A DNA stretch of 64,000 nucleotides, from positions 186,001 to 250,000 of the forward strand of contig NW_026862271.1 in NCBI RefSeq assembly GCF_026571515.1, read 5' to 3'. This DNA comes from Ruditapes philippinarum. Lineage: Eukaryota. How positions within the stretch are numbered: the first letter of the stretch is position 1; every line of letters starts with the position of its first letter. Shown piece by piece: positions 1 to 64,000 of the stretch. Below the pieces are notes generated by a model that ran no database searches, had not been told where the DNA came from, and saw only the letters and a program-made list of their open reading frames with translations. Position numbers and translations under genes: made by a program.

Positions 1-237
1 GTACATTACAGATAAAGCTTACAAGGAATTCTAGGTACATATAAATTACGAAGTCAATCATGTCAAGATTTCATTTTTTTTCTGTCAAAATTTGTTTTGA
101 AAAGCACTATACATAAAGGGCCTACAATTTAGTTTTTTATTATCAGATGCTTACCAATATAACTTAAACAGTACGTTCTTACCTTCAATGTTTGAGATAA
201 AAGAAAATAGTATGTACAATTTGTTTTATAATTGTAG

Positions 238-3200
238 GGCTGGTTCTTGCAACCGGTGCTCAGTGGAGAGAACATCGTCGATTTGCGTTGAGTACTTTAA
301 AAGATTTTGGAATGGGAAAAAGCAAACTTGAGGGGAAAATTCAAGAAGAAGCTATGTCACTTTTGTCTCAAATAGAAAATTTCAAGGGAGATCCTTTCGA
401 TCCGAAAGACATTATCAGTACCAATGTTGGGAATATAATATGTTCCATGTTGTTTAAAGGCCAGTTTAGCCACGACGACCAACGATTTTTAGGAATGATT
501 AAATTGATGGAAGAGAATATCACGTAAGTAATGAACTTAGCATTGTTTTCTCACATCATGAATCCACATAAAGTGCAATTATAAATGTTTACCCTTTAGT
601 TGTGCTGCTGTTTGTCCCAAAAAGCTAAATGTATATAACTGAAGAATGCCGATTAAAAGCTCGCTATAAAGGGGTGTTCACATGTATTTCCATCTGCCTC
701 CTTGGTCGAGGGGTTTAGAGTTTGATGACTTCTAATTTCCCGTTCCCTTTTGGCGTGGGGTTTGAAACTCCCCGGGAAAATTTCTTTGGGAAATTTTTAT
801 TTTGGGGCCCGGGGGGAAGGGAGTGTAAATTCCCGGTTTTAACTCTCCAGGAACGATGGGTTTTTGGGAAACTACCCGCCTATTTTGAAATGAAATAGGG
901 GTTTAAAAAAAATGCGTAAAATAAAAAAAAAAAAACAAAACCCAAACCCAAACACATGACTTGTAAATTTCCCAAAAATTAAAGTTTAAGCCTGAAAAAA
1001 AAGGAATAAAAACGCCCTGCGTGAATTTAAACCCAAAAAAATTTTAATTTTCCTTTAGTACCCAAAAATTGCAAAATAGTTTTACTATCTGTCATTTTAC
1101 AATATTATTTAGCGTAATGGTAATTTGGAGTTTTTGTTCCATAAATAGATCTGCCGCTGGACTTGCCAACCTCATGCCATGGTTAGCTGAATTTCCAGGC
1201 GATCCTCTAAACTGCAAGAAAATGATCAGCAACGCAGACAAGGTGTACGAGTTTATTGAAGACATAATTGACGAACATGTGAATGAATTTGATGAAAATG
1301 ATATAGATGATTTGACTAGCGCTTACATTAAGGAACTAAGGTTTAAAGAAAGTACTGGAGAGGAGACGACAATGTCCTGTAAGGTTATATACATTTGTAT
1401 TTGCATATATACAGTATATGTCATTGTATAAAATGATTTGATTACTCGATTATGAATGTTTTACAATTGTAGTGCAGATGTGTTCCAATTGTATACAAAT
1501 CAATATTTGGTACGGTATATACGGTGAGAAAACCCACAAACATTTATGAGTTTATTCGTATGACAGCATGAATCATCAGCAATAATTCCCTGATGATATA
1601 TATAACACTCATTAAATGTCTCCCCTGACCTTATCTAAGTCTTTACTTCCCCTTTACTCTGCAAGGTCTGTAGATTAATGCGAAAGAGTTGTTTTATGGT
1701 TCAATATTTCAAACTTACCAGACCAATCCTACAATATCTGCTCGTTTTTTGTTGTGTGTTTTTTCTTCTTCAGATCTCTTGGGAAATCCTTTCTCCAGAA
1801 TTTTCTTTACTTGCAGTGAAACAGTTATCTGGTGTGATTGCGGATTTATTCATAGCTGGCTCTCACACAACTACGGCCACATTGAGATGGGCAATCATTT
1901 GTCTCGTGCAGTATCCTGATATACAAGAGAGAATTTACAAACTCCTTTGTTCAAGCATCGGAACCCAGAGACTTCCCTCATCAACAGACAAAACTTCGCT
2001 TGCATATCTTGAAGCTTTTTATTTGGAAGTTTTAAGGTAAATAAAATTCAACACGTTCTACTGATTTTAACTATAAATCAAAACTGCAGGTTTTGATTAA
2101 AAGATACTCTTCCGGTATAAACCTAGTTTAATTGTTTTGTGTGATTTTTTTGTCAGGTTTGCATTTATATCTACTTCTTAACATAAGTCTAATAAGAAAT
2201 CGGGCCTTGAACATTTGTTCACACTATTGCGGGGTAATAATGCAGAGTTTTTACGCTGTACATAATTAGACAAATGTGTTTGAATCTTGATTACTTTCGT
2301 TTTACCTTACCAAAGAAAAATGCAATTACTTTCAAAAATATTGTTTGTATGGATATTTTTTTATATTGTAAATTACATGATAAATATCCTTTACATGATA
2401 AATATCCTATAAGCAAAATCTCGCAAAAAGATCAAATAAAAGACAAAACAGTGAACCGGAAAACATGTATTTTTAAATTAGATTCGCATAGGAATGATGG
2501 CGATATATGGTTTACAAGGTATTTTTAATTAAATTATGTTAAACACATTTGTGCCGAGCAAAATAATCAACTGCGTCAAACTTCTAATAGGACATCCGTA
2601 AATAGAGAGAAACAAAATTACTAAAGAACGAAAAACACGGCAATTTTTCTGGCTCGCTTTGATTGAACCTGTATATGAACAGTAGTGGAAAGTGAAAGCT
2701 AATCTCCTCGTCGTCTAACCCCCTCCCCCCACCCCAGCACCGGCTTAAGTGAAAGCATTTTATTGTTAAAGGTTCTGCTGTATATCAACATCAAGCGGAG
2801 TTCATTCAACTACAAGAGACTTTACCTTCAAAGGATATACTATTCCAAAAGAAGCGGTAATTATAGCAGATTTTGATTCAGCCCTGAGTGACCCAGCTAC
2901 ATGGCAGGATCCGGAAGTCTTCAGACCGGAAAGGTTCCTTGATGACAATGGTAATGTCAGAAAGAGGGAAGAAAATATAACGTTTTTTCTTGGTAAGTTT
3001 TCTTATCGTTTTAATTTCTTGAGTTTAAATTTTTTTCGAATCACCTTGTTTGTCTTCTTCCTATTTCATTAGAGTTATTATTTGTAGAAGAAATATGTAA
3101 CATGGGTATATCTGTACAAAAATCGGTTTGAGTTTTAGTCAAGCGAGCAATGTAAAGAATGATTTCAGTTACCTGTCTTTGCATGCGTTACTATATATTT

Positions 3201-3603
3201 TCACTTACAGCCCCTGCCACAGTCCTGAATCTGACATTTACACATATAATACTATTGTAAATTATCCATGTCAACCTTCAGATCTGACATTTAGAAACCT
3301 TTGTTAATTTTATTTTTGTCATACACACGTTTATAATCATTAGATATTCTTCAACGACTTAAATGTTGTTTAAACAATTGAGCATGTTTTAAACTTTCGC
3401 ATTTGATCCAAATTTCAGGAAAGAGAAGTTGTATTGGAGAGTCTTTGGCACGTGCAGAATTACTTATATTTCTTGGAGCTCTAGTTCAGAAGTTCCGATT
3501 AGAAAGTCCAGAAAACGAAACAGTGTCGGTCGAACATCTTGACGGTGTTTTCGCACTAGTACATATTCCTAAGCCATATAAGATAATTGCGATTCCACGC
3601 TAA
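238..3603 (+). CDS. Cytochrome P450, CYP2 clan, paralogue 1 (5'-partial; exon 1 lies upstream of the window)
   Basis: Exons 238-523, 1149-1378, 1817-2036, 2772-2992 and 3419-3603 have GT-AG sites and consistent phases. Motifs: WREHRRF (WxxxR), DFGMGK, I-helix AGSHTT, EVLR (ExxR), PERF, haem signature FFLGKRSCIG. Confidence 0.93.
695..955 (+). mobile_element. Degraded or poorly sequenced tRNA-derived SINE in CYP intron
   Basis: GCCTCCTTGGTCGAGGGGTTTAGAG head with A-box-like and GGGTTTGAAACTCC B-box-like segments and an A-rich tail; the sequence is homopolymer-garbled. Confidence 0.45.
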
Positions 3604-4931
3604 AAATGCCATGTGAACTAAAAATCATACCTCTTTTATCCAAAAGACGGTATTGAAACTGGAGTGTTATAAAATGATTCTGTTTTTATGAATATTTTAC
3701 TTTATTATGTATTTTAATAATTATATAAATATAACTTTTTGAATACATTTTATTTGTAAATTATAGAGCATAATATCTAAGGTAACGCCACTTGTAAATA
3801 GAAAAGAATATGTGATAATGCCGAGAATACTTTTTAAGGTAAAGACTAAAACAGTGTTAATGAAATAATTAACTATTTGTTAGATAAAAGTTATATAAGC
3901 AGCATTAAAATAAAATAATACACATTTTGACTTAATCATGTATGTTTTCTGTCATGTCAAAATCAATATTTTTTTGTAATAAACATTTATATCTTTTAAA
4001 TGATTCGTTTTAGAAGAATTGAGAGTTTTACATTCAATAAATAGAAGAAAAAAATTAAAAAGCCAAGCAAATATGTCTGATTATTTATAATATGTCGAAT
4101 ATTTTGTCATGACGCAACTGTTGATTTTGTACAGTTCTTTGTCTCAAACGCCAGAAATAAATATTACATATTTTGGCAGATTGGTCATAAGCTAAAATCG
4201 TTAAATAAAATAGTTATCAAGCTATGATATGGATATGAAAAATGATCATTTTATTCAAACAAAGTTTTGTGGAACGTTGGAAAATATTGTTGGTGAAAAA
4301 AATGTCTAAATTATTCCATAGTAGCCTATACATATAAGTGGCACCAGAACGCAGTTATTACTCTTAGTTGTCACCATAAACGAAATTAGTTGCACGGAAA
4401 ATAGTGCCTAGGTTAGTTTCTGAATATTCATGAAATTTATTATGAATGAAAGCTATGACAAATGGCATAATTTAACAAAAGAGTTATGAAATGATTGACA
4501 AATGTGAATTTTGAATCAATTCGAAAGTTAACATATGCACAATGGTCATTTTTGACATGGGTATTTTGCCTGTTTACGGCCTTTATGACAATAAATCATC
4601 ATATTCACTTCATATGGGTGAAAAGTTTGGAAAGAAAATAACTAATCAACCACTCATTTACAAAAACAGATTCTTTTCTCTCTGATAGTTTGTGTTTTGT
4701 TTGGAACTTTTAGAAAATTGCAACCTCACTCAGAGTCTATAAAGAACATATAGAAAAAATAACTGAGGTATTGGGCCAATAATGGTTGAAGGTATATATA
4801 TTTAGTGTTTACGACAACTTGTTATTATTTAGTTCAACACAAAGTTTGACCGTTATTGTTGTTTGTATAAAAAGATTGAAGTCACAATATGTAATGTAAT
4901 CAGTCTGAACAACACTGGGACTTATTTTATA

Positions 4932-4995
4932 GAACCATGGACAAAATGAACCATGGACAAAATGAACCATGGACAAAATGAACCATGGACAAAAT
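4932..4995. repeat. 16-bp minisatellite (GAACCATGGACAAAAT)x4
   Basis: Four perfect tandem copies read directly. Confidence 0.95.
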
Positions 4996-6083
4996 GAGTC
5001 CAAATGCTGTAACATAGCTGTAATTGAAAATTTCCGTTGTTTAACCGAACTTCAAAATATGTGATTTGATGATATATCATTTTGCTATTTGCCATGGTCA
5101 TCTTTCTGCTGTCGGAGAGGTCTGTGTTGTAAATTACTTTTATCATTTAAACACCAGTTGAAAGGTATATAACACTGAATGGACCTTCGCTATGTAGTCC
5201 TTCGAGTCCATAGTTGTGTTTCGTGAGACCAAAATTGGGATATTTTTCGTTTCAAGAATATGTCCTAAGTTATGTCTCTTTTGGTAAGACTCTACAATTT
5301 CTGAATAGCGATGAAGATGAACATTTACACATAGCACGTGCCACTGTTTTTTGTGAATGAATTAAATAAAAGTCCAAAACTTTTATTTAAGATGAAAGTA
5401 TTTATTGAAACGGTCTCCTGTTAGTCCTACAGTTTGTCATAAGTCTATGAATTATTTAATCTTAGTGATCTCGTTGTCTTACAAAATGTATACAGTGAAA
5501 AAAAAATATCTATGTAGTGAATGACATAAAATACCTTTCGATTGCCAGAGGAAGGCGAGTGAATAAATTCTTCATAGTCATCAAACATTAATTTTCTTAT
5601 AATTTAATAAAATATGATTCTTCCTGACCTGACACTTATCTGCCTACAAATTGAACAATGTTGAAAGGCACGACCACGATATTAAAATTATTCTATAATA
5701 TTACTCTTGAAAATGTCTAGTCGTATTTACATCTGTTCATCGCAAATGTTTTAAGAAGTTATTTTTTTCTAGTCATTTTGAAAATATAAGACAGAACTAT
5801 GTTTCGACTGCAAGATTGGTGGGTTTTTCATTATTTAGGTTATATCAGGTTAGTTTTGTTTTATAATAACAAATAATTCTTTAGCGATTAATAATTAAGC
5901 ATAAACGTTATAAAACGTTTATAAGTATAAGGAAACTTCGATCAATCTTGGAATTATTTCCGAATCATATGAAGTTGTAATTATGACTATAAACATATAT
6001 TTTTTTCTATTCTAAAACCATTCAATAACGTTTAAGTACGTCATCTTGGCCGTGTTATGTTCACAGGAGTGTATTAACTAAAT

Positions 6084-6345
6084 AGGTCAAAGTGCAAATG
6101 AAGTTTTTTTTAATGCAATAAATGTAATCTAACTAAGGATTTCATATATAAATAGCATGAACGACTAATTTTAGATATATTATTTTCTATTCTGACATTT
6201 CAACTTCTTTTTTTAACGTCGTTGGCCTATCTGATCGTGAAATGTTTTTAAGCTGATACGGCCAATGATTTGACCTCATTTGACTGATGACATACGAATT
6301 GAAAATTTCAATCGGTTATTCTGACGAAATGTTAGGATTATAAAA
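6084..6345 (+). promoter_or_regulatory. Proximal promoter of CYP paralogue 2: DR1, CCAAT, DR4-like element, TATA box
   Basis: AGGTCA-A-AGTGCA at 6084-6096, CCAAT at 6262-6266, TGACCT-catt-TGACTG at 6271-6286, TATAAAA at 6339-6345, ATG at 6398. Confidence 0.5.
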
Positions 6346-6397
6346 GACAAACATTCATACACCTATAACCATTGGATGGTAAATAATAATAAATGCG

Positions 6398-9300
6398 ATG
6401 GATTTACAAACAATATACGCCTTTTTGGCCAGTTTAACCAATATTCCGTTAACTTCGATAATTTTGGTAATCACTGTTAGTGTACTGCTACACCACATTT
6501 TCTTCTCAATACGTTATGACCCGCCGTTACCACCTACCCCGAAATTTAAGCTTCCGCTCATTGGACATTTACATCTGTTGGAGCATGACATGAGGAAACC
6601 TTTCAAGAAATACAGGAAACAACTTGGAGATGTGTTTTCATTATATTTTGGCGGTAAACTAACAATCGTTATATCAGGTTATGAGACATTGAAAGAAGCA
6701 TTTCATAAAAATGGAGAATTGTTCGCTGACAGACCAAGTCTCTATATCACAGACATTGCTACGAGAAATCGAGGTAATTTTACAAACTATTTACAATTTG
6801 AATTTCTATTCGTTGTTTATCGGATATCTTACGGATAAAAGAGTCTCTAACTAGTTCTTCGTATATTAAGATGCGCATTTTGTCAAGATAGTAAGCATCA
6901 AATAAGATGGCACTGATCTGAATATTTTACTATTTATTTTGATTCAAGTTGCATTTGTATTAAATTAATAGTTGTTAAAAATATGCTTAATGTCGAATTA
7001 TTTCGCTTTTATATGAATTTTAAATGAATATGTATCGTTCATTTAATTGTTTCACAGATGTTATTCATGCCATTTTATATTTTTGCCATCATAAAATATG
7101 CAAGAAGGAAAGGAAGTAATGAAGTCAAATGTATTATATGCATGAACGTGCACTGCTTATCAAATTTAAGTATTATCGAAATTTGAAATATCAGCAGATA
7201 TTAAAGTAAATTATTTCAACTTATTAGATATATGTGACGAATTGTGTTAGACACATAGGAGTTATGTGGTTCGTCCACTGTCAATATTTAGATAGATGAC
7301 ATAATCAAATAATGATTGTTCAGCTTTTATGGTAGAAGAAGACCTTAAGTCAGTAGAACCACTGACGTTCCGTATGTTTCTCACATGAAAGAATCCCATC
7401 CCTGACGGCATTCGACGCCCCTTATAAGACCTTTTTTAGAACACAATGCATGCACTAAAATTGTCTTTTTAGTCCATGATCAAATAAAGTGATTTTAAAA
7501 GTGAAAGGTTCTTAAAATTCTTGTATTTATATAAATAGGTATTGTACTTGCTAATGGTGAAAAATGGAAAGAACACCGACGGTTTGCGTTGAGTACATTA
7601 AAAGATTTTGGAATGGGAAAAAGCAAACTTGAAGGGAAAATTCACGAAGAAGTTCAGTCGTTTATATCTGAAATAGAAGAATTCCATGGGGCATCTTTTG
7701 ATCCGAAGGATTTTATAAGCACCCATGTAGCAAACATAATATGTTTCCTCTTGTTTAAGGGGAAGTTTAGGCACGATGATCAAAGATTCTTAGGAATGAT
7801 TAACCTCATCGACGAAAATATGATGTAAGATTTTGTATTCTACACAATTTTAACATCTCAATATCATTTTGGTCAATATGCACACATACTATGCAATAAA
7901 ACATATTTTGATATAAAGTCAGAATATTTTACTCTTATTTGATAACAAAAAAAGTAACAAATAATAAAACGTTGTGGAAATGAGATCAATTTCAATGTTT
8001 AATCATACGTTTCAAGATGCTTGAAATGAATATAGTAAATCCAGAAATAAAAGACTATTACTTAAATGTATTTACAATGATGAATGCAGGTTTTGAGAAT
8101 TTTTGTAAATATTTTTTGTTATGTATTTTTCTAGATCATCAGCTGGGCTTGCAAATCTCATGCCATGGTTAGCGGAATTTCCAGGTGATCCGCTGCAATG
8201 CAAGAAAATGATTCGCAATGCGGACAAAATATTTGAGTTTATTGGAGATATCATTGACGAGCATGTACGTGAATATGATGAAAACGATATTGAAGATTTC
8301 ACAAGCGCTTATATTAAAGAAATGAAGAGGAAACAATTGAACGAGGAGTCAACAACTATGAGCTGTAATTACATATACATCAGCAATGTGTTTTCAGTTA
8401 TTAATTATCATAATTAGTAACCTATCTTTTTGATGTATTTTAAAATTTCTAAATGGATAAAAGGATTGACCAAAAGCAATTTAAGAAAATACTATGAGTT
8501 TGGTAATATGTATTCGTGCGAATGTTTGCGTTTATTATGTGTGTTTTTTACTTTGTAGATGAGGAGTTATCAGGTAATATTGGAGATCTGTTTGTGGCAG
8601 GCGCACATACAACAACAGCATCAATGAGATGGGCATTAATTTGTCTCGTGCAATTCCCTGATATACAAGAGAAGTTGTACAAGAGTATAACCGAGAGCAT
8701 AGGGGACCATAGATTACCTTCAACTGCGGATAAAACAGCTCTTGCCTACCTTGAAGCTTTTTATTTGGAAGTACTAAGGTAAGACGACTTGATGTTTAAA
8801 TTAAGGTAACAAAAAGGGCATAATATATAATTATAGTTTTGTAATTACACACATGCTATTTAATTAAATGAGTATTAATTAGGCACGAATACGCTTTAGA
8901 ATTAAGACTAATGAAATAATACCATGATAACGTTAACAAGAGTTCGTCTAATTGCGTTGTTGTTAATGCTTTCGAGGGATCACCCTTTATCCAGATTTTT
9001 ATCAATTGCGATAGATATTTATCACATATTGTTGTAAAATTTGCAGATACTGCACTGTAGTGGTAACAGGTGGAGTGCATGCAACTACAAAAGATTTGAC
9101 CTTCAAGGGATATACAATCCCTCAACATGCGCTTATAATGCCTGACATACATTCTGCATTACATGACCCTGATGTTTGGAATGATCCAGAAATCTTTAGA
9201 CCTGACCGATTTTTAGATGATGCTGGTACTATAAGAAAGCGAGATGAAATGATAGCGTTCTTTCTGGGTGAGCTCTTTTTATAGTTCTATTACTTTAATA

Positions 9301-9598
9301 ATTGTTCCCATTTAAGACTCCTTAAACCGATAAATCCGTACGTGGATAATACAGAAATACGCCAGGTACATATATTTTCATTTTCTATTAAGCGTATATT
9401 TATATTTTAGGGAAACGAAGTTGTATAGGAGAATCTTTGGCAAGAGCTGAGTTACTTATCTTCATAGGTGCTCTTGTTCAAAAGTTTCGTTTAGAATGTC
9501 CCGAGAATGAGACAGTGTCAGTTGAAGATCTTGACGGAGAATTTGGATTGGTACATACACCAAAACGGTATAGAGTTGTGGCAATTGCCCGTGCTTAA
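6398..9598 (+). CDS. Cytochrome P450, CYP2 clan, paralogue 2 (complete, 506 aa)
   Basis: Exons 6398-6773, 7539-7824, 8135-8364, 8559-8778, 9047-9267 and 9411-9598 sum to 1521 nt with an open frame. N-terminal membrane anchor, Pro-rich hinge (PPLPPTP..LPLIGHL), WKEHRRF, AGAHTT, EVLR, PDRF, FFLGKRSCIG. Intron positions match paralogue 1. Confidence 0.95.
7320..7425 (-). mobile_element. SINE fragment (same family as 34810-34985)
   Basis: The reverse complement shares the TTCATGTGA...CCATAAAAGCTG blocks with the copies at 34.8 kb and 57.8 kb. Confidence 0.4.
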
Positions 9599-10996
9599 TT
9601 AAGCATCATATATGAATGACTACACCATAAAATATGCGGTACATAGACATATATTTGTATGTATACATGTATATTAAATTGATCATAAATAGAAGAATAT
9701 ATCATTAAATGTATCAGGTACAATCCCTTTCTGCATTACTGTGTTACTCATTATAATTGTTTATAGTTTGTTTGAAATATATTTGAAAATACATTTATTG
9801 CATAACATGTATCAAAAATGAGTGAATGTACAAATGCATCATGATATTTGTCATTAACAGATTAATTTCTCATAAAGTGTTAACATTCTCGTATAAAGAG
9901 GAATATTATTTATTATTAGCTAATACATGAAATATATTATAATTAATTAAATTTAATCATATTATAATGAATGTATCATAAGTTTTATAATAATTCAAAT
10001 AGTATATCAGAAGAAGTAAATTACCACTATTCCTAATACATTCTCTAATTAACTTCACAACTATTACATTTTTAATATTTTTGATATAAATATTAATTAA
10101 TTGTAAATATATGTTTATTGTATTTGTTTAGTCATAAACATTTTTCTTGCCATCTTTTTTGTTGTAAACTTATCATCAATTTGCCGAAAATCTATATAAG
10201 ACTTAAATCTTTTGCTCAATAAAGGGTCTATATATATATATGTTACCGAGTTTTATTTTATTTCATACTTCCTATTTCAATAATTTATTAGCTATTTTAG
10301 TGACTTTGTAATATTTCTTCTTTCATATTTCACTATCTATAAATCTTTAACCAATAGTAAAGCTTGCAAGTACACGACTTTATATAAAAAATATTTAAAA
10401 AATAATTGGTCCATTACGGAAGGTATGTAATACCATAAATAATGATGTTAATGGCGGTATATCAAACCACAAAAAAATTGCCTATGGATGTTGTTGGGTA
10501 AGTGTGAGACCCATGATCCGATTTCAATTATTTTTATATAGCAGATAAATTGTTCAGGAACAAAATATTATTGTTCTTCATATAAACGTCTAGAACTCTA
10601 TCAACATTTTTATCCATGAAATATTTCACAAGAATATCCAAATGCTACATTTCTATAGGTTTTTATGAATATTTAAAATATTAATGGAATATGTTCTAAT
10701 TAATCAACTAACTTAAATTAAAACGATAAGCAGTAAGTATATCTATCGAATAAAAACAGAATCTCTAAGTAATAAGTAATAAAACGTTTAAGGTTCCATG
10801 TTCTGTCTACCTTATATAGAGCTTATGATTGTCATTACAATGTTTTTGATATCATTCAAAGTAGAAATATTTAGAAGTCAAATACTCTAAAAATAAATTC
10901 TTTTGCAGTATACTAAATGCGCACGTTTATTTCTAACAACCATGAGCTTCTTTCGTTAATTTTTGCCCTTCATTTTTATCGAAGAATACAAACATA

Positions 10997-11288
10997 AAGC
11001 TCAATAGGTAGAGCGTTGAATTGTGAATCGGCGACCCGGGTTCGATTCCCCGACGGTGCAGGGAACTTTCCTTGTGATTCATCATGAAATCTTTTCTACT
11101 GGTCATTCGTATTGTTCGTCTGCTCTGGCATGTACAGAAGCTTCAGTTCCTTGCGAATGTGAAAGCAACTAGAACTGGTAAACTGTTTGACATGCCCAGG
11201 AACTGAACTGTGTTCTAGTAAAATCAATGTGGCTTACTGCCATGATCCGGAGTGAAAACTTACAACACCAATACCACCACCAACAACA
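10997..11288 (+). mobile_element. tRNA-derived SINE
   Basis: A box (AGCTCAATAGGTAGAGCG) and B box (GGTTCGATTCCC), an unrelated body and a (CAC/CAA)n tail; no complete acceptor stem, so not a tRNA gene. Confidence 0.7.
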
Positions 11289-11821
11289 TTAGGGTATTGA
11301 TATCCATTGTCTTTAACAGACGTAAGTTTACATGATTCACAACATTTTAACCGTTATTAGTTGATTACAGTTACCTCATTCCGATACCATCCTGAAGCTA
11401 GAGTAAACTAGTTGAAACTGAGTATGATCTTATTTCAAAGGTGTCGGAAATTCATGCGCATGCATATATTATGCATTAATAATTGATACAAATAAAACGC
11501 CTGTCATCTATGTTTACTATCTTTACATCTAAAATTGTAGCATGTATAAACCATTCAATGTTATCTTGCCAAATAATCTACGCTCATGTGGCATGAATCC
11601 TGTTGTAGAATGTTTTGAATGTCAAAATCACGAATAAAAACCGAGTATGCAACTAGTGGGGGAAAAGGGATATATAGAAGACAACAGTAGTGTATATATA
11701 CTGTATGATGATTTAATACTGTATTGGAGGTGAACACTTGATTAATAATACTGCATCATTTTGTGTTTGACATATAAGCTCACACAAAGTGTTTATGTTC
11801 TGTCTAGAGGACACTGACCAT

Positions 11822-13774
11822 CTACCAATCACTTGGTTCTATTGAAAACTGAGGATGCTCCAGATTAATTATTTCCCTTTCATTCTGAAACTGACATCCT
11901 TGTATGACACATTCTGGGCTACCTTCCTTGTATAACCAATTTTGCCTGAAAATTGAAATTAAAGGTTCAGGTACAACATTTCATTACCCATATGCAGATC
12001 GATTAAGTTATGTTTGAAAATATACTATAAATGGTGCAACATCATTCATGACCCCTTGCTTAAAATCATACAGTATCTTCTGAATAAAACATTTACAAAA
12101 CTGTAAGTATACGCTGTATTAAAGTCATTATGTTATTTCTCTACAGACATCAGCTTATTTTGCAAAAATTCAGAATTTTGACCAATGAAACGCACAACTT
12201 ACATGAGTTTAACATTCGCCTTGTTCCCCTGGATCACCCCTTTAATGGAACCTGTTCGTGTATTTTTCACACAACCAGTTACGCCAATTTTACTTGCTGC
12301 TTCCAATGTGTACTGAAATTAGAAAATAACCTAAAATGATTCAAATTGAATCATCTAATTATGTGTCTAAATGTAAGATATATTCATGTATCTTTATTTC
12401 ACACTTAATAAGATATAACCAATGAACTTTCAGCATTTGAACTACGTAATGTTCCGATGAAAATATTCATGAACGGATCCAATATAATCAATTTATAACT
12501 ATTTCCAGAGTACAAAACATCCATATCAAGTCCATATCATACCCGATATAGCCCCGTTTTCAATTTTAAAGTCCAAAATATCTGTAGCAAATACATATTA
12601 TACTCCATCTAGCCTTATTTCCATTTTCAATGTCAAATTATTTATGTAATTTCCTCATTGTATTTGATATAACAAAGTTTTGACAAAATGTCACAAAAAT
12701 TAAATAGAGGTCAATAAACATTAAACAATACTGATTCTATATGACTCGTACACCGCTGAAAAACCTGTATCAGACTCGACTATCGTTTCGTCGAATATAG
12801 GTTTGACAGCAGTGTATGTACTCGTCCAATAACATTTCGTATCGACCTCAGCATTATATAATAACCTCATATAATAACCTCATAAAATTCATTAACTTTA
12901 ATTAATTCATTTAACAATCAATGGACATTTCATTCACTTAGCATTTCAATATACTTCACGATCGATATGATTGTAATTTATTATGATAAGATAGATAATT
13001 ACTATGTTCCCGGTTATTTATAGGCAAAATTTCACGTTTTCCGATAAGAATACAATATTTCTGAATAGATCATACATTTTTGGGTTTTATTTGATAACGT
13101 TAAGGTACATAAAAAACATATCAAAAGTGAATAAATTGGTGTTGCGCATTGACTTGCCCGACTCGCCAATATAGAACCAGATTAGCCTCTGTCTTATTTT
13201 CTTCTTTATTTTAGCATTGTAAATTGAAATCACTTAAATTTATTAAAGAGACTGTCCCAAAAAAGAAACATGTTAAGTCCACTATTCACATCTAGTGGCG
13301 GGGTAAAGGATGAATTGAAAATCAATTACCTTTCTAAAGTAAACACCTGAAATAGAATAAAAATGACTTTGAGATTTATATTTGCTATATGTACAAACGA
13401 TTATCAATATTTCAATGCTATGAAAGTGGAAGCTTGAAGATTATTCTGAAATGTTCTGTTTTTCCACGATATATGTTCATTTAAACAAGACAATTTACTA
13501 AATTAACAATCAACAATTCATACATATCAACTTGACAAATCACATATAAATATTAAACTATATATACATAACGTTCTATTTCGATTTTATACATATCAGT
13601 CGAATCTTCACACTTCATTAGTAATAATGCTTCATAAACAAACGAAACAATATACAAATATATACAAAAGATAAAATAAAGAAAATGTATTAATTTTTTA
13701 CCTTGAACGAGGCCGAATACCTCAAAATCCACTGATAACAGCCTCGACGGATCTAAATAACTCGTTTCCTCCAT
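11822..13774 (-). CDS. ACYP: Acylphosphatase (107 aa)
   Basis: Exons 13774-13702, 13346-13330, 12312-12203 and 11945-11822 sum to 324 nt. Translation MEETSYLDPSRLLSVDFEVFGLVQGVYFRKYT...GVTGCVKNTRTGSIKGVIQG...WLYKEGSPEC... contains VQGVxFR, the catalytic Asn and the GSP motif. Confidence 0.92.
12749..12816. repeat. Imperfect palindrome (foldback-repeat remnant) in ACYP intron
   Basis: TACACCGCTG..AAACCTGTAT pairs with ATATAGGTTT..CAGCAGTGTA. Confidence 0.55.
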
Positions 13775-15124
13775 TGCTTTCACTATAACTAATATATTTA
13801 ATGTATAGGGTAAAATTGTTTAGGGTAACTGTGTTTATTGAATTCTATATTGATTACCGCTTTAAATCAATCATTAATCTTTTATACACTTGTGCATATT
13901 TATCGATCATACTATTTGTGTGTACATTTTATTCTATTGTTATTGTACGTTTGATCAATTGTTCATGAACCACTTAAAACTGGAAAAAACGGGAAAAAGA
14001 AAACCACTTATTATTTCCTTTAAAATGTTTATTTTGCGATTAAATGGAAAACTTAAGTTAAAAAAATAACAGAAATTTTTTTGATAAAATATTTTAGGAT
14101 AAGGTTTAAAAAATGTAATATTTATTGTTAGGGCTCACTTTTTTATATGCAGGTAATTTGCAGTTAAGGAAAAGCCCTTAAAATTGTTTTTAATTTTAAA
14201 TTTTTTTTTAAATTTTAACTATGATTCCCTTCAAAAAACAGCCCAAACAAATAAAAACTTTTACTTTATAGCTTCGTTAAAACCCAAAATATTCTAAAAT
14301 TTTTTTCTAAAAAGTATAGATATTTGGCAAAAAACTAGGGAGTTATTAAAAACAAATGATCCTACTTTGTAAGAATATATCAAGGAATGGTAGGAAAACG
14401 CGATATACGTTTAAGACATGGTGTCATACGTCAAATAAACGTTTCCATACGCATACACTGAACATGTTCAAAATTATTCAACGCATACGGGCGTTTGAAT
14501 TTAATAGCTTTATGCGCACGCTAAAAGCTGGAGATTAGCTACAATATTATAAACTGGAGTCAACAATTTGTTCCTCGTAAATTGCAGGTCAGAAATGCTT
14601 CTTAAACGGTTGCCGAAGAAAACTTTGGCGGCTGATATGTGTCCTGTCGCATTTTTGCTCCTGCAGGCGAAATCATAATAATCACTTTGTCTTGCAGAGC
14701 GCCGGACGAAAACACGAATCTGCTTGCGCCCCGCGGAACAAAAATACGACATAGCACATATCAGCCACCATAAGACCCCATACCCCAACAGAAAAACAAA
14801 CTAACAAATTAATAACTCATGCGTGTATCCCACCCTCCTCTACGGTAAAATAAATATTTTGACAATCCCATTTTAAATTATATGATCACAAAATATCCAC
14901 ACCTTTTTAACATTTGGATATACAAACGGACATGTTGTAATTTGATACCATCAAGTTAAATTTGTTTACCGATATTATGTCAGGTGTAAATGAAGTTTGA
15001 AAGAATGAGGAAGATATAATCTTTACGTCTACACCTATACAGACTTATAAACTAAATAAACACGCTTAAATTCAGGAGTTTTACTGACAGGCTCTCTTAT
15101 TTTATTAAAAGTCAAGTTCAAACA

Positions 15125-17579
15125 ATGCCAGGTATGTGAATTTACAACATTTTTTCTGTATTTTGTTTATACGATCGATTTTTTATGAACATGTTAGTTT
15201 CTTTTCAAGGTTGCATAATATAGTGTTTATCTTTTATTTAGGTCAACAAACAAGAACAAACATATGATCTTAATCTATTAAAGTAAATATAAGAACTGTT
15301 TTCGGAAGACTTTCAGAATAATTATAAATAATTATGTAAATTGTCACTTGATGAAAATAACGTTCAATAAATAAAATATTAATAAAGGTACTATTTTAGC
15401 ATGAACAATTAGAGTCAACCAAAACAAAATATGTTAACATTAAAACAAGCTTCATGACGAGTTGAATATTGTTTAAGATAAATTTAAAACAAACTAATAC
15501 GTTCAGACCTCTAAAAGAGTAAACAATGGCTTTTTTGTCTGACATTTTACCTAACGTAAGTCGGCCTCCATATTGTATTCTAAATCAATAGATATTGAAC
15601 TTTTTCGTGTTGCTTGTTATCATTCAATATAACTTATCAGTGATTTTACAAAATCAGTTTTTGCCTTTTTTTCTACATCCTATTTTGTTTTTCTAATAGG
15701 TGTACATTTATAACTTTAAATGAGATGTATTATGACCGGATTTAAAAGAGGAAGTATAGAACGAGGTTGTTACGTTAAGCGTGAAATTATCATATCATGT
15801 TTTTGTATGTTTCAAAAGAGAAGAATGGGAGAATTTTTTTATAATATTGGTCACTTTGTAAATTGTTGAGAAGTATGAATTCAAAGATGTCTCTCTTACA
15901 AGTGTTAGACATAGAGTTAAAATTTCCAACTGCCAAATTGATAAAAATATAAAAAAAAATCTAATAAATTACCCAGTATATATAAGTTACATATTTGATA
16001 TAAGACGTACGTAACCTTAATTTGCAAATTAACTTCGTTACTGTAAATGGATCATTCGCCGAAACAGTGCCTCTTTTCTCTTGCTTAAGTCACAACAAAA
16101 GTGTCACAACCAAATCACCCTTTTTTGAAGACACATGTCTATGCTTTTAAAATTTGTTAAATATATTAACAGAATTTAATTGTTGCTGCTTCTTTTATAT
16201 ATTGTACAAAATAAATTAAAACGGTAGATAAACCTTTGAATCTTGGCACACGCCTTTGTCAACTTTTCTCCGACAATTACTGTCAGAGGTATTTGATATT
16301 TATATAACTATCAATGTACCAATTGAACATGAAATAATATAGTATCATACTTATTAAGTTTTTAAATATATAACGACACAAGTTTCTTTCTTTTTTTCTC
16401 TAGATTGTAAACCACTCAGTTCACACAGGCAAAATCCACCTGTGTTTACAAAAACAAATATGTTTGAAATCATACCAGACAAGCACGAACTTGGTACGGG
16501 ATCAGAGGTGACAGTAAAATGTGCTCCAAATCTTAAATTACAAGGCGAATCTTCTTTGAAATGCTTAGCTAATGGAGAATGGAATTATACAAGTATACCG
16601 GTTTGCAAAGGTACATATTATTTTGAAACGACCGTTTCATTTTTGAATGTTTTTTTCAAGGTGTCATTTAGTAATCACTGGTAAAGTAGTAAGGTTTTAT
16701 CACGTTAAAACAAACTTAGCAAATGCCGCCTTAAGATTCTCAAAAGAGTTATAATTATTACAACTAAATGAACATCTTAAACATAACGCTGCAGATTGAC
16801 AATTATCTTAATAATAGAACCAGCTCGTGCACTATTGTTTATATTGAAAGAGTAACCGTGCACTTCCGCATATCATTTCAGAAATAAATACAAATGCTGA
16901 CATCTCATGGACCAATACTCCATGGAAAGTAGTTCTTATCTCTGTTATATGGGGAGTTGCAGCCTTGGTTGTACTTGCATTAGTCATTAAAAGTGTTGCC
17001 ATTTGTATTCGGAAAAGGAGAGAAAATAAAAACAAACAAAGGCATTACACATATGGAGGGTCATATAAACGTCATGGAGATAGACATGTACACAAACATC
17101 ACGAAGATAACGATAGGCATCACACCAATCATACTGGCCAGAATGGTCATCATCAATATAACCAGAGTGATCATCATGATGGATTTCATAGTCATCATGA
17201 GAAACATGGAGGACATAACCATCTGAATAAGAGTCATGATAAAATTCATCACCACAGTCACGATCACGGACATGATCACAGTCATGATCACAGTCATGAT
17301 CAAGGAAATGATCACGGTCACGGTCATGATCACGGTCATGGTCGTGATCACAGTCATTGTCACGGACATGATCACGGTCACAGTCATGGTCACAGCCATG
17401 GTCACGGACATGATAATGATCATGGTCACGGTATTCATAAGAAAACTCATCATAAAGGAAGTCATGGCCATGAGGACCACAAAGATAAACATGTTCACCA
17501 TAGAAGTATATACGATCAAGCGTCTGGCCAGAGTGAAGCACTTTCAGCGTATGATGTACCCATGAAAGATTTGAGATAA
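15125..17579 (+). CDS. Single Sushi/CCP-domain transmembrane protein with His-rich cytoplasmic tail (about 303 aa), intact copy 1
   Basis: Exons 15125-15131 (ATGCCAG/gt, tentative), 16404-16610 (phase 1-1 Sushi exon: C...VTVKC..NLKLQGESSLKCLANGEWNYTSIPVC) and 16882-17579 (hydrophobic VVLISVIWGVAALVVLALVI, then RKRR, then His-rich tail) sum to 912 nt with an open frame. Confidence 0.8.
17248..17432 (+). repeat. Coding hexamer/dodecamer repeat (CATGAT/CACGGT/CACAGT) encoding (HD/HG/HS)n
   Basis: Degenerate tandem CATGATCACGGT-type units read directly. Confidence 0.9.
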
Positions 17580-18962
17580 TACCATATATAATTGTATATA
17601 TGACTATATCAATTTGAGTACTTCACCGTTTTTGTAACATTTTCTGTGAAGCATTTTTGCAAACAGGGTCAACATCTATCAGGTCATATTTTTGATATAT
17701 ATTAACAATTTGTTTGATCCACAGGTCATTTGTATGTTTCAGTGAGGTAAATTACACAAAATTACTGAAAATTTTTGTAAATATTTAATCACTTCAACAG
17801 TAATAACTTGCAAAAACAATCGTAACCCCATTATGACAATAATAAAGAGAATGTAAGTTGATAATAAACAAACCTAAAGTAAACATATGAAGTGAAAGTA
17901 AAAAGACAATCGGCGGTTTGATTTTAGGACCGTTGACTTTCTTTATAAAGAATTTTCCCTTGCTTTTGGTAAAAATTTTCACTTTCAAGATGACAAAAAT
18001 AATGATTCATTTATTAAGTTACAGTAATTATAGATAGATATTTATAGAACATACATTTTGTTTTTATTTAATCAGAATTAAAGTGATTTATTGCTTAAAT
18101 TCTTTCAGAAGAGGCCCAATATATCATCCCCCAGATGTTTCTATCACTGATCATACCTAAGTAATAATTTTTCAATTGTGCATAGCAATCTGACAAATTT
18201 CATATATCATTCATGTTTTAACAATATGGTACTATACTAAAAAATTCTAAAACTTACGTAGCATTTGTATTGTTTATGATTTTTAAACTATTTGTATTCA
18301 ATGAATCTGTTTACGCTTAACACTAACATACATGTAATTACAGGTGTCAATAGCTGTTTTACATTTTCAATTACTGTCCTGTTTTCCATATCAATGTTGT
18401 TTTATGTTACTCGTCCTTCTTGATTGCAGTACAATTTGATTTATCTTGAAATGTTTATGCTCATCTTGAAGCATGCAGCTTTAAATTATGAACCGTTACA
18501 TAGTGTCATATCTTGATTTCAAGTGGATTAGTTTGTGACTAACTTGACATAACTTCCTTTTCTTCATCGTTGTACATCCAAATTTCACACTTACTGTAAC
18601 AATTAGTATTTGCACACGTGTTGTTGCTTTTACATCAAGTAAGAGGTTAAAAACATCTTTTGGTGCGAGGTCAAATCTAAACTTATAACCACACTTTTGA
18701 TCTATTCTGTTAAATCAAACACTGTCTCCCGACTAAATATTTCGCTGAAATTGGCGACGACAAGGACCTACACACTATTCAGTTGTACGTCTGAGTGTTT
18801 AAGTACAGCTTATGAAAGTCTAAAACATTACATAAGTAAAAAGAAGATTAGGTGTACTACTTAAAGTCTGTATCTGACTGCTTCTTTCAAAATGTATGTT
18901 TGTAGTTTTGTTTTAACTTTCAAATTTAAATGTATATTTATATGAATCAGATTGGCCGCGTT

Positions 18963-21091
18963 TTACAGGATATTGCATGGCGGTTTCCACCATTTTGCGT
19001 GTTCTGTCTCTTCTTTCTTCTTTAGCAAAGCATCTTCTGAGAAGTAAAGCATTTGCCTTAAAGCAGATGAGGCGAGAATACTTATTTTGTCGTCAAGCTC
19101 GGTCTCATTTTCATAGTTCTTTATTGGAAATACATTGTTACGTGGAAGACCGAGCAGGTCTGCTATCTTCTGAACAGCCTCTTCAACATTTGTGCTTGAA
19201 CAGGCTAAGGAAATATCCTTCTTCACATCTTTACAGAGATTGTCTATTTTTGTTAGAACAACTGTTTGTACTATACCTGTTATAAATATAAAAATGAATA
19301 ATTTAGTAAGTTTATCATGTTATCTCCTATTCGGTGTTTATGTAACGGTTCAGTGTTTTCTGGTTAATCATCCTTTAATGCTTCTATGAAAATGTTGAAA
19401 TAATTCATCACTTAAAAAAAGGAAAAAACAAAAAATGTTTTGATTTGCAAAAAAACTTTTTTTTTTTGGGAAAACAAAGTTTTTAGGAAAAAAAAAATTT
19501 AAAAGGGTTTCAAAAAGAAAAAGCAAAAAGTTAGGTTTTAATAATTTGGTCCTTAACGTAACGTTTTAACCAACCCATAACAAAAAAGCCAAACCCCTTT
19601 CCCCCTTTTTTAGGTTCTGAAAAGGGCTGATTTTTGTTTAAAACCTTTTGATAAAAAAAGTTCCCCTGATGTTTTCAAACAATTTAAAAAACCCCTATGC
19701 AAAGTACTCTAAACATTGGCAGACGGGGGTTTCCGTTAATACCCCAAGAAACTGAATGCTCCCTTGAAAAATAAAAAAAAGAAAAATTAAAAAAATATTT
19801 GAAATTTTTAAAACATTTAAAACAGCAAATTTGCTTTAAAAGGTTTTGTAAAAATATTTTTTGCATATTACTTTTTGTTTTACTTCGTTTTAGTAATGTA
19901 TATTACGGATAGAATAGAAAAATAAGAATTTCCCACAAAAAAAGGCCCAAACGACAAAAAAATTGAAAATGTTGCGGCCGGGGTTTCAATGAGCCTTTGT
20001 TCAAACCCCGGTAACTTTCGAAGTTCAAGTTTCCGCCCCGTCCTATAACCGATTAAGCAGAAATTCAACATTTAAATACAAAATGGTAAAATTTTGAATT
20101 TAAAAATATCCGCAGATGTGTTCATAGGTTATCATGGAACTTTCAATGTTACTCGCTATTGCCATTCAATGAAAAGCGGCATATGGTCCCCAAGTCATAG
20201 AATGCGTGTCCCCCAAACGGGTAAACAATAGGCAGAACTTAATAAAATGGAATTTGAAAGGGGGTCAGAGGTTATGATGACTTCATATCACAGATAAGAC
20301 GTCAAAAGACAAAAGCAAAAGCAGGCAACATTTCCTAAAGATGATTCAACATTATTCAAGTAGGAATATTGGAACCACCCAAATAGAAAATGGCCAAATA
20401 GTTAAAACTTAAATATATTAAAAACACAACAAAAAATGTCGTGCCGAACGATCTATAAGGATCGGACATATAAAAACTCTGATTTAATGTACGGGAAAAC
20501 TTTAACAGCCTCCACACGGCAAAAAAAAACAAACGCTGATGTGGCGATAAAATAGAGAAAATAACAGAAATCCTACAGAGAGTCCAAAACGACAAAATTG
20601 AAAATGTTGCAGGCTCGGTTTGATTGAGTCTGTTCATGGACAGTACTGTTACGTGCAAACTACCGTCCATGCCTTTACACCGGCTTAAGCAAATTAAACA
20701 TTTAGGTATGAAATGGTAAAATTTTGAATTTAGAAATATCCGCAGACGTGTTTATACGGCGGTTATCATGGGGCCGTCAATGCGACATGTTAGTGCCATT
20801 CCATGAAAAGCGGCATATGGTCCCGAGGTAATAGAAAGCAAGTGCCCTAAACGAGTAAACAATGTGCGGAACTAAATAAAATGGAATTTTGAATGAGTAT
20901 TCTATAATCTTATAACATGTTTTTTGACAATTGCAAAGAAGCAATACCTCGTAGTGGTCTTTTATGTGTCCATCCAATAAATATTTGCAGTCATCATGAT
21001 GAAGACCATTGAGTTCTCCATTCCGCGTGTGTCACATAAACAGAAGTTCATGTCTGTACAACTTTGATCTTTTACAGCGTAGGTGGTATAA
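18963..21091 (-). pseudogene. IFI44L: IFI44-like GTPase copy A (5'-deleted pseudogene)
   Basis: The last exon 19276-18963 is intact (TKID, PIKNY, ...PCNIL*). The exon at about 19770-19600 is garbled. The DTRG exon at about 21091-20949 has a frameshift and an AG>AT acceptor change. The first three coding exons and the promoter are absent. Confidence 0.8.
19925..20895 (+). repeat. Two copies of a dispersed ~330-bp repeat in an IFI44-like intron
   Basis: The block TGAAAATGTTGCAGGCTCGGTTT...CACCGGCTTAAGC...GGCGGAACTAAATAAAATGG recurs at 50220-50530 and 50826-51150, inverted at 55070-55460, and as fragments near 2735, 35700, 55830, 56600 and 58780. Confidence 0.75.
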
Positions 21092-21382
21092 TTAAATAAT
21101 GAAGATACTTGTAACATTATTTCCGGGATTCCATTTAAGAAACACATGCGATTTAGCTAAGAGTCTAGATTCAGTATGTTATCAAATTTTTTTTTTCATT
21201 CAGTTTAACATATTTAATTTAAGTTGGAATCCCAAAGTACTGGCTTGGAAATTCCAGCAGAATACGTTATTGAGGTTACTATATCTAGGTCAAGTTTTTC
21301 TAAATTTAAACCGTTAGTCATGTTAATAACCTCTTCATTTGTACGTAAAAATTAAACTTTGTTTTTTTATCATAAATCTGCT

Positions 21383-24300
21383 ATTTATTGGCGACGCCGG
21401 TAAGCGGCGTCGTCTCTTATGGAATGCTTTTTATTTTGGCCTATGGAAGGAGCTGTTATTATTAGCAGTTAATGACATGGTGTGTTAATTAGTCTTATTT
21501 TGATTCGTAAAAATCAAGTAAACAAATATGTTGTTATATTTGTATTTAATAACTTTATGTAAAAAGCATGTGTTATCGTGATATTATTTTCACGAAATTG
21601 CAGGTTAAGTTTAAACAGCTTGTCCCTTATTTTATTGGCAATACTAAAAACCCGGATTTCGAATATCGTTGTGGTCTACATTGATGCGCGTATCCTTCAT
21701 TTATATATTTTCAAAATTTTCCTACAAGAAGAAAGTTCACCTGCAAATGAAGTATAAGAATAGGTAATGGAACTGTTGTAAACGATTATCTTTTGATTTT
21801 ATCCTTATTACGTTTATCTGTTGCGCAGAATGGTTGTTTTTTACAAAGTGTACCAGTATCCGGATGTTGAAAGCTATCCGATTTTCTGCAATTACTGCTG
21901 TCACATGGCCATCTATTTTTAAAAGAATACTGTACCATTAATTTGCATGGCTTAATAAAACTGAGCCTGCAAACATTTCATAATTTTGCTGTTTTAGGGT
22001 GGTTCTGTTGGGTTTCAGGGTTTTTCCTATTTTAAGGGGGAAGTAAAATTTCATTGTTTACCTAAATTATGTTTGTTTCTTTCTATAATGTTTTTACATT
22101 TAGGTTTGATTACTTGTACTTAACTTTTCAATAATGATATTTTTTTTGTAAAATTTTACCAAGTTGTAAGGTCATCAAAAGCATTGTTAATGTTAATTTA
22201 GATTTCATATTTATTTAATAGAAACTGGGAATTTATCAATGTTATTGCATACAGATATCTTAGTATATTTATATTGATGAGACTTATTACATGTTAATGA
22301 TTTCTGAATTTTTAAAGAGACAGTTATGTTCATTGTGATTAAAAGGGATTGAGGACCTTTTCATTCAAAGTTATAAATGTAGTCACCGAGTACTTGATTT
22401 GAAAATGTCCTTAAACTTGGATCAAGGCAAAATAAATTTTATAAAAGTCTAAAAAATCCATTTCAAATAGTTTCTTCTATTTTTTTTTTTCTAACATGTG
22501 TTTATAGTTTTGAAAAAGGAAGTTATTGTCTTATTATTTTAATGGAGGAAACAGAGGTCCTCAACCTCCAGGTCTCCTGATCAACCCCGACAACAGACAT
22601 TACATAGCGTGGGTTGTTATTACCCTTGAATAAAATTTGTTGCACTTAAATTAAATGCGGGTGATTTTTGTGCCCATGAAGACCCAACATGAGTACAAAA
22701 GTAAACACGGCGCCAGATTGAACGAAAAAATGAAAATACAACTCTACCACAAATGGTTCGTTTGTTGGCATTTTCAATGTTTTGTGCGCCCGGATTGCCC
22801 CCTTGATGCAAAATACAAATTCAGCCTTCATAAAAAAATTTCTTATCATAAAAAAAAGGTTAGTTTTTTATCTGTACAAAAAAAGATTATTGTACATGTT
22901 ATTAGCACAGTTATTTGGGCACTTTCAAATTGACCCTGTTATAAAATAATGGCACCAGCCAATAACTGTCTAAGCCCTTTTTAGTAAAATTAATCATCAA
23001 TAATAATATAAATTGTTATTTTAAATAAGACTATGAGTATGTTTAAAATTTTTTTTCTTATTTTATTAAGTTTAAGAATTAATTATCTGTTAATTTAAAA
23101 ATCTAAAAGTTCTGTCACGGTTTAGAACTGTTCACTATTTAGGGGAAGAAAAATGTGTAAGCCCGGCCAGATTAGCTTAAATGCAACTACAGCTGCGGTT
23201 ACATTATTCTGTGGGTCAACAGTTCGAGTTTTGGTCAAGCCTCAAAGTATTTCTTTCATCCTGTGGATGCATATAAGGCAGTGAGTTCAATTCACTATTG
23301 CTCTGTAACATAAGCAAAGTCAAGGACACAAATCAATATAGTGGGGAAATATATGTTGTGGTTTTAGAACTGGTTTCATTAAATTAAAGAGAAAATGGTG
23401 TAGGCCGGCCCGGATAGCTCAGTTTGGTCTTCTTAAAGTCATGGGTTTCGAGTCATGGTCAGGGCAGTTTTTGCAGTCAGGGTTTTAAGAAGTGGTTTTT
23501 CAACTGACAAATGTTTTGATTCATGTAACAGATTTGCATTTAAATTTGAAATGGACAAAGGCAGTATTGCAATGATACTTTTTAGATCTTCAAAGGGCAT
23601 GTTTCAATACAGTTTGATCCCTAAAACTGCACATGAAGAAAGTTCTTTTTTTTTTCTTTTCATTGTAAACTTCAAGCATCCGCCATATTGTACAGACATT
23701 CTTTACATGGGGGTTTAATTCTTATCTCTGAATTAACAGCAGCTGGTGGATGTGGGCTGGGGTCCTCTTCTACACTGCCCTGAAGTACCTATAGTGTACC
23801 CAACGGATGTTCATTTTGGTTCCTCTTTTATGTTTATTATTATGTCAATGGACATGTCTGCGACCCCCTAAGCAAATAAGCTTTTTATTATATGCACAGG
23901 CACGAGATCAGACCTGGGAAGAAAAAATATTGACCAGATTGAAATAAAAAAACCGTGTTTCATCCCTTAAAAAGTGTCAAAACAAAATAAAAATTGCCCT
24001 TTAAAAAACGTTAAAAATGTTTTTTAAAGGAATGGACCCCTTGGGGGGGGGAGGAAAAAATGAAGGAATTAGGGGGGGGGGGGGGTGGGGGTGGGGAAAT
24101 GGTGGGGTGGAGGGGGGGAGGGGGGGGGGAGGTGACAGATGTTGGGAGGGTTAAGGGGGGGGGGGGAGAGGAGGTGAGGGGTGTGGGGTGGGGGAGGGAG
24201 GGGGAGCAGGGAGGGTTGACGAGGGTGTGGGGGGGTGGGGGGGGGGGGGGGGGGGAAGGGCGGGTGGTGGGTGTTGGGGGGGGAGGGGGGGGGGGGGGGG

Positions 24301-24464
24301 GGGGGGGGGTAGGGGGGAGGGGGGAGGGTCAAATAATGTAATAGGTTACTGTTAATAAAGTACACATTTTTTTAAGGTTATTGATAAGGTGCAACAGCTA
24401 GGAATCTAAAGTTCTTTTTGGCGTTCCGCCCCTTTGATGCTGTTGCATCAATGCTTTTCTTGTT
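21383..24464 (-). mobile_element. About 3.1-kb non-autonomous Helentron/HINE (pearl-type) insertion
   Basis: Absent from the paralogous site near 33220. One end is AACAAG plus hairpin TTGATGC-tgtt-GCATCAA (24434-24451); the other has the GC-rich hairpin GGCGACGCCG-gtaag-CGGCGTCGTC (21390-21414) beside a T/A run. Confidence 0.6.
24041..24329 (+). repeat. Poly-G low-complexity tract
   Basis: Nearly pure G runs flanked by homopolymer-garbled sequence; possibly a sequencing artefact. Confidence 0.8.
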
Positions 24465-24734
24465 AAAATACTTAAAAACATTTTATTTACGTGGACGTAC
24501 TTTTTCTTAATCGAACAGTATCATCTGCTTGTGTAAACTACAAAATACGTACTCCATTACGTAATTGGTGTTTGATCGTCTGCTTTTACATGCGATTTCT
24601 GAAAATTGTTCTATTTCTGCTTGCATTGCTACCCTGTGTAATAAAAAAAGAACCAATTGGAAATGCTTTATAGGAAATGAATAAGCTTTGAGCAATTTTG
24701 AAGAAAGAAGAATACTAGGTATGCTTTTTAAATT

Positions 24735-27700
24735 AAACAAGAAGTATCTTAAAAAAAAGATACTCGGCCGAATTAAAACTGGTTAACCATAGCCTGCATA
24801 ACAATGACGTAATAATTTATTGTAGGGTTATTATCTTGAAAAATGGAACACTTTAAGATGTATGTGTATCTAAACAAACCTGTCGAGTTTCGGTAAGTAA
24901 ACGCAATTTTTAACAGCAACATCTACGCAGTCGGTATTGCCATAATTTTTATAAATACTTAAAGGGAAAGACAAGGTTAAAATAAAAACTTGATTTCAGA
25001 AAAAGAATACTATAAATAATAAGTCTGCAAATTTTCTACCGCCAAATAATAATATTAAACGAATGATAACAAAATTTAAATCGCTAAATCACCGATTTCT
25101 ACAAATTGGTAAGCGCGGCCATGTTTGTGTATTGGCCGTATAAAAAACAGGTGCGCGTGATGTCATTTCCCCACATCTTTTAGATTCGTGATAAATCTAG
25201 TTTGAATCGTAAGGAAATATTAATTATAATTAAGTATTGATCAGACAATTTAATTTTCAACAGGAGGTGTAGAGGAGATTTTTTATGGTTCAAAATACGT
25301 AACAATATCAAAAAAAAAAAAAATAAAAAAAAATAAAGAAACGTAAGGCCTAGCCAAAAGATCTAGCCGATTTACGTGAGTCACGAACGACTTGCCAGGA
25401 CGCACTGTATTGTCTAGCCGTACGGCAATTTTCAAAAAATATATGGAAGTTCGAACGTTATAAAAATTGTTGATTTTTCATGCTTAGCATTAAAAAATTT
25501 TGTTGTTTAATTTGTATGAATTATTAAATCATTTTGTTAATGTTTTAAAAGCACATGGATCGATAAAATGATCAGGGAGTGGAATAAATAAATAAAAAGA
25601 ACATTGAATGAAAAAAAAAACACGGTGAAATGCAAAATAATTAATATAATTTTCAAAAACAGCAGATAAATATCGACATAAAAGCACAGTTCAATCAATT
25701 AATTAGCCTTAATTAAAAACATATCCAGGGACTGACAATAGAATTTTAGAATGCCTTTCACGGAAACATGCAAACTTTCCTTGATACAGTACCGTCGGTA
25801 ATTGTCGCAATTATCAAGAGACGCCTAACAACAATCATTTTCAGTGTTTGTTGTTGTTGTTTTTTTTCATATAAAAGGTGTCGAAAATTAAACTTAATGA
25901 AACAAAAAAGGATTATTATCAAAATGTTTGTAAACTATTTTCAATTGGTGTAAATGCAAGAGCAAAGGCTATTTTTTCTCGACATCTTGCGATGACAAAA
26001 GATCGATATATATAGGCGATCAAGGCGATTAATCTGCGCATCGTAATCGTAGCCTAATATTAACTGCAGGCAAATCATTTTTATTGGCTGCTCAAAAATC
26101 TAATTTGCATAATTTATTCACAACAATTGCTGGTTCTTACTACTTATGTCTAATACTGCGCATTGTCCATTTTAATTGTTCCTAATTTTGCACCAAATGC
26201 TTCTGTCAACACTTGTGTACTGACGATTTTTATTGCTCCTTGTATGGCCTCTGTGCCGACAGACCTTTTGATCATGCACAATGTTTGCCCTAATTGGTTA
26301 ATCACCCTTGTCAAATATTCTAATGACGAAATAGACATTTTTTTTACGCTTCATCAGTGAACTGAATGACCTTAGGGGGAATTCGGTTCACACCTGTCAA
26401 ATTGTACTGTAGTAAATTACAGCACGTCATAAAATAGCAACACACTTTTTTTTCAGTTCCCAATAATCATTTTTAAAAATATTAAGGGTAGATTTTTGAT
26501 TTTTTGTTTTATTGGATTAAATTTACGGTAGAAGAAATGCGTATATGTCGGGGAAAGGAATTTGGTAAGTAGATAACGTGGAAAAAAGCTTTGGGGAACT
26601 GGATAAACCCGAGAATATGCGTAATTATAGGGAATGGGCAACCTGTTGCTGTTGGTACCAGTTTTGACTGGGTGCCTAAATAACTTTACGGCAGTTTTGT
26701 TTTTCATACGATATAAGTCTGGCTGCCGATTTTCCTGCGCCTTTCTCATTTTTAGCGTCAATGGCGGAAAATCGCGTCCTCAGCATATTGGATTTAGTTG
26801 ATATTTTACCTGAAAAAAAGATATATGACCGTCGATGTACCCTATTTGGACAGCTTGTCTAGCGAAAATTAAGTTCAAAATAAAAGGATATATCGTCAAT
26901 TTGAAGAAGTCTCGCCTAGTACCCAAAGTAAATTTATGGTTTATCTTTGAAAATTAAGCAGTCATTGCTTAAATCATGTGGTGGGATCATCAGCAAGCTT
27001 GAGTATCGGGCAAATGATAATTAATGTCGCGGCGTCTTCAATTAATTAATTAAAGCTTTTCAGTTCCATATCATGTTTTCATAAATAATATATAATGTAC
27101 GCAATTAAATTAATAAGTTCTTCATCAAGATATATTTCAGTTGTACCAGAGTGTACAACTATACCGGAAGTGGGTATAACACGTCACAATCTCGGTCTCG
27201 TCTGTCTCGCGAGAATGACAGTACGCCAAAATGGCGGCGCCCATGAACTTATTTCTCAAGTAAAAAATAGTGTCTTTAAACACGAATTTCTCTCTTATAG
27301 GGTTGATGTCAATAGGGAAACTGTCATGGTTCCTCTTTTTAAATGATGAATATTTATATTAGATAGACATCAATCCATCCATTCTTATTCCTTTAATTAA
27401 TATGCAAAATATATGTAATTTAGAAACATTATATCAATTGAACACATCAGTTATCATATAATATATTAGACACTTATTGAACACCATAAACTTAGGGAAC
27501 CATATAAGTTCTGATATTATTCTCGTTATTTTGGAAAACATTTAAAATTCAGATCTTGTGTAATATAAACTCAGTAAGTTTTCACGTAAAATAAACTGTT
27601 CACTAGAAAATGCAATGATATCTGAATGCAAGAGGTATTGTTAAACAGAACTTAAATATCTAAGCAATTTTACTAGAAATTTAAATAACTATCCTGTACA

Positions 27701-27932
27701 TTTTATTTTTGAACTACCCTTTACATTTGATTTCATAATGGCAGGAACCATCATTGAACTATCTTAGCATGACAAGAACTATCCTTTACATTTTATTTTA
27801 TAACAGCCAAAGAGAATCCCAGATTTCATTTTGTAATTTTAAAATGACCAATGAAAACTTTTCTTATATTCAGTTCTTCCCTGTAAATTTTACAGGAAGT
27901 CAAACTGAAAACGGATCGGCCTTCGGCCAGAA
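24735..27932 (+). mobile_element. About 3.2-kb HINE/pearl-type insertion with internal cargo
   Basis: Absent from paralogous sites near 33500 and 55610. Starts AACAAG plus hairpin AGTATCTT..AAGATACT (24743-24764) and ends with hairpin GGCC-ttc-GGCC (27918-27928) plus an A run. Confidence 0.55.
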
Positions 27933-28132
27933 AAATCCCCTGTCAAGTTTGTATACAAAATGTGACTCTCATGGACCGCGTTTTTCTACTGCACTACAGC
28001 AAGAATATAATCTAAATAGTTTGAAGATGACCATTAGCAATGGCACATGCTGAGTTTGACAAAAGGTATGTCTGTGATACCAAAACATGACAATGTTTTA
28101 GCTTATTAAGAAAACCTTTTTGTACAATGGTA

Positions 28133-28220
28133 CAAACATGTTTATCAAAGTAGTATATACGATCAAGCTTCAGGCCAGAATGAAGCACTTTCAGCGTATG
28201 ATGTACCCGATAATACCATA
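28133..28220 (+). pseudogene. Sushi-His gene copy 2: only the last ~25 codons (followed by duplicated 3' flank)
   Basis: Encodes KHVYQSSIYDQASGQNEALSAYDVP followed by a 13-nt deletion. 28135-29600 closely matches 17490-18960. Confidence 0.85.
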
Positions 28221-29603
28221 TATAATTGTAAATATGACTATATCAATAAGAGTACTTCACCTTTTTGGTAACATTTTCTGTGAAGCATTTTTCCAAACAG
28301 GGTCAACATTTATCAGGTCATATTTTTTATATAGATTAACAATTTGTTTGATCCACAGGTCATTAGTATGTTTCAGTGAGGTAAATTACACAAAATTACT
28401 GGAAACTTTTGTAAATATTTAATCACTTCAACAGTAATAACTTGCAAAAACAATCATAACCCCATCATGACAATATTACAGAGAATGTAAGTTGATAATA
28501 AACAAACCTAAAGCGAACATATGAAGTGAAAGTAAAAAGACAATCGGCGGTTTTATTATTTTGGTCTGTAATTTTTAGGACCGTTGACTTTCTTTATAAA
28601 GAATTTTTCCCTTTCTTTTGGTAAAACTTTCACTTTCAAGGTGACAAAGATAATGATTCATTTATTAGGTTACAGTAATTATAGATAGATATTTATAGAA
28701 CATAAATTTTGTTTTTATTTAATCAAAATTAAAGTTATTTATTGCTTAAATTCTTTCAGAAGAGGTCCAATATATAATTCCCCAGATGTCTCTATCACTG
28801 ATCATACCTAAGTAATAATTTTTTTAATTGTGCATAGCAATCTGACAAATTTCATATATCATTCATGTTTTAAGAATATGGTACTATACTAAAAAATTCT
28901 AAAACTTACGTAGCATTTGTATTGTTTCAAAACTATTTTTATTCAATGAATCTGTTTACGCTTAACACTAACATGCATGTAATAACATGTGTCAATATGT
29001 TTTACATTTTTAATTACTGTCCTGTTTTCCATATCAATGTTGTTTTATGAAACTCGTCCTTCTTGATTGCAGTACAATTTGATTTTTCTTGAAATGTTTA
29101 TGCTCATCTTGAAGCGTGCAGCTTTAAATTATGAACCGTTACATAGTGTCATATCTTGATTTCAAGTGGATTAGTTTGTGACTAACTTGACATAACTTCC
29201 TTTTCTTCATCGTTGTACATCCAAATTTCACACTTACTGTAACAATTAGTATTTGCACACTTGTTGTTGCTTTTACATCAAGTAAGAGGTTAAAAACATC
29301 TTTTGGTGCGAGGTCAAATCTAAACTTATAACCACACTTTTGATCTATTCTGTTAAATCAAACACTGTCTCCCGACTAAATATTTCGCTGGAATTGGCGA
29401 CGACAAGGACCTACACACTATTCAGTTGTACATCTGAGTGTGAAAGTACAGCTTATGAAAGTCTAAAACATTACATAAATAAAAAGAAGATTAAGTACTA
29501 CTTAAAGTCTGTGTGGGACTGCTTCTTTAAAAATGTATGTTTGTAGTTTTGTTTTAACTTTCAAATTTAAATGTATATTAATATGAATCAGATTGGCCGC
29601 GTT

Positions 29604-32128
29604 TTACAGGATATTGCATGGCCATTTTGCATGTTCTGCCTCTTCTTTCTTCTTTTGCAAAGCATCTTCTGTGAAGTGAAGCATTTGCCTTAAAGCAGAT
29701 AAGGCGAGAATACTTATTTTGTCGTCAAGCTCGGTCTCATTTTCGTAGTTCTTCATCGGGAATACATTGTTACGTGGAAGACGTAGCAGGTCTGCTACCT
29801 TTTGAACAGCTGTTTCAACAACCGGGCTTGTAACGGCTGACGAAATATCCCTTTTCACATCTTTACACAGAGTATCAATCTTTGTAAGAACAACTGTCTG
29901 TACTATACCTGTTATAAATATTAATATGAATAATTAAGTTATTTAGTTAATTAATTTATCTCCTTTTAGATTTTTACCTAAAGGTTCAGTGTAAAGTTAA
30001 GAATTTCTATCAAATCATTCTTCTTTAATGTTTCTATGAAAATGATCAAATAATTCATTAATAAATCTACAAAAGAAAATATGTGTATGATTTGCAAATA
30101 TTTTTTTCCTACTTCAAGTACAACATATAAAAAGCTACAAAACAGAAATAAGCAACGTGTTATGAGTATGTGAATTTCATCATTAACGTTAAGTTATGTC
30201 CATCGATAACAAAACAGCCCACCTCTCTCTTTTGCAAGTTCCTGAAATGTTCTGATTTTGTGTAAATCTTCTTTTGATAGAACGTCCACAGATGTTGCAT
30301 CAATGACAAACGCTATGCAATGTACTCTATCATTGGCAGACGGCTTTATTTTAAAGTTCCACCAAGATACTGGAAGCTTCGATGAAAACTAGATAAAAGT
30401 ACATAATAGGCATAATTAAAAGTTATCGAAATGCCAATAAAAAATAAACAGCAGTTCGCTTGATGAAGGTAATAAGAAATATTTTTCTACTACACACTTA
30501 AATGTAATCTCGTTTATTTACGTGAATAGTATATACGATTATTTTATAATATTATAACTTCTTTATTGACATTCACAAAAATCAATACCTCGTAGTGGTC
30601 TTTGATTTGTCCATCCAATAAATATTTGTAGTCCATCTGATGCAGACAATATTTCTTTTCCATTCCACGTGTGTCACATAAACAGAAGCTCATGTCTGTT
30701 CCACTTTGATCTTTAAAAGTGTAGGTGGTGTACTTAAATGATGAAGATTCTTTTTAATATCTTATTTGAAACTTTAGTGATTTGATTCACGCTTTTGCGT
30801 TTTCTTGATATATATTAAGGAGTTTAATTTTGTAGTTAGATTTATTTTGGCAGATAAAATTGCTTTTATAATAACAATAGAGAAGCCTGCATAGACAAGA
30901 ATTATGACATTTGAAATTCAAAATTCTTATGCTATACACTATATGCATAACAGGTAATCGTCCAATGAAAAATGAAAACATGCGGAAAACAAAATAAAAT
31001 TTTACGTGTTCTTTGAAATTGATTTTACAGTTTCAACAGGTTATTATTAAGAAAACAATTATTTACATTTTTTGTAAGGCTATTTTCTGCGCTACCACAT
31101 GTTGCGCGCTGAGTTATACGATTCCTGAATACGGAGTCAATGGTATTATAGAAGCTGGACTTTCCTGCGCCAACAAGTCCAATCATCAATATTCGTGTCC
31201 GTGTGACTGACGGATCTGATGGTGTAAAGCTCATTATATCGCCTTTTATACCCAGTAGATTCTATATCAAAATCAAGAGAACTAAAAATTGAAAGTTAAA
31301 GTAAAACAATTACAAAAATCAAAATTTGGATTTGGCAATTTTGCTTATACCGTTGTTAGAGTTCTCGTCTCTCATGTTGTAAATGATACAATAGAACACA
31401 CATTGAATTCCATGGTTCTGTGTTAACTTTTTTGACAATATTTCTTGCCATTTGATGAAAATTTACAAAAGGGTTTAATTAGCAAATAAGGAACAAAAAG
31501 GTGTTATCTGTCAAAATGATTGAATAATAAGCGCGAAAGTCAATGTATAAATCTTATTTTTTCTAGATCTATTAATGAATATTTTGACATTTTTTCTCTT
31601 TCTGTTTATATTAATCACTAAGATATGATTGCATTTTTACACAACTACGTTTTAAAATGGTAAGAAAAGCATAATCTTGATTATCATGTTCTGTTTCAAA
31701 ATGTACTGTTTTATATACATTATCTAACTATCATAATATATTCGTTTCTTTTATATTTTGTGGTTTCGTAAGCCAGGAATATGTACCTCTCTACTCCAAT
31801 TGGTTGGTCTCCATTGTGTAGGCACTTCACTTATGTGTCTCTGATCACCTAAATGAAATAGATAATTACTTTGTTTAAACATTTTCCTAACGAACGCGAA
31901 TGCTTAATAATGTTTCATGTGATACATGAAAAGGTTTTTAGTTAAAAAGATATTTACACTTTTAACGTGTCAACTATTGAATGCATAAACACAGCTTTAA
32001 ATATCTTATTTTATCATACCAGCATAAATAAAATGTCCATTCATTTGACCATTCGACGGTATAATGACTCCATTGGGCATTGCTTGAACAGGAACTTTGT
32101 GTCCATTATTATTGTAAACAGTCATCAT
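29604..32128 (-). CDS. IFI44L: IFI44/IFI44L-like P-loop GTPase copy B, intact, 326 aa, no TLDc domain, C-terminal CaaX (CNIL)
   Basis: Exons 32128-32020, 31848-31787, 31261-31067, 30732-30589, 30388-30223 and 29908-29604 sum to 981 nt with an open frame. G1 GLVGAGKSS, G3 DTRG, G4 TKID; IFI44-type motifs RILMIG, LLDG, VHCIAFVIDA, PMKNYENE. Confidence 0.9.
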
Positions 32129-32399
32129 CTTTCTATATTTGTTATTGGATTTCTCCTGGAAAAATAAACATAAATGATGCGATTCATGCTTAGTAATAAG
32201 TTAGGTGTTTTGAGATCTTATTATGTAGATAATTGTTTCATTTCTGCAATGTTTGTTTACATTTTTATTCAATTTTCTGTTTCATACAAAGATAAACTGA
32301 AAGAAGGCGTTAAGAAGATTGTAACATTATTTCCCTAGGATTCCATTTCCATTTAAGAAGCACATGCGTATTTAGATAAGAGTCTATATCAATCATTTT

Positions 32400-33035
32400 T
32401 ATTTGTTTTGGGTCGTCAGACCAAACAAATAATGGTAGCGAAATTTCAGACTCTAATGCTGTTAATCGCAAATGCCGAAAGTAGTCCGCTTTTTTGAAGC
32501 GGTTACTTCCCTTTATATGTACACTAACGCCGAAAAATTCAGGGGAGATCACTGCGTAAAGATGGTCAAATGACAGACGCATTAATTTCAAGCAAAATAA
32601 TTCCCGAATGGTCGAAGATTTCTAATATTGTTTTATTCTTTATAGATATACATGCTTATAGTAAGCTCCATGATTATTACATCTGTGTTAAACAACATTT
32701 AGCGTCGTTACAAACCCTATTTTAGTATAATATGGTTTTCTTCAGGCCGTTAACATATAAATTCACCATGGCCGAGGGTTTTGCGCGCTTGCTTAGGAAG
32801 CGAGAGGTCTGGAGTTCAAATCCCAATTAAGGCAGCTCATTTTTTTAAAATTGTTTAAGTCAAATAAACATTGGATTGAATATCAGTGTTGCAATTAGTC
32901 TTATAGCCAATTTACTCTACAATTAAAACGCTGGAAAGCATTGGTGGCACTATACAAAAGCAAATTGGTTTATAATCTCACAACCTGCACCTTTCTTACA
33001 TTCTGAAACCCAAACAAATTCAGCGCCTTCTGTGC
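32400..33035. mobile_element. Insertion specific to copy B intron 1, containing a degenerate tRNA-like head (about 32770-32835)
   Basis: Flanks are contiguous in copies A (about 21170-21200) and C (about 54410-54440); GGAGTTCAAATCCC B-box-like motif. Confidence 0.45.
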
Positions 33036-34202
33036 TTTTATTTCATTTAGTTTTACGTATTTAGTTTTAGTTGGAATCCCAAAGTTATGGCCAAAATAAG
33101 TTATTGAGGTTATTATATCTATTTCAAGTTGTTATAAATTTAAACAGTTAGTCATGTTTATAACCTCTTAATGTGCACGTAAATAATTTCACTTTGTTTT
33201 TTTTTTATCAAAAACCTGCCATGAAATATTATACTTAATTATGTTTTAAATATGTGTTCGATCGAACAGTATCGTCTGCTTGTATAAACTACAAAAAACG
33301 TACTATGGGATTCTAAGATTTCTTAACTTAATCCATTACGTAATTGGTGATTGATCGTCTGCTTTTACATGCATTTTCTGAAAATCGTTCTAGTTTTGCT
33401 TATATTGCTACCCTATGTATTGGAAATGCTATATAGGAAATAAATAAGCTTTGAGCATTTTTTGCAGATAGAAGAAGAATATTAATATATATATATATTT
33501 TTAAATCCCAAACAAGTTTGTATTCAAATAGTGACTGTCGTGGACCGGCCTTTTTCTACAGCACTACAGCAAGAGTATAATCCAAATAGTTTGAAGATGA
33601 CCATTAACAATGACATATGCTGATTTTGACAAAAGTTATGTCTGTGATACCAAAACATGGCAATGCAAGGCGACATTACAGAACGCAGCCCCCGACACTT
33701 TCCAGTCCGACATGTAAACAGTAACAAACCTTGACTCAAAATACATGATTTAAGTAAATTTACAGTCGACAACTTGGTAATGTTGCGAGTTTCAGACAAA
33801 GGAGGATTTATCACGATCTGTTTTTATCCAGTGCCTACTTCAGTGAGGACAGCAGACCTTGAAACTTTATATAACTTTGATATAGCAGATACAACGGGGC
33901 TTACCATTCTTTGAAAATTTGGTCAATATCAAACAAGTTGTTTTGGGTTAAAAAATTGTTGATACGTAGTCGTTAACGACAGATGACACACATCGATTGA
34001 ATACAGATATCAGTATATCATAAAAGACCACATTTCAGTACTACATGCGCAAACAAAGATTAAAAATATATTATCACTTGACTCAGTTGATCGTCCAATA
34101 AAATAACGATTTATTTTAACATGATAAAATTGATATTGAAGTTTAAGAATAGTTTATTTTAATTGAGTTTTAGCTTTCTTCTGAGTGATAACGAAACATT
34201 CT

Positions 34203-34389
34203 ACTCACTGTTGGTTCTTTTTATTCCAATCTTACTGTATCAAAAGCAAATATCGCATTATCTATGAAGTAAGTGTTAACGTGTTAAAAGATATTTCACA
34301 ATGTCTTAAATTCCCGTTCAAATTTCCATTGGTAATGAGCCAAGGTATAAATAGTTTCCCAAAGAAATTCCTAAAACGAAACCGAAAGT
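34203..34389 (-). promoter_or_regulatory. Putative promoter and non-coding exon 1 of IFI44-like copy B, with ISRE
   Basis: ISRE GAAACCGAAAGT at 34378-34389; TATA-like TATTTATA on the - strand at 34353-34346; GTGAGT splice donor on the - strand at 34208-34203. All three are conserved in the copy C paralogue. Confidence 0.7.
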
Positions 34390-34809
34390 ATACTTTCTTA
34401 ACATCATGTCTTTTATTTTTTTAAACATATTTATGTCACTCGCAACTTCTCGTTGCTTTACGTCGAACTTAAGATAAGGCTCGAACACAATGGCCTTAGC
34501 TTCGCTACAAACTCTTATTTGGCTAAATACTCGTAATACCGTTGGTAAGGTAGTAAAGAATCGCATCTTCTTGATCATTTCCGTCAGATTATTATGAATA
34601 ATAGCCGAGGTGTTCCGATAGAGGTATTGGCGCTGTGGTTCAAGAGAACAACCCTCGTATATCGTTATCGGCTTAAAGATGTAAAAAGAAAAAAGTACAT
34701 TTTTCTTGTCTTTTTGGAAATTACATATTTCGGTTTGGTTATGGTTATATGTCATTTGATATTCTAAAATTCACTATGACTTTCTATTAAAGTATAACGG
34801 AAATATAAA

Positions 34810-34985
34810 CAAATAGTTTGGATTATTTCATGTGAAAAAGCTATCCATTTTGGCTTAAGGATCGCCGGTAGCCCATTCATGCCTGAAATAATGCACGGAC
34901 AGGCATCTGAGGTCTCTCTCCACCATTAAAGCTGAAAAGTCGCAATATGATCTTAACACCGTTGGTGCGTATAAGTAAATAAAAC
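34810..34985 (+). mobile_element. 5'-truncated SINE (resembles the bivalve RUDI/V-type SINE body, from recollection)
   Basis: TTCATGTGA...GAAATAATGCACGG...CTCCACCATTAAAGCTGAAAAGTCGC...ATATGA block; duplicated remnant at 57800-57950. Confidence 0.55.
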
Positions 34986-36074
34986 ATTCCTTTCTCATTC
35001 TACTTTACAGATAATTTGTTTACACCAAATATATCTTGGTAGAAATACTGATTGAGGCAAGGTCATTCATACCATATTATTTTACAACAGAAGTTTAAAA
35101 AAATATATTAGTTTACTTTTCACGAAAACCTTGTTACAATCATGAATGCTTAAGACTGAATGCAATGTTTATTCAATCCGCATCAAATCAATTAATATGG
35201 AGATAACGTACCTAATACTTTACAATAAAAGGCCCCATGCTAACATTAATGTCATTATACATACATAATTACGGATATCAGCTAATTTATTTTTGAAAAA
35301 TAAAATGCTTATGCAATGTTCTCAATATACGCAATATAAATAAAGACACAATAAAAATATCATTTTCAGTGTGTAATTCATAATGCACGCACACGCTTTT
35401 AAAGCTCGAGTAATTAGTTGTGGTTTTAATCTATACTAGATCTATATAAAAACATTTAAAAGAAATGTATAGAAAATGGGGTAGTTATGAAAAAAAAACT
35501 TTTTTTTATCTTTTTAACATCACAATATGACCAATTTTTGCACATACTATATTTTGACAATTGATACTAACACTAGATCGCTCACCAGACCAAAGGACAT
35601 GAATTATGTATATGCTGTATAGGTCTTCCAGAGAGTGTTATCTTCAAAATTTCACCGGTGCTATGGAGCAAGGACTGTAGTTTGCACATGTCAGTACCAC
35701 CCACGAACGAGCTCAATTGAACCGAGCCTGCAACTTTTTCAATTTTGCCATTTTGGACTTTCTTTAGGGATATTTATTTTCTCTATTTTACTAAGGTCCA
35801 TAAGATTAGTATTAAGACTACAAACCAGACATGTACGTGTGGTGCATTTTAGTTTCTCGGGAGAAAATATTTTTATCATACTGTCCAAGTGAATGTAAAA
35901 AGTTACACCATGGTAGGGTAAACGTTGAATTCTAGATCATAATTTAAATTTAAACCAACTTAATAATATTCTTCTAGTCAAAACAACACACAAAATATCT
36001 AGGTTTTAATATTGGGGTTTCGGACAAGAAGTTTCAAAAAGGCTTTCCAATATGAGTCAATCAAAAACCATGTG

Positions 36075-37098
36075 ATTTTCCCGGGGGGGGGGGGGGGCAA
36101 TTTTGAAACTTGGCTCATGACCACCTATGCAGATTTTGGAGAGGTCTATAAGAACGCAATAACTATCTTAGCTCTCGTGTTTGTCTTTAGTAACTCTTCC
36201 AAACTCATACGCAATCTGCTTGTCCGATTATTTATAATGCACAAGACATAACTGAATTCACGAACTATTTGATAAGGAAAAAATCAGTGCCTCAATCTGC
36301 TTTTTGCCAGTTATTATGGTAAATTCTTCGAGAAAACACTTATGGGTCTTTGTTTTAAGTTCACTAGAGAATTGTTATTGTTTTATTGCAGTACCGTTTT
36401 GACAGAAGATAAACACAACATACTTTAATTCAAATCTGTTTACTTTTTTTCTTTCATTTCATAAAAATATCTAGCAAGTAACATAACTGACCATTAATCT
36501 TGGTCAATATAAAATATGTCAAATTAAACAAGTGGTATAATTACACAAATCTTAACAAATGTGTCAATGTAAATTTCGTAAACCAGATTTTCCCGGAGGG
36601 GGGGGGGGGCAATTTTGAAACTTGGCTAATGACCACCTATGCAGATTTTGGAGAGGTCTATAAGAACGCAATAACTATCTTAGCTCTCGTGTTTGTCTTT
36701 AGTAACTCTTCCAAACTCATACGCAATCTGCTTGTCCGATTATTTATAATGCACAAGATATTACTAATTTACGAACTATTTGATAAGGAAAATATTAGTG
36801 CTCAATCTGCTTTTTGCTAGTTATTATGGTAAATTCTTCGAGAAAACACTTAAGGGTCTTCGTTTTAAGTTCACTAGAGAATTGTTATTGTTTTATTGCA
36901 GTACCGTTTTGACAGAAGATAAACACAACATACTTTAATGCAAATCTGTTTCCTTTATTTCTTTCATTTCATAAAAAATATCTAAAAGTAACATAACTGA
37001 CCATTTATCTTGGTCAATATAAAATATATTACATTTAACAACAGGTATAATTACACAAATCTTTACAAATGTGTCAATGTAAATTTCGTAAACCAGAT
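36075..37098. repeat. Local tandem duplication, about 510-bp unit x2, of the ABCG5-like 3' end/UTR
   Basis: 36075-36588 and 36586-37098 are near-identical; only a single unit occurs at 59160-59590. Confidence 0.9.
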
Positions 37099-40000
37099 AA
37101 TTTGAAGACGATAATAGCAAATATTAGAGTCCCTGCCAAATAAGCTGCTAAATATCCGAAGTTGTTTGCAATATCATCCACAGCACCGGGTAATATTTGT
37201 TTAGGTAATAATTTCCACTTTCAATACAATTCAACGTCACTGAAATGTATAAAATATGTTTGGTACTATAAATTCATAATACTATGTAGTTCATATAAAA
37301 TAGAAATACATAAGGTAAGATAAATATTAATTCAAGTTATACTGATATTATTAATGCGATTTGATATTCTAATACTTTGCATGGGATGACTAAAAGATTT
37401 TCATACTTTTTTACAGGAAGAAATTAGTAAAAAACACAACACTTATTTTGGTCAGGTATCGGAGCATTTGCAGTCATTTTTTATTGTATGCCAATGTCTT
37501 CAAACTTACCATTCCGATCACAGTCAAAGTCAAGGTCTTTAAACTCGTTTGCTACAAAAATGGCTGCAGAATATCTATGTATTAGTATATAGCTTAACCA
37601 CTCCATTGGTTCAACCAAGGTATCTAATGTTCTGAAAGGAAATATATTTTACAGACGTTGGAAAAATTGTTACACTGAAGTTATACTGGACAAAATGTGA
37701 CATTTATTCATCAAAGAAAACAATAATAATACCCTTTTTAATAAAACCTTACAAACAATCATTGATATCTTATTTTACCTTTACTAACATAGGTCCATAC
37801 AATCCGTCTCGACTCTCGCGCTAGTATAAATCCCGCAAATTGAACCGATTATGTTGTCAATTATAAGTTTAAACGTTGGTGTACATCTTCAAAAATATAC
37901 GAGGCATAACACAAACATCTGGTCTTTGTATATATTTGTATAAATTTTGCCTGCACCTGCGTTTTGTTGAACATTTTGCCTCATCTTCATTCATCCTTAT
38001 CCTCTCGTTCATTCAATTTAATATTTTTTAAAGAAAAAAACCCAAACATTTCAAGAATAAAATGTCATAAAATCAGACAACAAGTCTTTCTTGTTCAAAA
38101 TATATAACAATAAATGTAACGTAGTTCTTGAATGAACACTTATTTTTACTGATTTCTGCATTGATATGTGTAAATGTTTTTTTGCAGGTAAATGATTATA
38201 CGTACAAAGTGCTATGCTGTTAATGATTCCCATGAAGGGAGGGCCTGTGGTAGCGTTATAGATGAGACTAATACGGTCCTGGATACTTGTCTGTGTGCAT
38301 TTTTAACACTTCTCAAGAAAATGATGATAAACACCATAAACAAGGGGAGTAGAAAAATACGAGCAAAGTAGTATTTTCGATCTCTAAAAACGTTAGTATA
38401 CATCCGGCTGAAAAATAAGGATTTGTTCATAAACCGCTCAATTTATTATTATAGACATGTGAAAGCATAGCATATAAATACATTACCAATGACAAAGTAA
38501 CCGTTATGGGTATAAAAGCCTCGTTAGTGAGATTTTTTTAATCTTACAAAGTTTGGAGTGTAAGTCGCTGTCATTTGATATTAATCAAATCTTTTACATC
38601 TGTAAGTGTTTTATTATCAATTTGACTTAATCTGAATAATCAAATCTAAAATGCAAAATAGCAGATCTGAGACATTTCACAAATTACTCTCCATATACAT
38701 GTAGTGACGTGTTTTTATTTGTAAGGTAATATAGAAAACGAACGTTTTAACCAACAATCTCTATTGATTCTATAAAATAATGATTTACCATATAATTGTA
38801 ATAAGCACCCTCATGCAACTTGGTCCGCTACTTGCTACACTACCACTAGCGAGCTTACTGGCATCAGTTCCATTCATTGCATTTCTTATATTGTGGAGAG
38901 TTTGTTGGTTTATTTGTGAGATTTGTAAAGCTTCCACCAAACTATCTACACGTTTCGTACTTTAATATTTTCTATCTTAATCACGACGACCTATGCTCGC
39001 AACATCGAAAGAGAAGGACTTAAGCGTATTTAACTGTATTGGACTGTATTGTTTTGGCGTTTTCTTATAATTTTGTTGTAAACAAGGTAAACTTTAATAA
39101 AAAAATATCCGAATGACACAAGTATGTAATCTTTCAATTGATATAACTATAAACAGATTTGATTTATTTAGTAAACAATTTGCAAAAAGATAATCGAATG
39201 TTAACATGAAGGAATATATATAGATATTGTTTATTACTTTATAAATGTACTTTATTTTGCTTTTTACAGTAACGCATTTTTGATGTTAAATTTATAACGA
39301 TACCAGAATTTCATATTATAAAATAAATGACTTGTCTATACTAAATATAGACTTATATTTACCCGTGATGTGTTTAAAAATATTTACGACATAATTATCC
39401 TATAACTTACTATATCTATCTAAAGGGTTTGTATATGTATCACAAGGATAACCAAGAGCTGTGAAATAAGGAACCATCTTTGGCAGGTCCACAATACACC
39501 ATCTGTCCCTTTGACATGATTCCAATCTGATCAAACATGTGGAAGATATCTGAACTAGGTTGATGGACTTTAAACAGAACAATTTCCCCTTGTTTAGCGA
39601 GATCACGGAGATTTCTGACTAGGTAACGAGCAGTGTTACTGTCCAAACTTGATGTCCAACAAAACCATATCTATATCAAAATCAACAAAAATTCATTTAA
39701 AACAGAGCGAACAGAATTATATCTATATGAGAACCAACCTAAACATTTCAATAACTTAATCATCAGCAACGTATCATATTCAGCACTAGGTAAAACTATA
39801 TCTACAATAGAACAAAACACAACAACAACAAAATATTTTCAAAACAAAAACAAGCAAGTCTTAAGTTAGCAGAACAATTAAACTATTTTTATAACATAAC
39901 CATTTCTAAGAAATTTACTGCTTCAAAAGATTTGAAATTGTGATATACAAGTACCATGATGTTTAATTGGAGTTATCAATCTCAATTACCTGGATATTTA

Positions 40001-41049
40001 AGTAACTGAATTGCTATGGTAACTCGTCTTTGCTCTCCCCCTGAGATTCCACGGATAATACTACTTCTTATCCTTGAGTCAGCAACATCTTTTAAACCCA
40101 TTTGTTGTATTACTTTAGCTACCTTTAATTTTTTATTACAATTTTGAAATAAACTACATTGATAAAGATGTATCAAATATACTTCTAAACGATATAAATG
40201 TATTCTTGATACATGTAACAACCTCATGAAGACATCCATTTTAGTTATCACATATAAATATTCAATTTGAACATCAAATTCCTTATTCGTTCCCGGTCCT
40301 ACATTCAAACGCTAAGATACATCATTAGAAAATCTACACAGATATTTGAGCAAATTACATTACACTACTTTTATTTCACATAATTTAATATTTGTTGAAA
40401 AAGGTTGCTTTGCTTCCGCAAAGCAGTTATTTTACTACTTTATAAAAGAAAATTACCTTCCGTTCAATATCATCTGTTGTTACATGTGCTGGTAATTTCA
40501 ACTTTGCAGTGTATCTTAACGTTTCTCTAACAGTAGAGTTAGGTAACAGCCTGCATGACGTACGTAGCATATTGCTGGATGACGTCCCGAGTACATTTAA
40601 AGATCCTGTTTGTTTTGTGATTGATATTGTTACTGTGTGTATACCACACTTGCAAAAAATTATATATGTATATAATTATGCAAATAAAACAATTTTCAAA
40701 CATCGAAGAATATGTTAAATGTGTACTGCAAATATTTGTGCACATTATATTTAATCATTAAATTACATGCATTCATTTCTTATCCGAAAATTTGACTTAG
40801 AATTTATAGAAAATAAATTTCTAATTACCTCCCTTTATTTACATGAAATGTTAAATTGGGCAATATCTTTATAAATAATGCTTATTGAAACTTACAATAT
40901 TGACAAATCTTAATTTGAGCATCATATTTATGAAATAAAACCATGAAAAAATTGTGTTACAGGATCTTTAACGTTGTTAAGATATACCTGTCCACTGACA
41001 TCTCCCGTTGACCGACTAGATATTACATCAAGCATTGAGGTTCTGAATC
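37074..41049 (-). pseudogene. ABCG5: ABCG5-like half transporter, copy 1 (pseudogene, 5'-truncated)
   Basis: Exon remnants: degenerate Walker A end (GFRTSMLDVIS), YVMQ..LLPN.TVRETL, signature ISGGEQRRVTIAIQLL, Walker B with deletion, HQPSSDIF, GYPC..YTNPLD, IQDRI.LIY, ESRDGLY, ANEF. Multiple frameshifts, a MITE inside an exon and missing exons. Confidence 0.85.
40601..40967. mobile_element. 367-bp MITE, Kolobok-like (TTAA TSD, AG...CT termini)
   Basis: TIR AGATCCTGT/ACAGGATCT; TTAA at 40597-40600 and 40968-40971. Removing the element and one TTAA restores the ABCG5 frame YLNNVKCTRDVIQQY. Confidence 0.75.
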
Positions 41050-41149
41050 CTGAAATAAAATTACATGTAAGGACATTACTTTCAAATGTTACATAAATGC
41101 CTTCTGCATTAACATGTATTGTGATGACATGCTTTAACAAAATCTTCAG

Positions 41150-43326
41150 CAATAACTTTAATTAAAAAAAGCAACCATAACGAACAATTAGAGTCCATCA
41201 AGTAAAAGATGTGTGTCAATTTTTAAAACAAGTTGCATGACAAGTTCAATATTGTTTACAAAATACACAATCTAAAAATGTAAACAGTGGCTTCTTTGTC
41301 TGACATTTTATCTAACATAAGTCAGCCTCTGGTTATCTATTTTAAATTGATATATCTTAAACTTTATCGTGTTGTCTTATCCTTCAATATAACTTATCAG
41401 CATATGAATATGGATCTAGCAAAATATTTTTTTGCCTTTTTTTTCTAATATTATATTCTGTTTTTCAAATTTATGTACATATAAAACGATAAAAGGCAAC
41501 TTAAATGAGACGTTTTATGACCGGATATAAAAGAGGAAGTATAGAATAACAAATAATTTTTATACGTTTTTTTTGTATTTAGCAAAAGAGAAGTAGAGTT
41601 TTATTGATGGATAGGAGAAATTTGTTTTCTAATATGGGTCACAATTACAATTTGTTAAACATTTGTTGCTGCTTCTATTTGATATTTATATAATTATAAA
41701 TGTATCTATTGAATAGAAAGTAACAAAATAACATACCTATTAAGCTTTTGAATATATAACATGTATAAGGACACCACTTACCTTTTTTGTTCTAGATTGT
41801 AAACCACTCAGTTCACACAGACAAATTCCACCTGTGTTTACAAAAGCAACTGTGATAATTTCTGCCAAGTTATCTTAGCAAGAGGGCCATGATGGCCCTG
41901 AAATCGCTCACCTGTATATAGGCCCCTGGGCAAAGGCCTATTTTAAACCAGGGGCTTTTATTTGAACGAAACTGGTAGACACCCATTAGAAGATGTTTCA
42001 TGATAAATATCTAAGCTCTTACTCTTATAAGTTTTATAAGAATATTTTTAATGTTTTGACTATATACATATAGGGAAAAACAATGACCCTCACGGAGGGG
42101 CGAATTTTGACCGCAGGGCTTTTATGTGAACAAACATTGTAGACACTCACTTAAAGATTTTCATGCTTAGTATCTAAACTCTAGCTCTTAGGGTTTTTAA
42201 AAAAAAAACAATTTAAGTTTTTACTATACACATATAAGCAAAATCAATAACGCCCGGGGCGGGGCCAATTTTTACCCAAGGACCCTTATTTGAACAAACT
42301 TGGCAGACACCCATTAGAAGATGTTTTACGATAAATATCTTAGCTCTAACTCTTTGGGGTTTTTAAAAAGAACATTTTTTAAAGTTTTTACCATATACAT
42401 AAAGGGAAAAATAATGACCCCTTGGGACGGGGCCAATTTTTACCCCAGGGCTTTTATTTGAACAATCTTGGTAGACACTGACTAGATAATGTTTCATGCC
42501 AAATATTTAAGCTCTAGCTCTTTTTGTTTTCTAAAAGAAGATATTAAGTGTTTTCTTTGAACAATATTTAAAGTTGACTACCAAAGAAACATTCATGTGA
42601 AGTTTGGATGAAATTAGCTTAGCGGTTTATGAGGAGATGTCGTTTTAAGTAAAAGTTAGACTTTTTATTATGAAATGAAGAGCTTTAAACATTTGACTTT
42701 TAAGTGTGACCTTGACCTTGGGATAACAACCCAATTTTCGCCCTCTGCACATCGTCTCATTATGGTGATTACTTCTGCCAATTTATTTTTTTAAAAATTT
42801 CAGTAGTTTAAATGTAATAGAGCGGTAACAAAATATAGACTTCTATTATGAAATGAAGAGCTTTTAAAATTTGACCTTGACCTTGGGGGTAGCAACCCAA
42901 TTATTTCGCTCTGCACATCGTCTCATTATAGTGAGTACTTGTGCCAATTTATTTCAAAAAATTTTCAGTGGTTTAAAATTTATGGAGCGGACACAAACGT
43001 GTTACGGACGGACAGACGGACAGAAGGACGGACTGACAGACGGATGCCATTCCTATAATCCCCTTTCCGGTATGCAGAAGGGGATGAACAAAGGCATTAC
43101 ACATGTTGAGGGTCATATAAACATCATGGAGACAGACCTGTACACAAACATCATAAGGTAACTATAGACATCACAACAATCAAACTGGTCAAAAAGGCCA
43201 TCATCAAGACCATCACGAAGAGAATGGTCATTATCAATATAATTACAGTGATCATCATGATGGATTTCATAGTCAATATGAGAAACATGCAGGACCTTAA
43301 TACCTTAATAAGAGTCATGATAAAAT
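41150..43326 (+). pseudogene. Sushi-His gene copy 3 (disrupted)
   Basis: 41150-41845 matches intron 1 and the start of the Sushi exon (DCKPLSSHRQIPPVFTK). 43087-43326 matches the start of the His tail with stops. The Sushi core and TM segment are replaced by a transposon; the 3' flank resumes at about 46030. Confidence 0.85.
41850..43088 (+). mobile_element. Pearl/HINE-type composite element(s) with internal satellite arrays
   Basis: 5' hairpin AGGGCCAT-G-ATGGCCCT (41883-41899), four ~165-bp monomers (about 41936-42550), two ~177-bp monomers (about 42660-43000), (ACGG/ACAG)n at 43004-43044 and 3' hairpin ATCCCCTT...AAGGGGAT (43058-43085). Confidence 0.75.
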
Positions 43327-43859
43327 ATGATGAACAAGTTCAACAAGGAAAAGCGGCGTTCAATGAACGCAGCCCCATCCGACCCAGCAACAAGAGTCTG
43401 TGGCAAGGAGCCCAGGAAAAAGTTGAAATCCGAGTCTTCATTAACCCTTTACGCGATATACTCGCCTTTTAACGCCCTTTTTACCACCCTGTTTTGTTGT
43501 CTCAAATGGTAAGAAAATACCTTATTTAGGCCCCAAGACTTGTTTTTGTTTGAGAAATGTTGTTAAAAATGTGACCACCTTTTCGGCGCCGCCCCGAAAC
43601 TAAAAGAACATTTTGGACTTGTGAGAGGCTAAAATGACCCCAGATCCATCATAAGGTAACGTGTAACAAACGCTCAAAAGCATTTGAATCTATCTCAATC
43701 AATTGAGAAGTTGCAGCACTTTCAATTTTGATGGAAAAAAATCAACGCAAAATAGTGATTTTTGGCAATTTTGAGATGTCCCCTCGTTGCCATGGTAACA
43801 GAAAATTTAAGCCTGAGCATGTTGTTGGAAAAGCAATGGTCCAGTCAACATTTGTGCCA

Positions 43860-45160
43860 AAAAATATGATAAAAAAGATCAACAAGGAAAGGCGGCACTC
43901 AACGAACGTAACCCCCACCCGACGCGACAAGGAGCCCAGGAGGACCCTAAACAAAAACAGGACAGGGCACAAAGCAGAGCATGGGCAGGCTTATCACTAA
44001 AATCATCAGCAACTGATAAGGAACTAAAAGAAAACAAATAAATGATTGAATAATAGGCCCATAAAGTCAAAGGGCACAAGGGAAGGGGACAGGAGACCCG
44101 GGGAAGGAAGGGGATAAATAAAATAAATTAAAACTAGGGGCAAATGGGAAGGTACTTACCGTAGACGAGAAAAAACAAGGGACACAAGTGTCACCAAAAC
44201 ATTATGAAACAACATAGACATACATCTGAGGATTACAGAGGGGCGCCGCCTTGGAACGGTCAGCAGCATAAATACTGCTGGGGAGTTTTAACCGGTTAAT
44301 GGTGCACCAAACCTCGCTCTTAGCCCCATTATGTTCCTATAAACGAGACAGTGTAATCAAAATGAATCCCCGCCAAGTGAAATTCTAACAGTTGTCATGG
44401 TTACAAAAGGTTAAATAAGTAAAACACCAAAATGATCATGTAGAAACATATAAAAGTAATCCCTATGACCATAACAAAAGTACTCAATGTCTTAAAGGAA
44501 ACAGAAGAAACAAGAAAATCACCTACAAGGGCCCGACGAAGCAAGACAGAAGACGAACATTTAGGCAATTCAGTCTCAAAGGGCTTTAAGAACTGTCCAT
44601 CATAGAGTCTCCCACTTGGTCCGTCAGATGTAATCAAAAGAGGAAAGCGTAGCGTCCAACTGTAAATGGGTTGAACACTAAGCATGCGGTATGTCTTAAA
44701 ATAGTAGAGTCATAACCAACTTTAATAAAACGTTTAATAATTTTAGTAAAGACAACAGAAAAATTACAATGACCCAAGATCTTACGAAGTTTGTAAACAA
44801 CATCCCCGTAAAAATCAGGCTGGCTAATTCCTTGTCGCAGAAGTGATTTTAGATCACTATTGAATTTTGAAATTAAATCAAAGTTACGATTGTAAAGTTT
44901 TGTAAAAAAATTACTTAATTTATAATAGCAGTAGCCCTGTTTCAGTAGCTTACCGGTAATGAAAATATTTCGATCGTTAAAATCCTTTACGTTGTTACAA
45001 GCCCTAGCAAATCTAATTAACTGAGATATGTAAACCCCGTAAGATGTTGCATGCGGTACGTCTCCATTCAAATAAGGATAATTTACTATACCAAAATCAA
45101 AGTCATCTTTTTTATCATAGATTTTCGTGTGAATAGAATTGTTTTTGATAGTGATAGTTA
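43860..45160 (-). mobile_element. 5'-truncated Penelope-like retroelement (RT C-terminus, no downstream GIY-YIG; Naiad-like) with 3' UTR
   Basis: Translation HTKIYDKKDDFDFGIVNYPYLNGDVPHATSYGVYISQLIRFARAC...KLLKQGY...ISQPDFYGDVVYKLRKI. The 3' region 43900-44210 recurs at 55910-56260. Confidence 0.7.
44548..44613 (-). promoter_or_regulatory. SECIS-like stem-loop (one core substitution) at the end of the retroelement ORF
   Basis: The - strand reads GGGAGAC-TCT-ATGAT-GGACAGTTC-TT-AAA-GCCCTTTGAGACT-GAATTGCC-TAAA-TGTTC-GTCTTCT: helix I, AUGA, helix II and apical AAA are present; the 3' quartet reads UAAA instead of UGAA. Confidence 0.55.
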
Positions 45161-45199
45161 GTTTGATAAGTATTGAAGCAGTTTTATAGTATTATAGCA

Positions 45200-46025
45200 A
45201 TTTGAATTTGTAACGGGAGACTTTTCAATGAAAACAGACATTTTTCACAAAATGTTCATGAAGTAATGGGTTAAGTACCTCTGTAAGAAAGGGATGTTCC
45301 CAGGGAAATCCATGAAGACTTCATGGAAAAACTTGGGAAGAATTCCCCTTCTTATAGCACTGTGAAACATGGGCTACTGAATTCAAGAGGGTCAGGGAGA
45401 GCATGATGGGCGGCCTGGGCGGCCAAAAGAGTCCACCAACGATGAAACTGCATGATCTGGTCATGTGCGACAGAAGACCTACAAAGCATTGGTAGGGAAG
45501 TTGGTATAAGCTTTGGTTTAGTTCAGTATCCGATAAAAATTCAAGAAGGGAGGATGATGGCTTAAATTATTTCGGATTGTCAGGCGATAATCATGATTGG
45601 CTATCCTAAGCAAGGTCGTACTATTAAAGGCAAACTGACACAAGGCGTTCTGCTCCTGCTCGACAATGCGCCAGCTCACACATCCTAAGTTGCGATGGCT
45701 ACTGCAACTGACTGCGGCTTTCTTATTCTTTCCCATCCCCCATATTCACTTAGACTTAGCCCCCTCTGACTTCTACCTGTTTCCGAAACTGAAAACAAAG
45801 CTTCGTGATGAAGTAGACGTTTTGGAAGCAATGAAGGTGTCATGGAGGCGGTCAATGAGTTCTTTGAGGACCAAAATAGAGAGTTCTATTTTGAAGGGTT
45901 AAACAAGTTGGAGCACAGGTAGGCAAAGTGCATTGATGTAGAGGGCGATTATATTGAAAAGTAAAACCATAAGATGGGTTCTCTGACTACCGGAAGTACA
46001 TGGGGCCAAGAACTTTTTGATCTGT
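45200..46025 (+). mobile_element. Internally deleted, frameshifted mariner (Tc1/mariner) transposase relic
   Basis: N-terminal KYLCKKG..EIHEDFME.LGK.SPSYSTVK..EFKR and C-terminal DNAPAHTS, HPP(YS)LDLAPSDFYLFPKLK, EGLNKLEHR*AKCIDVEGDYIEK*. Confidence 0.85.
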
Positions 46026-47344
46026 TATAACAACAGTAACCACTATAACAATATTAAAAAGAATGGAAGTTGATAATAAACAAACCTTAAGTAAACATAT
46101 TTAGGAAAAGTAAAAAGACAATCTGTGGTTTGTTAATTTTTGGTCTGTAGTTTCTTGGACAATTGACTTTCTTCAAAAAGAATTTTCCCCATGCTTTTGG
46201 TAAAAAGTTCACTTACAAGATGACAAAAAGAATGATTGATTTATTAAGTTACTGTAATTATATAGATATTTATAGAACAAAATTTGTTTTTACTTAATCA
46301 GAAATGAATTTCATTATTACTTATAGTCTTTCAGAGGAGGACCAAATTTATATTTTCCAAATGGTTTGATTACTGATCATACCTACGAAATAATGTTTCA
46401 GCTGTGAATATGAATATGGCAGTTTTCATATATTATTAATGTTTTCACAATATGGTATAAAAAGTATGTAATGAAATTCTAAAACTAAAGAAGCAATGAC
46501 ATTGTTTATAATTTCAAAACCATTTTTATTTGATAAATCCGTTTACGCTAAACCATAATATAAAAACAGGTGTCAATAGCTGCTTTTCAATTTCAGTCAC
46601 AGCCAATATTCTCATATGATTCTCGTCATTCTCGATCATTGTTGGTAGAACAGTAAGTGCTAAAGATTGTTTGTAAATCAAGCCAATGGTAGATGCAACA
46701 AGAGATGTTGCATTGTTCATGATGTCTCTGAACCTGAATCAGCTTTCTATAAATCCTTCCTTATGAGCTTTCATCTTCACTTTAACATTGACAAAGCAAT
46801 GTAAAACAAATTGTTAAAAAAAAAAGTCACGCTGTTGAAATATGGTGACAAATACTGCCAAAATCAGACATTCATCGCATATAACATGTAAATTATTACT
46901 TGAATCTTGTTTTTTTTTTTTTTTTTTTTTAGAATCTCAGTACATTTTTCTTAAATTTGATTTTTCTTGAAATATTTTCGATCATCTAGAAGCATGCTTT
47001 CGATTATGAACCGTTAAATCTTTTCTTGTCATATCTTCTTTTCAGGCCCCACATGGGGTAACCCCATTTATTCGCTTCGTCACATAACCATTTGTGGGTC
47101 AAAGCACATCCCACAGTGGTTTTAACAAATTATCTTTTATCATGCATAGGAACGGGGTATACCAGATGTCAAACTAATATTTATTATTATAGTGAAAGGA
47201 CAGTTATTTACAAAAAAGACAATCAAAAAGAAAAAACACACACACACAAAAAAAACACAAGGAAACAAGGACGACACATGCTTTCACACTCACAATCATA
47301 ACCGTATTTTAAAAAAAAAGTTTAAAAAGCATCACCAATATATG

Positions 47345-48790
47345 ACATTTTTTCTTTTCAAAATAAAGACATAATTTTTGTAAAAAGACTCCGAACTTTA
47401 TCAAACTTTGATAACCTATTATTTGTGATTGCTCCCTCTTTATCAGTCATGAGCTTTTGTGTTATAAAGTTTTTAGCTTCAACCGTTGATAAAGAAAGAT
47501 CAAGCATTTTACTTAACATTGATATACACACATTTAAATGTATACTAAAAATAAGTGGTTTTGCGTTAGATAGATCATCTTTTGCATTATAGCCAAACAT
47601 CATTTCTTATATACCCAAAGATAAAAAAGGTTCTTCATTTATTTTAAGAAATTCCTTTATAAATGTTTTGACAATGGGACACAGCCAAAATAGGTGCTCA
47701 ATTCTTTCAACATCATTACTACAAAAAAAATCAAAAAGGACTCTCCTTATACTTAATTTTGTATAAAAGGTGATTGGTTCCAATAATCCTGTGAAAAATT
47801 CTTGTTTGGAACCATTGCAACTGGCACATTTCAAATTTAATTTTTCATTCATTTAATTAAGATTTTTGGTTCATTTATCGATACTTGTGGGCTTTGATTG
47901 GTTTATATCAAATATATTATAGAAAGGGTTTGCTCCATTTATGTCTGATACAATATCTTTAAAGTATGGCAATTCTTTTCTGTGAGGTGTATAAGATAAT
48001 ATTATATTTATTTAAACATTGCTTTATTGATAAAATCATACCGTTGAAAGTTAAGATATTATATTGAACATGGTATCTATAAATTAATTCATTATAAGAT
48101 AAGAACTTTCCTCAAGATGCTATTAGGTGTTCTATGTTATAAAATCAGCATCGAACCACGATTTTAAATATACGCTTTCTGAACCAATTGATATGTTATT
48201 ATTATAAAATAAAGGATGTTTTCCAAAAGAATGATTTTATATTGAAAGTAATTCTATATAACTTGATAAGGCTGTAAAGGTGACCTTCCAAAAAAGATTG
48301 GTCGTTTCTTTTGCAAATTTATCAAAGTAATGGTTTCCGCAGTGAAAAAAGTTTGAGTATCTATTTTGTCGTAAAGATAACTTTTCCAACTAGCATTTCC
48401 TTGCCAAATAAAACCATAAAACATTTCATTTAATACACGATTACATCTTCAGAAGGGTTTTGTAGTGAAATACATATATGATTTAGAGATGAATCAAAAT
48501 AAAATTTATAACAGCAAATTAACCGATTGGTGTGAGAATTATACTTTTCCAATTTTGAATAACCTTTCGATATATCTCTATTCTTTTGCTATAGTTTAAA
48601 TCTATCATTTTCTTTAAGTCAACATGAAAATTTATGTCTATTATTTTAAATTGATGTTGCTTCCATTTAATTTCCATTTTGTTTTTGTACTGTTTTGAGA
48701 ATATTTCATTTTCCCTATCCACACAACCTTAGTTCTATAAAAATTAACATTAAGTACCGATAGTTCTGCAAAATCAGACAAGATTTCCAT
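47345..48790 (-). mobile_element. Degenerate L1/Tx1-type LINE ORF2 C-terminal fragment
   Basis: LNY..RIE....IQNWK..ILTPIG and zinc-knuckle-like C..C...E.IEHLFWLCPIVKTF segments in broken frames; absent from the paralogous 3' flanks. Confidence 0.65.
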
Positions 48791-49265
48791 AATTTATTGC
48801 CATATCTTCATTTCAAGTGTACAAGTAAGTGATTACGTTATTAACATAACTTCCATATCTCCGTCGTTGTACATCTAAAATTCACATTTAATGTAACAAT
48901 TAGTATTTGCACATTTGTTGTTTTTTACATCAAGTAAACTTTCAAAATATCTCTTGGTGCGAGGTTTAATCTAAACTTAAAACAAAACTTTTAATAAATT
49001 CTTTTCATCAAACACTGTCTTCCGACTTGGTATTTAGCTTGACTTGGCGACGATTACTTTTATCTTGTTCAAGCTTCTACACACTATTCAGTTTTATTTC
49101 AGAGTGTGAAAGTATAGCTTATGAAAGTCTAAAACATTACATAAGTAAAAAGAAGATTAAGTACTACTTAAAGTTTGTGTGAGACTGATTCTTAAATATG
49201 TATCTTTGTAGTTTTTTTTTTTAACTTTCATAACGTTTATTTATGTGAATCAGGTTGGATGCGTT

Positions 49266-52200
49266 TTAAAGGATATTGCATGGCTGTTTCGACCATTTTG
49301 CGTGTTCTGCTTCTTCTTTCTTCTTTTGCAAAGCATCTTCCGTGAAAAAGAGCATTTGCTTCAAAGCAGCTAAGGCAAGAATACTTATTTTGTCGTCCAG
49401 CTCTGTCTCATTTTCGTAGTTCTTTACTGGGAAGACATTGTTACGTGGAAGACCTAGCAGGTCTGCTACCTTCTGAACAGCCTCTTCAACATTTGTGCTC
49501 GAACAGGCTAACGAAATATCCTTCTTCACATCTTTACAGAGATTATCTATATTTGTTAGAACAACTGTCTGCAATATACCTGTTATAAATATAAAAATGA
49601 ATAATTTACTAAGTTTATCATTTTATCTCCTATTCGGTGTTTATGTAACGGTTAAGTGTTTTCTGGTTAATCATCCTTTAATGTTTCTATGAAAATGTTG
49701 AAATAATTAATCAATTAATAATTAAAAAAGGAAAATACAAGATATGTGTTTGATTTGCAAAATACTTTTTCTTTTGGGTAAATCATTTTTTTCTAATAAG
49801 CAAATTATAAGGTTACAAAACAAAAATAAGCAAAATGTTAGGAGTAAGTAATTTGCAGCATTAACGTTACGTTTTAACCATCGATAACAAAATAGCACAC
49901 CTCTCTCCTTTGCAAGTTTCTGAAATGTTCTGATTTTGTGTAAATCCTTTTCTGATAAAACGTCCACTGATGTTGCATCAATGACAAACGCTATGCAATG
50001 TACTCTATCATTGGCAGACGGTGTTCTGTTAAAATACCACCAAGAAACTGAATGCTCCGTTGAAAACTAAATAAAAAGACAAAATTAAAAGATATCGAAA
50101 TGTTAAAGCATTTTACAAACAACACTTAGTTTGAAAAGGGTAATTACAAATATTATATGCTATATAATTTTGCTATGTTATCTCGTTGATTTTGTATATG
50201 ATAGAATAAAAAAAATTAGATTCCCCACAGAAAGTCCAAAACGACAAAATTGAAAATGTTGCAGGCTCGGTTTCATGAGCCTGTTCATTGACGGTGCTGT
50301 CGCGTTCCTAGAACCGGCTTAAGCAGAATTCATCATTTAAATACGAAATGGTTAAATTTTGAATTAAGAAATATCCACAGATGTGTTCATATGGCGGTTA
50401 TCATGGAACCGTCAATGTGAGTGGCTTATACCATTCCATGGAAAGTGGCGAATGGTCCCCAATTTATAGAACGCGTGTGCCCTAAACGAGTAAACAATAG
50501 GCGGAACTTAATAAAATTGAATTTTGAAAGGGGATCAGAGGTTATGAAGACTGCACATCACAGATAAGACGTCAAAAAACAAAGTTAAAAAACATGCAAC
50601 AAACCTAAGGATAATTCAACATTATTCAAGTAGGAATATTGGAACAACCCAAATAGAAAATGGCCAAATAGTTAAAACTTAAATATATTATAAACACAAC
50701 AAAAATGTCTTGCTGAAAAATCTATAAGGATCAGACATCTCTGATTGAATGTACGGCGCAACTTTTAACAACCTCCACAAGACAAAAACAACGTTGATGT
50801 GGCGATAAAATAGAGACAATAAGATTCCCTACAGAAAGTCCAATACGACAAAATTGAAAATGTTGCAGGCTCGGTTTGATTGAGCCTGTTCATGGACGAT
50901 ACTGTCACGTGCAAACTACCGTCCATGCCCCTAGCACCGGCTTAAGCAGAATTCAACATTTTAGTATGCAATGGTAAAATTTTGAATTTAGAAATATCCG
51001 CAGATTTGTTTATACGGCGGTTATTATAGGCCTTTAATGTGACACGTTAGTGCCATTCCATGAAAAGCGGCATATGGTCCCCAAGTAATAGAAAGCTTGT
51101 GCCCTAATCGAGTAAACAATGGGCGGAACTAAATAAAATGGATTTTTGAAAGAGCATTCTATAATCTTATAACACGTATTTTCCCAATTACAAGGTAGCA
51201 ATACCTCGTAGTGGTCTTTAATGTATCCATCCAATAAGTATTATAGAAGCTGGACTTTCCCGCGCCAACAAGTCCAATCATCAATATCCGTGTTCGCGTG
51301 ACTAACGGATCTTCTTTTGGTGTAAACCTCATTAAATCGTCTTTTATACACTATAGATGCTATTACAAAATCAAGAGAAATATAATTTTGAAAGTTATGA
51401 CAATTACAAAAATCAACATTTGGCAATTTTGATTATACCGTTGTTAGAGTTCTAAACGTACATACTGTAAATGTTAAGAAGAACATTGAATTACAAGATT
51501 CTGTGTTCACATTTTGACATGTCTTGTCTCTCTCTTTCAAGGTTTGATGAAACTTCACATAGCGTTTGATTAACAAATAAGGTACATAAAGGTGTTATCC
51601 GTCAAAATGTTTGAAAAATAAGCGCGAAAGTAAATGCATCAATTTCAAATTTTCTAGATCTATGAATGAATGTTTTGACAAGTTTTCTCTTTCTGTAAGT
51701 ATTGATCATTACGACATGCTTGCATTTTTCCGTTACCACGTTTTAAAATGGTTAGAAAAGCATAAGCTTCATTATTAGTTTCCCTTTTTAAAATGCGTTG
51801 TTGTGTCGCCTTGTCCGGGCCATTTCTCCTAAACTATTAAAAGCTATGGACTTGAAACTTCATATGATGATTGATCTCATTAAGAAGAATTGCAGTTCAC
51901 AAAACCGGTACATTTTTGAGTTAATGTCCTTTGTAAATTTTCCTACTTTGTCTTGGCCATTTTTCCTAAACTTTAAAAGCTATGGATTTGCAACTTCATA
52001 GGATGATAGATCACAACAAGAAAAAGAGCAGTGCACAAGAACCGGTACTCTGCACGTATGTTTTTGAGTAATTGCCCTTTGTTAATTTTCATCATTTATA
52101 TTTGTCCGGACCACTTCTCCTAAACTATAAAAGCTATGGACTTGAAAATTCATAGGATGAGAGATCTCATTAAGAAAAAGTGCAGTGCACAAAAACTGAT

Positions 52201-53044
52201 ACTCTGCGCTTCTTAATTTTTGAGTTGTTGCTCTTTGATAATTATAATACTTTATTTTTGTACCGGCCATTTCACCTAAACAATAAAAGCTATGGACTTG
52301 AAAATCCATAGGATGAGAGATCTCACTGAGAAGAAGAGCAGTGCATATATAAGAACCGGCATTATGTACTTCATGATTTAAGAATTATTGCCCTTTGTTA
52401 ATTAATATACTTTATTTTTGTCCGGGTCAATTCTCCAACACAAAAAGCTATTCAATCTACATCAATCCTGATGTAACAGTGTTACAATCAGTTTAAATGC
52501 TTCTAAAGTTCAGGTCCATGTATATTGTAAGAATGGTATTTATATTTAACCTATATTTAAGAAGAAAATGCCGATGTGACAGCTTTACTGTTTTTTTTTC
52601 GCAAGGCGACACATCCGACTCGCAGAGTTCTAGTTTGATATACATTATCTAATAAAAACAAACTATTCTATTTTTGATATATTGCGGTTTTTAAGCAAAA
52701 TGTATGTACTTCTCTACTCCATTTGGTTGGCCTCCATTGTTTCGGCATTTCACGAATGCATATCTGATCACCTAAATGAAACAGAGGACTACTTTTAAAA
52801 ACACATTGTTAATTGGCACGATTGCTTTATGATGTTTAATGTGATACACGAAAAGTTTAGTTTACGAAATTATTGACATTTTTACTTGTCAGCTACGGAA
52901 TGCATAAACACCTATTTAAGTGTCTAATTGTATCATACCAGCATAAATAACATGTCCATTCATTTGTCCATTCGATGGTATAAAGACGCCATTGGGCATT
53001 GATTGAACAGGAACACAGTCCCCATCATTTTTGTACGAGGTCAT
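49266..53044 (-). pseudogene. IFI44L: IFI44-like GTPase copy C (pseudogene)
   Basis: Exons 53044-52939, 52771-52710, fused 51359-51205, 50066-49901 and 49579-49266. In-frame TAG at 51353-51351; a deletion joins the G1 exon to the end of the G3 exon out of frame; G4 reads TNID; ends ...PCNIL*. Confidence 0.88.
51799..52635 (-). mobile_element. HINE/pearl-type element with ~155-bp internal tandem monomers
   Basis: Absent from the copy B intron (about 31720). Subterminal inverted repeat TGTGTCGCCTTG (51802-51813) / CAAGGCGACACA (52602-52613); 4-5 monomers containing AAAGCTATGGACTTGAAA. Confidence 0.75.
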
Positions 53045-53133
53045 CACCTTTGTTTTTTATCCTGAAAAAGAAAATAAATGAAGGAAATCATGCTTAGTGA
53101 TTAAGTTAGGTGTTTTAATCATATTCTGTAGAT

Positions 53134-54248
53134 CACAGGTGTTCGGCGCGTTGATTGGTCACTCCCCACCCCCATACCCACATTACAACCCTCCAACCTC
53201 TCCAAAACCTTGTAAACTGCAATACTTTTTCATTTGAAATATGTTTTAATATTTAATATATGCTTTTAATTCAATTTTCGCTTTTTCCCACAAAAATATT
53301 AATCAAGGGTGCAATTGGCCCCAATGCGCTCACCTGAGGACTAAATGCAATTAATATACAAAAGTGAAGTAACCAGGTCTTAAAAATATACAAAACAGGA
53401 GTTGATATTTTAAGACATTACACCAAGAAGTTATGATCAAGGTTAAGGTTTGTGGATGGGAACAGTTTTTACTATATGCATATAAGGGAAATCTATGACT
53501 TATGCCAATTTTGACCCTAGGGCTATAATTTGGAACCATTTTAACACATTTGGCAGGGGACCACTCAAGATTATTCCTGTAAAGTTTGGTTACTGTGCAG
53601 TCATTAGTTTTTGAGATGTTGTTTAAAGAAATGGTTGACGACGCACGACGATGGACGGTGGGGATCACAATAGCTCACCATGAGAACCGTTTTCCCGATT
53701 TGCAAATTTCCAATCCAAAATGAAAGTTACTAACGCAGAGATTGTTCCCGTTTATTTTCGTATGAATTATTTTCATTGATCATGTGAATACTCAGACAAA
53801 TGAAAATTCTCTGTACAAAAATAAAGGGGAGAGCACTCTGCTGCACCCGTTACTTCCATTACGATTGGGAATTTGACATATCGGAAAAACGGTTCTTTAT
53901 ACCTATAGGATGATTGGATGATTTTGGGCTCTAATGGAAGGACTAAGCCCTTTTTAAGCCCCTCTTCTTTTGACAAACTTTCGCCACTACTTCATTTTGG
54001 TCTCGTCACTATTATATCTATTCATATTTCAGTTTACACTGCTATATAATTTTTACAACATAATAGTTCAATAACATTTTAAACTACTCAATCAAACCGA
54101 GGTTGCAATTTTCATTTAATTTTGTTGTGATTAATGCTTCAAAAATACTGAAGATTACATGGTTTTGGACAGGTAGGAGGGTTATAGAGTGGGTAAGGGT
54201 GGGGGCGAGGGGAAGTGATAAATCAACGCGCCGAACAGAACACCTGTG
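53134..54248. mobile_element. MITE with ~100-bp imperfect TIRs and 8-bp TSD (P- or hAT-type), with a nested pearl-type element (about 53302-53690)
   Basis: Termini CACAGGTGTTC...GAACACCTGTG; TSD CTGTAGAT (53126-53133) / CTGTAGGT (54249-54256); empty site in copy B near 32223-32240. Confidence 0.75.
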
Positions 54249-57224
54249 CTGTAGGTAATTGTTTCATATTTATGTTTTTCAATTTTCTGTTAGACCTGAT
54301 ATGAAATAAAAATATGAATTTAAAAGCAGATACTTTTGTTACATTTTTTTCTCAGGATTACATTTCCATTTAAGTAAGGGACATACATGCTTATTTAGAT
54401 AACAGTCTACATTCAGTATGTAATCAAATCAATTTTTTATTTAGTTTAACATATTATGGAATCCAAAAGTTCAAAATTCACCAGAATAAGTTTTTGAGGT
54501 TATATCTTTTTCATGTTGTTCTAAATTCAAATCGTCTGTCATTTGTTAGTTTTTCTTATCATAAATCTCCATTACATATACCTAAATACATTTTATATAA
54601 GTGTTCGTGATTTCTATTAACGGAACAGTATCGCCGGTTTGTATAAATTACAAAAACGTAAGTTATTGGATTCTAAAATGTCGTAACTTAATCCATTATA
54701 TAATTTGTGTTTGATCGTCTGCGTTTTCAATCTTATCGTGTTGGGTCTTCTTTAGGAATTCTGATTTTCTCTATTTAATTGTCACATCCGTCTTATTTGT
54801 GCCGTGTGGCGGCTGTAAAAAGTCTCCCCGTACATTTAATCAATGATGTAATATTTTCGATCCTTGAAGATCGTTCAGCACGACATTATTGTTGTGTATA
54901 CATGTTATGTGGTACTTTGAGTTTCTTCTTGGCCTTTTTCAACTCGGGTGGTTCCGGTGTTCCAACTTGATTACTGTATAATCACACCCTTAAGATATAT
55001 TGCCTTCTGTTTAAATTTTCTGTTGGCGTCTTGTCTATGGTATACAGGCTTCATAATTTCTGATCTCCTTCAAAATTCCATTTTGTTTAGTTCCGCCCAT
55101 TTTTTTTCTCGTTTAGGGCACATACTTTCTATTATTTGGGGACCATACGCCGCACCATCGTGTCAAATTGAAGGTTCCATGATAACTGCCATATGAACAC
55201 ATTCGCGGATGTTTCTAAATTTAAAATGTCACCATTTTCGTTTTTAAATGTTGAATTCTGCTTAAGCCGTTGCTAGGGGGCATGACAGTACCGTCCATGA
55301 ACAGGCTCAATCAAACCGAGCCTGCAACATTTTCAATTGTGCCGTGTTGGGCTTTCTTTAGGGATTATTTCTCTCAATTCCAATACCGTCCATGAACAGA
55401 ATCAATCAAACCGAGTCTGCAACATTTTCAATTTTGTTGTGTCGGGCTTTCTTTAGGGATTCTGTTTTTCTCTGTTTTACATGCATTCTATTTTTGTTTG
55501 CATTGTTACCCTGTGTAAATGAAAACAGGGATAAAAGAATCAATTAGAAATGCTATATAGGAAATAAATAAGCTTTGGGCAATTTTTCAGGAAGTGGTAT
55601 ACTTTTAAAAATCCCCAAACAAGTTTGTATGCAAAAGGGACTCACGTGGAGTGGGCTTTTTCTACAGCATTACAGCAAGAGTATTATCTAAATAGTTTGA
55701 AGATGACCGTAAGCAATGACGCATGCTGATTTTGACAAAAGGTATGTCTGTGATACCAAAACATGACAATTTTTTAACATGATTTTCTAAATTCAAAACA
55801 ATTTCATCCTTTTTGTGTTTAAATTCGCTTAAGCCGGTGCTAGGAGGCGTGGACGGTAACTTGCACTTTCCAGTACCGTCCATGAACAGGCTGAATCAAA
55901 CAAGACCAGTTGTAAGGAGCCCAGGCGGACCCCAAACAAAAACAGGACAGGGCACAAGGCAGAGCACGGACAGGCTAATCATTAAAATGATAAATAATTT
56001 TTAACTGATAATGAATTCAAAGAAAACAAATAAATAATTGAAAAATAGGGAATAATTTGTAACTGATAATGAAATTCAAAGAAAACAAATAAATGACCGA
56101 ACAATATGCCCACAAAGTCGAAGGACACAGGGGAAGGGGACAGTAGACCCGGAGAAGGGGGCGGGTTAAACTAAAGAAATAAAACTGGGGGCAAAGGGGA
56201 AGATACTTACCGTAGACGAGAAAACAACAAAGAAAAGGTGTCACCAAAACAGTATGAAAAATAGTCGCTCGGAAAGCATTAAAAACAAACAAAATTACAT
56301 GATAATTGTAGACTCGGTTTGATTGAGTCTGTACATAAGGGATAATAAAAAAGTGTAACATCCCTCAAGCCCCTTAGCACCAACTTGTGCGGTACTCAAT
56401 TCTCAACCAAAAGGACCAGAAAAATATAAGAACACTGAAGTGAAGTACGGGGCAACTAACAGCATTTGACACCTGCTGTTGTGATGTATAAATATCTGGA
56501 TAAAAGTGATCCCTCGGAAACATTAAAAACAGCAAATTATATGAAAATTTATTTAGTTTGTACATGAGAGATAACGAAAAAGTGAAACATCCCTCACGCC
56601 CCCTTGCACCGGCTTGAGTAGAAACTTTTTTTTCAACAATGATAAATGCTTAGTATTTGGATATGAGCCATGCATTTTCAGACAGGAAGAATACTGAAAA
56701 TGAGAACAAAAATCAACAAGGCAAGGCAACGTTCACTAAACGCAGCACCCCCGACACAGTCCAGTCTAACATCTATCCAAACTGCAAGTCATAAGCCTTG
56801 ATTCAAAAGACATGATTTTATAATTTTATAGTTGATTACCTGGCAATGATGCAAATAAAATATCTAGAGATTTAAATAAAGGAGGGTTTTCCACGATCTA
56901 TTTTAACATAATCTGTAATACTTTGATATATCTTATCTCAGATGTTTGGGATCAGTCTATGGAAATTTGGTCAGAATTAAGCTAGTTTTTTTTGTTAAGA
57001 AATCATTGATAACGAATGATGACACACATCGATGGAATGCAAATTATATCAGCATATCATAATAAACTACCTTTCAGTACTTCATGCGAAAGAAAGATTT
57101 AAAATATAGTATGACCTGACTCAGTTGATTGTCCGAAAATTAACTGTTTTAACAAGCAAAAATTCAATTTTAAAAAAAGTTTAATTTAGTTTAAGTTTTC
57201 TTTTGGGTGATAAAGAAACAGTCT

Positions 57225-57379
57225 ACTCACTGTTGGTTCTTTTTATTCCAATGTTTCTGAATCAAAAGCAAATCTAGCTTTATCTATTAATCTAATCTAG
57301 TGTTTCCGTGTTAAAGTCCCATTGGTTATTAGCCAAGGTATAAATAGTCAAACAAAAATCCGAAAACGAAATCGAAACT
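57225..57379 (-). promoter_or_regulatory. Paralogous ISRE/TATA-like/donor block upstream of IFI44-like copy C
   Basis: GAAAACGAAATCGAAACT at 57362-57379, TATAAATA (+ reading) at 57339-57346, ACTCAC (GTGAGT on -) at 57225-57230. Confidence 0.65.
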
Positions 57380-59566
57380 ATACGTTCTTAGCATATTTAT
57401 ATATTTATTTATTCTATTTTATTTATTTATTTAAAAAACATATTTAAGTCAACTTCTCGGTGCTTTACGTAAACTTATAAAACGCCACATTTCCTTGTTT
57501 ATCTTGTTTAATTTATCATAGTTGATAGTCGAGGTGTTCCGATTAAGGTATTAGCGCTGTGATTCAATGCACATTTACGTATCAAACAACTTTCGTATAT
57601 CGTTATATTGTGTTAAAGTCGACTTAGAGATGTAAACGATAAGTACAGTTAGTCTTTTTTTAGAAACAGAATGTACGAATGACAAACAGAATGTACAAAT
57701 GACATATTTCGGATTTGGTTATGATTATATGTCAATGGATATTCTTAAATTGACTATGACTTTAAATCAAAGTATTACGGAAATATAAACAAATAGTCCT
57801 TTGGATTATTTAATGTAAGAAAGCAATCCATCTACATGTAGCTTACGAAACATCTAGGGTTAGGGTTATCTGAAATAATGCTTTAATAGTACTTTTTGTC
57901 TTCCTCCACCAGTAAAGCTGAAAAGTCGCAATATGATCTTTTCAGTGTTAATACATTCGTGACTCATTTTACTTTACTACACCAAAAGTCATTTAGTAGA
58001 TCTACTGATTGGGGCGAGGTGATCAATACCATATTATTTACTACAGAGTTTGAAGTATATGTGTGTTTACTTTTCAAATAAACCTGATAAATCACAAGCG
58101 TGCTAGTTACTGACTGGATACATTGTTCAATCCGCATTAAATCACTTGATATGCAGATAACATACCTAAATATTTACTATAAAAGGCCTCATGTTAACAA
58201 TGACGTCAGTTTGTATGCATAATTAGAGTAAACATCTGCATATAAGCTAATTTTTTTTTGAAAAATAAAATGCTTATGCAATGTCCTCAGTATGCAATAT
58301 AAATAAAGACACAATAAAATTATCATTTAAGTGTGTAATTCATAACTTTAAAAGCTTTTAAAGCTATGATCTCGAGTAATTAGTTGTGTTGTGGTTTTAA
58401 TCTATACTTGTACTAGATGTATATGGAAAAAACATTTAAAAGAATTGCTTAGAAAATGGGACAGTTTTGAAAATTTAGCTTTTTAATGTTTTTAACAAAA
58501 CAAAAATAATGACCAAAACTTTGCACATACTATATTTTGACAAGTGATAGTAACACTAGATCGCTCACCAGTAAACCATTTCTGGCCCAAGGGACATGAA
58601 TTTTGTATATAACATAACATATATTTTATTCAACATAACATTGTATACATACAATTTATAGTAATTCAGATACTGTGTGGTGTAAAGTGTCTTACTATCA
58701 AATATGTCATCTTCAAAAATTTCACCAGTGTCATGTTCTGCTTTAATCGGTGCTATGGAGCAAGGGCTGTAGTTTGCACTAGTCAGTACCGTCCACGAAC
58801 AGGCTCAATTACACCAAGCCTGCAACTTTTTCAATTATGCCGTTTCGGACTTTCTTTATGGATTCTTACTTTCTCTAATTTACTAAGGTCCATAGGATTA
58901 GCCTTTAAACTACAAACCAGACCTGTGGGTGTTGTGAATTTTAGTATCTCGGGAGAAAATATTTTTTATCATGCTGTCCAAGTGAATGTAAAATGTTACA
59001 CCATGGTAGGGTAAATGTTAAATTCTAGATCATAATTTAAAAAACTTGATAATATTCTACTTGACAAAACAACACACTAAATACCTAGGTTCTAACATTT
59101 GGGATTTCGGACAAGAAGTTTCAAAAAAGGCTTTCCAAGATGAGTCAATCAAAAATCATGTGACTTCCTCGGGGGGGGGGGTCAATTTTAGTCTTACTCT
59201 TCCAAATTCATACGCAATCTGCTTGTCCGATTATTTATAATGCACAAGATATTACTTAATATAAGAACTATTTGATAAGGAAAAGATCAGTGCTTCAATC
59301 TGCTTTTTGCCAGTTATTATGGTAAATTCTTCAAGAAAACACTTAAGGGTCTTCGTTTTAAGTTCACTAGAGAATTGTTATTGTTTTATTGCAGTACCGC
59401 TTTGATAGAAGATAAACACAACATACTTTAATTCAAATCTGTTTACTTTTTTTCTTTCATTTCATAAAAATATCTAGCAAGTAACATAACTGACCATTAA
59501 TCTTGGTCAATATAAAATATATCACATTTGACAAGATGCATTATTACACAATTTTTTACAAATGTG

Positions 59567-62258
59567 TCAATGTAAATTTCGTAAACAAGATAATTTGAAG
59601 ACAATAATAGCAAATATTAGAGTCCCTGCCAAATAAGCTGCTAAATACCCGAAGTTGTTCGCAATATCATCCACAGCACCAGGGTAATATTTGTTTAGGT
59701 AATCATTTCCACTTTCAATACAATTCAACGTAACTGAATTGTATAAGATATGTTTGGTACTATAAATTCATAATTCTATGTAGTTCGTATAAAGCAGAAA
59801 TAGATAAAGTAGGAAATATAGATTATTTCAAGTTATACTGATATTATTAATGAGACTTGATCTGTGATTTTAATATTTTGCTTGGGATGACTTTACGATT
59901 TTCATTCTTTTTTTTACAGAAAGAAATTAGAAAAACACGTAGCACCTTTATTTGGATAAGGTATCGGAGCATTGGCAGTCATTTCTTATTGTATGAAAAT
60001 GTCTTCAAACTTACCATTTCGATCACAGTCAAAGTCAAGGTCTTTAAACTCGTTTGCTACAAAGATGGCTGCAGAATATCTATGTATAAGTATGTAACTT
60101 AACCACTCCATTGGTTCAACCAGGGTATCTAATGTTCTGAAAAGGAAATATAATAAATTTTACAGAGGTTGGAAAAATTAAAAAGTTACACTGGACAAAA
60201 TGTGAGTTTTATTCATCAAAGAAAATAGTATATAATATTAATAATAATACACTTTAAAAAAAAAAAACCTTTCAAACAATCATTGATATCTTATTCATCT
60301 GTTCCTTTTCTAACATTGAATAGCATCGCTTTTAAAACGTCGTTACGGTCACAGACCATGTCATTTATTGAAATTTCCAAAATTGACGAGTAGGAAAGCT
60401 CACTAACAAAGCTTTTGTTAAATTACTTTGACGATAAAGAAATGATATATGTTCAACTATATTCTTTTAAATATATAACCTTATCTATTTCTCTTAATGA
60501 ACTAAGATGAAAGTAATCGCAAATTTAACTCATTTTCCGTTATTGTCAAGGAAATGTTTCAACAAATGTTAACTTGAATAGATTTTGCAAAATTTCCGAT
60601 CAAAGACTTTAGTTTTTGTCACTCAAATTTAGATCATACTTTATATATCCGGACGCTGTAATGACAGCAACTGACTGCAGCAGAACAGCAACACTATTGG
60701 CTAAATTTGGATTCATAAACATTCCCAGACAGGCAACAGTCAATATTTCTCCCCAATAATGCAGTATGATCGAACACCTCGAGAGTAAATATTCCAAACA
60801 TATCAGCACTTGGGTATATCCCACAAACCCTGTAAATGTGAAAGGGGAAAGAAATCCTACAAAATATGTAAATAGTACTTTTACAATTAGATAAAAAAAA
60901 GAAGCATTTGTGCTTAATCAAATCACTCATTGTGCATATTATAGTTAAAATGCAATTTACTTTTGTCTAAGAAAAATTTACCGTCCTGTTATATCAACCG
61001 CTATTTGTACTTTAAAAGATACACAAGCAAGAAGTAAATACAGTCTAAAATACTAGCCTGTGGAAATTGTGATTTATATAAACTTTTATCATACCAGTAT
61101 ATAATACTACTAAATATGGCACTCGACACAATATTGAAGGGTATGACATGTATGGAGTACGCTATCAAGAATGTCGCAGGTCCGTACAATCCGTCTCGAC
61201 TCTCACGGTAGTATAAATCCCGCAAACATAAAACTGAAAATTGAGCCGATTATGTTGACAATAATAGATTTAAACGTTGGTATGCATCAACAAAAATATA
61301 CGAAGCATAACAAACATCTGGTCTTCGTATAGATTTGTATAAGTTTTGTTGAACATTTTGCCCTATCTTTATTCATCCTGATCCTCTCGTTTTTTCAACT
61401 TAATATGTTTTAAAGAAAAAAAATATTTCAAGAATGATATGTCATATAATCAGACAACAAGTATGTCTTGTTCAAAATATATCACAATAAATGTTACGTA
61501 ATTATTGAATGAACACTTATTTTTACTGATTTCTGCATGATATGTGTAAATGTTTTTGCAAGTAAATGATTATACGTACAAAGTGCAATACTGTTAATGA
61601 TTCCCATGAAGTGCTGAATACTTGTCTGTTGTGTTTAAGCCTTCCCAAAAATACATGTATAATTATGAACGCCATAAACAAGGGGAGTAGAAAAATACGA
61701 GCAAAGTAGTCCTTTCGGTTCCTAAAATCATTTTTATACATTCGGCTGAAAAATAAGATTTGTTCATTAATAGATAAACTCATTAATATACTCGTGTATA
61801 GGCATAGCATATAAATTCATTACAAATAACAAAGTAACCATCACGAGTGTAACAGTCACGTTAAAAGAAATTCATAATCTTAGCGTAAAGTCTGTCATTT
61901 GATATTAGTAAAATGTTAAATAATTGTAAGTGCTTTCTATCAATTTGCCATAATCTGAGTGCTTTTATTTTTAACATGATTAAAGATAATGATGTTAGTA
62001 AAAAAGAGTTTCAACCAATAATTAATATCGATTCAGTAAGATAATGATTTACCCTATAAGTGTAATAAGCACCCTCATATAACTTGGTCTGCTACCTGCT
62101 ACAATACCACTACCAAGCTTACGGGCATCATTTTCATTCATGGCATTTCTTATACTGTTGAGAGTTTGTTGGTTTATTTGTGAGTTTTTAAAAGCTTCCA
62201 CTAAACTTTCTACACGTTTCAGACTTTCATATTGTATTCTAATGCTCGCAACATCGCC
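59567..62258 (-). pseudogene. ABCG5: ABCG5-like half transporter, copy 2 (membrane-domain exons; upstream exons not in window)
   Basis: Exons at about 62258-62053, 61747-61580, 61233-61095, 60829-60640, 60136-60015 and 59733-59567. RESRDGLY, HYWGEILT..CLG...NPNLANSV, VANEFKDLDFDC. A ~40-nt deletion near 61615 and a frameshift near 60771 indicate loss of function. Confidence 0.8.
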
Positions 62259-62751
62259 TGTCATAAATGAGAAAGACGTTATGTATTTTATTTTAATACA
62301 CTTGTTACTATATATAGTAACAAAATTGCCTATGATTTCAACTGATTATGAGTGTCACGTGACATATTATGAGTTTGCGGCCCGGGGCCGAGAACTAGTT
62401 ATCAGCCCGCAGAACATGTGCACGTGCACAAACTGAAACAATGACGTCATATTTTACGTCATCAAACAGTTAACTGTAAAAGTGAAAGTAGGTTGTCAGC
62501 ACGAATCGCTTTATTTTATTATGAGAGCTTAAGCGTATTTCGTACAAATACATTTTTGTTACTATTGAAATTTGAATAAATAATACGACAAATTAATTCC
62601 GAAAAAAATTGAAAAATAAAACTTGCTTCTAGATTCTACTGCTTTGAACACACAAACAGTAAACATCTCTACAGAACAGTAAAAGTGTAGACAAGAATTT
62701 CAACGAAAGAACTTCAAAGTATTTTTTTAATGCTACTATTAGATTAAATAC

Positions 62752-62895
62752 ATTAATACACGGCAAAGTAGGGCCGGAAGGTGATAATCGGCCCTTAAAT
62801 GAATAATGCCATCGGGTTGAAGCCCTCGGGGCCATTATTCATTTTGCGGACCGATTATCACATTACCTTCCGGCCCTACTCTGCCGTGTATTAAT
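62752..62895. repeat. 144-bp near-perfect palindrome (foldback element end)
   Basis: ATTAATACACGGCA.AGTAGGGCCGGAAGGT...AAATGAATAATG pairs with CATTATTCATTT...ACCTTCCGGCCCTACT.TGCCGTGTATTAAT; absent from the paralogous intron near 39040. Confidence 0.85.
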
Positions 62896-64000
62896 CTCTT
62901 AGTATTGGACTGTATTGTTTTGGCGGATTTTTTTTTATAATTTTGTTGTAAACAATGTAAACTTTAATAAAAAAATATCCGAATGACACAAGTATGTCTT
63001 TAACAAAATCTTTCAATTAATATTATTACATTTCGTAAACATATTTGATTTATTTAGTAAACAATTTGCAAAAAAAAAAAAAAAGAAATCGAATGTCAAA
63101 ACTTAATATAACATGAAGTACTACTGGGATCCTACATATTACCGGACAAAATAAGAATTTTTTTATCAGTATCTTTTATGAAATTAAAGTTTAAATTATG
63201 AAATTAAACATTTGACCGTAGAAATGTGTCTTTTAAGTAGGGTATTATAAGATTAAAAAAATCGTGTAGAAAACTCATTTTACCGGACATTGTGTTTCAA
63301 AAATTTTTGAAGTCTTGAATACAAATCAATCTTTAAATAATCAGTAAGGAAACTACGACTATTGAATGGCAAGGTTTAGATATTTGAAAAATCCAGTATG
63401 TCACTAGAAATAGACATGACAGCCATGCCTTGCTAAATACTATATATATCAGAGTAAGATGAAAATGACAGTACCTGATTTTTCATCTTTTAAAAAGCAT
63501 TTCTTTTCCTATTTTTAAGCAGAATATTTAGAATATTTAATCTAAATAAGTTTAATATAATTTGGGCCCCACTAGCATCACTTACACCGACACAGGACAG
63601 GTAGTATATTTGTTTACTTTTATTATATATGCGTTTAATTAATGTATAACTTAATGCTGTGATTTTTGTTTAAATCATGGTTCGCTTGATTATTGGTTAT
63701 TGGTTTGCTCCATCTTTAAATGTTTTTTCCACCTGACACTCTTGAACCTTTATTTTCCTTATTTTTTTTCTTCAAGCTTTAAACATCCATATGATTATGT
63801 TAGAACTATGCATTTAACATCTTATATTGTTAGAACTATGCAAGAATAGTATCTGTCTGCTTGAGTTCATGTAGATAATTCTAAGATTTAAATTGACCCC
63901 TTAATGCATATGTTTTTTTCATATTTTAGATAACTCTTTTGTATAAAAATAAATTTCAATCTGGAATTACAGGCAAATCATTATAACAAGGTATATATAC

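What the first reader, a model, noticed from the sequence alone, without database searches (positions are those of the whole stretch)
15125..17579. Unusual architecture: one Sushi domain, one TM helix and a His-rich intracellular tail, with no signal peptide
Seen: MPD directly precedes a CCP domain carrying an NYT sequon, then a TM helix followed by RKRR (positive-inside, so N-out) and about 155 residues with roughly 57 His (hand count) in (HX)n runs. Known: (HX)n tracts bind Zn/Cu/Ni in ZIP and ZnT loops; Sushi domains are complement/adhesion modules. I do not recognise a characterised family with this combination. Inference: a type III membrane receptor linking extracellular recognition to cytosolic metal buffering or pH/metal-dependent clustering, possibly in nutritional immunity.
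Basis: partly seen in the sequence, partly recalled or inferred. Interest (0 to 1): 0.72.

Follow-up and report, generated by a model that had tools for sequence, protein, structure and literature searches.

The report
Clam Sushi protein with histidine tail
A spliced Manila clam gene encodes a one-pass membrane protein with one Sushi domain, no signal peptide and a 57-histidine tail that is predicted to face the cytosol and would likely respond to zinc or acid; it is likely a derived offshoot of an unstudied clam protein family.

Summary
Three coding exons (15125-15131, 16404-16610, 16882-17579) give a 303-aa protein identical to RefSeq XP_060558194.1, 'histidine-rich glycoprotein-like', Ruditapes philippinarum. 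Both introns are spliced in RNA data, and one contig links all three exons behind a 5' exon with in-frame stops, so this isoform has no signal peptide. The signal-less start (Met-x-x-Cys, Sushi, TM) is a family trait. Two clam paralogues and a Mercenaria protein share it, but their tails are Tyr/Arg/Asp-rich and, in the clam paralogues, multi-exon; the conserved pair carries PPPY and NPMY motifs like NEDD4-recruiting SUSD4/SUSD6 adaptors. Only this copy has a one-exon His tail (57 His in 153 aa). Two neighbouring copies are dead. The Sushi domain is under purifying selection (p 0.015); the tail cannot be told from neutral (p 0.12). Two deeply diverged haplotype classes occur. Best reading (0.45): a derived surface adaptor whose disordered tail senses cytosolic Zn/Cu or pH. 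Rival (0.33): a slippage-made low-complexity tail without a special role. Nothing tested metal binding or immunity. Verdict: new variant of a known kind, interest 0.4.

The parts
14700..15124 (+). 5' untranslated part of the first exon; 8 in-frame stops, nearest at 15053-15055; at least 91 nt covered in X1, at least 430 nt in X6
   Evidence: contigs; translation; the true start site is not shown by contigs
15125..15131 (+). Coding end of exon 1: Met-Pro plus one base, phase-1 donor; same 7-base coding end in both paralogues
   Evidence: paralogue starts
15132..16403 (+). Intron 1, 1272 nt, GT..AG
   Evidence: joint in 4 of 8 runs
16404..16610 (+). Exon 2: Sushi/CCP domain, residues 3-71, four Cys and Trp62; NYT sequon at 16583-16591
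16611..16881 (+). Intron 2, 271 nt, GT..AG
   Evidence: joint in 5 of 8 runs
16882..17579 (+). Coding part of exon 3: stalk, TM helix and the whole tail in one exon (paralogues split the tail over five or more exons)
16929..17009 (+). Transmembrane helix, about residues 88-114
   Evidence: hydropathy; helix 85-126, pLDDT 79-93 over 91-120
17010..17021 (+). RKRR basic cluster after the helix (positive-inside)
17043..17501 (+). His-rich region, residues 126-278, 57 His, predicted disordered
   Evidence: (pLDDT under 50 over 129-297)
17247..17441 (+). (HX)n core, residues 194-258, 29 His in 65; built on a 12-nt tandem unit (17232-17380, 12.4 copies, 71% matches)
17550..17561 (+). YDVP, the only YxxP motif of the tail; its reading as an SH2 (Crk/Nck type) site is recalled, not tested
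28134..28208 (+). Remnant copy 1: only the last 25 codons of the tail and the 3' flank remain
41182..43326 (+). Dead copy 2: intron 1 piece, first 20 Sushi codons, an inserted repeat in place of the rest and of the TM, then a His tail piece (43087-43326) with a 1-nt gap and two stops

Best explanation
This spliced clam gene encodes a signal-less one-pass membrane protein whose Sushi domain is predicted to face outward and whose histidine-rich, predicted disordered tail likely acts as a cytosolic metal and pH switch that would change its clustering or trafficking. Shown: exon structure, splicing, Sushi domain, one helix, His content, family membership. Inferred from charge bias and family motifs: N-out insertion by the helix acting as a signal anchor. 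Inferred from the paralogues: the family works as surface adaptors, the Sushi domain and helix holding a client protein and the tail recruiting trafficking machinery (PPPY for NEDD4-type ligases, NPMY for endocytosis). Inferred: this copy is a derived duplicate that lost those motifs and gained a His/Asp/Gly tail; Zn2+, Cu2+ or Cd2+ binding, or a fall in pH, would compact or cross-link the tails and gate access to the terminal YDVP motif and lysines, as His-rich cytosolic loops do in IRT1 and ZIP4. Confidence is about 0.95 in the gene model, 0.85 in the topology and 0.45 in the switch role.
For: Splicing and one linking contig. Met-x-x-Cys start in 4 of 4 full-length family proteins, no hydrophobic stretch before the Sushi domain in P0001 (best 12-residue KD 0.57), and net charge after the helix of +3 to +6 in 4 of 4. 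PPPY and NPMY in both P0152 and Mercenaria P0154, whose tails are 60% identical; PY motifs bind NEDD4-family ligases in SUSD4 and SUSD6 (passages of PMC7972451 and PMC12720080). Sushi exon: 7 replacement and 7 silent changes among listed variants against 79% replacement sites, p 0.015. Tail frame has no gaps in X2 (16880-17900) or X6 (16880-17383) and one 18-nt in-frame deletion in X1, while the dead copy has a frameshift and two stops. In X2 three His are lost and two gained, so His density is kept. Computed tail charge goes from -1.9 at pH 7.4 to +7.7 at 6.8 and +16.1 at 6.5 with an assumed His pKa of 6.3; paralogue tails move by 3 or less. Precedent: four His in the disordered IRT1 loop bind Zn/Mn and trigger degradation (abstract of PMC12203963); a ZIP4 cytosolic His segment is tied to Zn-induced ubiquitination (passages of PMC7661102).
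Against: No metal binding, topology or localisation experiment exists here. The tail's 11 replacement and 5 silent changes do not differ from neutrality (p 0.12), nor do the 7 and 2 in stalk and TM (p 0.68). The core is a 12-nt tandem repeat that slippage can make. The His tail was found in no other species (word-based searches, weak evidence). P0001 has no PPxY, LPxY, NPxY or Yxx-hydrophobic motif, so the output side of the switch rests on one recalled YDVP motif. Two adjacent copies have died. IRT1 and ZIP4 need only a few His, so 57 are not required for sensing. Raw-read depth is low (under about 10 in the raw runs). The X2 contig stops at the exon 2 acceptor with no exon 1 cover, which leaves another first exon open.
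Confidence: 0.45

Rival explanations
1. The His tail is a low-complexity tract made by point changes among the NAT codons and 6/12-nt slippage in a duplicate under relaxed selection; it serves only as a disordered spacer, and any function lies in the Sushi and TM part or the gene is slowly decaying like its neighbours.
For: Tail variation fits neutrality (p 0.12); tandem 12-nt unit; CAT, CAC and GAT are the three commonest tail codons; length changes of 18 nt between alleles and 30 nt between copies; two dead copies within 26 kb; all family tails are low-complexity and the paralogue tails do not align better than shuffles either.
Against: Frame open in all 3 RNA haplotypes with tail cover plus the reference; Sushi under purifying selection; His-rich first half already present in the dead copy, so it predates that duplication; only one other stop-free frame of 60 aa or more in the window has 12% His or more, and it is this gene's own antisense shadow.
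Confidence: 0.33
2. It is a polymorphic immune or self-recognition receptor under balancing selection, with the His tail serving as a membrane-tethered metal sink during infection.
For: Two haplotype classes: X6 differs from the window at 43 of 711 coding bases but 8 of 430 UTR bases (Fisher p 6e-4); X5 holds both classes (16 and 1 differences in 171 nt); X1 and X2 are near the reference there; the assembly holds one intact TM exon. Tandem duplication and loss beside a triplicated gene that looks IFI44-like (label recalled; no Pfam match).
Against: The excess divergence includes silent sites (Sushi pS 0.115 against pN 0.037), so there is no sign of positive selection; a paralogue missing from the assembly or deep population structure explains it as well; no tissue or challenge data were available; a low-copy membrane protein is a poor bulk metal sink (inference).
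Confidence: 0.15
3. The protein inserts the other way round (type II), leaving the Sushi part in the cytosol and showing the His tail on the cell surface as an extracellular metal-binding or adhesive domain.
For: The tail has 3 N-x-S/T sequons (1.0 expected, p 0.07), also present in the dead copy; the 87-residue N-terminal part is longer than the under-50 range typical of Oxa1/EMC insertion (passage of PMC13220792).
Against: Net charge 0 before and +6 after the helix; same bias in 4 of 4 family proteins; four invariant Cys that need an oxidising side; cytosolic PPPY and NPMY motifs in relatives' tails, which have 0 sequons.
Confidence: 0.07

Closest known systems
Uncharacterised venerid family: R. 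philippinarum LOC132739569 (P0152), LOC132717104 (P0153), Mercenaria mercenaria LOC123557864 (P0154)
   Same: Met-x-x-Cys start, one Sushi, one TM, basic cluster, tail of 180-200 aa; 31-41% identity over the first 119 alignment columns; first two introns in the same place and phase in both clam paralogues.
   Different: Their tails have 2-5% His against 30%, are Tyr/Arg/Asp-rich and, in the two clam paralogues, multi-exon; P0152 and P0154 carry PPPY and NPMY. Tail homology to P0001 is not shown (35 to 495 of 1000 shuffles reach the score).
Vertebrate SUSD3
   Same: [quoted passage not shown] One Sushi and no signal peptide is my recollection, not confirmed by a call.
   Different: No SUSD3 sequence was obtained, so orthology is untested; a His-rich tail is not known to me in SUSD3 (recalled).
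SUSD4 and SUSD6 (NEDD4/WWP2-recruiting Sushi membrane adaptors)
   Same: Sushi ectodomain, one TM, tail motif that recruits trafficking machinery; PY motifs occur in P0152 and P0154.
   Different: SUSD4 has a signal peptide; P0001 has no PY motif.
His-rich cytosolic loops of IRT1 and ZIP4
   Same: Disordered cytosolic His/Asp segment on a membrane protein.
   Different: Those are multi-pass transporters with a few His; this is one-pass, has 57 His and no transport domain.
Histidine-rich glycoprotein (the RefSeq label)
   Same: His/Gly-rich low-complexity stretch only.
   Different: HRG is a secreted cystatin-domain plasma protein (recalled); here Pfam finds only Sushi, with a TM helix and no signal peptide. 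The label is misleading.

Membership tests
Sushi/CCP domain (PF00084) | Profile score above the curated cut-off | tested here: met
   30.5 bits against 20.7; 33.2 bits for the exon frame
Sushi/CCP domain (PF00084) | Four Cys and a Trp before the last Cys; small beta fold | tested here: met
   C4, C42, C56, W62, C70 invariant in 4 of 4; beta strands in the model; Foldseek's listed hits are nearly all CCP modules but none reaches E 0.001
Type III (N-out signal-anchor) membrane protein | No cleavable signal peptide | tested here: met
   In-frame stops upstream of the ATG within the spliced first exon; best N-terminal KD12 0.57; another first exon in some samples is not excluded (X2)
Type III (N-out signal-anchor) membrane protein | One TM helix with positive charge on the C-terminal side | tested here: met
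   0 before, +6 after
Type III (N-out signal-anchor) membrane protein | Measured orientation in a membrane | not testable with these tools
   needs glycosylation mapping or protease protection
Venerid Met-x-x-Cys Sushi-TM family (P0152/P0153/P0154) | Shared start, first two introns and Sushi-TM homology | tested here: met
Venerid Met-x-x-Cys Sushi-TM family (P0152/P0153/P0154) | Multi-exon Tyr/Arg/Asp tail | tested here: not met
   one-exon His tail, no significant tail alignment; filed as a variant by its N-terminal part
SUSD3 orthologues | Sequence orthology to SUSD3 | tested here: inconclusive
   feature score 0.92, tied with membrane cofactor protein clusters; no sequence or tree; SUSD3 absent from the held part of the topology table
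SUSD4/SUSD6-type NEDD4 adaptors | Cytosolic PPxY or LPxY motif | tested here: not met
   none in P0001; present in P0152 and P0154
Histidine-rich glycoprotein (HRG) | Secreted, signal peptide, cystatin domains (features recalled) | tested here: not met
   only Sushi in Pfam; TM helix and no signal peptide
ZIP/ZnT metal transporters | Multi-pass transport domain | tested here: not met
   one helix, no such Pfam match
Metal-sensing His-rich loops (IRT1/ZIP4 type) | Direct metal binding that changes trafficking | not testable with these tools
   needs binding and cell assays

The most novel reading that the evidence does not exclude
A clam-specific surface receptor in which an ancestral ubiquitin-ligase and endocytosis adaptor tail was swapped for a 57-histidine disordered tail that condenses on Zn/Cu binding or acidification, so that cytosolic metal or pH state sets what the outer Sushi domain holds at the surface: a stand-alone, non-transporting metal and pH sensor, kept as two deeply diverged alleles.
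Probability: 0.2. Interest if true: 0.7.

Novelty: new variant of a known kind. Interest (0 to 1): 0.4.

Why it matters
If the tail is a switch, it would be a metal or pH sensor on a one-pass receptor, whereas the His-loop sensors cited here (IRT1, ZIP4) sit on transporters. It would arise in a sediment-dwelling clam that meets metals and valve-closure acidosis (background knowledge), and it has a natural control in the paralogues with ordinary tails. The work also defines an unstudied signal-less Sushi-TM family in venerid clams with SUSD4/6-like PY motifs, and shows that the RefSeq label is misleading. If the tail is drift, it is an ordinary case of repeat expansion in a duplicate.

Tried and rejected
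One search used a wrong exon 2 start (16406) and gave nonsense; corrected. The profile-free search of 1.84 billion representatives with the Sushi exon was swamped by multi-Sushi proteins; of the best 150 only P0107 (74 aa, unspliced read-through of this exon) is a close relative. No RNA holder was on record in the run index; guessed-RNA contigs and raw RNA runs were laid instead, 8 of 24 listed. Homodimer prediction of residues 1-125: score 0.02, no verdict. Foldseek: no match at E 0.001 or better, model mean pLDDT 51; VIA-align not run. Tail homology to paralogues was not significant, so intron loss against intron read-through as the origin of the one-exon tail is undecided. Whether the duplication came before or after the Ruditapes-Mercenaria split is undecided: 5 against 3 informative sites. 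The 211-aa antisense frame 16987-17622 is rejected as the shadow of the repeat. His runs on L024/L025 are CAT microsatellites unrelated to the fourth family member. X1 letter differences at 17322-17396 were left out of the selection counts as likely repeat misalignment. The variant tables show only the best-supported rows (22 of about 24 coding differences for X2, 27 of 43 for X6), so the counts are partial. The neighbouring minus-strand gene got no Pfam or useful NCBIfam match. Paper searches found no study of this gene or family: (0 papers for four locus or accession terms); the one Manila clam QTL paper checked names a different Sushi gene. The main SUSD3 paper was not held, and the human topology table is cut at 3,318 of 4,863 rows without SUSD3, so SUSD3's lack of a signal peptide stays recalled. 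Earlier scan findings: nothing by sequence, place or words.

Full report
1. The observation. The window holds three coding exons, 15125-15131, 16404-16610 and 16882-17579, with GT..AG introns and one open frame of 303 codons (one search had the exon 2 start wrong). The same protein is in the database as P0001, RefSeq XP_060558194.1, 'histidine-rich glycoprotein-like', Ruditapes philippinarum. Pfam finds one Sushi domain and nothing else. There is one hydrophobic helix at about 88-114, with net charge 0 in the 15 residues before and +6 in the 20 after. The tail has 57 His in residues 126-278; 29 lie in the (HX)n core 194-258, which rests on a 12-nt tandem unit. AlphaFold2 gives a beta Sushi part, a confident helix and pLDDT under 50 over 129-297.

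2. It is one transcript without a signal-peptide exon. I laid 8 of 24 listed runs. Intron 1 is spliced in 4 of 8 (raw RNA run X24, 3 reads; contigs of X1, X5, X6; four studies) and intron 2 in 5 of 8. X21, X22 and X23 showed no joint, at low depth. One X6 contig of 1262 nt covers 14700-15129, the Sushi exon and exon 3 to 17383. The reference has 8 in-frame stops between 14700 and the ATG; only 1 of X6's 8 differences there is listed, so I cannot show each stop in that allele. The X2 contig ends at the exon 2 acceptor with no exon 1 cover, so a second first exon in some samples is not excluded. X1, X2, X5 and X6 are RNA by the tool's guess only; their spliced joints fit that.

3. The signal-less layout is a family trait. 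The genome holds two clear paralogues (C2752, C10335) and a fourth candidate (C15584). Their proteins P0152 and P0153 and Mercenaria P0154 came from the profile search (5 hits among 333 candidates, one an unrelated long protein). All 4 start Met-x-x-Cys, and both clam paralogues have the same 7-base coding end of exon 1 with stops upstream. Identity to P0001 over the Sushi-TM part is 31-41%; P0152 and P0154 share 80% there and 60% in the tail. Their tails have 2-5% His, are Tyr/Arg/Asp-rich and, in the clam paralogues, are split over five or more exons. P0152 and P0154 carry PPPY and NPMY; P0001 carries neither, only a terminal YDVP. The P0001 tail does not align to the others better than shuffles (35, 335 and 495 of 1000), so its origin by intron loss or by read-through is open.

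4. Local history. Two broken copies lie in the window: 41182-43326 (Sushi exon cut by an inserted repeat, TM lost, His tail piece with a 1-nt gap and two stops) and 28134-28208 (last 25 codons). The first half of the His tail therefore predates that duplication. The assembly holds only one intact TM exon.

5. Selection. Among listed variants the Sushi exon has 7 replacement and 7 silent changes (p 0.015 against neutrality), stalk and TM 7 and 2 (p 0.68), tail 11 and 5 (p 0.12). The lists are partial and X1's repeat-core differences were dropped. No frameshift appears in the tail in X1, X2 or X6; X1 has an 18-nt deletion. X6 differs from the window at 43 of 711 coding and 8 of 430 UTR bases (p 6e-4), X5 holds both classes, and X1 and X2 are near the reference in stalk and TM. 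This fits old alleles, but also gene conversion, population structure or an unassembled paralogue.

6. How it most likely works. Shown: structure, splicing, domains, family. Inferred, about 0.85: the helix acts as a signal anchor with the N-terminus out; 304 human one-pass proteins are of this type, and an 87-residue outer part falls between the short and long insertion routes (PMC13220792, passages and section 7). Inferred: the conserved relatives are adaptors like SUSD4 and SUSD6, whose PY motifs bind NEDD4-family ligases (PMC7972451 and PMC12720080, passages). Inferred, 0.45: in this copy the tail became a metal and proton sensor. Its computed charge moves from -1.9 at pH 7.4 to +16.1 at pH 6.5, against 3 or less for the relatives (His pKa assumed). 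His-rich cytosolic loops do couple Zn to degradation in IRT1 (PMC12203963, abstract) and ZIP4 (PMC7661102, passages), but with a few His and on transporters. The main rival, 0.33, is a slippage-made tail with no special role; the tail statistics cannot exclude it. An immune receptor with a metal sink (0.15) and the reverse orientation (0.07) are less supported.

7. Comparison and membership. It has a true Sushi domain and meets the sequence tests for a type III membrane protein. It is not HRG, not a ZIP/ZnT transporter and lacks the PY motif of SUSD4/6. The Atlas ranks SUSD3 second for residues 1-135 (0.92), and SUSD3 is described as a surface protein with extracellular, TM and cytoplasmic parts (PMC11968365, passage; family overview in PMC9083331, passages). 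That SUSD3 has one Sushi and no signal peptide is recalled: the main paper was not held and the topology table was cut before it, so that unseen part bears on how new the layout is. Searches (listings only; PMC13504780 one passage) found no study of this gene or family in the held library.

8. Verdict. A real, expressed, auto-annotated gene; a new variant of the one-pass Sushi adaptor kind, set apart by a His tail found here in one species only. Interest 0.4; 0.7 if the metal or pH switch is shown.

Noticed in passing
window 16404-17383 (runs X1, X2, X5, X6, X22): Two haplotype classes about 6-9% apart in the coding exons but about 2% in the 5' UTR; one run holds both. Could be balanced alleles, gene conversion or an unassembled paralogue.
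   Followed up: partly
L007:391-558 (G000:C2752): The paralogue LOC132739569 and its Mercenaria orthologue both have two alternative exons right after the TM exon, giving two juxtamembrane tail versions in each species (P0152/P0156/P0157, P0154/P0158).
   Followed up: partly
L024:1213-5484, minus strand (G000:C15584): A fourth family-like gene: Sushi exon, TM exon and a short tail exon; its first exon was not found and it was not returned by the protein searches.
   Followed up: partly
window 18963-21156, 29604-30750, 48795-51242, minus strand: Three copies of a gene that looks IFI44-like by recalled motifs, each tail-to-tail with an intact copy, a remnant or the 3' flank of the His gene; no Pfam match.
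   Followed up: partly
window 201-8782: Two tandem cytochrome P450 genes on the plus strand; one exon confirmed as PF00067.
   Followed up: no
window 39982-40311 and 60609-62345, minus strand: ABC-transporter exon (PF00005) and further exons that look like an ABCG-type gene spread across the duplicated region.
   Followed up: no
window 44634-45191, minus strand: 185-codon frame resembling a retroelement remnant (recalled); no Pfam match.
   Followed up: no
window 10998-11260 and 14726-14773: Short repeated elements on which many RNA reads lie only in part; the second lies inside the long 5' exon of the X6 contig.
   Followed up: no
P0154 (Atlas): Nearest cluster is a 55-member, mostly mollusc set of 248-aa hypothetical Sushi proteins (score 0.94); it may be the wider family or the protein's own cluster.
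   Followed up: no

What the first reader, a model, noticed from the sequence alone, without database searches (positions are those of the whole stretch)
29604..29621. IFI44-like GTPase ends in a CaaX prenylation box (CNIL), kept in all three paralogues
Seen: C-termini are KWPCNIL* (B), KWWKPPCNIL* (A, 18963) and KWSKQPCNIL* (C, 49266). The box is invariant while the preceding residues vary by indel and substitution, and Lys/Trp residues lie just upstream. Known: CaaL is the geranylgeranyltransferase-I signal; interferon-induced GBP1/2/5 use CaaX to coat pathogen membranes. As I recall, human GBP2 ends in CNIL and human IFI44/IFI44L have no CaaX. Inference: a convergent membrane-targeted, GBP-like IFI44 effector, and the best candidate for an undescribed system here.
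Basis: partly seen in the sequence, partly recalled or inferred. Interest (0 to 1): 0.85.

Follow-up and report, generated by a model that had tools for sequence, protein, structure and literature searches.

The report
Lipid-anchor tail on clam IFI44-like GTPase
A Manila clam immune-type GTPase of the IFI44 family ends in CNIL, the same four-residue lipid-attachment signal as human GBP2. A second clam genus keeps an equivalent signal, so this poorly understood antiviral family probably has membrane-anchored members nobody has described.

Summary
On the minus strand, three last exons end in PCNIL plus a stop, at window 29604, 18963 and 49266.

The window comes from Ruditapes philippinarum. Copy B is RefSeq XP_060558200.1, "interferon-induced protein 44-like", 326 aa. 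Only B is intact in the window. Copies A and C are pseudogenes, and a fourth intact copy, D, lies 2.5 kb past the window end.

Conservation among the paralogues says little:
- 78% of last-exon residues are invariant among the four copies.
- The 3' flanks are 79-93% identical.

The real support comes from other species. The sister protein in Mercenaria mercenaria, which still has its TLDc domain, ends in CRII. An unnamed fragment ends in CIIL. The linker before the Cys varies from 1 to 11 residues, yet the Cys always sits at position -4.

A second, unrelated venerid clade starts with MG and ends in CIVS, CILS, CSVS or CIMF. No other protein among the 395 family members sampled has a canonical CaaX box, including about 100 vertebrate ones.

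CNIL is a proven GGTase-I signal in human GBP2. The fold is Toc34/GIMAP/mitofusin-like, not GBP-like.

Verdict: a new variant of a known kind, of moderate interest.

The parts
29607..29618 (-). CaaX box C-N-I-L of gene B (Cys323 codon at 29616-29618). It is followed by the TAA stop at 29604-29606.
   Evidence: Identical to the C-terminus of RefSeq XP_060558200.1 (P0001).
29604..29908 (-). Gene B exon 6, the last exon, phase 1, with its acceptor AG at 29909-29910. It encodes the G4 motif TKID, the long C-terminal helix and the tail AKWPCNIL.
   Evidence: The AF2 model has a helix at 288-319 followed by a floppy tail at 320-326.
30223..30388 (-). Gene B exon 5.
   Evidence: GT-AG borders.
30589..30732 (-). 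Gene B exon 4 (48 codons, G3 motif DTRG). It is skipped in isoform X2 (P0156, 278 aa).
31067..31261 (-). Gene B exon 3, with the P-loop GLVGAGKS.
   Evidence: The invariant columns are G85, G90, K91 and S92.
31787..31848 (-). Gene B exon 2.
32020..32128 (-). Gene B exon 1, the coding start MMTVYNNNG. From residue 25 on (exons 1-2) the protein aligns with the last strands of the TLDc domain of the Mercenaria orthologue, so the N-terminus is a TLDc stump.
18963..19276 (-). Copy A last exon, open frame ending KWWKPPCNIL plus stop. It belongs to a pseudogene.
19577..21110 (-). Copy A remnants. Exon 5 is degenerate (69% identity, 23 gaps). Exon 4 has lost its acceptor and carries a frameshift that runs into a stop. 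Exons 1-3 are deleted.
49266..49579 (-). Copy C last exon, open frame ending KWSKQPCNIL plus stop. It belongs to a pseudogene.
49893..53047 (-). Copy C upstream exons. Exons 5, 2 and 1 are recognisable. Exon 3 has a TAG at 51351-51353. A deletion fuses exon 3 to the end of exon 4 at about 51238-51242, out of frame.
34373..34387 (-).
   Evidence: earlier finding s1-793124.

Best explanation
Gene B (window 29604-32128, minus strand; RefSeq XP_060558200.1 of Ruditapes philippinarum) encodes a 326-aa IFI44-like GTPase. It has lost the N-terminal TLDc domain but keeps every conserved nucleotide-binding motif. Its C-terminus is a working CaaX box.

Inferred steps, none shown here:
1. Geranylgeranyltransferase-I attaches a C20 lipid to Cys323.
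2. An Rce1-type protease removes -NIL.
3. ICMT methylates the new C-terminus.
4. The lipid, helped by the nearby Trp and Lys residues, holds the GTPase on cellular membranes.

The signal was inherited, not invented in this window. It was already present in the common ancestor with the Mercenaria orthologue, which still carries TLDc. Copies A and C are decaying duplicates that merely still carry the box. What the anchored GTPase does on the membrane is unknown. The family context suggests an antiviral or antimicrobial role, which is untested.
For: - The motif is real and terminal, and two annotated isoforms use it.
- All introns of gene B have GT-AG borders.
- G1 GLVGAGKS, G3 DTRG and G4 TKID fall on invariant or near-invariant family columns.
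- B versus D gives dN/dS of 0.42 overall and 0.25 in the last exon, so both are under purifying selection.
- The Mercenaria protein P0158 ends ...ARWKLPECRII. It is sister to the Ruditapes CNIL pair, with SH-aLRT 99 and 98.5 after removing the tail columns.
- Fragment P0101 ends ...KSQCIIL. In the aligned tails the linker between the conserved Trp and the Cys is 1 to 11 residues long, yet the Cys is always at -4 and the a2 residue is always Ile.
- An unrelated clade of about 295-aa IFI44-like proteins in Ruditapes, Mercenaria and unnamed transcriptomes ends in C[ISA][VLM][SF] in all nine members seen.
- Only 2 of the other 378 sampled family proteins have a Cys at -4, and both are non-canonical: CDFE and CEKK.
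- CNIL itself is labelled from mevalonate and targets GFP to membranes in a GGTI-sensitive way (PMC2998424).
- The AF2 model (pLDDT 90) puts AKWPCNIL after the last helix at lower confidence, meaning it is exposed.
- The genome encodes ICMT and several prenyltransferase beta-subunit genes.
Against:
- Use of this last exon rests on RefSeq models only.
- The predicted helix ends only 4 residues before the Cys in B. Pro is at -1 and Trp at -2, whereas known substrates favour a small or hydrophilic flexible linker of up to 11 residues (PMC1175975).
- The X residue of the Mercenaria box is Ile, a less typical GGTase-I signal.
- The Ruditapes clade looks to be in flux. TLDc is lost, 2 of 4 copies are dead, and the branch leading to the pair is long (0.56).
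- Paralogue conservation alone is at chance level.
Confidence: 0.65

Rival explanations
1. Neutral relic. The terminal Cys-x-I-L is carried along by descent in a young, decaying gene cluster and has no present function. The protein stays cytosolic.
For: - Two of the four copies are pseudogenes, yet they keep the box.
- 78% of last-exon residues are invariant, and the 3' flanks are 79-93% identical, so within-genome conservation is uninformative.
- TLDc is lost and dN/dS is fairly high at 0.42.
Against: - The Cys stays at -4 across three lineages although the linker length varies from 1 to 11 residues and the box residues change (NIL, RII, IIL).
- The clade is well supported without the tail columns.
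- An independent clade keeps a CaaX in all nine members.
- The rest of the family has highly variable tails with no CaaX.
Confidence: 0.15
2. The terminal Cys serves another purpose: S-palmitoylation, a disulfide or metal contact, or a C-terminal recognition or degradation motif. Alternatively it is farnesylated rather than geranylgeranylated, or it is prenylated but not cleaved.
For: - Boxes ending in Leu can also be farnesylated (PMC1175975).
- The Mercenaria box ends in Ile.
- The short linker with Trp and Pro is atypical.
Against: - The position exactly four residues from the end is what is conserved, and that is the hallmark of CaaX processing.
- The CNIL tetrapeptide is a verified, GGTI-sensitive prenylation signal.
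Confidence: 0.12
3. Annotation artefact. Real transcripts splice to another 3' exon or end earlier, so CNIL is never translated.
For: The RefSeq proteins are computed models.
Against: - Both annotated isoforms share this exon.
- The exon has a clean acceptor.
- Its frame continues the conserved G4 motif and C-terminal helix found in all family members, which also end 10-30 residues after the same helix.
Confidence: 0.06

Closest known systems
Vertebrate and molluscan IFI44 / IFI44L (TLDc + GTPase interferon-stimulated proteins)
   Same: The GTPase module and C-terminal helix are homologous. B is 48-55% identical to TLDc-bearing Mercenaria and Dreissena IFI44-like proteins. The Mercenaria orthologue's GTPase region is about 42% identical to fish IFI44-like proteins, with E about 1e-54. 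The P-loop, DxxG and TKxD columns are shared.
   Different: B and D have no TLDc domain, only a stump of it. They carry a C-terminal CaaX, which no other sampled family member has outside two venerid clades.
Human GBP2 (also GBP1 and GBP5): CaaX-prenylated interferon-induced GTPases
   Same: The terminal tetrapeptide CNIL is identical to that of GBP2, which is prenylated and membrane-targeting (PMC2998424). Both are GTPases from immune-induced families.
   Different: The GTPase class is unrelated. B has no GBP domains and its fold is nearest Toc34/GIMAP/mitofusin. It is 326 aa against about 590 aa. Any likeness is convergent and limited to the anchor.
GIMAP / Toc34 / mitofusin group of membrane-anchored GTPases
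   Same: These are the best structural matches: Toc34 Z 16.0 (rmsd 3.8, 207 aligned), mitofusin-2 Z 15.6, GIMAP7 Z 14.0 and top of the Foldseek list. Like them, it is a G domain followed by a C-terminal helix and a membrane anchor. From established knowledge, those proteins use transmembrane or hydrophobic tails.
   Different: Sequence identity is only 10-17%. Pfam AIG1 is not matched and Septin is around its threshold. The anchor here is a lipid, not a helix, although some IFI44-like relatives do end in a hydrophobic helix.
Second venerid IFI44-like clade (Ruditapes P0289 and P0291, Mercenaria P0290, P0292 and P0293)
   Same: These proteins are also TLDc-less IFI44-like GTPases ending in a CaaX box.
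   Different: They sit far away in the tree. Their box is farnesyl-type (CIVS, CILS, CSVS, CIMF). Six of the seven full-length members shown begin with Met-Gly, a myristoylation-type start.

Membership tests
IFI44 / IFI44L family | GTPase module homologous to IFI44, with conserved P-loop, DxxG and TKxD motifs | tested here: met
   Searches give hits to hundreds of named IFI44-like proteins, vertebrate ones included. The invariant columns are G85, G90, K91, S92 and D237.
IFI44 / IFI44L family | N-terminal TLDc domain (PF07534) | tested here: not met
   One search finds no TLDc in P0001 or P0157, whereas Mercenaria P0158 has TLDc at 5-173. Only a stump aligns, B residues 25-40. No TLDc-coding sequence was found in the window.
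IFI44 / IFI44L family | Induction by interferon-type or antiviral signalling | tested here: inconclusive
   An ISRE-like element lies at 34373-34387. Other clam IFI44-like genes respond to poly(I:C) (PMC7430831), but this gene was not identified there.
CaaX prenylation substrates (GGTase-I type) | Cys exactly four residues from the C-terminus, aliphatic a2, X = Leu | tested here: met
   C-N-I-L plus stop at 29604-29618.
CaaX prenylation substrates (GGTase-I type) | The tetrapeptide is accepted by a prenyltransferase | not testable with these tools
   By literature only. CNIL of human GBP2 is mevalonate-labelled, and GFP-CNIL is membrane-bound and GGTI-sensitive (PMC2998424). The clam enzyme was not tested.
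CaaX prenylation substrates (GGTase-I type) | Flexible, small or hydrophilic linker of up to about 11 residues before the Cys | tested here: inconclusive
   The stretch is hydrophilic (KKKEEAEHAK), but AF2 keeps it helical up to -4, and Trp and Pro occupy -2 and -1 (rule from PMC1175975). PrePS could not be run.
CaaX prenylation substrates (GGTase-I type) | Conservation of the motif in orthologues | tested here: met
   Mercenaria has CRII and fragment P0101 has CIIL. The clade has support 98.5-99.
CaaX prenylation substrates (GGTase-I type) | The processing machinery is present in the organism | tested here: met
   ICMT (PF04140) scores 64.5 bits. The prenyltransferase beta repeat (PF00432) matches at several loci.
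CaaX prenylation substrates (GGTase-I type) | Lipid actually attached; Cys-dependent membrane binding | not testable with these tools
   Needs labelling and fractionation experiments.
Guanylate-binding proteins (GBP) | Dynamin-like large GTPase domain plus C-terminal helical domain | tested here: not met
   No GBP Pfam family was hit. No GBP appears among the top structural matches, which are Toc34, mitofusin, GIMAP7 and Era.
GIMAP/AIG1-Toc-septin group | Sequence-profile membership (AIG1 or Septin) and fold | tested here: inconclusive
   The Septin profile scores 23.6 bits for B (cut-off 26.2) and 29.8 for D. AIG1 is not significant. Fold Z is 14-16, but many TRAFAC GTPases are tied.

The most novel reading that the evidence does not exclude
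Bivalve IFI44-like GTPases have repeatedly gained membrane anchors: a geranylgeranyl-type CaaL box in one venerid orthogroup, an N-terminal Met-Gly plus a farnesyl-type CaaX in another, and hydrophobic tail helices elsewhere. Together these would form an invertebrate set of membrane-targeted, infection-induced GTPases that act on pathogen or organelle membranes. They would play the role that GBPs, IRGs and GIMAPs play in vertebrates, and would give the first mechanistic handle on what the IFI44 GTPase module does.
Probability: 0.25. Interest if true: 0.75.

Novelty: new variant of a known kind. Interest (0 to 1): 0.55.

Why it matters
IFI44 and IFI44L are among the most strongly induced antiviral genes, yet their biochemical mode of action is still unclear. 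In vertebrates nothing is known to tie them to membranes.

This work finds natural family members with a conserved prenylation box, and a second clade with a myristoylation-type start plus a farnesylation-type box. That gives a simple, testable hypothesis: the GTPase module works at a membrane. It also provides ready-made wild-type and Cys-mutant pairs to test it.

The finding also shows how an expanded invertebrate immune gene family of at least 108 last exons in this genome diversifies its localisation signals. The same CNIL solution has been reached independently by GBP2.

The claim rests on sequence only, and the gene is already annotated, so this is a lead rather than a discovery.

Tried and rejected
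The source species of the unnamed Logan/ENA proteins (P0101, P0093, P0123, P0288) and the neighbouring gene calls could therefore not be obtained.
- Pfam on single exons gave only weak P-loop hits.
- 'Conserved in three paralogues' as evidence of selection was rejected after finding that A and C are pseudogenes and that chance invariance has p of about 0.37.
- 'Member of the GBP family' was rejected.
- A single origin for all CaaX-bearing IFI44-like proteins was rejected, because the two clades are far apart in the tree.
- The 'careful' tree did not finish in time. The quick tree with SH-aLRT support was used instead.
Exons were searched by reference. The full-length protein used was the database entry P0001 returned. 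dN/dS was summed exon by exon.
- Literature searches for IFI44 together with prenylation or CaaX terms found only co-mentions that concern GBPs or CDC42.
- PrePS and other prenylation predictors are not available here.
- Human IFI44 and IFI44L tails were not looked up.

Full report
**1. What is in the sequence**

The finding's coordinates are correct. On the minus strand, window 29604-29621 reads Pro-Cys-Asn-Ile-Leu-stop. The two other sites read ...KWWKPPCNIL (stop 18963-18965) and ...KWSKQPCNIL (stop 49266-49268). The window has no N runs and about 31% G+C.

**2. Whose gene it is**

I searched 1.84 billion protein representatives with the last exon alone, given by reference. This returned a 326-aa protein identical over the exon. 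That protein is RefSeq XP_060558200.1, "interferon-induced protein 44-like isoform X1", of the Manila clam Ruditapes philippinarum. A second isoform, X2 (278 aa), skips one exon and ends the same way.

Mapping the protein back gives six exons for copy B, all with GT-AG borders:
- exon 1: 32020-32128
- exon 2: 31787-31848
- exon 3: 31067-31261
- exon 4: 30589-30732
- exon 5: 30223-30388
- exon 6: 29604-29908

I built no joined model of my own. The full-length sequence used later is the database entry.

**3. The three copies are not equal**

- Copy A has lost exons 1-3 by deletion and has lost its exon-4 acceptor. It also has a frameshift that runs into a stop, and its exon 5 is degenerate.
- Copy C has a TAG at the third codon of exon 3 (51351-51353). 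It also has a deletion that fuses exon 3 to the end of exon 4, out of frame.
- Only B is intact in the window.
- A fourth copy, D (RefSeq, 329 aa...EIWLKQPCNIL), lies 2.5 kb beyond the window end and is intact.

My exon-by-exon comparison agrees.

**4. Is the box conserved more than chance would give?**

Among the paralogues, no. 78 of 100 alignable last-exon residues are invariant among the four copies. Four chosen columns would therefore all be invariant with probability about 0.37. The untranslated 150 nt after the stop are 79-93% identical. The one synonymous difference in the box (CTG versus CTT) and the in-frame 9-nt indel are suggestive only. B versus D gives dN/dS of 0.42 overall and 0.25 in the last exon, so the two intact genes are under purifying selection.

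Across species, yes. The closest protein outside Ruditapes is a 475-aa Mercenaria mercenaria IFI44-like protein (P0158) that still has its TLDc domain. It ends ...ARWKLPECRII. In a tree of 94 family members it is sister to the Ruditapes CNIL pair, with SH-aLRT 99. The clade survives removal of all tail columns, with support 98.5. An unnamed 75-aa fragment (P0101) ends ...KAAKSQCIIL.

In the aligned tails a conserved A-[KRH]-W is followed by a linker of 1, 4, 4 or 11 residues. Then comes Cys-x-Ile-[Leu/Ile] and the stop. What is conserved is the position of the Cys relative to the end, and that is what CaaX processing requires.

**5. How rare it is in the family**

The clam genome holds at least 108 matches to this last exon. 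I recovered 99 tails. Six have a Cys at -4: the four CNIL copies plus two on other contigs ending CIVS and CILS.

Among 395 family proteins collected from four searches, 19 have a Cys at -4:
- 17 fall into two clades.
- The other two are non-canonical (CDFE, CEKK) and fit chance.
- About 100 vertebrate IFI44-like proteins (fish, axolotl, lizard) have no CaaX.

The second clade contains about 295-aa proteins without TLDc, from Ruditapes, Mercenaria and unnamed transcriptome assemblies. All end in CIVS, CILS, CSVS, CAVS or CIMF, and six of the seven full-length members shown begin with Met-Gly. It sits far from the CNIL clade in the tree, so the box arose at least twice. That fits this second clade.

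**6. What the protein looks like**

Pfam finds no TLDc in B or D, and only sub-threshold or marginal Septin and MMR_HSR1 hits. B residues 25-40 align with the last strands of the Mercenaria TLDc domain, so they are a stump of it. The P-loop (GLVGAGKS), DTRG and TKID motifs fall on invariant or near-invariant family columns.

An AlphaFold2 model built on a 67-sequence alignment has mean pLDDT 90.3. It shows a G domain and a long last helix (288-319), followed by a seven-residue tail, AKWPCNIL, at lower confidence.

Structure matches are as follows:
- Foldseek's best matches are GIMAP7, GIMAP2 and septins.
- A second alignment pass puts Toc34/Toc33 at Z 15-16, mitofusins at Z 14-16 and GIMAP7 at Z 14, with many other TRAFAC GTPases close behind.
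- No GBP appears among the top matches.

**7. Mechanism**

Shown here:
- A canonical CaaL box sits at the annotated C-terminus.
- The box is conserved in the orthogroup.
- The predicted tail is exposed.
- ICMT and prenyltransferase beta-subunit genes are present in the genome.

Shown by others: CNIL of human GBP2 incorporates mevalonate label. Fused to GFP, it gives Golgi and membrane localisation that a GGTase-I inhibitor abolishes (PMC2998424).

Inferred: the clam protein is geranylgeranylated on Cys323, trimmed and methylated, and thereby held on membranes, with Trp321 and the Lys run assisting.

Caveats:
- The linker before the Cys is short in B and holds Trp and Pro. Known substrates favour small or hydrophilic residues over up to 11 positions (PMC1175975).
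- The Mercenaria box ends in Ile.

Any role on pathogen membranes is speculation. An ISRE-like element lies upstream, and other clam IFI44-like genes respond to poly(I:C) (PMC7430831). This particular gene's expression was not examined.

**8. What could not be done**

The main remaining doubt, whether transcripts really end in this exon and how they are regulated, is therefore open.

**9. Comparison and novelty**

- The protein is a member of the IFI44 GTPase lineage by sequence, but it fails the TLDc criterion.
- It is not a GBP. The resemblance is a convergent anchor.
- Its fold neighbours (Toc34, GIMAPs, mitofusins) are, from established knowledge, membrane-anchored by C-terminal hydrophobic segments.
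- About a dozen IFI44-like relatives end in such a segment. Some of these may be gene-model read-through.
- No paper in the searchable library connects IFI44 with a CaaX box or prenylation.

I rate it a new variant of a known kind. The gene is annotated and the chemistry is textbook. A conserved lipid-anchor signal in this family appears undescribed, and it gives a direct experimental handle.

**10. Verdict**

- Observation: confirmed.
- Confidence that the box is a functional prenylation signal: about 0.65.
- Interest: 0.55.

Noticed in passing
G000:C10614:197349-197612 (L038), G000:C9333:205646-205900 (L040); proteins P0289-P0293, P0123, P0288: A second, unrelated clade of TLDc-less IFI44-like GTPases (about 295 aa) in Ruditapes and Mercenaria. 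Six of the seven full-length members shown start with Met-Gly (for example MGNSQST, MGQSSSK), and all end in a farnesyl-type CaaX (CIVS, CILS, CSVS, CIMF). They are candidate doubly lipidated proteins.
   Followed up: partly
G000:C10758:252547-258000 (L109; about 66547-72000 in window numbering): A fourth, intact CNIL paralogue (D, RefSeq 329 aa, P0157) lies just beyond the window end. It is closer to pseudogene C than to B.
   Followed up: yes
window 32020-32128 and 31787-31848 (-): From residue 25 on, the N-terminus of gene B aligns with the end of the TLDc domain of the Mercenaria orthologue (NGQMNGHFIYAGDQ against NGNMNATELEVYKVTDDQ). The short N-terminus is a TLDc stump, not a new sequence.
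   Followed up: partly
proteins P0002, P0052, P0062/P0155, P0073, P0146, P0234, P0360: About a dozen IFI44-like proteins from unionids, a pearl oyster and a mackerel end in a hydrophobic, transmembrane-like tail. This looks like another route to membrane anchoring in the family. Some may be gene-model read-through.
   Followed up: partly
window 19577-19781: The exon-5 remnant of copy A is full of homopolymer runs (GGGG, TTTTT, AAAAAA) and indels relative to B, C and D. It looks as much like a low-quality assembly patch as like real decay.
   Followed up: no
window 201-3069 and 6383-9281 (+): Two tandem cytochrome P450 genes (CYP2-like exon translations such as FxxGxHTTT and PERF motifs) lie upstream of the IFI44-like cluster.
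   Followed up: no
window 16358-17576 (+), with echoes at 43110-43469: An open frame holds a Sushi-like exon, followed by a transmembrane segment and a His/Asp-rich tail. It is repeated in decayed form near 43 kb and is part of the same triplicated module (earlier notes s1-793128 and s1-793168).
   Followed up: no
window 39985-40675 (-) and 61004-62345 (-): ABCG-type transporter exon fragments (for example ISGGEQRRVTIAIQLL) occur after copies B and C, consistent with a repeated three-gene module.
   Followed up: no
window 24014-24371: A strongly strand-skewed stretch (GC skew 0.33) whose two strands translate as poly-Pro and poly-Gly low-complexity open frames. It is probably a simple repeat, not a gene.
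   Followed up: no
window 34373-34387 (-): ISRE-like TTTCGGTTTCGTTTT lies about 2.2 kb upstream of the start codon of gene B, near the presumed non-coding first exon.
   Followed up: partly

What the first reader, a model, noticed from the sequence alone, without database searches (positions are those of the whole stretch)
34203..34389. Conserved ISRE, TATA-like box and non-coding exon upstream of the IFI44-like gene in an invertebrate
Seen: AAAACGAAACCGAAAGT (B) and GAAAACGAAATCGAAACT (C, 57362-57379) keep every GAAA core spacing while spacer bases differ. They lie 15-25 bp from a TATTTATA and 130-170 bp from a perfect GTGAGT donor facing the gene's first acceptor (32155). Known: GAAANNGAAA(C/G)T is the IRF/ISGF3 element of vertebrate ISGs; molluscs have IRFs but no recognised canonical interferon. 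Inference: a direct IRF target, i.e. ISG-style wiring. Caveat: the TATA reads canonically (TATAAATA) on the opposite strand.
Basis: partly seen in the sequence, partly recalled or inferred. Interest (0 to 1): 0.75.

Follow-up and report, generated by a model that had tools for sequence, protein, structure and literature searches.

The report
Interferon-type switch in clam leader exon
A clam gene related to our antiviral gene IFI44 starts with a spliced, non-coding exon that contains a DNA word matching the vertebrate interferon-response element; the same word sits in front of many of its relatives and of the antiviral gene viperin, so it likely lets the clam's IRF proteins switch these genes on, though binding and induction are untested.

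Summary
The motifs are at the stated places. The predicted splice 34209→32155 is real in one RNA run's contig, and the exon is non-coding. The proposed layout is wrong: contigs of two runs pass through the 'TATA' and the ISRE (to 34561 and 34390). Both lie inside exon 1, and the start is not near 34315. Both runs read G at 34372, giving three GAAA repeats as in copy C. B/C conservation proves little: 183 of 285 18-mers match as well. Support comes from elsewhere in the genome. The core AAA[GC]CGAAAGT lies within 7 kb upstream of 14 of 30 other IFI44-like genes against 0 of 21 P450 controls (6 unrelated contexts, 0.66 expected; word chosen partly after looking). It also lies about 160 bp before the viperin ATG and 1.6 kb before one RIG-I-like gene. 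The clam has four IRF loci. Best reading: a start-proximal IRF element, likely functional (0.62), untested. Precedents exist (shrimp Vago4 5'UTR ISRE; oyster IRF1 on the IFNLP promoter). This scan noted similar elements before on other clam and Aplysia DNA.

The parts
34372..34389 (+). IRF-E/ISRE-like element of copy B; its GAAA face is on the + strand, antisense to the gene. The assembly has T at 34372 and contigs of two RNA runs have G, which gives three GAAA repeats at 6-bp spacing
34209..34561 (-). Non-coding first exon of IFI44-like copy B. The 5' end is not mapped: X1's contig reaches 34561, X2's ends at 34390. It contains the element and five short upstream ORFs
34203..34208 (-). Splice donor GTGAGT of intron 1
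32156..34208 (-). Intron 1 (2053 bases, GT..AG); it holds a repeat at about 32400-33050 that draws many unrelated reads
34346..34353 (+).
34428..34435 (-). CATAAATA, a gene-strand TATA-like word that would place a start near 34400, close to where X2's contig ends. Candidate only; it is also inside X1's contig
   Evidence: inference
34221..34223 (-). In-frame TAA upstream of the donor, which makes exon 1 non-coding
29604..32155 (-). Coding exons 2-7 of IFI44-like copy B (32155-32020 with ATG at 32128, 31848-31787, 31261-31067, 30732-30589, 30388-30223, 29908-29604); 326 aa P-loop GTPase-like protein without TLDc domain
57362..57379 (+). Duplicate element of copy C, three perfect GAAA repeats; one of 55 strict matches in the genome
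57225..57230 (-). Duplicate donor of copy C; splicing not tested
49269..53061 (-). IFI44-like copy C; in this assembly the match jumps from mid exon 4 to late exon 5 near 51240, so it looks broken
18966..21093 (-). IFI44-like copy A; no match to exons 2-4 and no duplicate of the leader exon in the window

Best explanation
This is an ISRE/IRF-E-type element inside the spliced non-coding first exon of a clam IFI44-like gene, at or just behind the transcription start, which likely binds one of the clam's IRF proteins and would raise transcription during the antiviral (dsRNA/STING-type) response. Shown: the element, the exon, the splice, the transcription through the element, four IRF loci with the DNA-contact motif, and enrichment of the same core before other IFI44-like genes, viperin and one RIG-I-like gene. 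Inferred: that IRFs bind it (two or three tandem GAAA half-sites, working in either orientation), that it acts as DNA rather than RNA, that the main start is near 34400 with some starts further upstream, and that this gene is inducible.
For: Splice and exon. Three-repeat allele in 2 of 2 contig runs, matching copy C. AAA[GC]CGAAAGT within 7 kb upstream of 14 of 30 other IFI44-like genes against 0 of 21 P450 genes (Fisher 1.1e-4, genes not independent). These fall in 6 mutually unrelated, non-repeat contexts against 0.66 sites expected from the genome rate of 4727 per 1.41 Gb (Poisson 7e-5), and 0 of 2000 shuffled CG-containing decoys reached 6 of 7 lineage groups. A recalled textbook consensus fixed before the count, GAAASYGAAASY, gives 9 of 30 against 0 of 21, with 12 sites against about 1.5 expected. 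Viperin carries AAACCGAAAGT about 160 bp before its ATG, and the one RIG-I-like gene whose first exon was mapped carries it about 1.6 kb upstream, both in unique sequence. Four IRF loci have RCALNS, RCALNS, RCALHS or RCALTK in the recognition helix (contact residues as in PMC7819612, passages). Oyster IRFs activate ISRE reporters (PMC5557890, passages). Oyster IFI44 falls when IFNLP is knocked down (PMC8218723, passages). Shrimp IRF binds an ISRE in the Vago4 5'UTR (PMC4602278, passages).
Against: No binding, induction or start-site data for this gene. B/C conservation is no better than the flanks. The 11-mer was chosen partly after seeing the IFI44 set. 16 of 30 IFI44-like upstream regions, the intact neighbour copy D among them, lack the 11-mer. 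0 of 4 IRF upstream regions and 6 of 7 RIG-I-like regions lack it (first exons unmapped in those six). Of the 55 strict three-repeat sites, 16 sit in one dispersed repeat and few of the rest have a recognisable antiviral neighbour, so such words also arise without an obvious target. One IFI44 site and the looser viperin 12-mer are repeat-borne. In a published clam poly(I:C) table one IFI44-like gene goes up and another goes down (PMC7430831, passage); which genes these are was not determined.
Confidence: 0.62

Rival explanations
1. The B/C element is a chance GAAA-rich word carried along in a recent segmental duplication. The exon is real but the element does nothing.
For: The 12-mer occurs every 48.6 kb. 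B and C are one event and no better conserved than their flanks. Copy C looks broken yet keeps the best element, and intact copy D has no such promoter within 12 kb. The assembly allele has lost the first G.
Against: A three-repeat site falls in a given 500 bp with probability about 1.5e-4, a textbook-consensus site about 0.004. The same core recurs before unrelated IFI44-like promoters and viperin but not before P450s.
Confidence: 0.17
2. The element is a real IRF site but sets basal, haemocyte-type or repressed expression (IRF1/IRF2- or IRF8-like) rather than virus-induced expression.
For: IRF1 drives constitutive defence genes, and the same is speculated for invertebrates (PMC7819612, passages). 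Oyster IRF1/IRF8 act in haemocyte proliferation (PMC13524488, passages). A site behind the start could also repress (inference).
Against: Oyster IFI44 and viperin are poly(I:C)/IFNLP-responsive (PMC8218723; PMC5869526). Raw reads of two runs show only low depth on the gene (about 0-3 per direction), which fits an inducible or tissue-restricted gene.
Confidence: 0.15
3. The + strand TATAAATA and the element form a promoter for an antisense or divergent + strand transcript that starts near 34375, and IFI44 is driven from further upstream.
For: The TATA is canonical only on the + strand and is kept in B and C. In X21, depth over 34404-35165 (about 9) exceeds depth over the IFI44 exons.
Against: X21 is unstranded and part of that stretch is a repeat. 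TATAAATA occurs 0.56 times per kb in this window. The block is conserved as a whole.
Confidence: 0.06

Closest known systems
Shrimp Vago4 5'UTR ISRE bound by LvIRF (PMC4602278; passages seen)
   Same: Invertebrate gene with an ISRE-like site in the 5' untranslated region, and an IRF family member in the genome
   Different: Vago4 is a secreted cytokine, and binding and activation were shown. Here the gene is an intracellular effector homologue and nothing is shown at the bench
Oyster CgIRF1/CgIRF8 - ISRE - CgIFNLP axis, with IFI44, Mx and viperin downstream (PMC13524488, PMC8218723, PMC5557890; passages seen)
   Same: Mollusc IRFs bind or activate ISRE; IFI44 behaves as an induced gene
   Different: In the passages seen, those tests used human reporters or the IFNLP promoter. 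Here native candidate sites lie at the effector genes themselves, in a clam
Vertebrate ISRE / IRF-E promoters of interferon-stimulated genes (PMC7819612, PMC10287828; passages seen)
   Same: Two or more GAAA repeats at 6-bp spacing near the start or in the 5'UTR
   Different: No ISGF3 or type I interferon is shown in clam, and there is no strict GAS or kB site beside the B element. The clam core ends in GAAAGT with a CG spacer more often than in the GAAACT recalled for vertebrate ISREs
IFI44 / IFI44L family
   Same: P-loop GTPase-like domain; named IFI44-like by NCBI; 31% identical to a scallop IFI44-like protein; nearest Atlas clusters are chordate IFI44-like
   Different: No TLDc domain; part of a family with 75 last-exon matches in this genome; orthology to human IFI44 not tested

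Membership tests
ISRE / IRF-E cis-element | Two or more GAAA half-sites at 6-bp spacing | tested here: met
   two in the assembly allele, three in the RNA alleles and in copy C
ISRE / IRF-E cis-element | Lies at the promoter or 5'UTR of the gene | tested here: met
   inside the spliced first exon; the exact start is unmapped
ISRE / IRF-E cis-element | Kept by selection more than the flanking DNA | tested here: inconclusive
   B/C: not above flanks; across paralogous promoters the core recurs above controls
ISRE / IRF-E cis-element | A cognate IRF exists in the organism | tested here: met
   four loci, two with all four contact residues (RCxxNS)
ISRE / IRF-E cis-element | Bound by IRF or ISGF3 and needed for induction | not testable with these tools
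   needs EMSA, ChIP or reporter assays
TATA-box core promoter (as proposed) | TATA on the gene strand about 30 bp before the start | tested here: not met
   contigs of 2 of 2 runs read through 34346-34353; it is canonical only on the opposite strand
Non-coding first exon | Spliced to the first coding exon at GT..AG | tested here: met
   joint 32154/34208 in X1
Non-coding first exon | No reading frame continuing into the coding sequence | tested here: met
Interferon-stimulated gene (functional class) | Induced by dsRNA, virus or an interferon-like signal | not testable with these tools
   run conditions are coded; the published clam table cannot be mapped to this gene
IFI44 family | C-terminal GTPase-like domain homologous to IFI44 | tested here: met
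   motifs GLVGAGKS, DTRG and TKID in the translation
IFI44 family | N-terminal TLDc domain of full-length members | tested here: not met
   the alignment to TLDc-bearing P0004 starts at its residue 187; short chordate IFI44-like clusters exist

The most novel reading that the evidence does not exclude
The clam has a native IRF regulon marked by one preferred word, AAA[GC]CGAAAGT. The word has been kept or gained again in at least seven unrelated IFI44-family promoters, viperin and a RIG-I-like sensor, often beside a STAT-like TTCGGAAA at the single-copy genes. IRFs would then switch on antiviral effectors directly, without a canonical interferon, and the word would let one read the mollusc antiviral gene set off the genome.
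Probability: 0.4. Interest if true: 0.7.

Novelty: new member of a known kind. Interest (0 to 1): 0.47.

Why it matters
Molluscs mount an interferon-like response without a recognised interferon. In the passages read here, tests of their IRFs used human reporters or one cytokine promoter. Native sites at effector genes give concrete probes for asking whether IRFs drive those genes directly, which a review raises as speculation for invertebrates (PMC7819612). The single element alone is a modest finding; the family-wide signature is the useful part.

Tried and rejected
(1) B/C conservation as evidence of selection: rejected. (2) The proposed TATA and start near 34315: rejected. (3) Start mapping from raw reads: X21 and X23 had too little depth and no place where many molecules begin. 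(4) Reading targets off the 55 strict three-repeat sites: 300 ORFs were scanned, of 1422 of at least 60 aa, from 48 of 53 loci. They gave transposons, lectins, Kelch/F-box, MIEAP, C1q, Mab-21, B-box and WWE, with no clear antiviral enrichment and no valid control. The reversed-pattern control overlaps the element itself and was dropped. (5) Copy D: no B-like promoter in 12 kb upstream. (6) GAS or kB beside the B element: no strict match. STAT-like words lie near 5 of 22 core sites against 0.14 expected per site, so there is no general pairing. (7) CpG density gives no clear promoter signal. (8) C444, an IFI44-like gene with the exact B core about 1.3 kb upstream, was fetched after its site was seen in a listing. 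It is left out of the main counts (30 genes) but is inside the 31-gene counts. (9) Literature searches listed no paper on a native ISRE at a bivalve IFI44 gene. The library lacks most subscription journals, so this is weak; supplements were not read. (10) No other mollusc genome was available for a cross-species comparison.

Full report
Observation. Copy B has AAAACGAAACCGAAAGT at 34373-34389 and copy C has GAAAACGAAATCGAAACT at 57362-57379. Each is 15-19 bp from a TATAAATA that is canonical only on the + strand, and 130-165 bp from a GTGAGT donor on the minus strand. The gene is on the minus strand. Six coding exons give 326 aa, identical to a protein that NCBI names interferon-induced protein 44-like of Ruditapes philippinarum. 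It aligns to the C-terminal part of a scallop IFI44-like protein (31%, E 5e-42), lacks the TLDc domain, and its nearest Atlas clusters are chordate IFI44-like. Of four tandem copies, A lacks its front exons and C has an internal deletion in this assembly, while B and D (beyond the window) are intact.

RNA evidence. Four runs were laid on 27800-35400. The X1 contig joins 34209 to 32155 across a GT..AG intron and continues through the coding exons, so the predicted leader exon is real. An in-frame TAA at 34223-34221 and five ATGs that all stop inside the exon make it non-coding. The same contig runs to 34561 and X2's runs to 34390, so both pass through the proposed TATA and the element. The start is therefore not near 34315, and the element lies inside exon 1. 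X2's depth drops from 24 to 3 beyond about 34400. A gene-strand CATAAATA at 34435-34428 would put a start near 34400, but contigs cannot show starts and X1 extends further. Both contig runs read G at 34372, which restores a third GAAA repeat as in copy C. Raw reads (X21, X23) were too thin to map starts. X1 and X2 are marked by the tool as RNA by guess; their intron-skipping joints show they contain spliced RNA. Copy C was not examined with RNA.

Chance. GAAANNGAAAST has 3 window matches against 0.70 expected and occurs once per 48.6 kb in the genome. B and C descend from one duplication with 79% identity; 183 of 285 ungapped 18-mers match at 15/18 or better, so the element is no better kept than its flanks. 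The three-repeat form is rare (425 in 1.41 Gb; 55 in a stricter form). But 16 of those 55 sit in one dispersed repeat, and a Pfam scan of 300 ORFs around them showed no clear antiviral enrichment.

Independent test in the same genome. The last exon has 75 matches. For 30 genes other than A, B and C, a first coding exon could be mapped and up to 7 kb upstream read (197 kb); the rest were not fetched or had no mappable first exon. The control was 21 P450 genes (137 kb). The core of the B element, AAA[GC]CGAAAGT, chosen partly after looking, is at 14 of 30 against 0 of 21. It falls in six mutually unrelated non-repeat contexts plus one repeat-borne context that was dropped, against 0.66 expected, and none of 2000 shuffled decoys did as well. 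None of these contexts aligns to the B promoter. Outside the IFI44 set the same core lies about 160 bp before the viperin ATG and about 1.6 kb before the one RIG-I-like gene whose first exon was mapped. It is absent from 4 of 4 IRF upstream regions (3 of them have a looser 12-mer), from 6 other RIG-I-like regions with unmapped starts, and from 16 of the 30 IFI44-like regions, copy D among them.

Mechanism. The genome has four IRF loci, whose recognition helices read RCALNS, RCALNS, RCALHS and RCALTK; the first two keep all four GAAA-contact residues described for IRF1 (PMC7819612, passages). The most likely working is that IRFs activated by dsRNA or STING-type sensing bind the two or three tandem half-sites at the start of the gene, on either strand, and raise transcription. 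The element, exon, splice, IRFs and enrichment are shown. Binding, induction and the exact start are inferred. I put this at 0.62, against chance carriage (0.17), a basal or repressive IRF site (0.15) and an antisense promoter (0.06).

Comparison with what is known. Passages read show that shrimp IRF binds an ISRE in the Vago4 5'UTR (PMC4602278). Oyster IRFs activate human ISRE reporters (PMC5557890) and the IFNLP promoter (PMC13524488). Oyster IFI44 and viperin depend on IFNLP (PMC8218723) and oyster ISGs respond to poly(I:C) (PMC5869526). Vertebrate ISRE analyses cover promoter and 5'UTR together (PMC10287828). In clam, one IFI44-like gene rises and another falls after poly(I:C) (PMC7430831, one table passage). 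Searches listed no paper on native ISREs at bivalve IFI44 genes, but most subscription journals are missing and no supplements were read. Earlier notes of this scan report similar elements at other clam IFI44-like and cGAS-like genes, at Aplysia PARP14 and at MIEAP-like genes. They are unchecked leads and not counted as support; one may concern a locus also counted here.

Verdict. A real leader exon containing a probable IRF element, with the promoter layout corrected. It is a new member of a known kind. Interest 0.47, carried mostly by the family-wide signature, which makes direct IRF control of mollusc antiviral effectors testable.

Noticed in passing
L042, L048, L049, L055, L065, L069, L070, L071, L074, L075, L077, L082, L089, L091, L092 (about position 5000 of most): One dispersed repeat carries a three-repeat ISRE-like word and accounts for 16 of the 55 strict genome matches. 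Copies lie within 5 kb of a Mab-21/cGAS-like gene, two B-box genes and a WWE gene. It may be a transposon-borne IRF site; no control was run.
   Followed up: partly
G000:C8570:107768-107940 (L101): The single viperin gene has AAACCGAAAGT about 160 bp before its ATG, flanked by three TTCGGAAA STAT-like words; the cleanest candidate composite promoter seen.
   Followed up: partly
G000:C12642:460453 (L181): A full-length RIG-I-like gene has the same core with TTCGGAAA 8 bp away, about 1.6 kb before its first coding exon.
   Followed up: partly
G000:C2247:49775-49804 (L033): A TLDc-type IFI44-like gene has two exact copies of GAAACCGAAAGT 18 bp apart, 2.7 kb upstream.
   Followed up: partly
L052:2371-2670 and 4991: A MIEAP-domain exon lies 2.3 kb behind a three-repeat element on the opposite strand; gene orientation was not worked out.
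   Followed up: no
window 17487-21384, 28134-36093, 46029-59181; G000:C10758:252547-257943: Four tandem TLDc-less IFI44-like copies: A lacks its front exons, C has an internal deletion, B and D are intact. The duplicated unit also carries pieces of an ABC-transporter-like gene (name recalled from ORF motifs, not tested).
   Followed up: partly
window 16358-17579: A predicted membrane protein with a sushi-like exon and a long His/Asp/Gly-rich tail; a partial copy lies at about 41182-43326.
   Followed up: no
window 1-9300: Two tandem cytochrome P450 genes on the + strand, used as part of the control set.
   Followed up: partly
L086:2590-8086: A three-repeat element sits between a divergent pair of genes, an F-box/TRAF-zinc-finger gene and a BTB-Kelch gene.
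   Followed up: no
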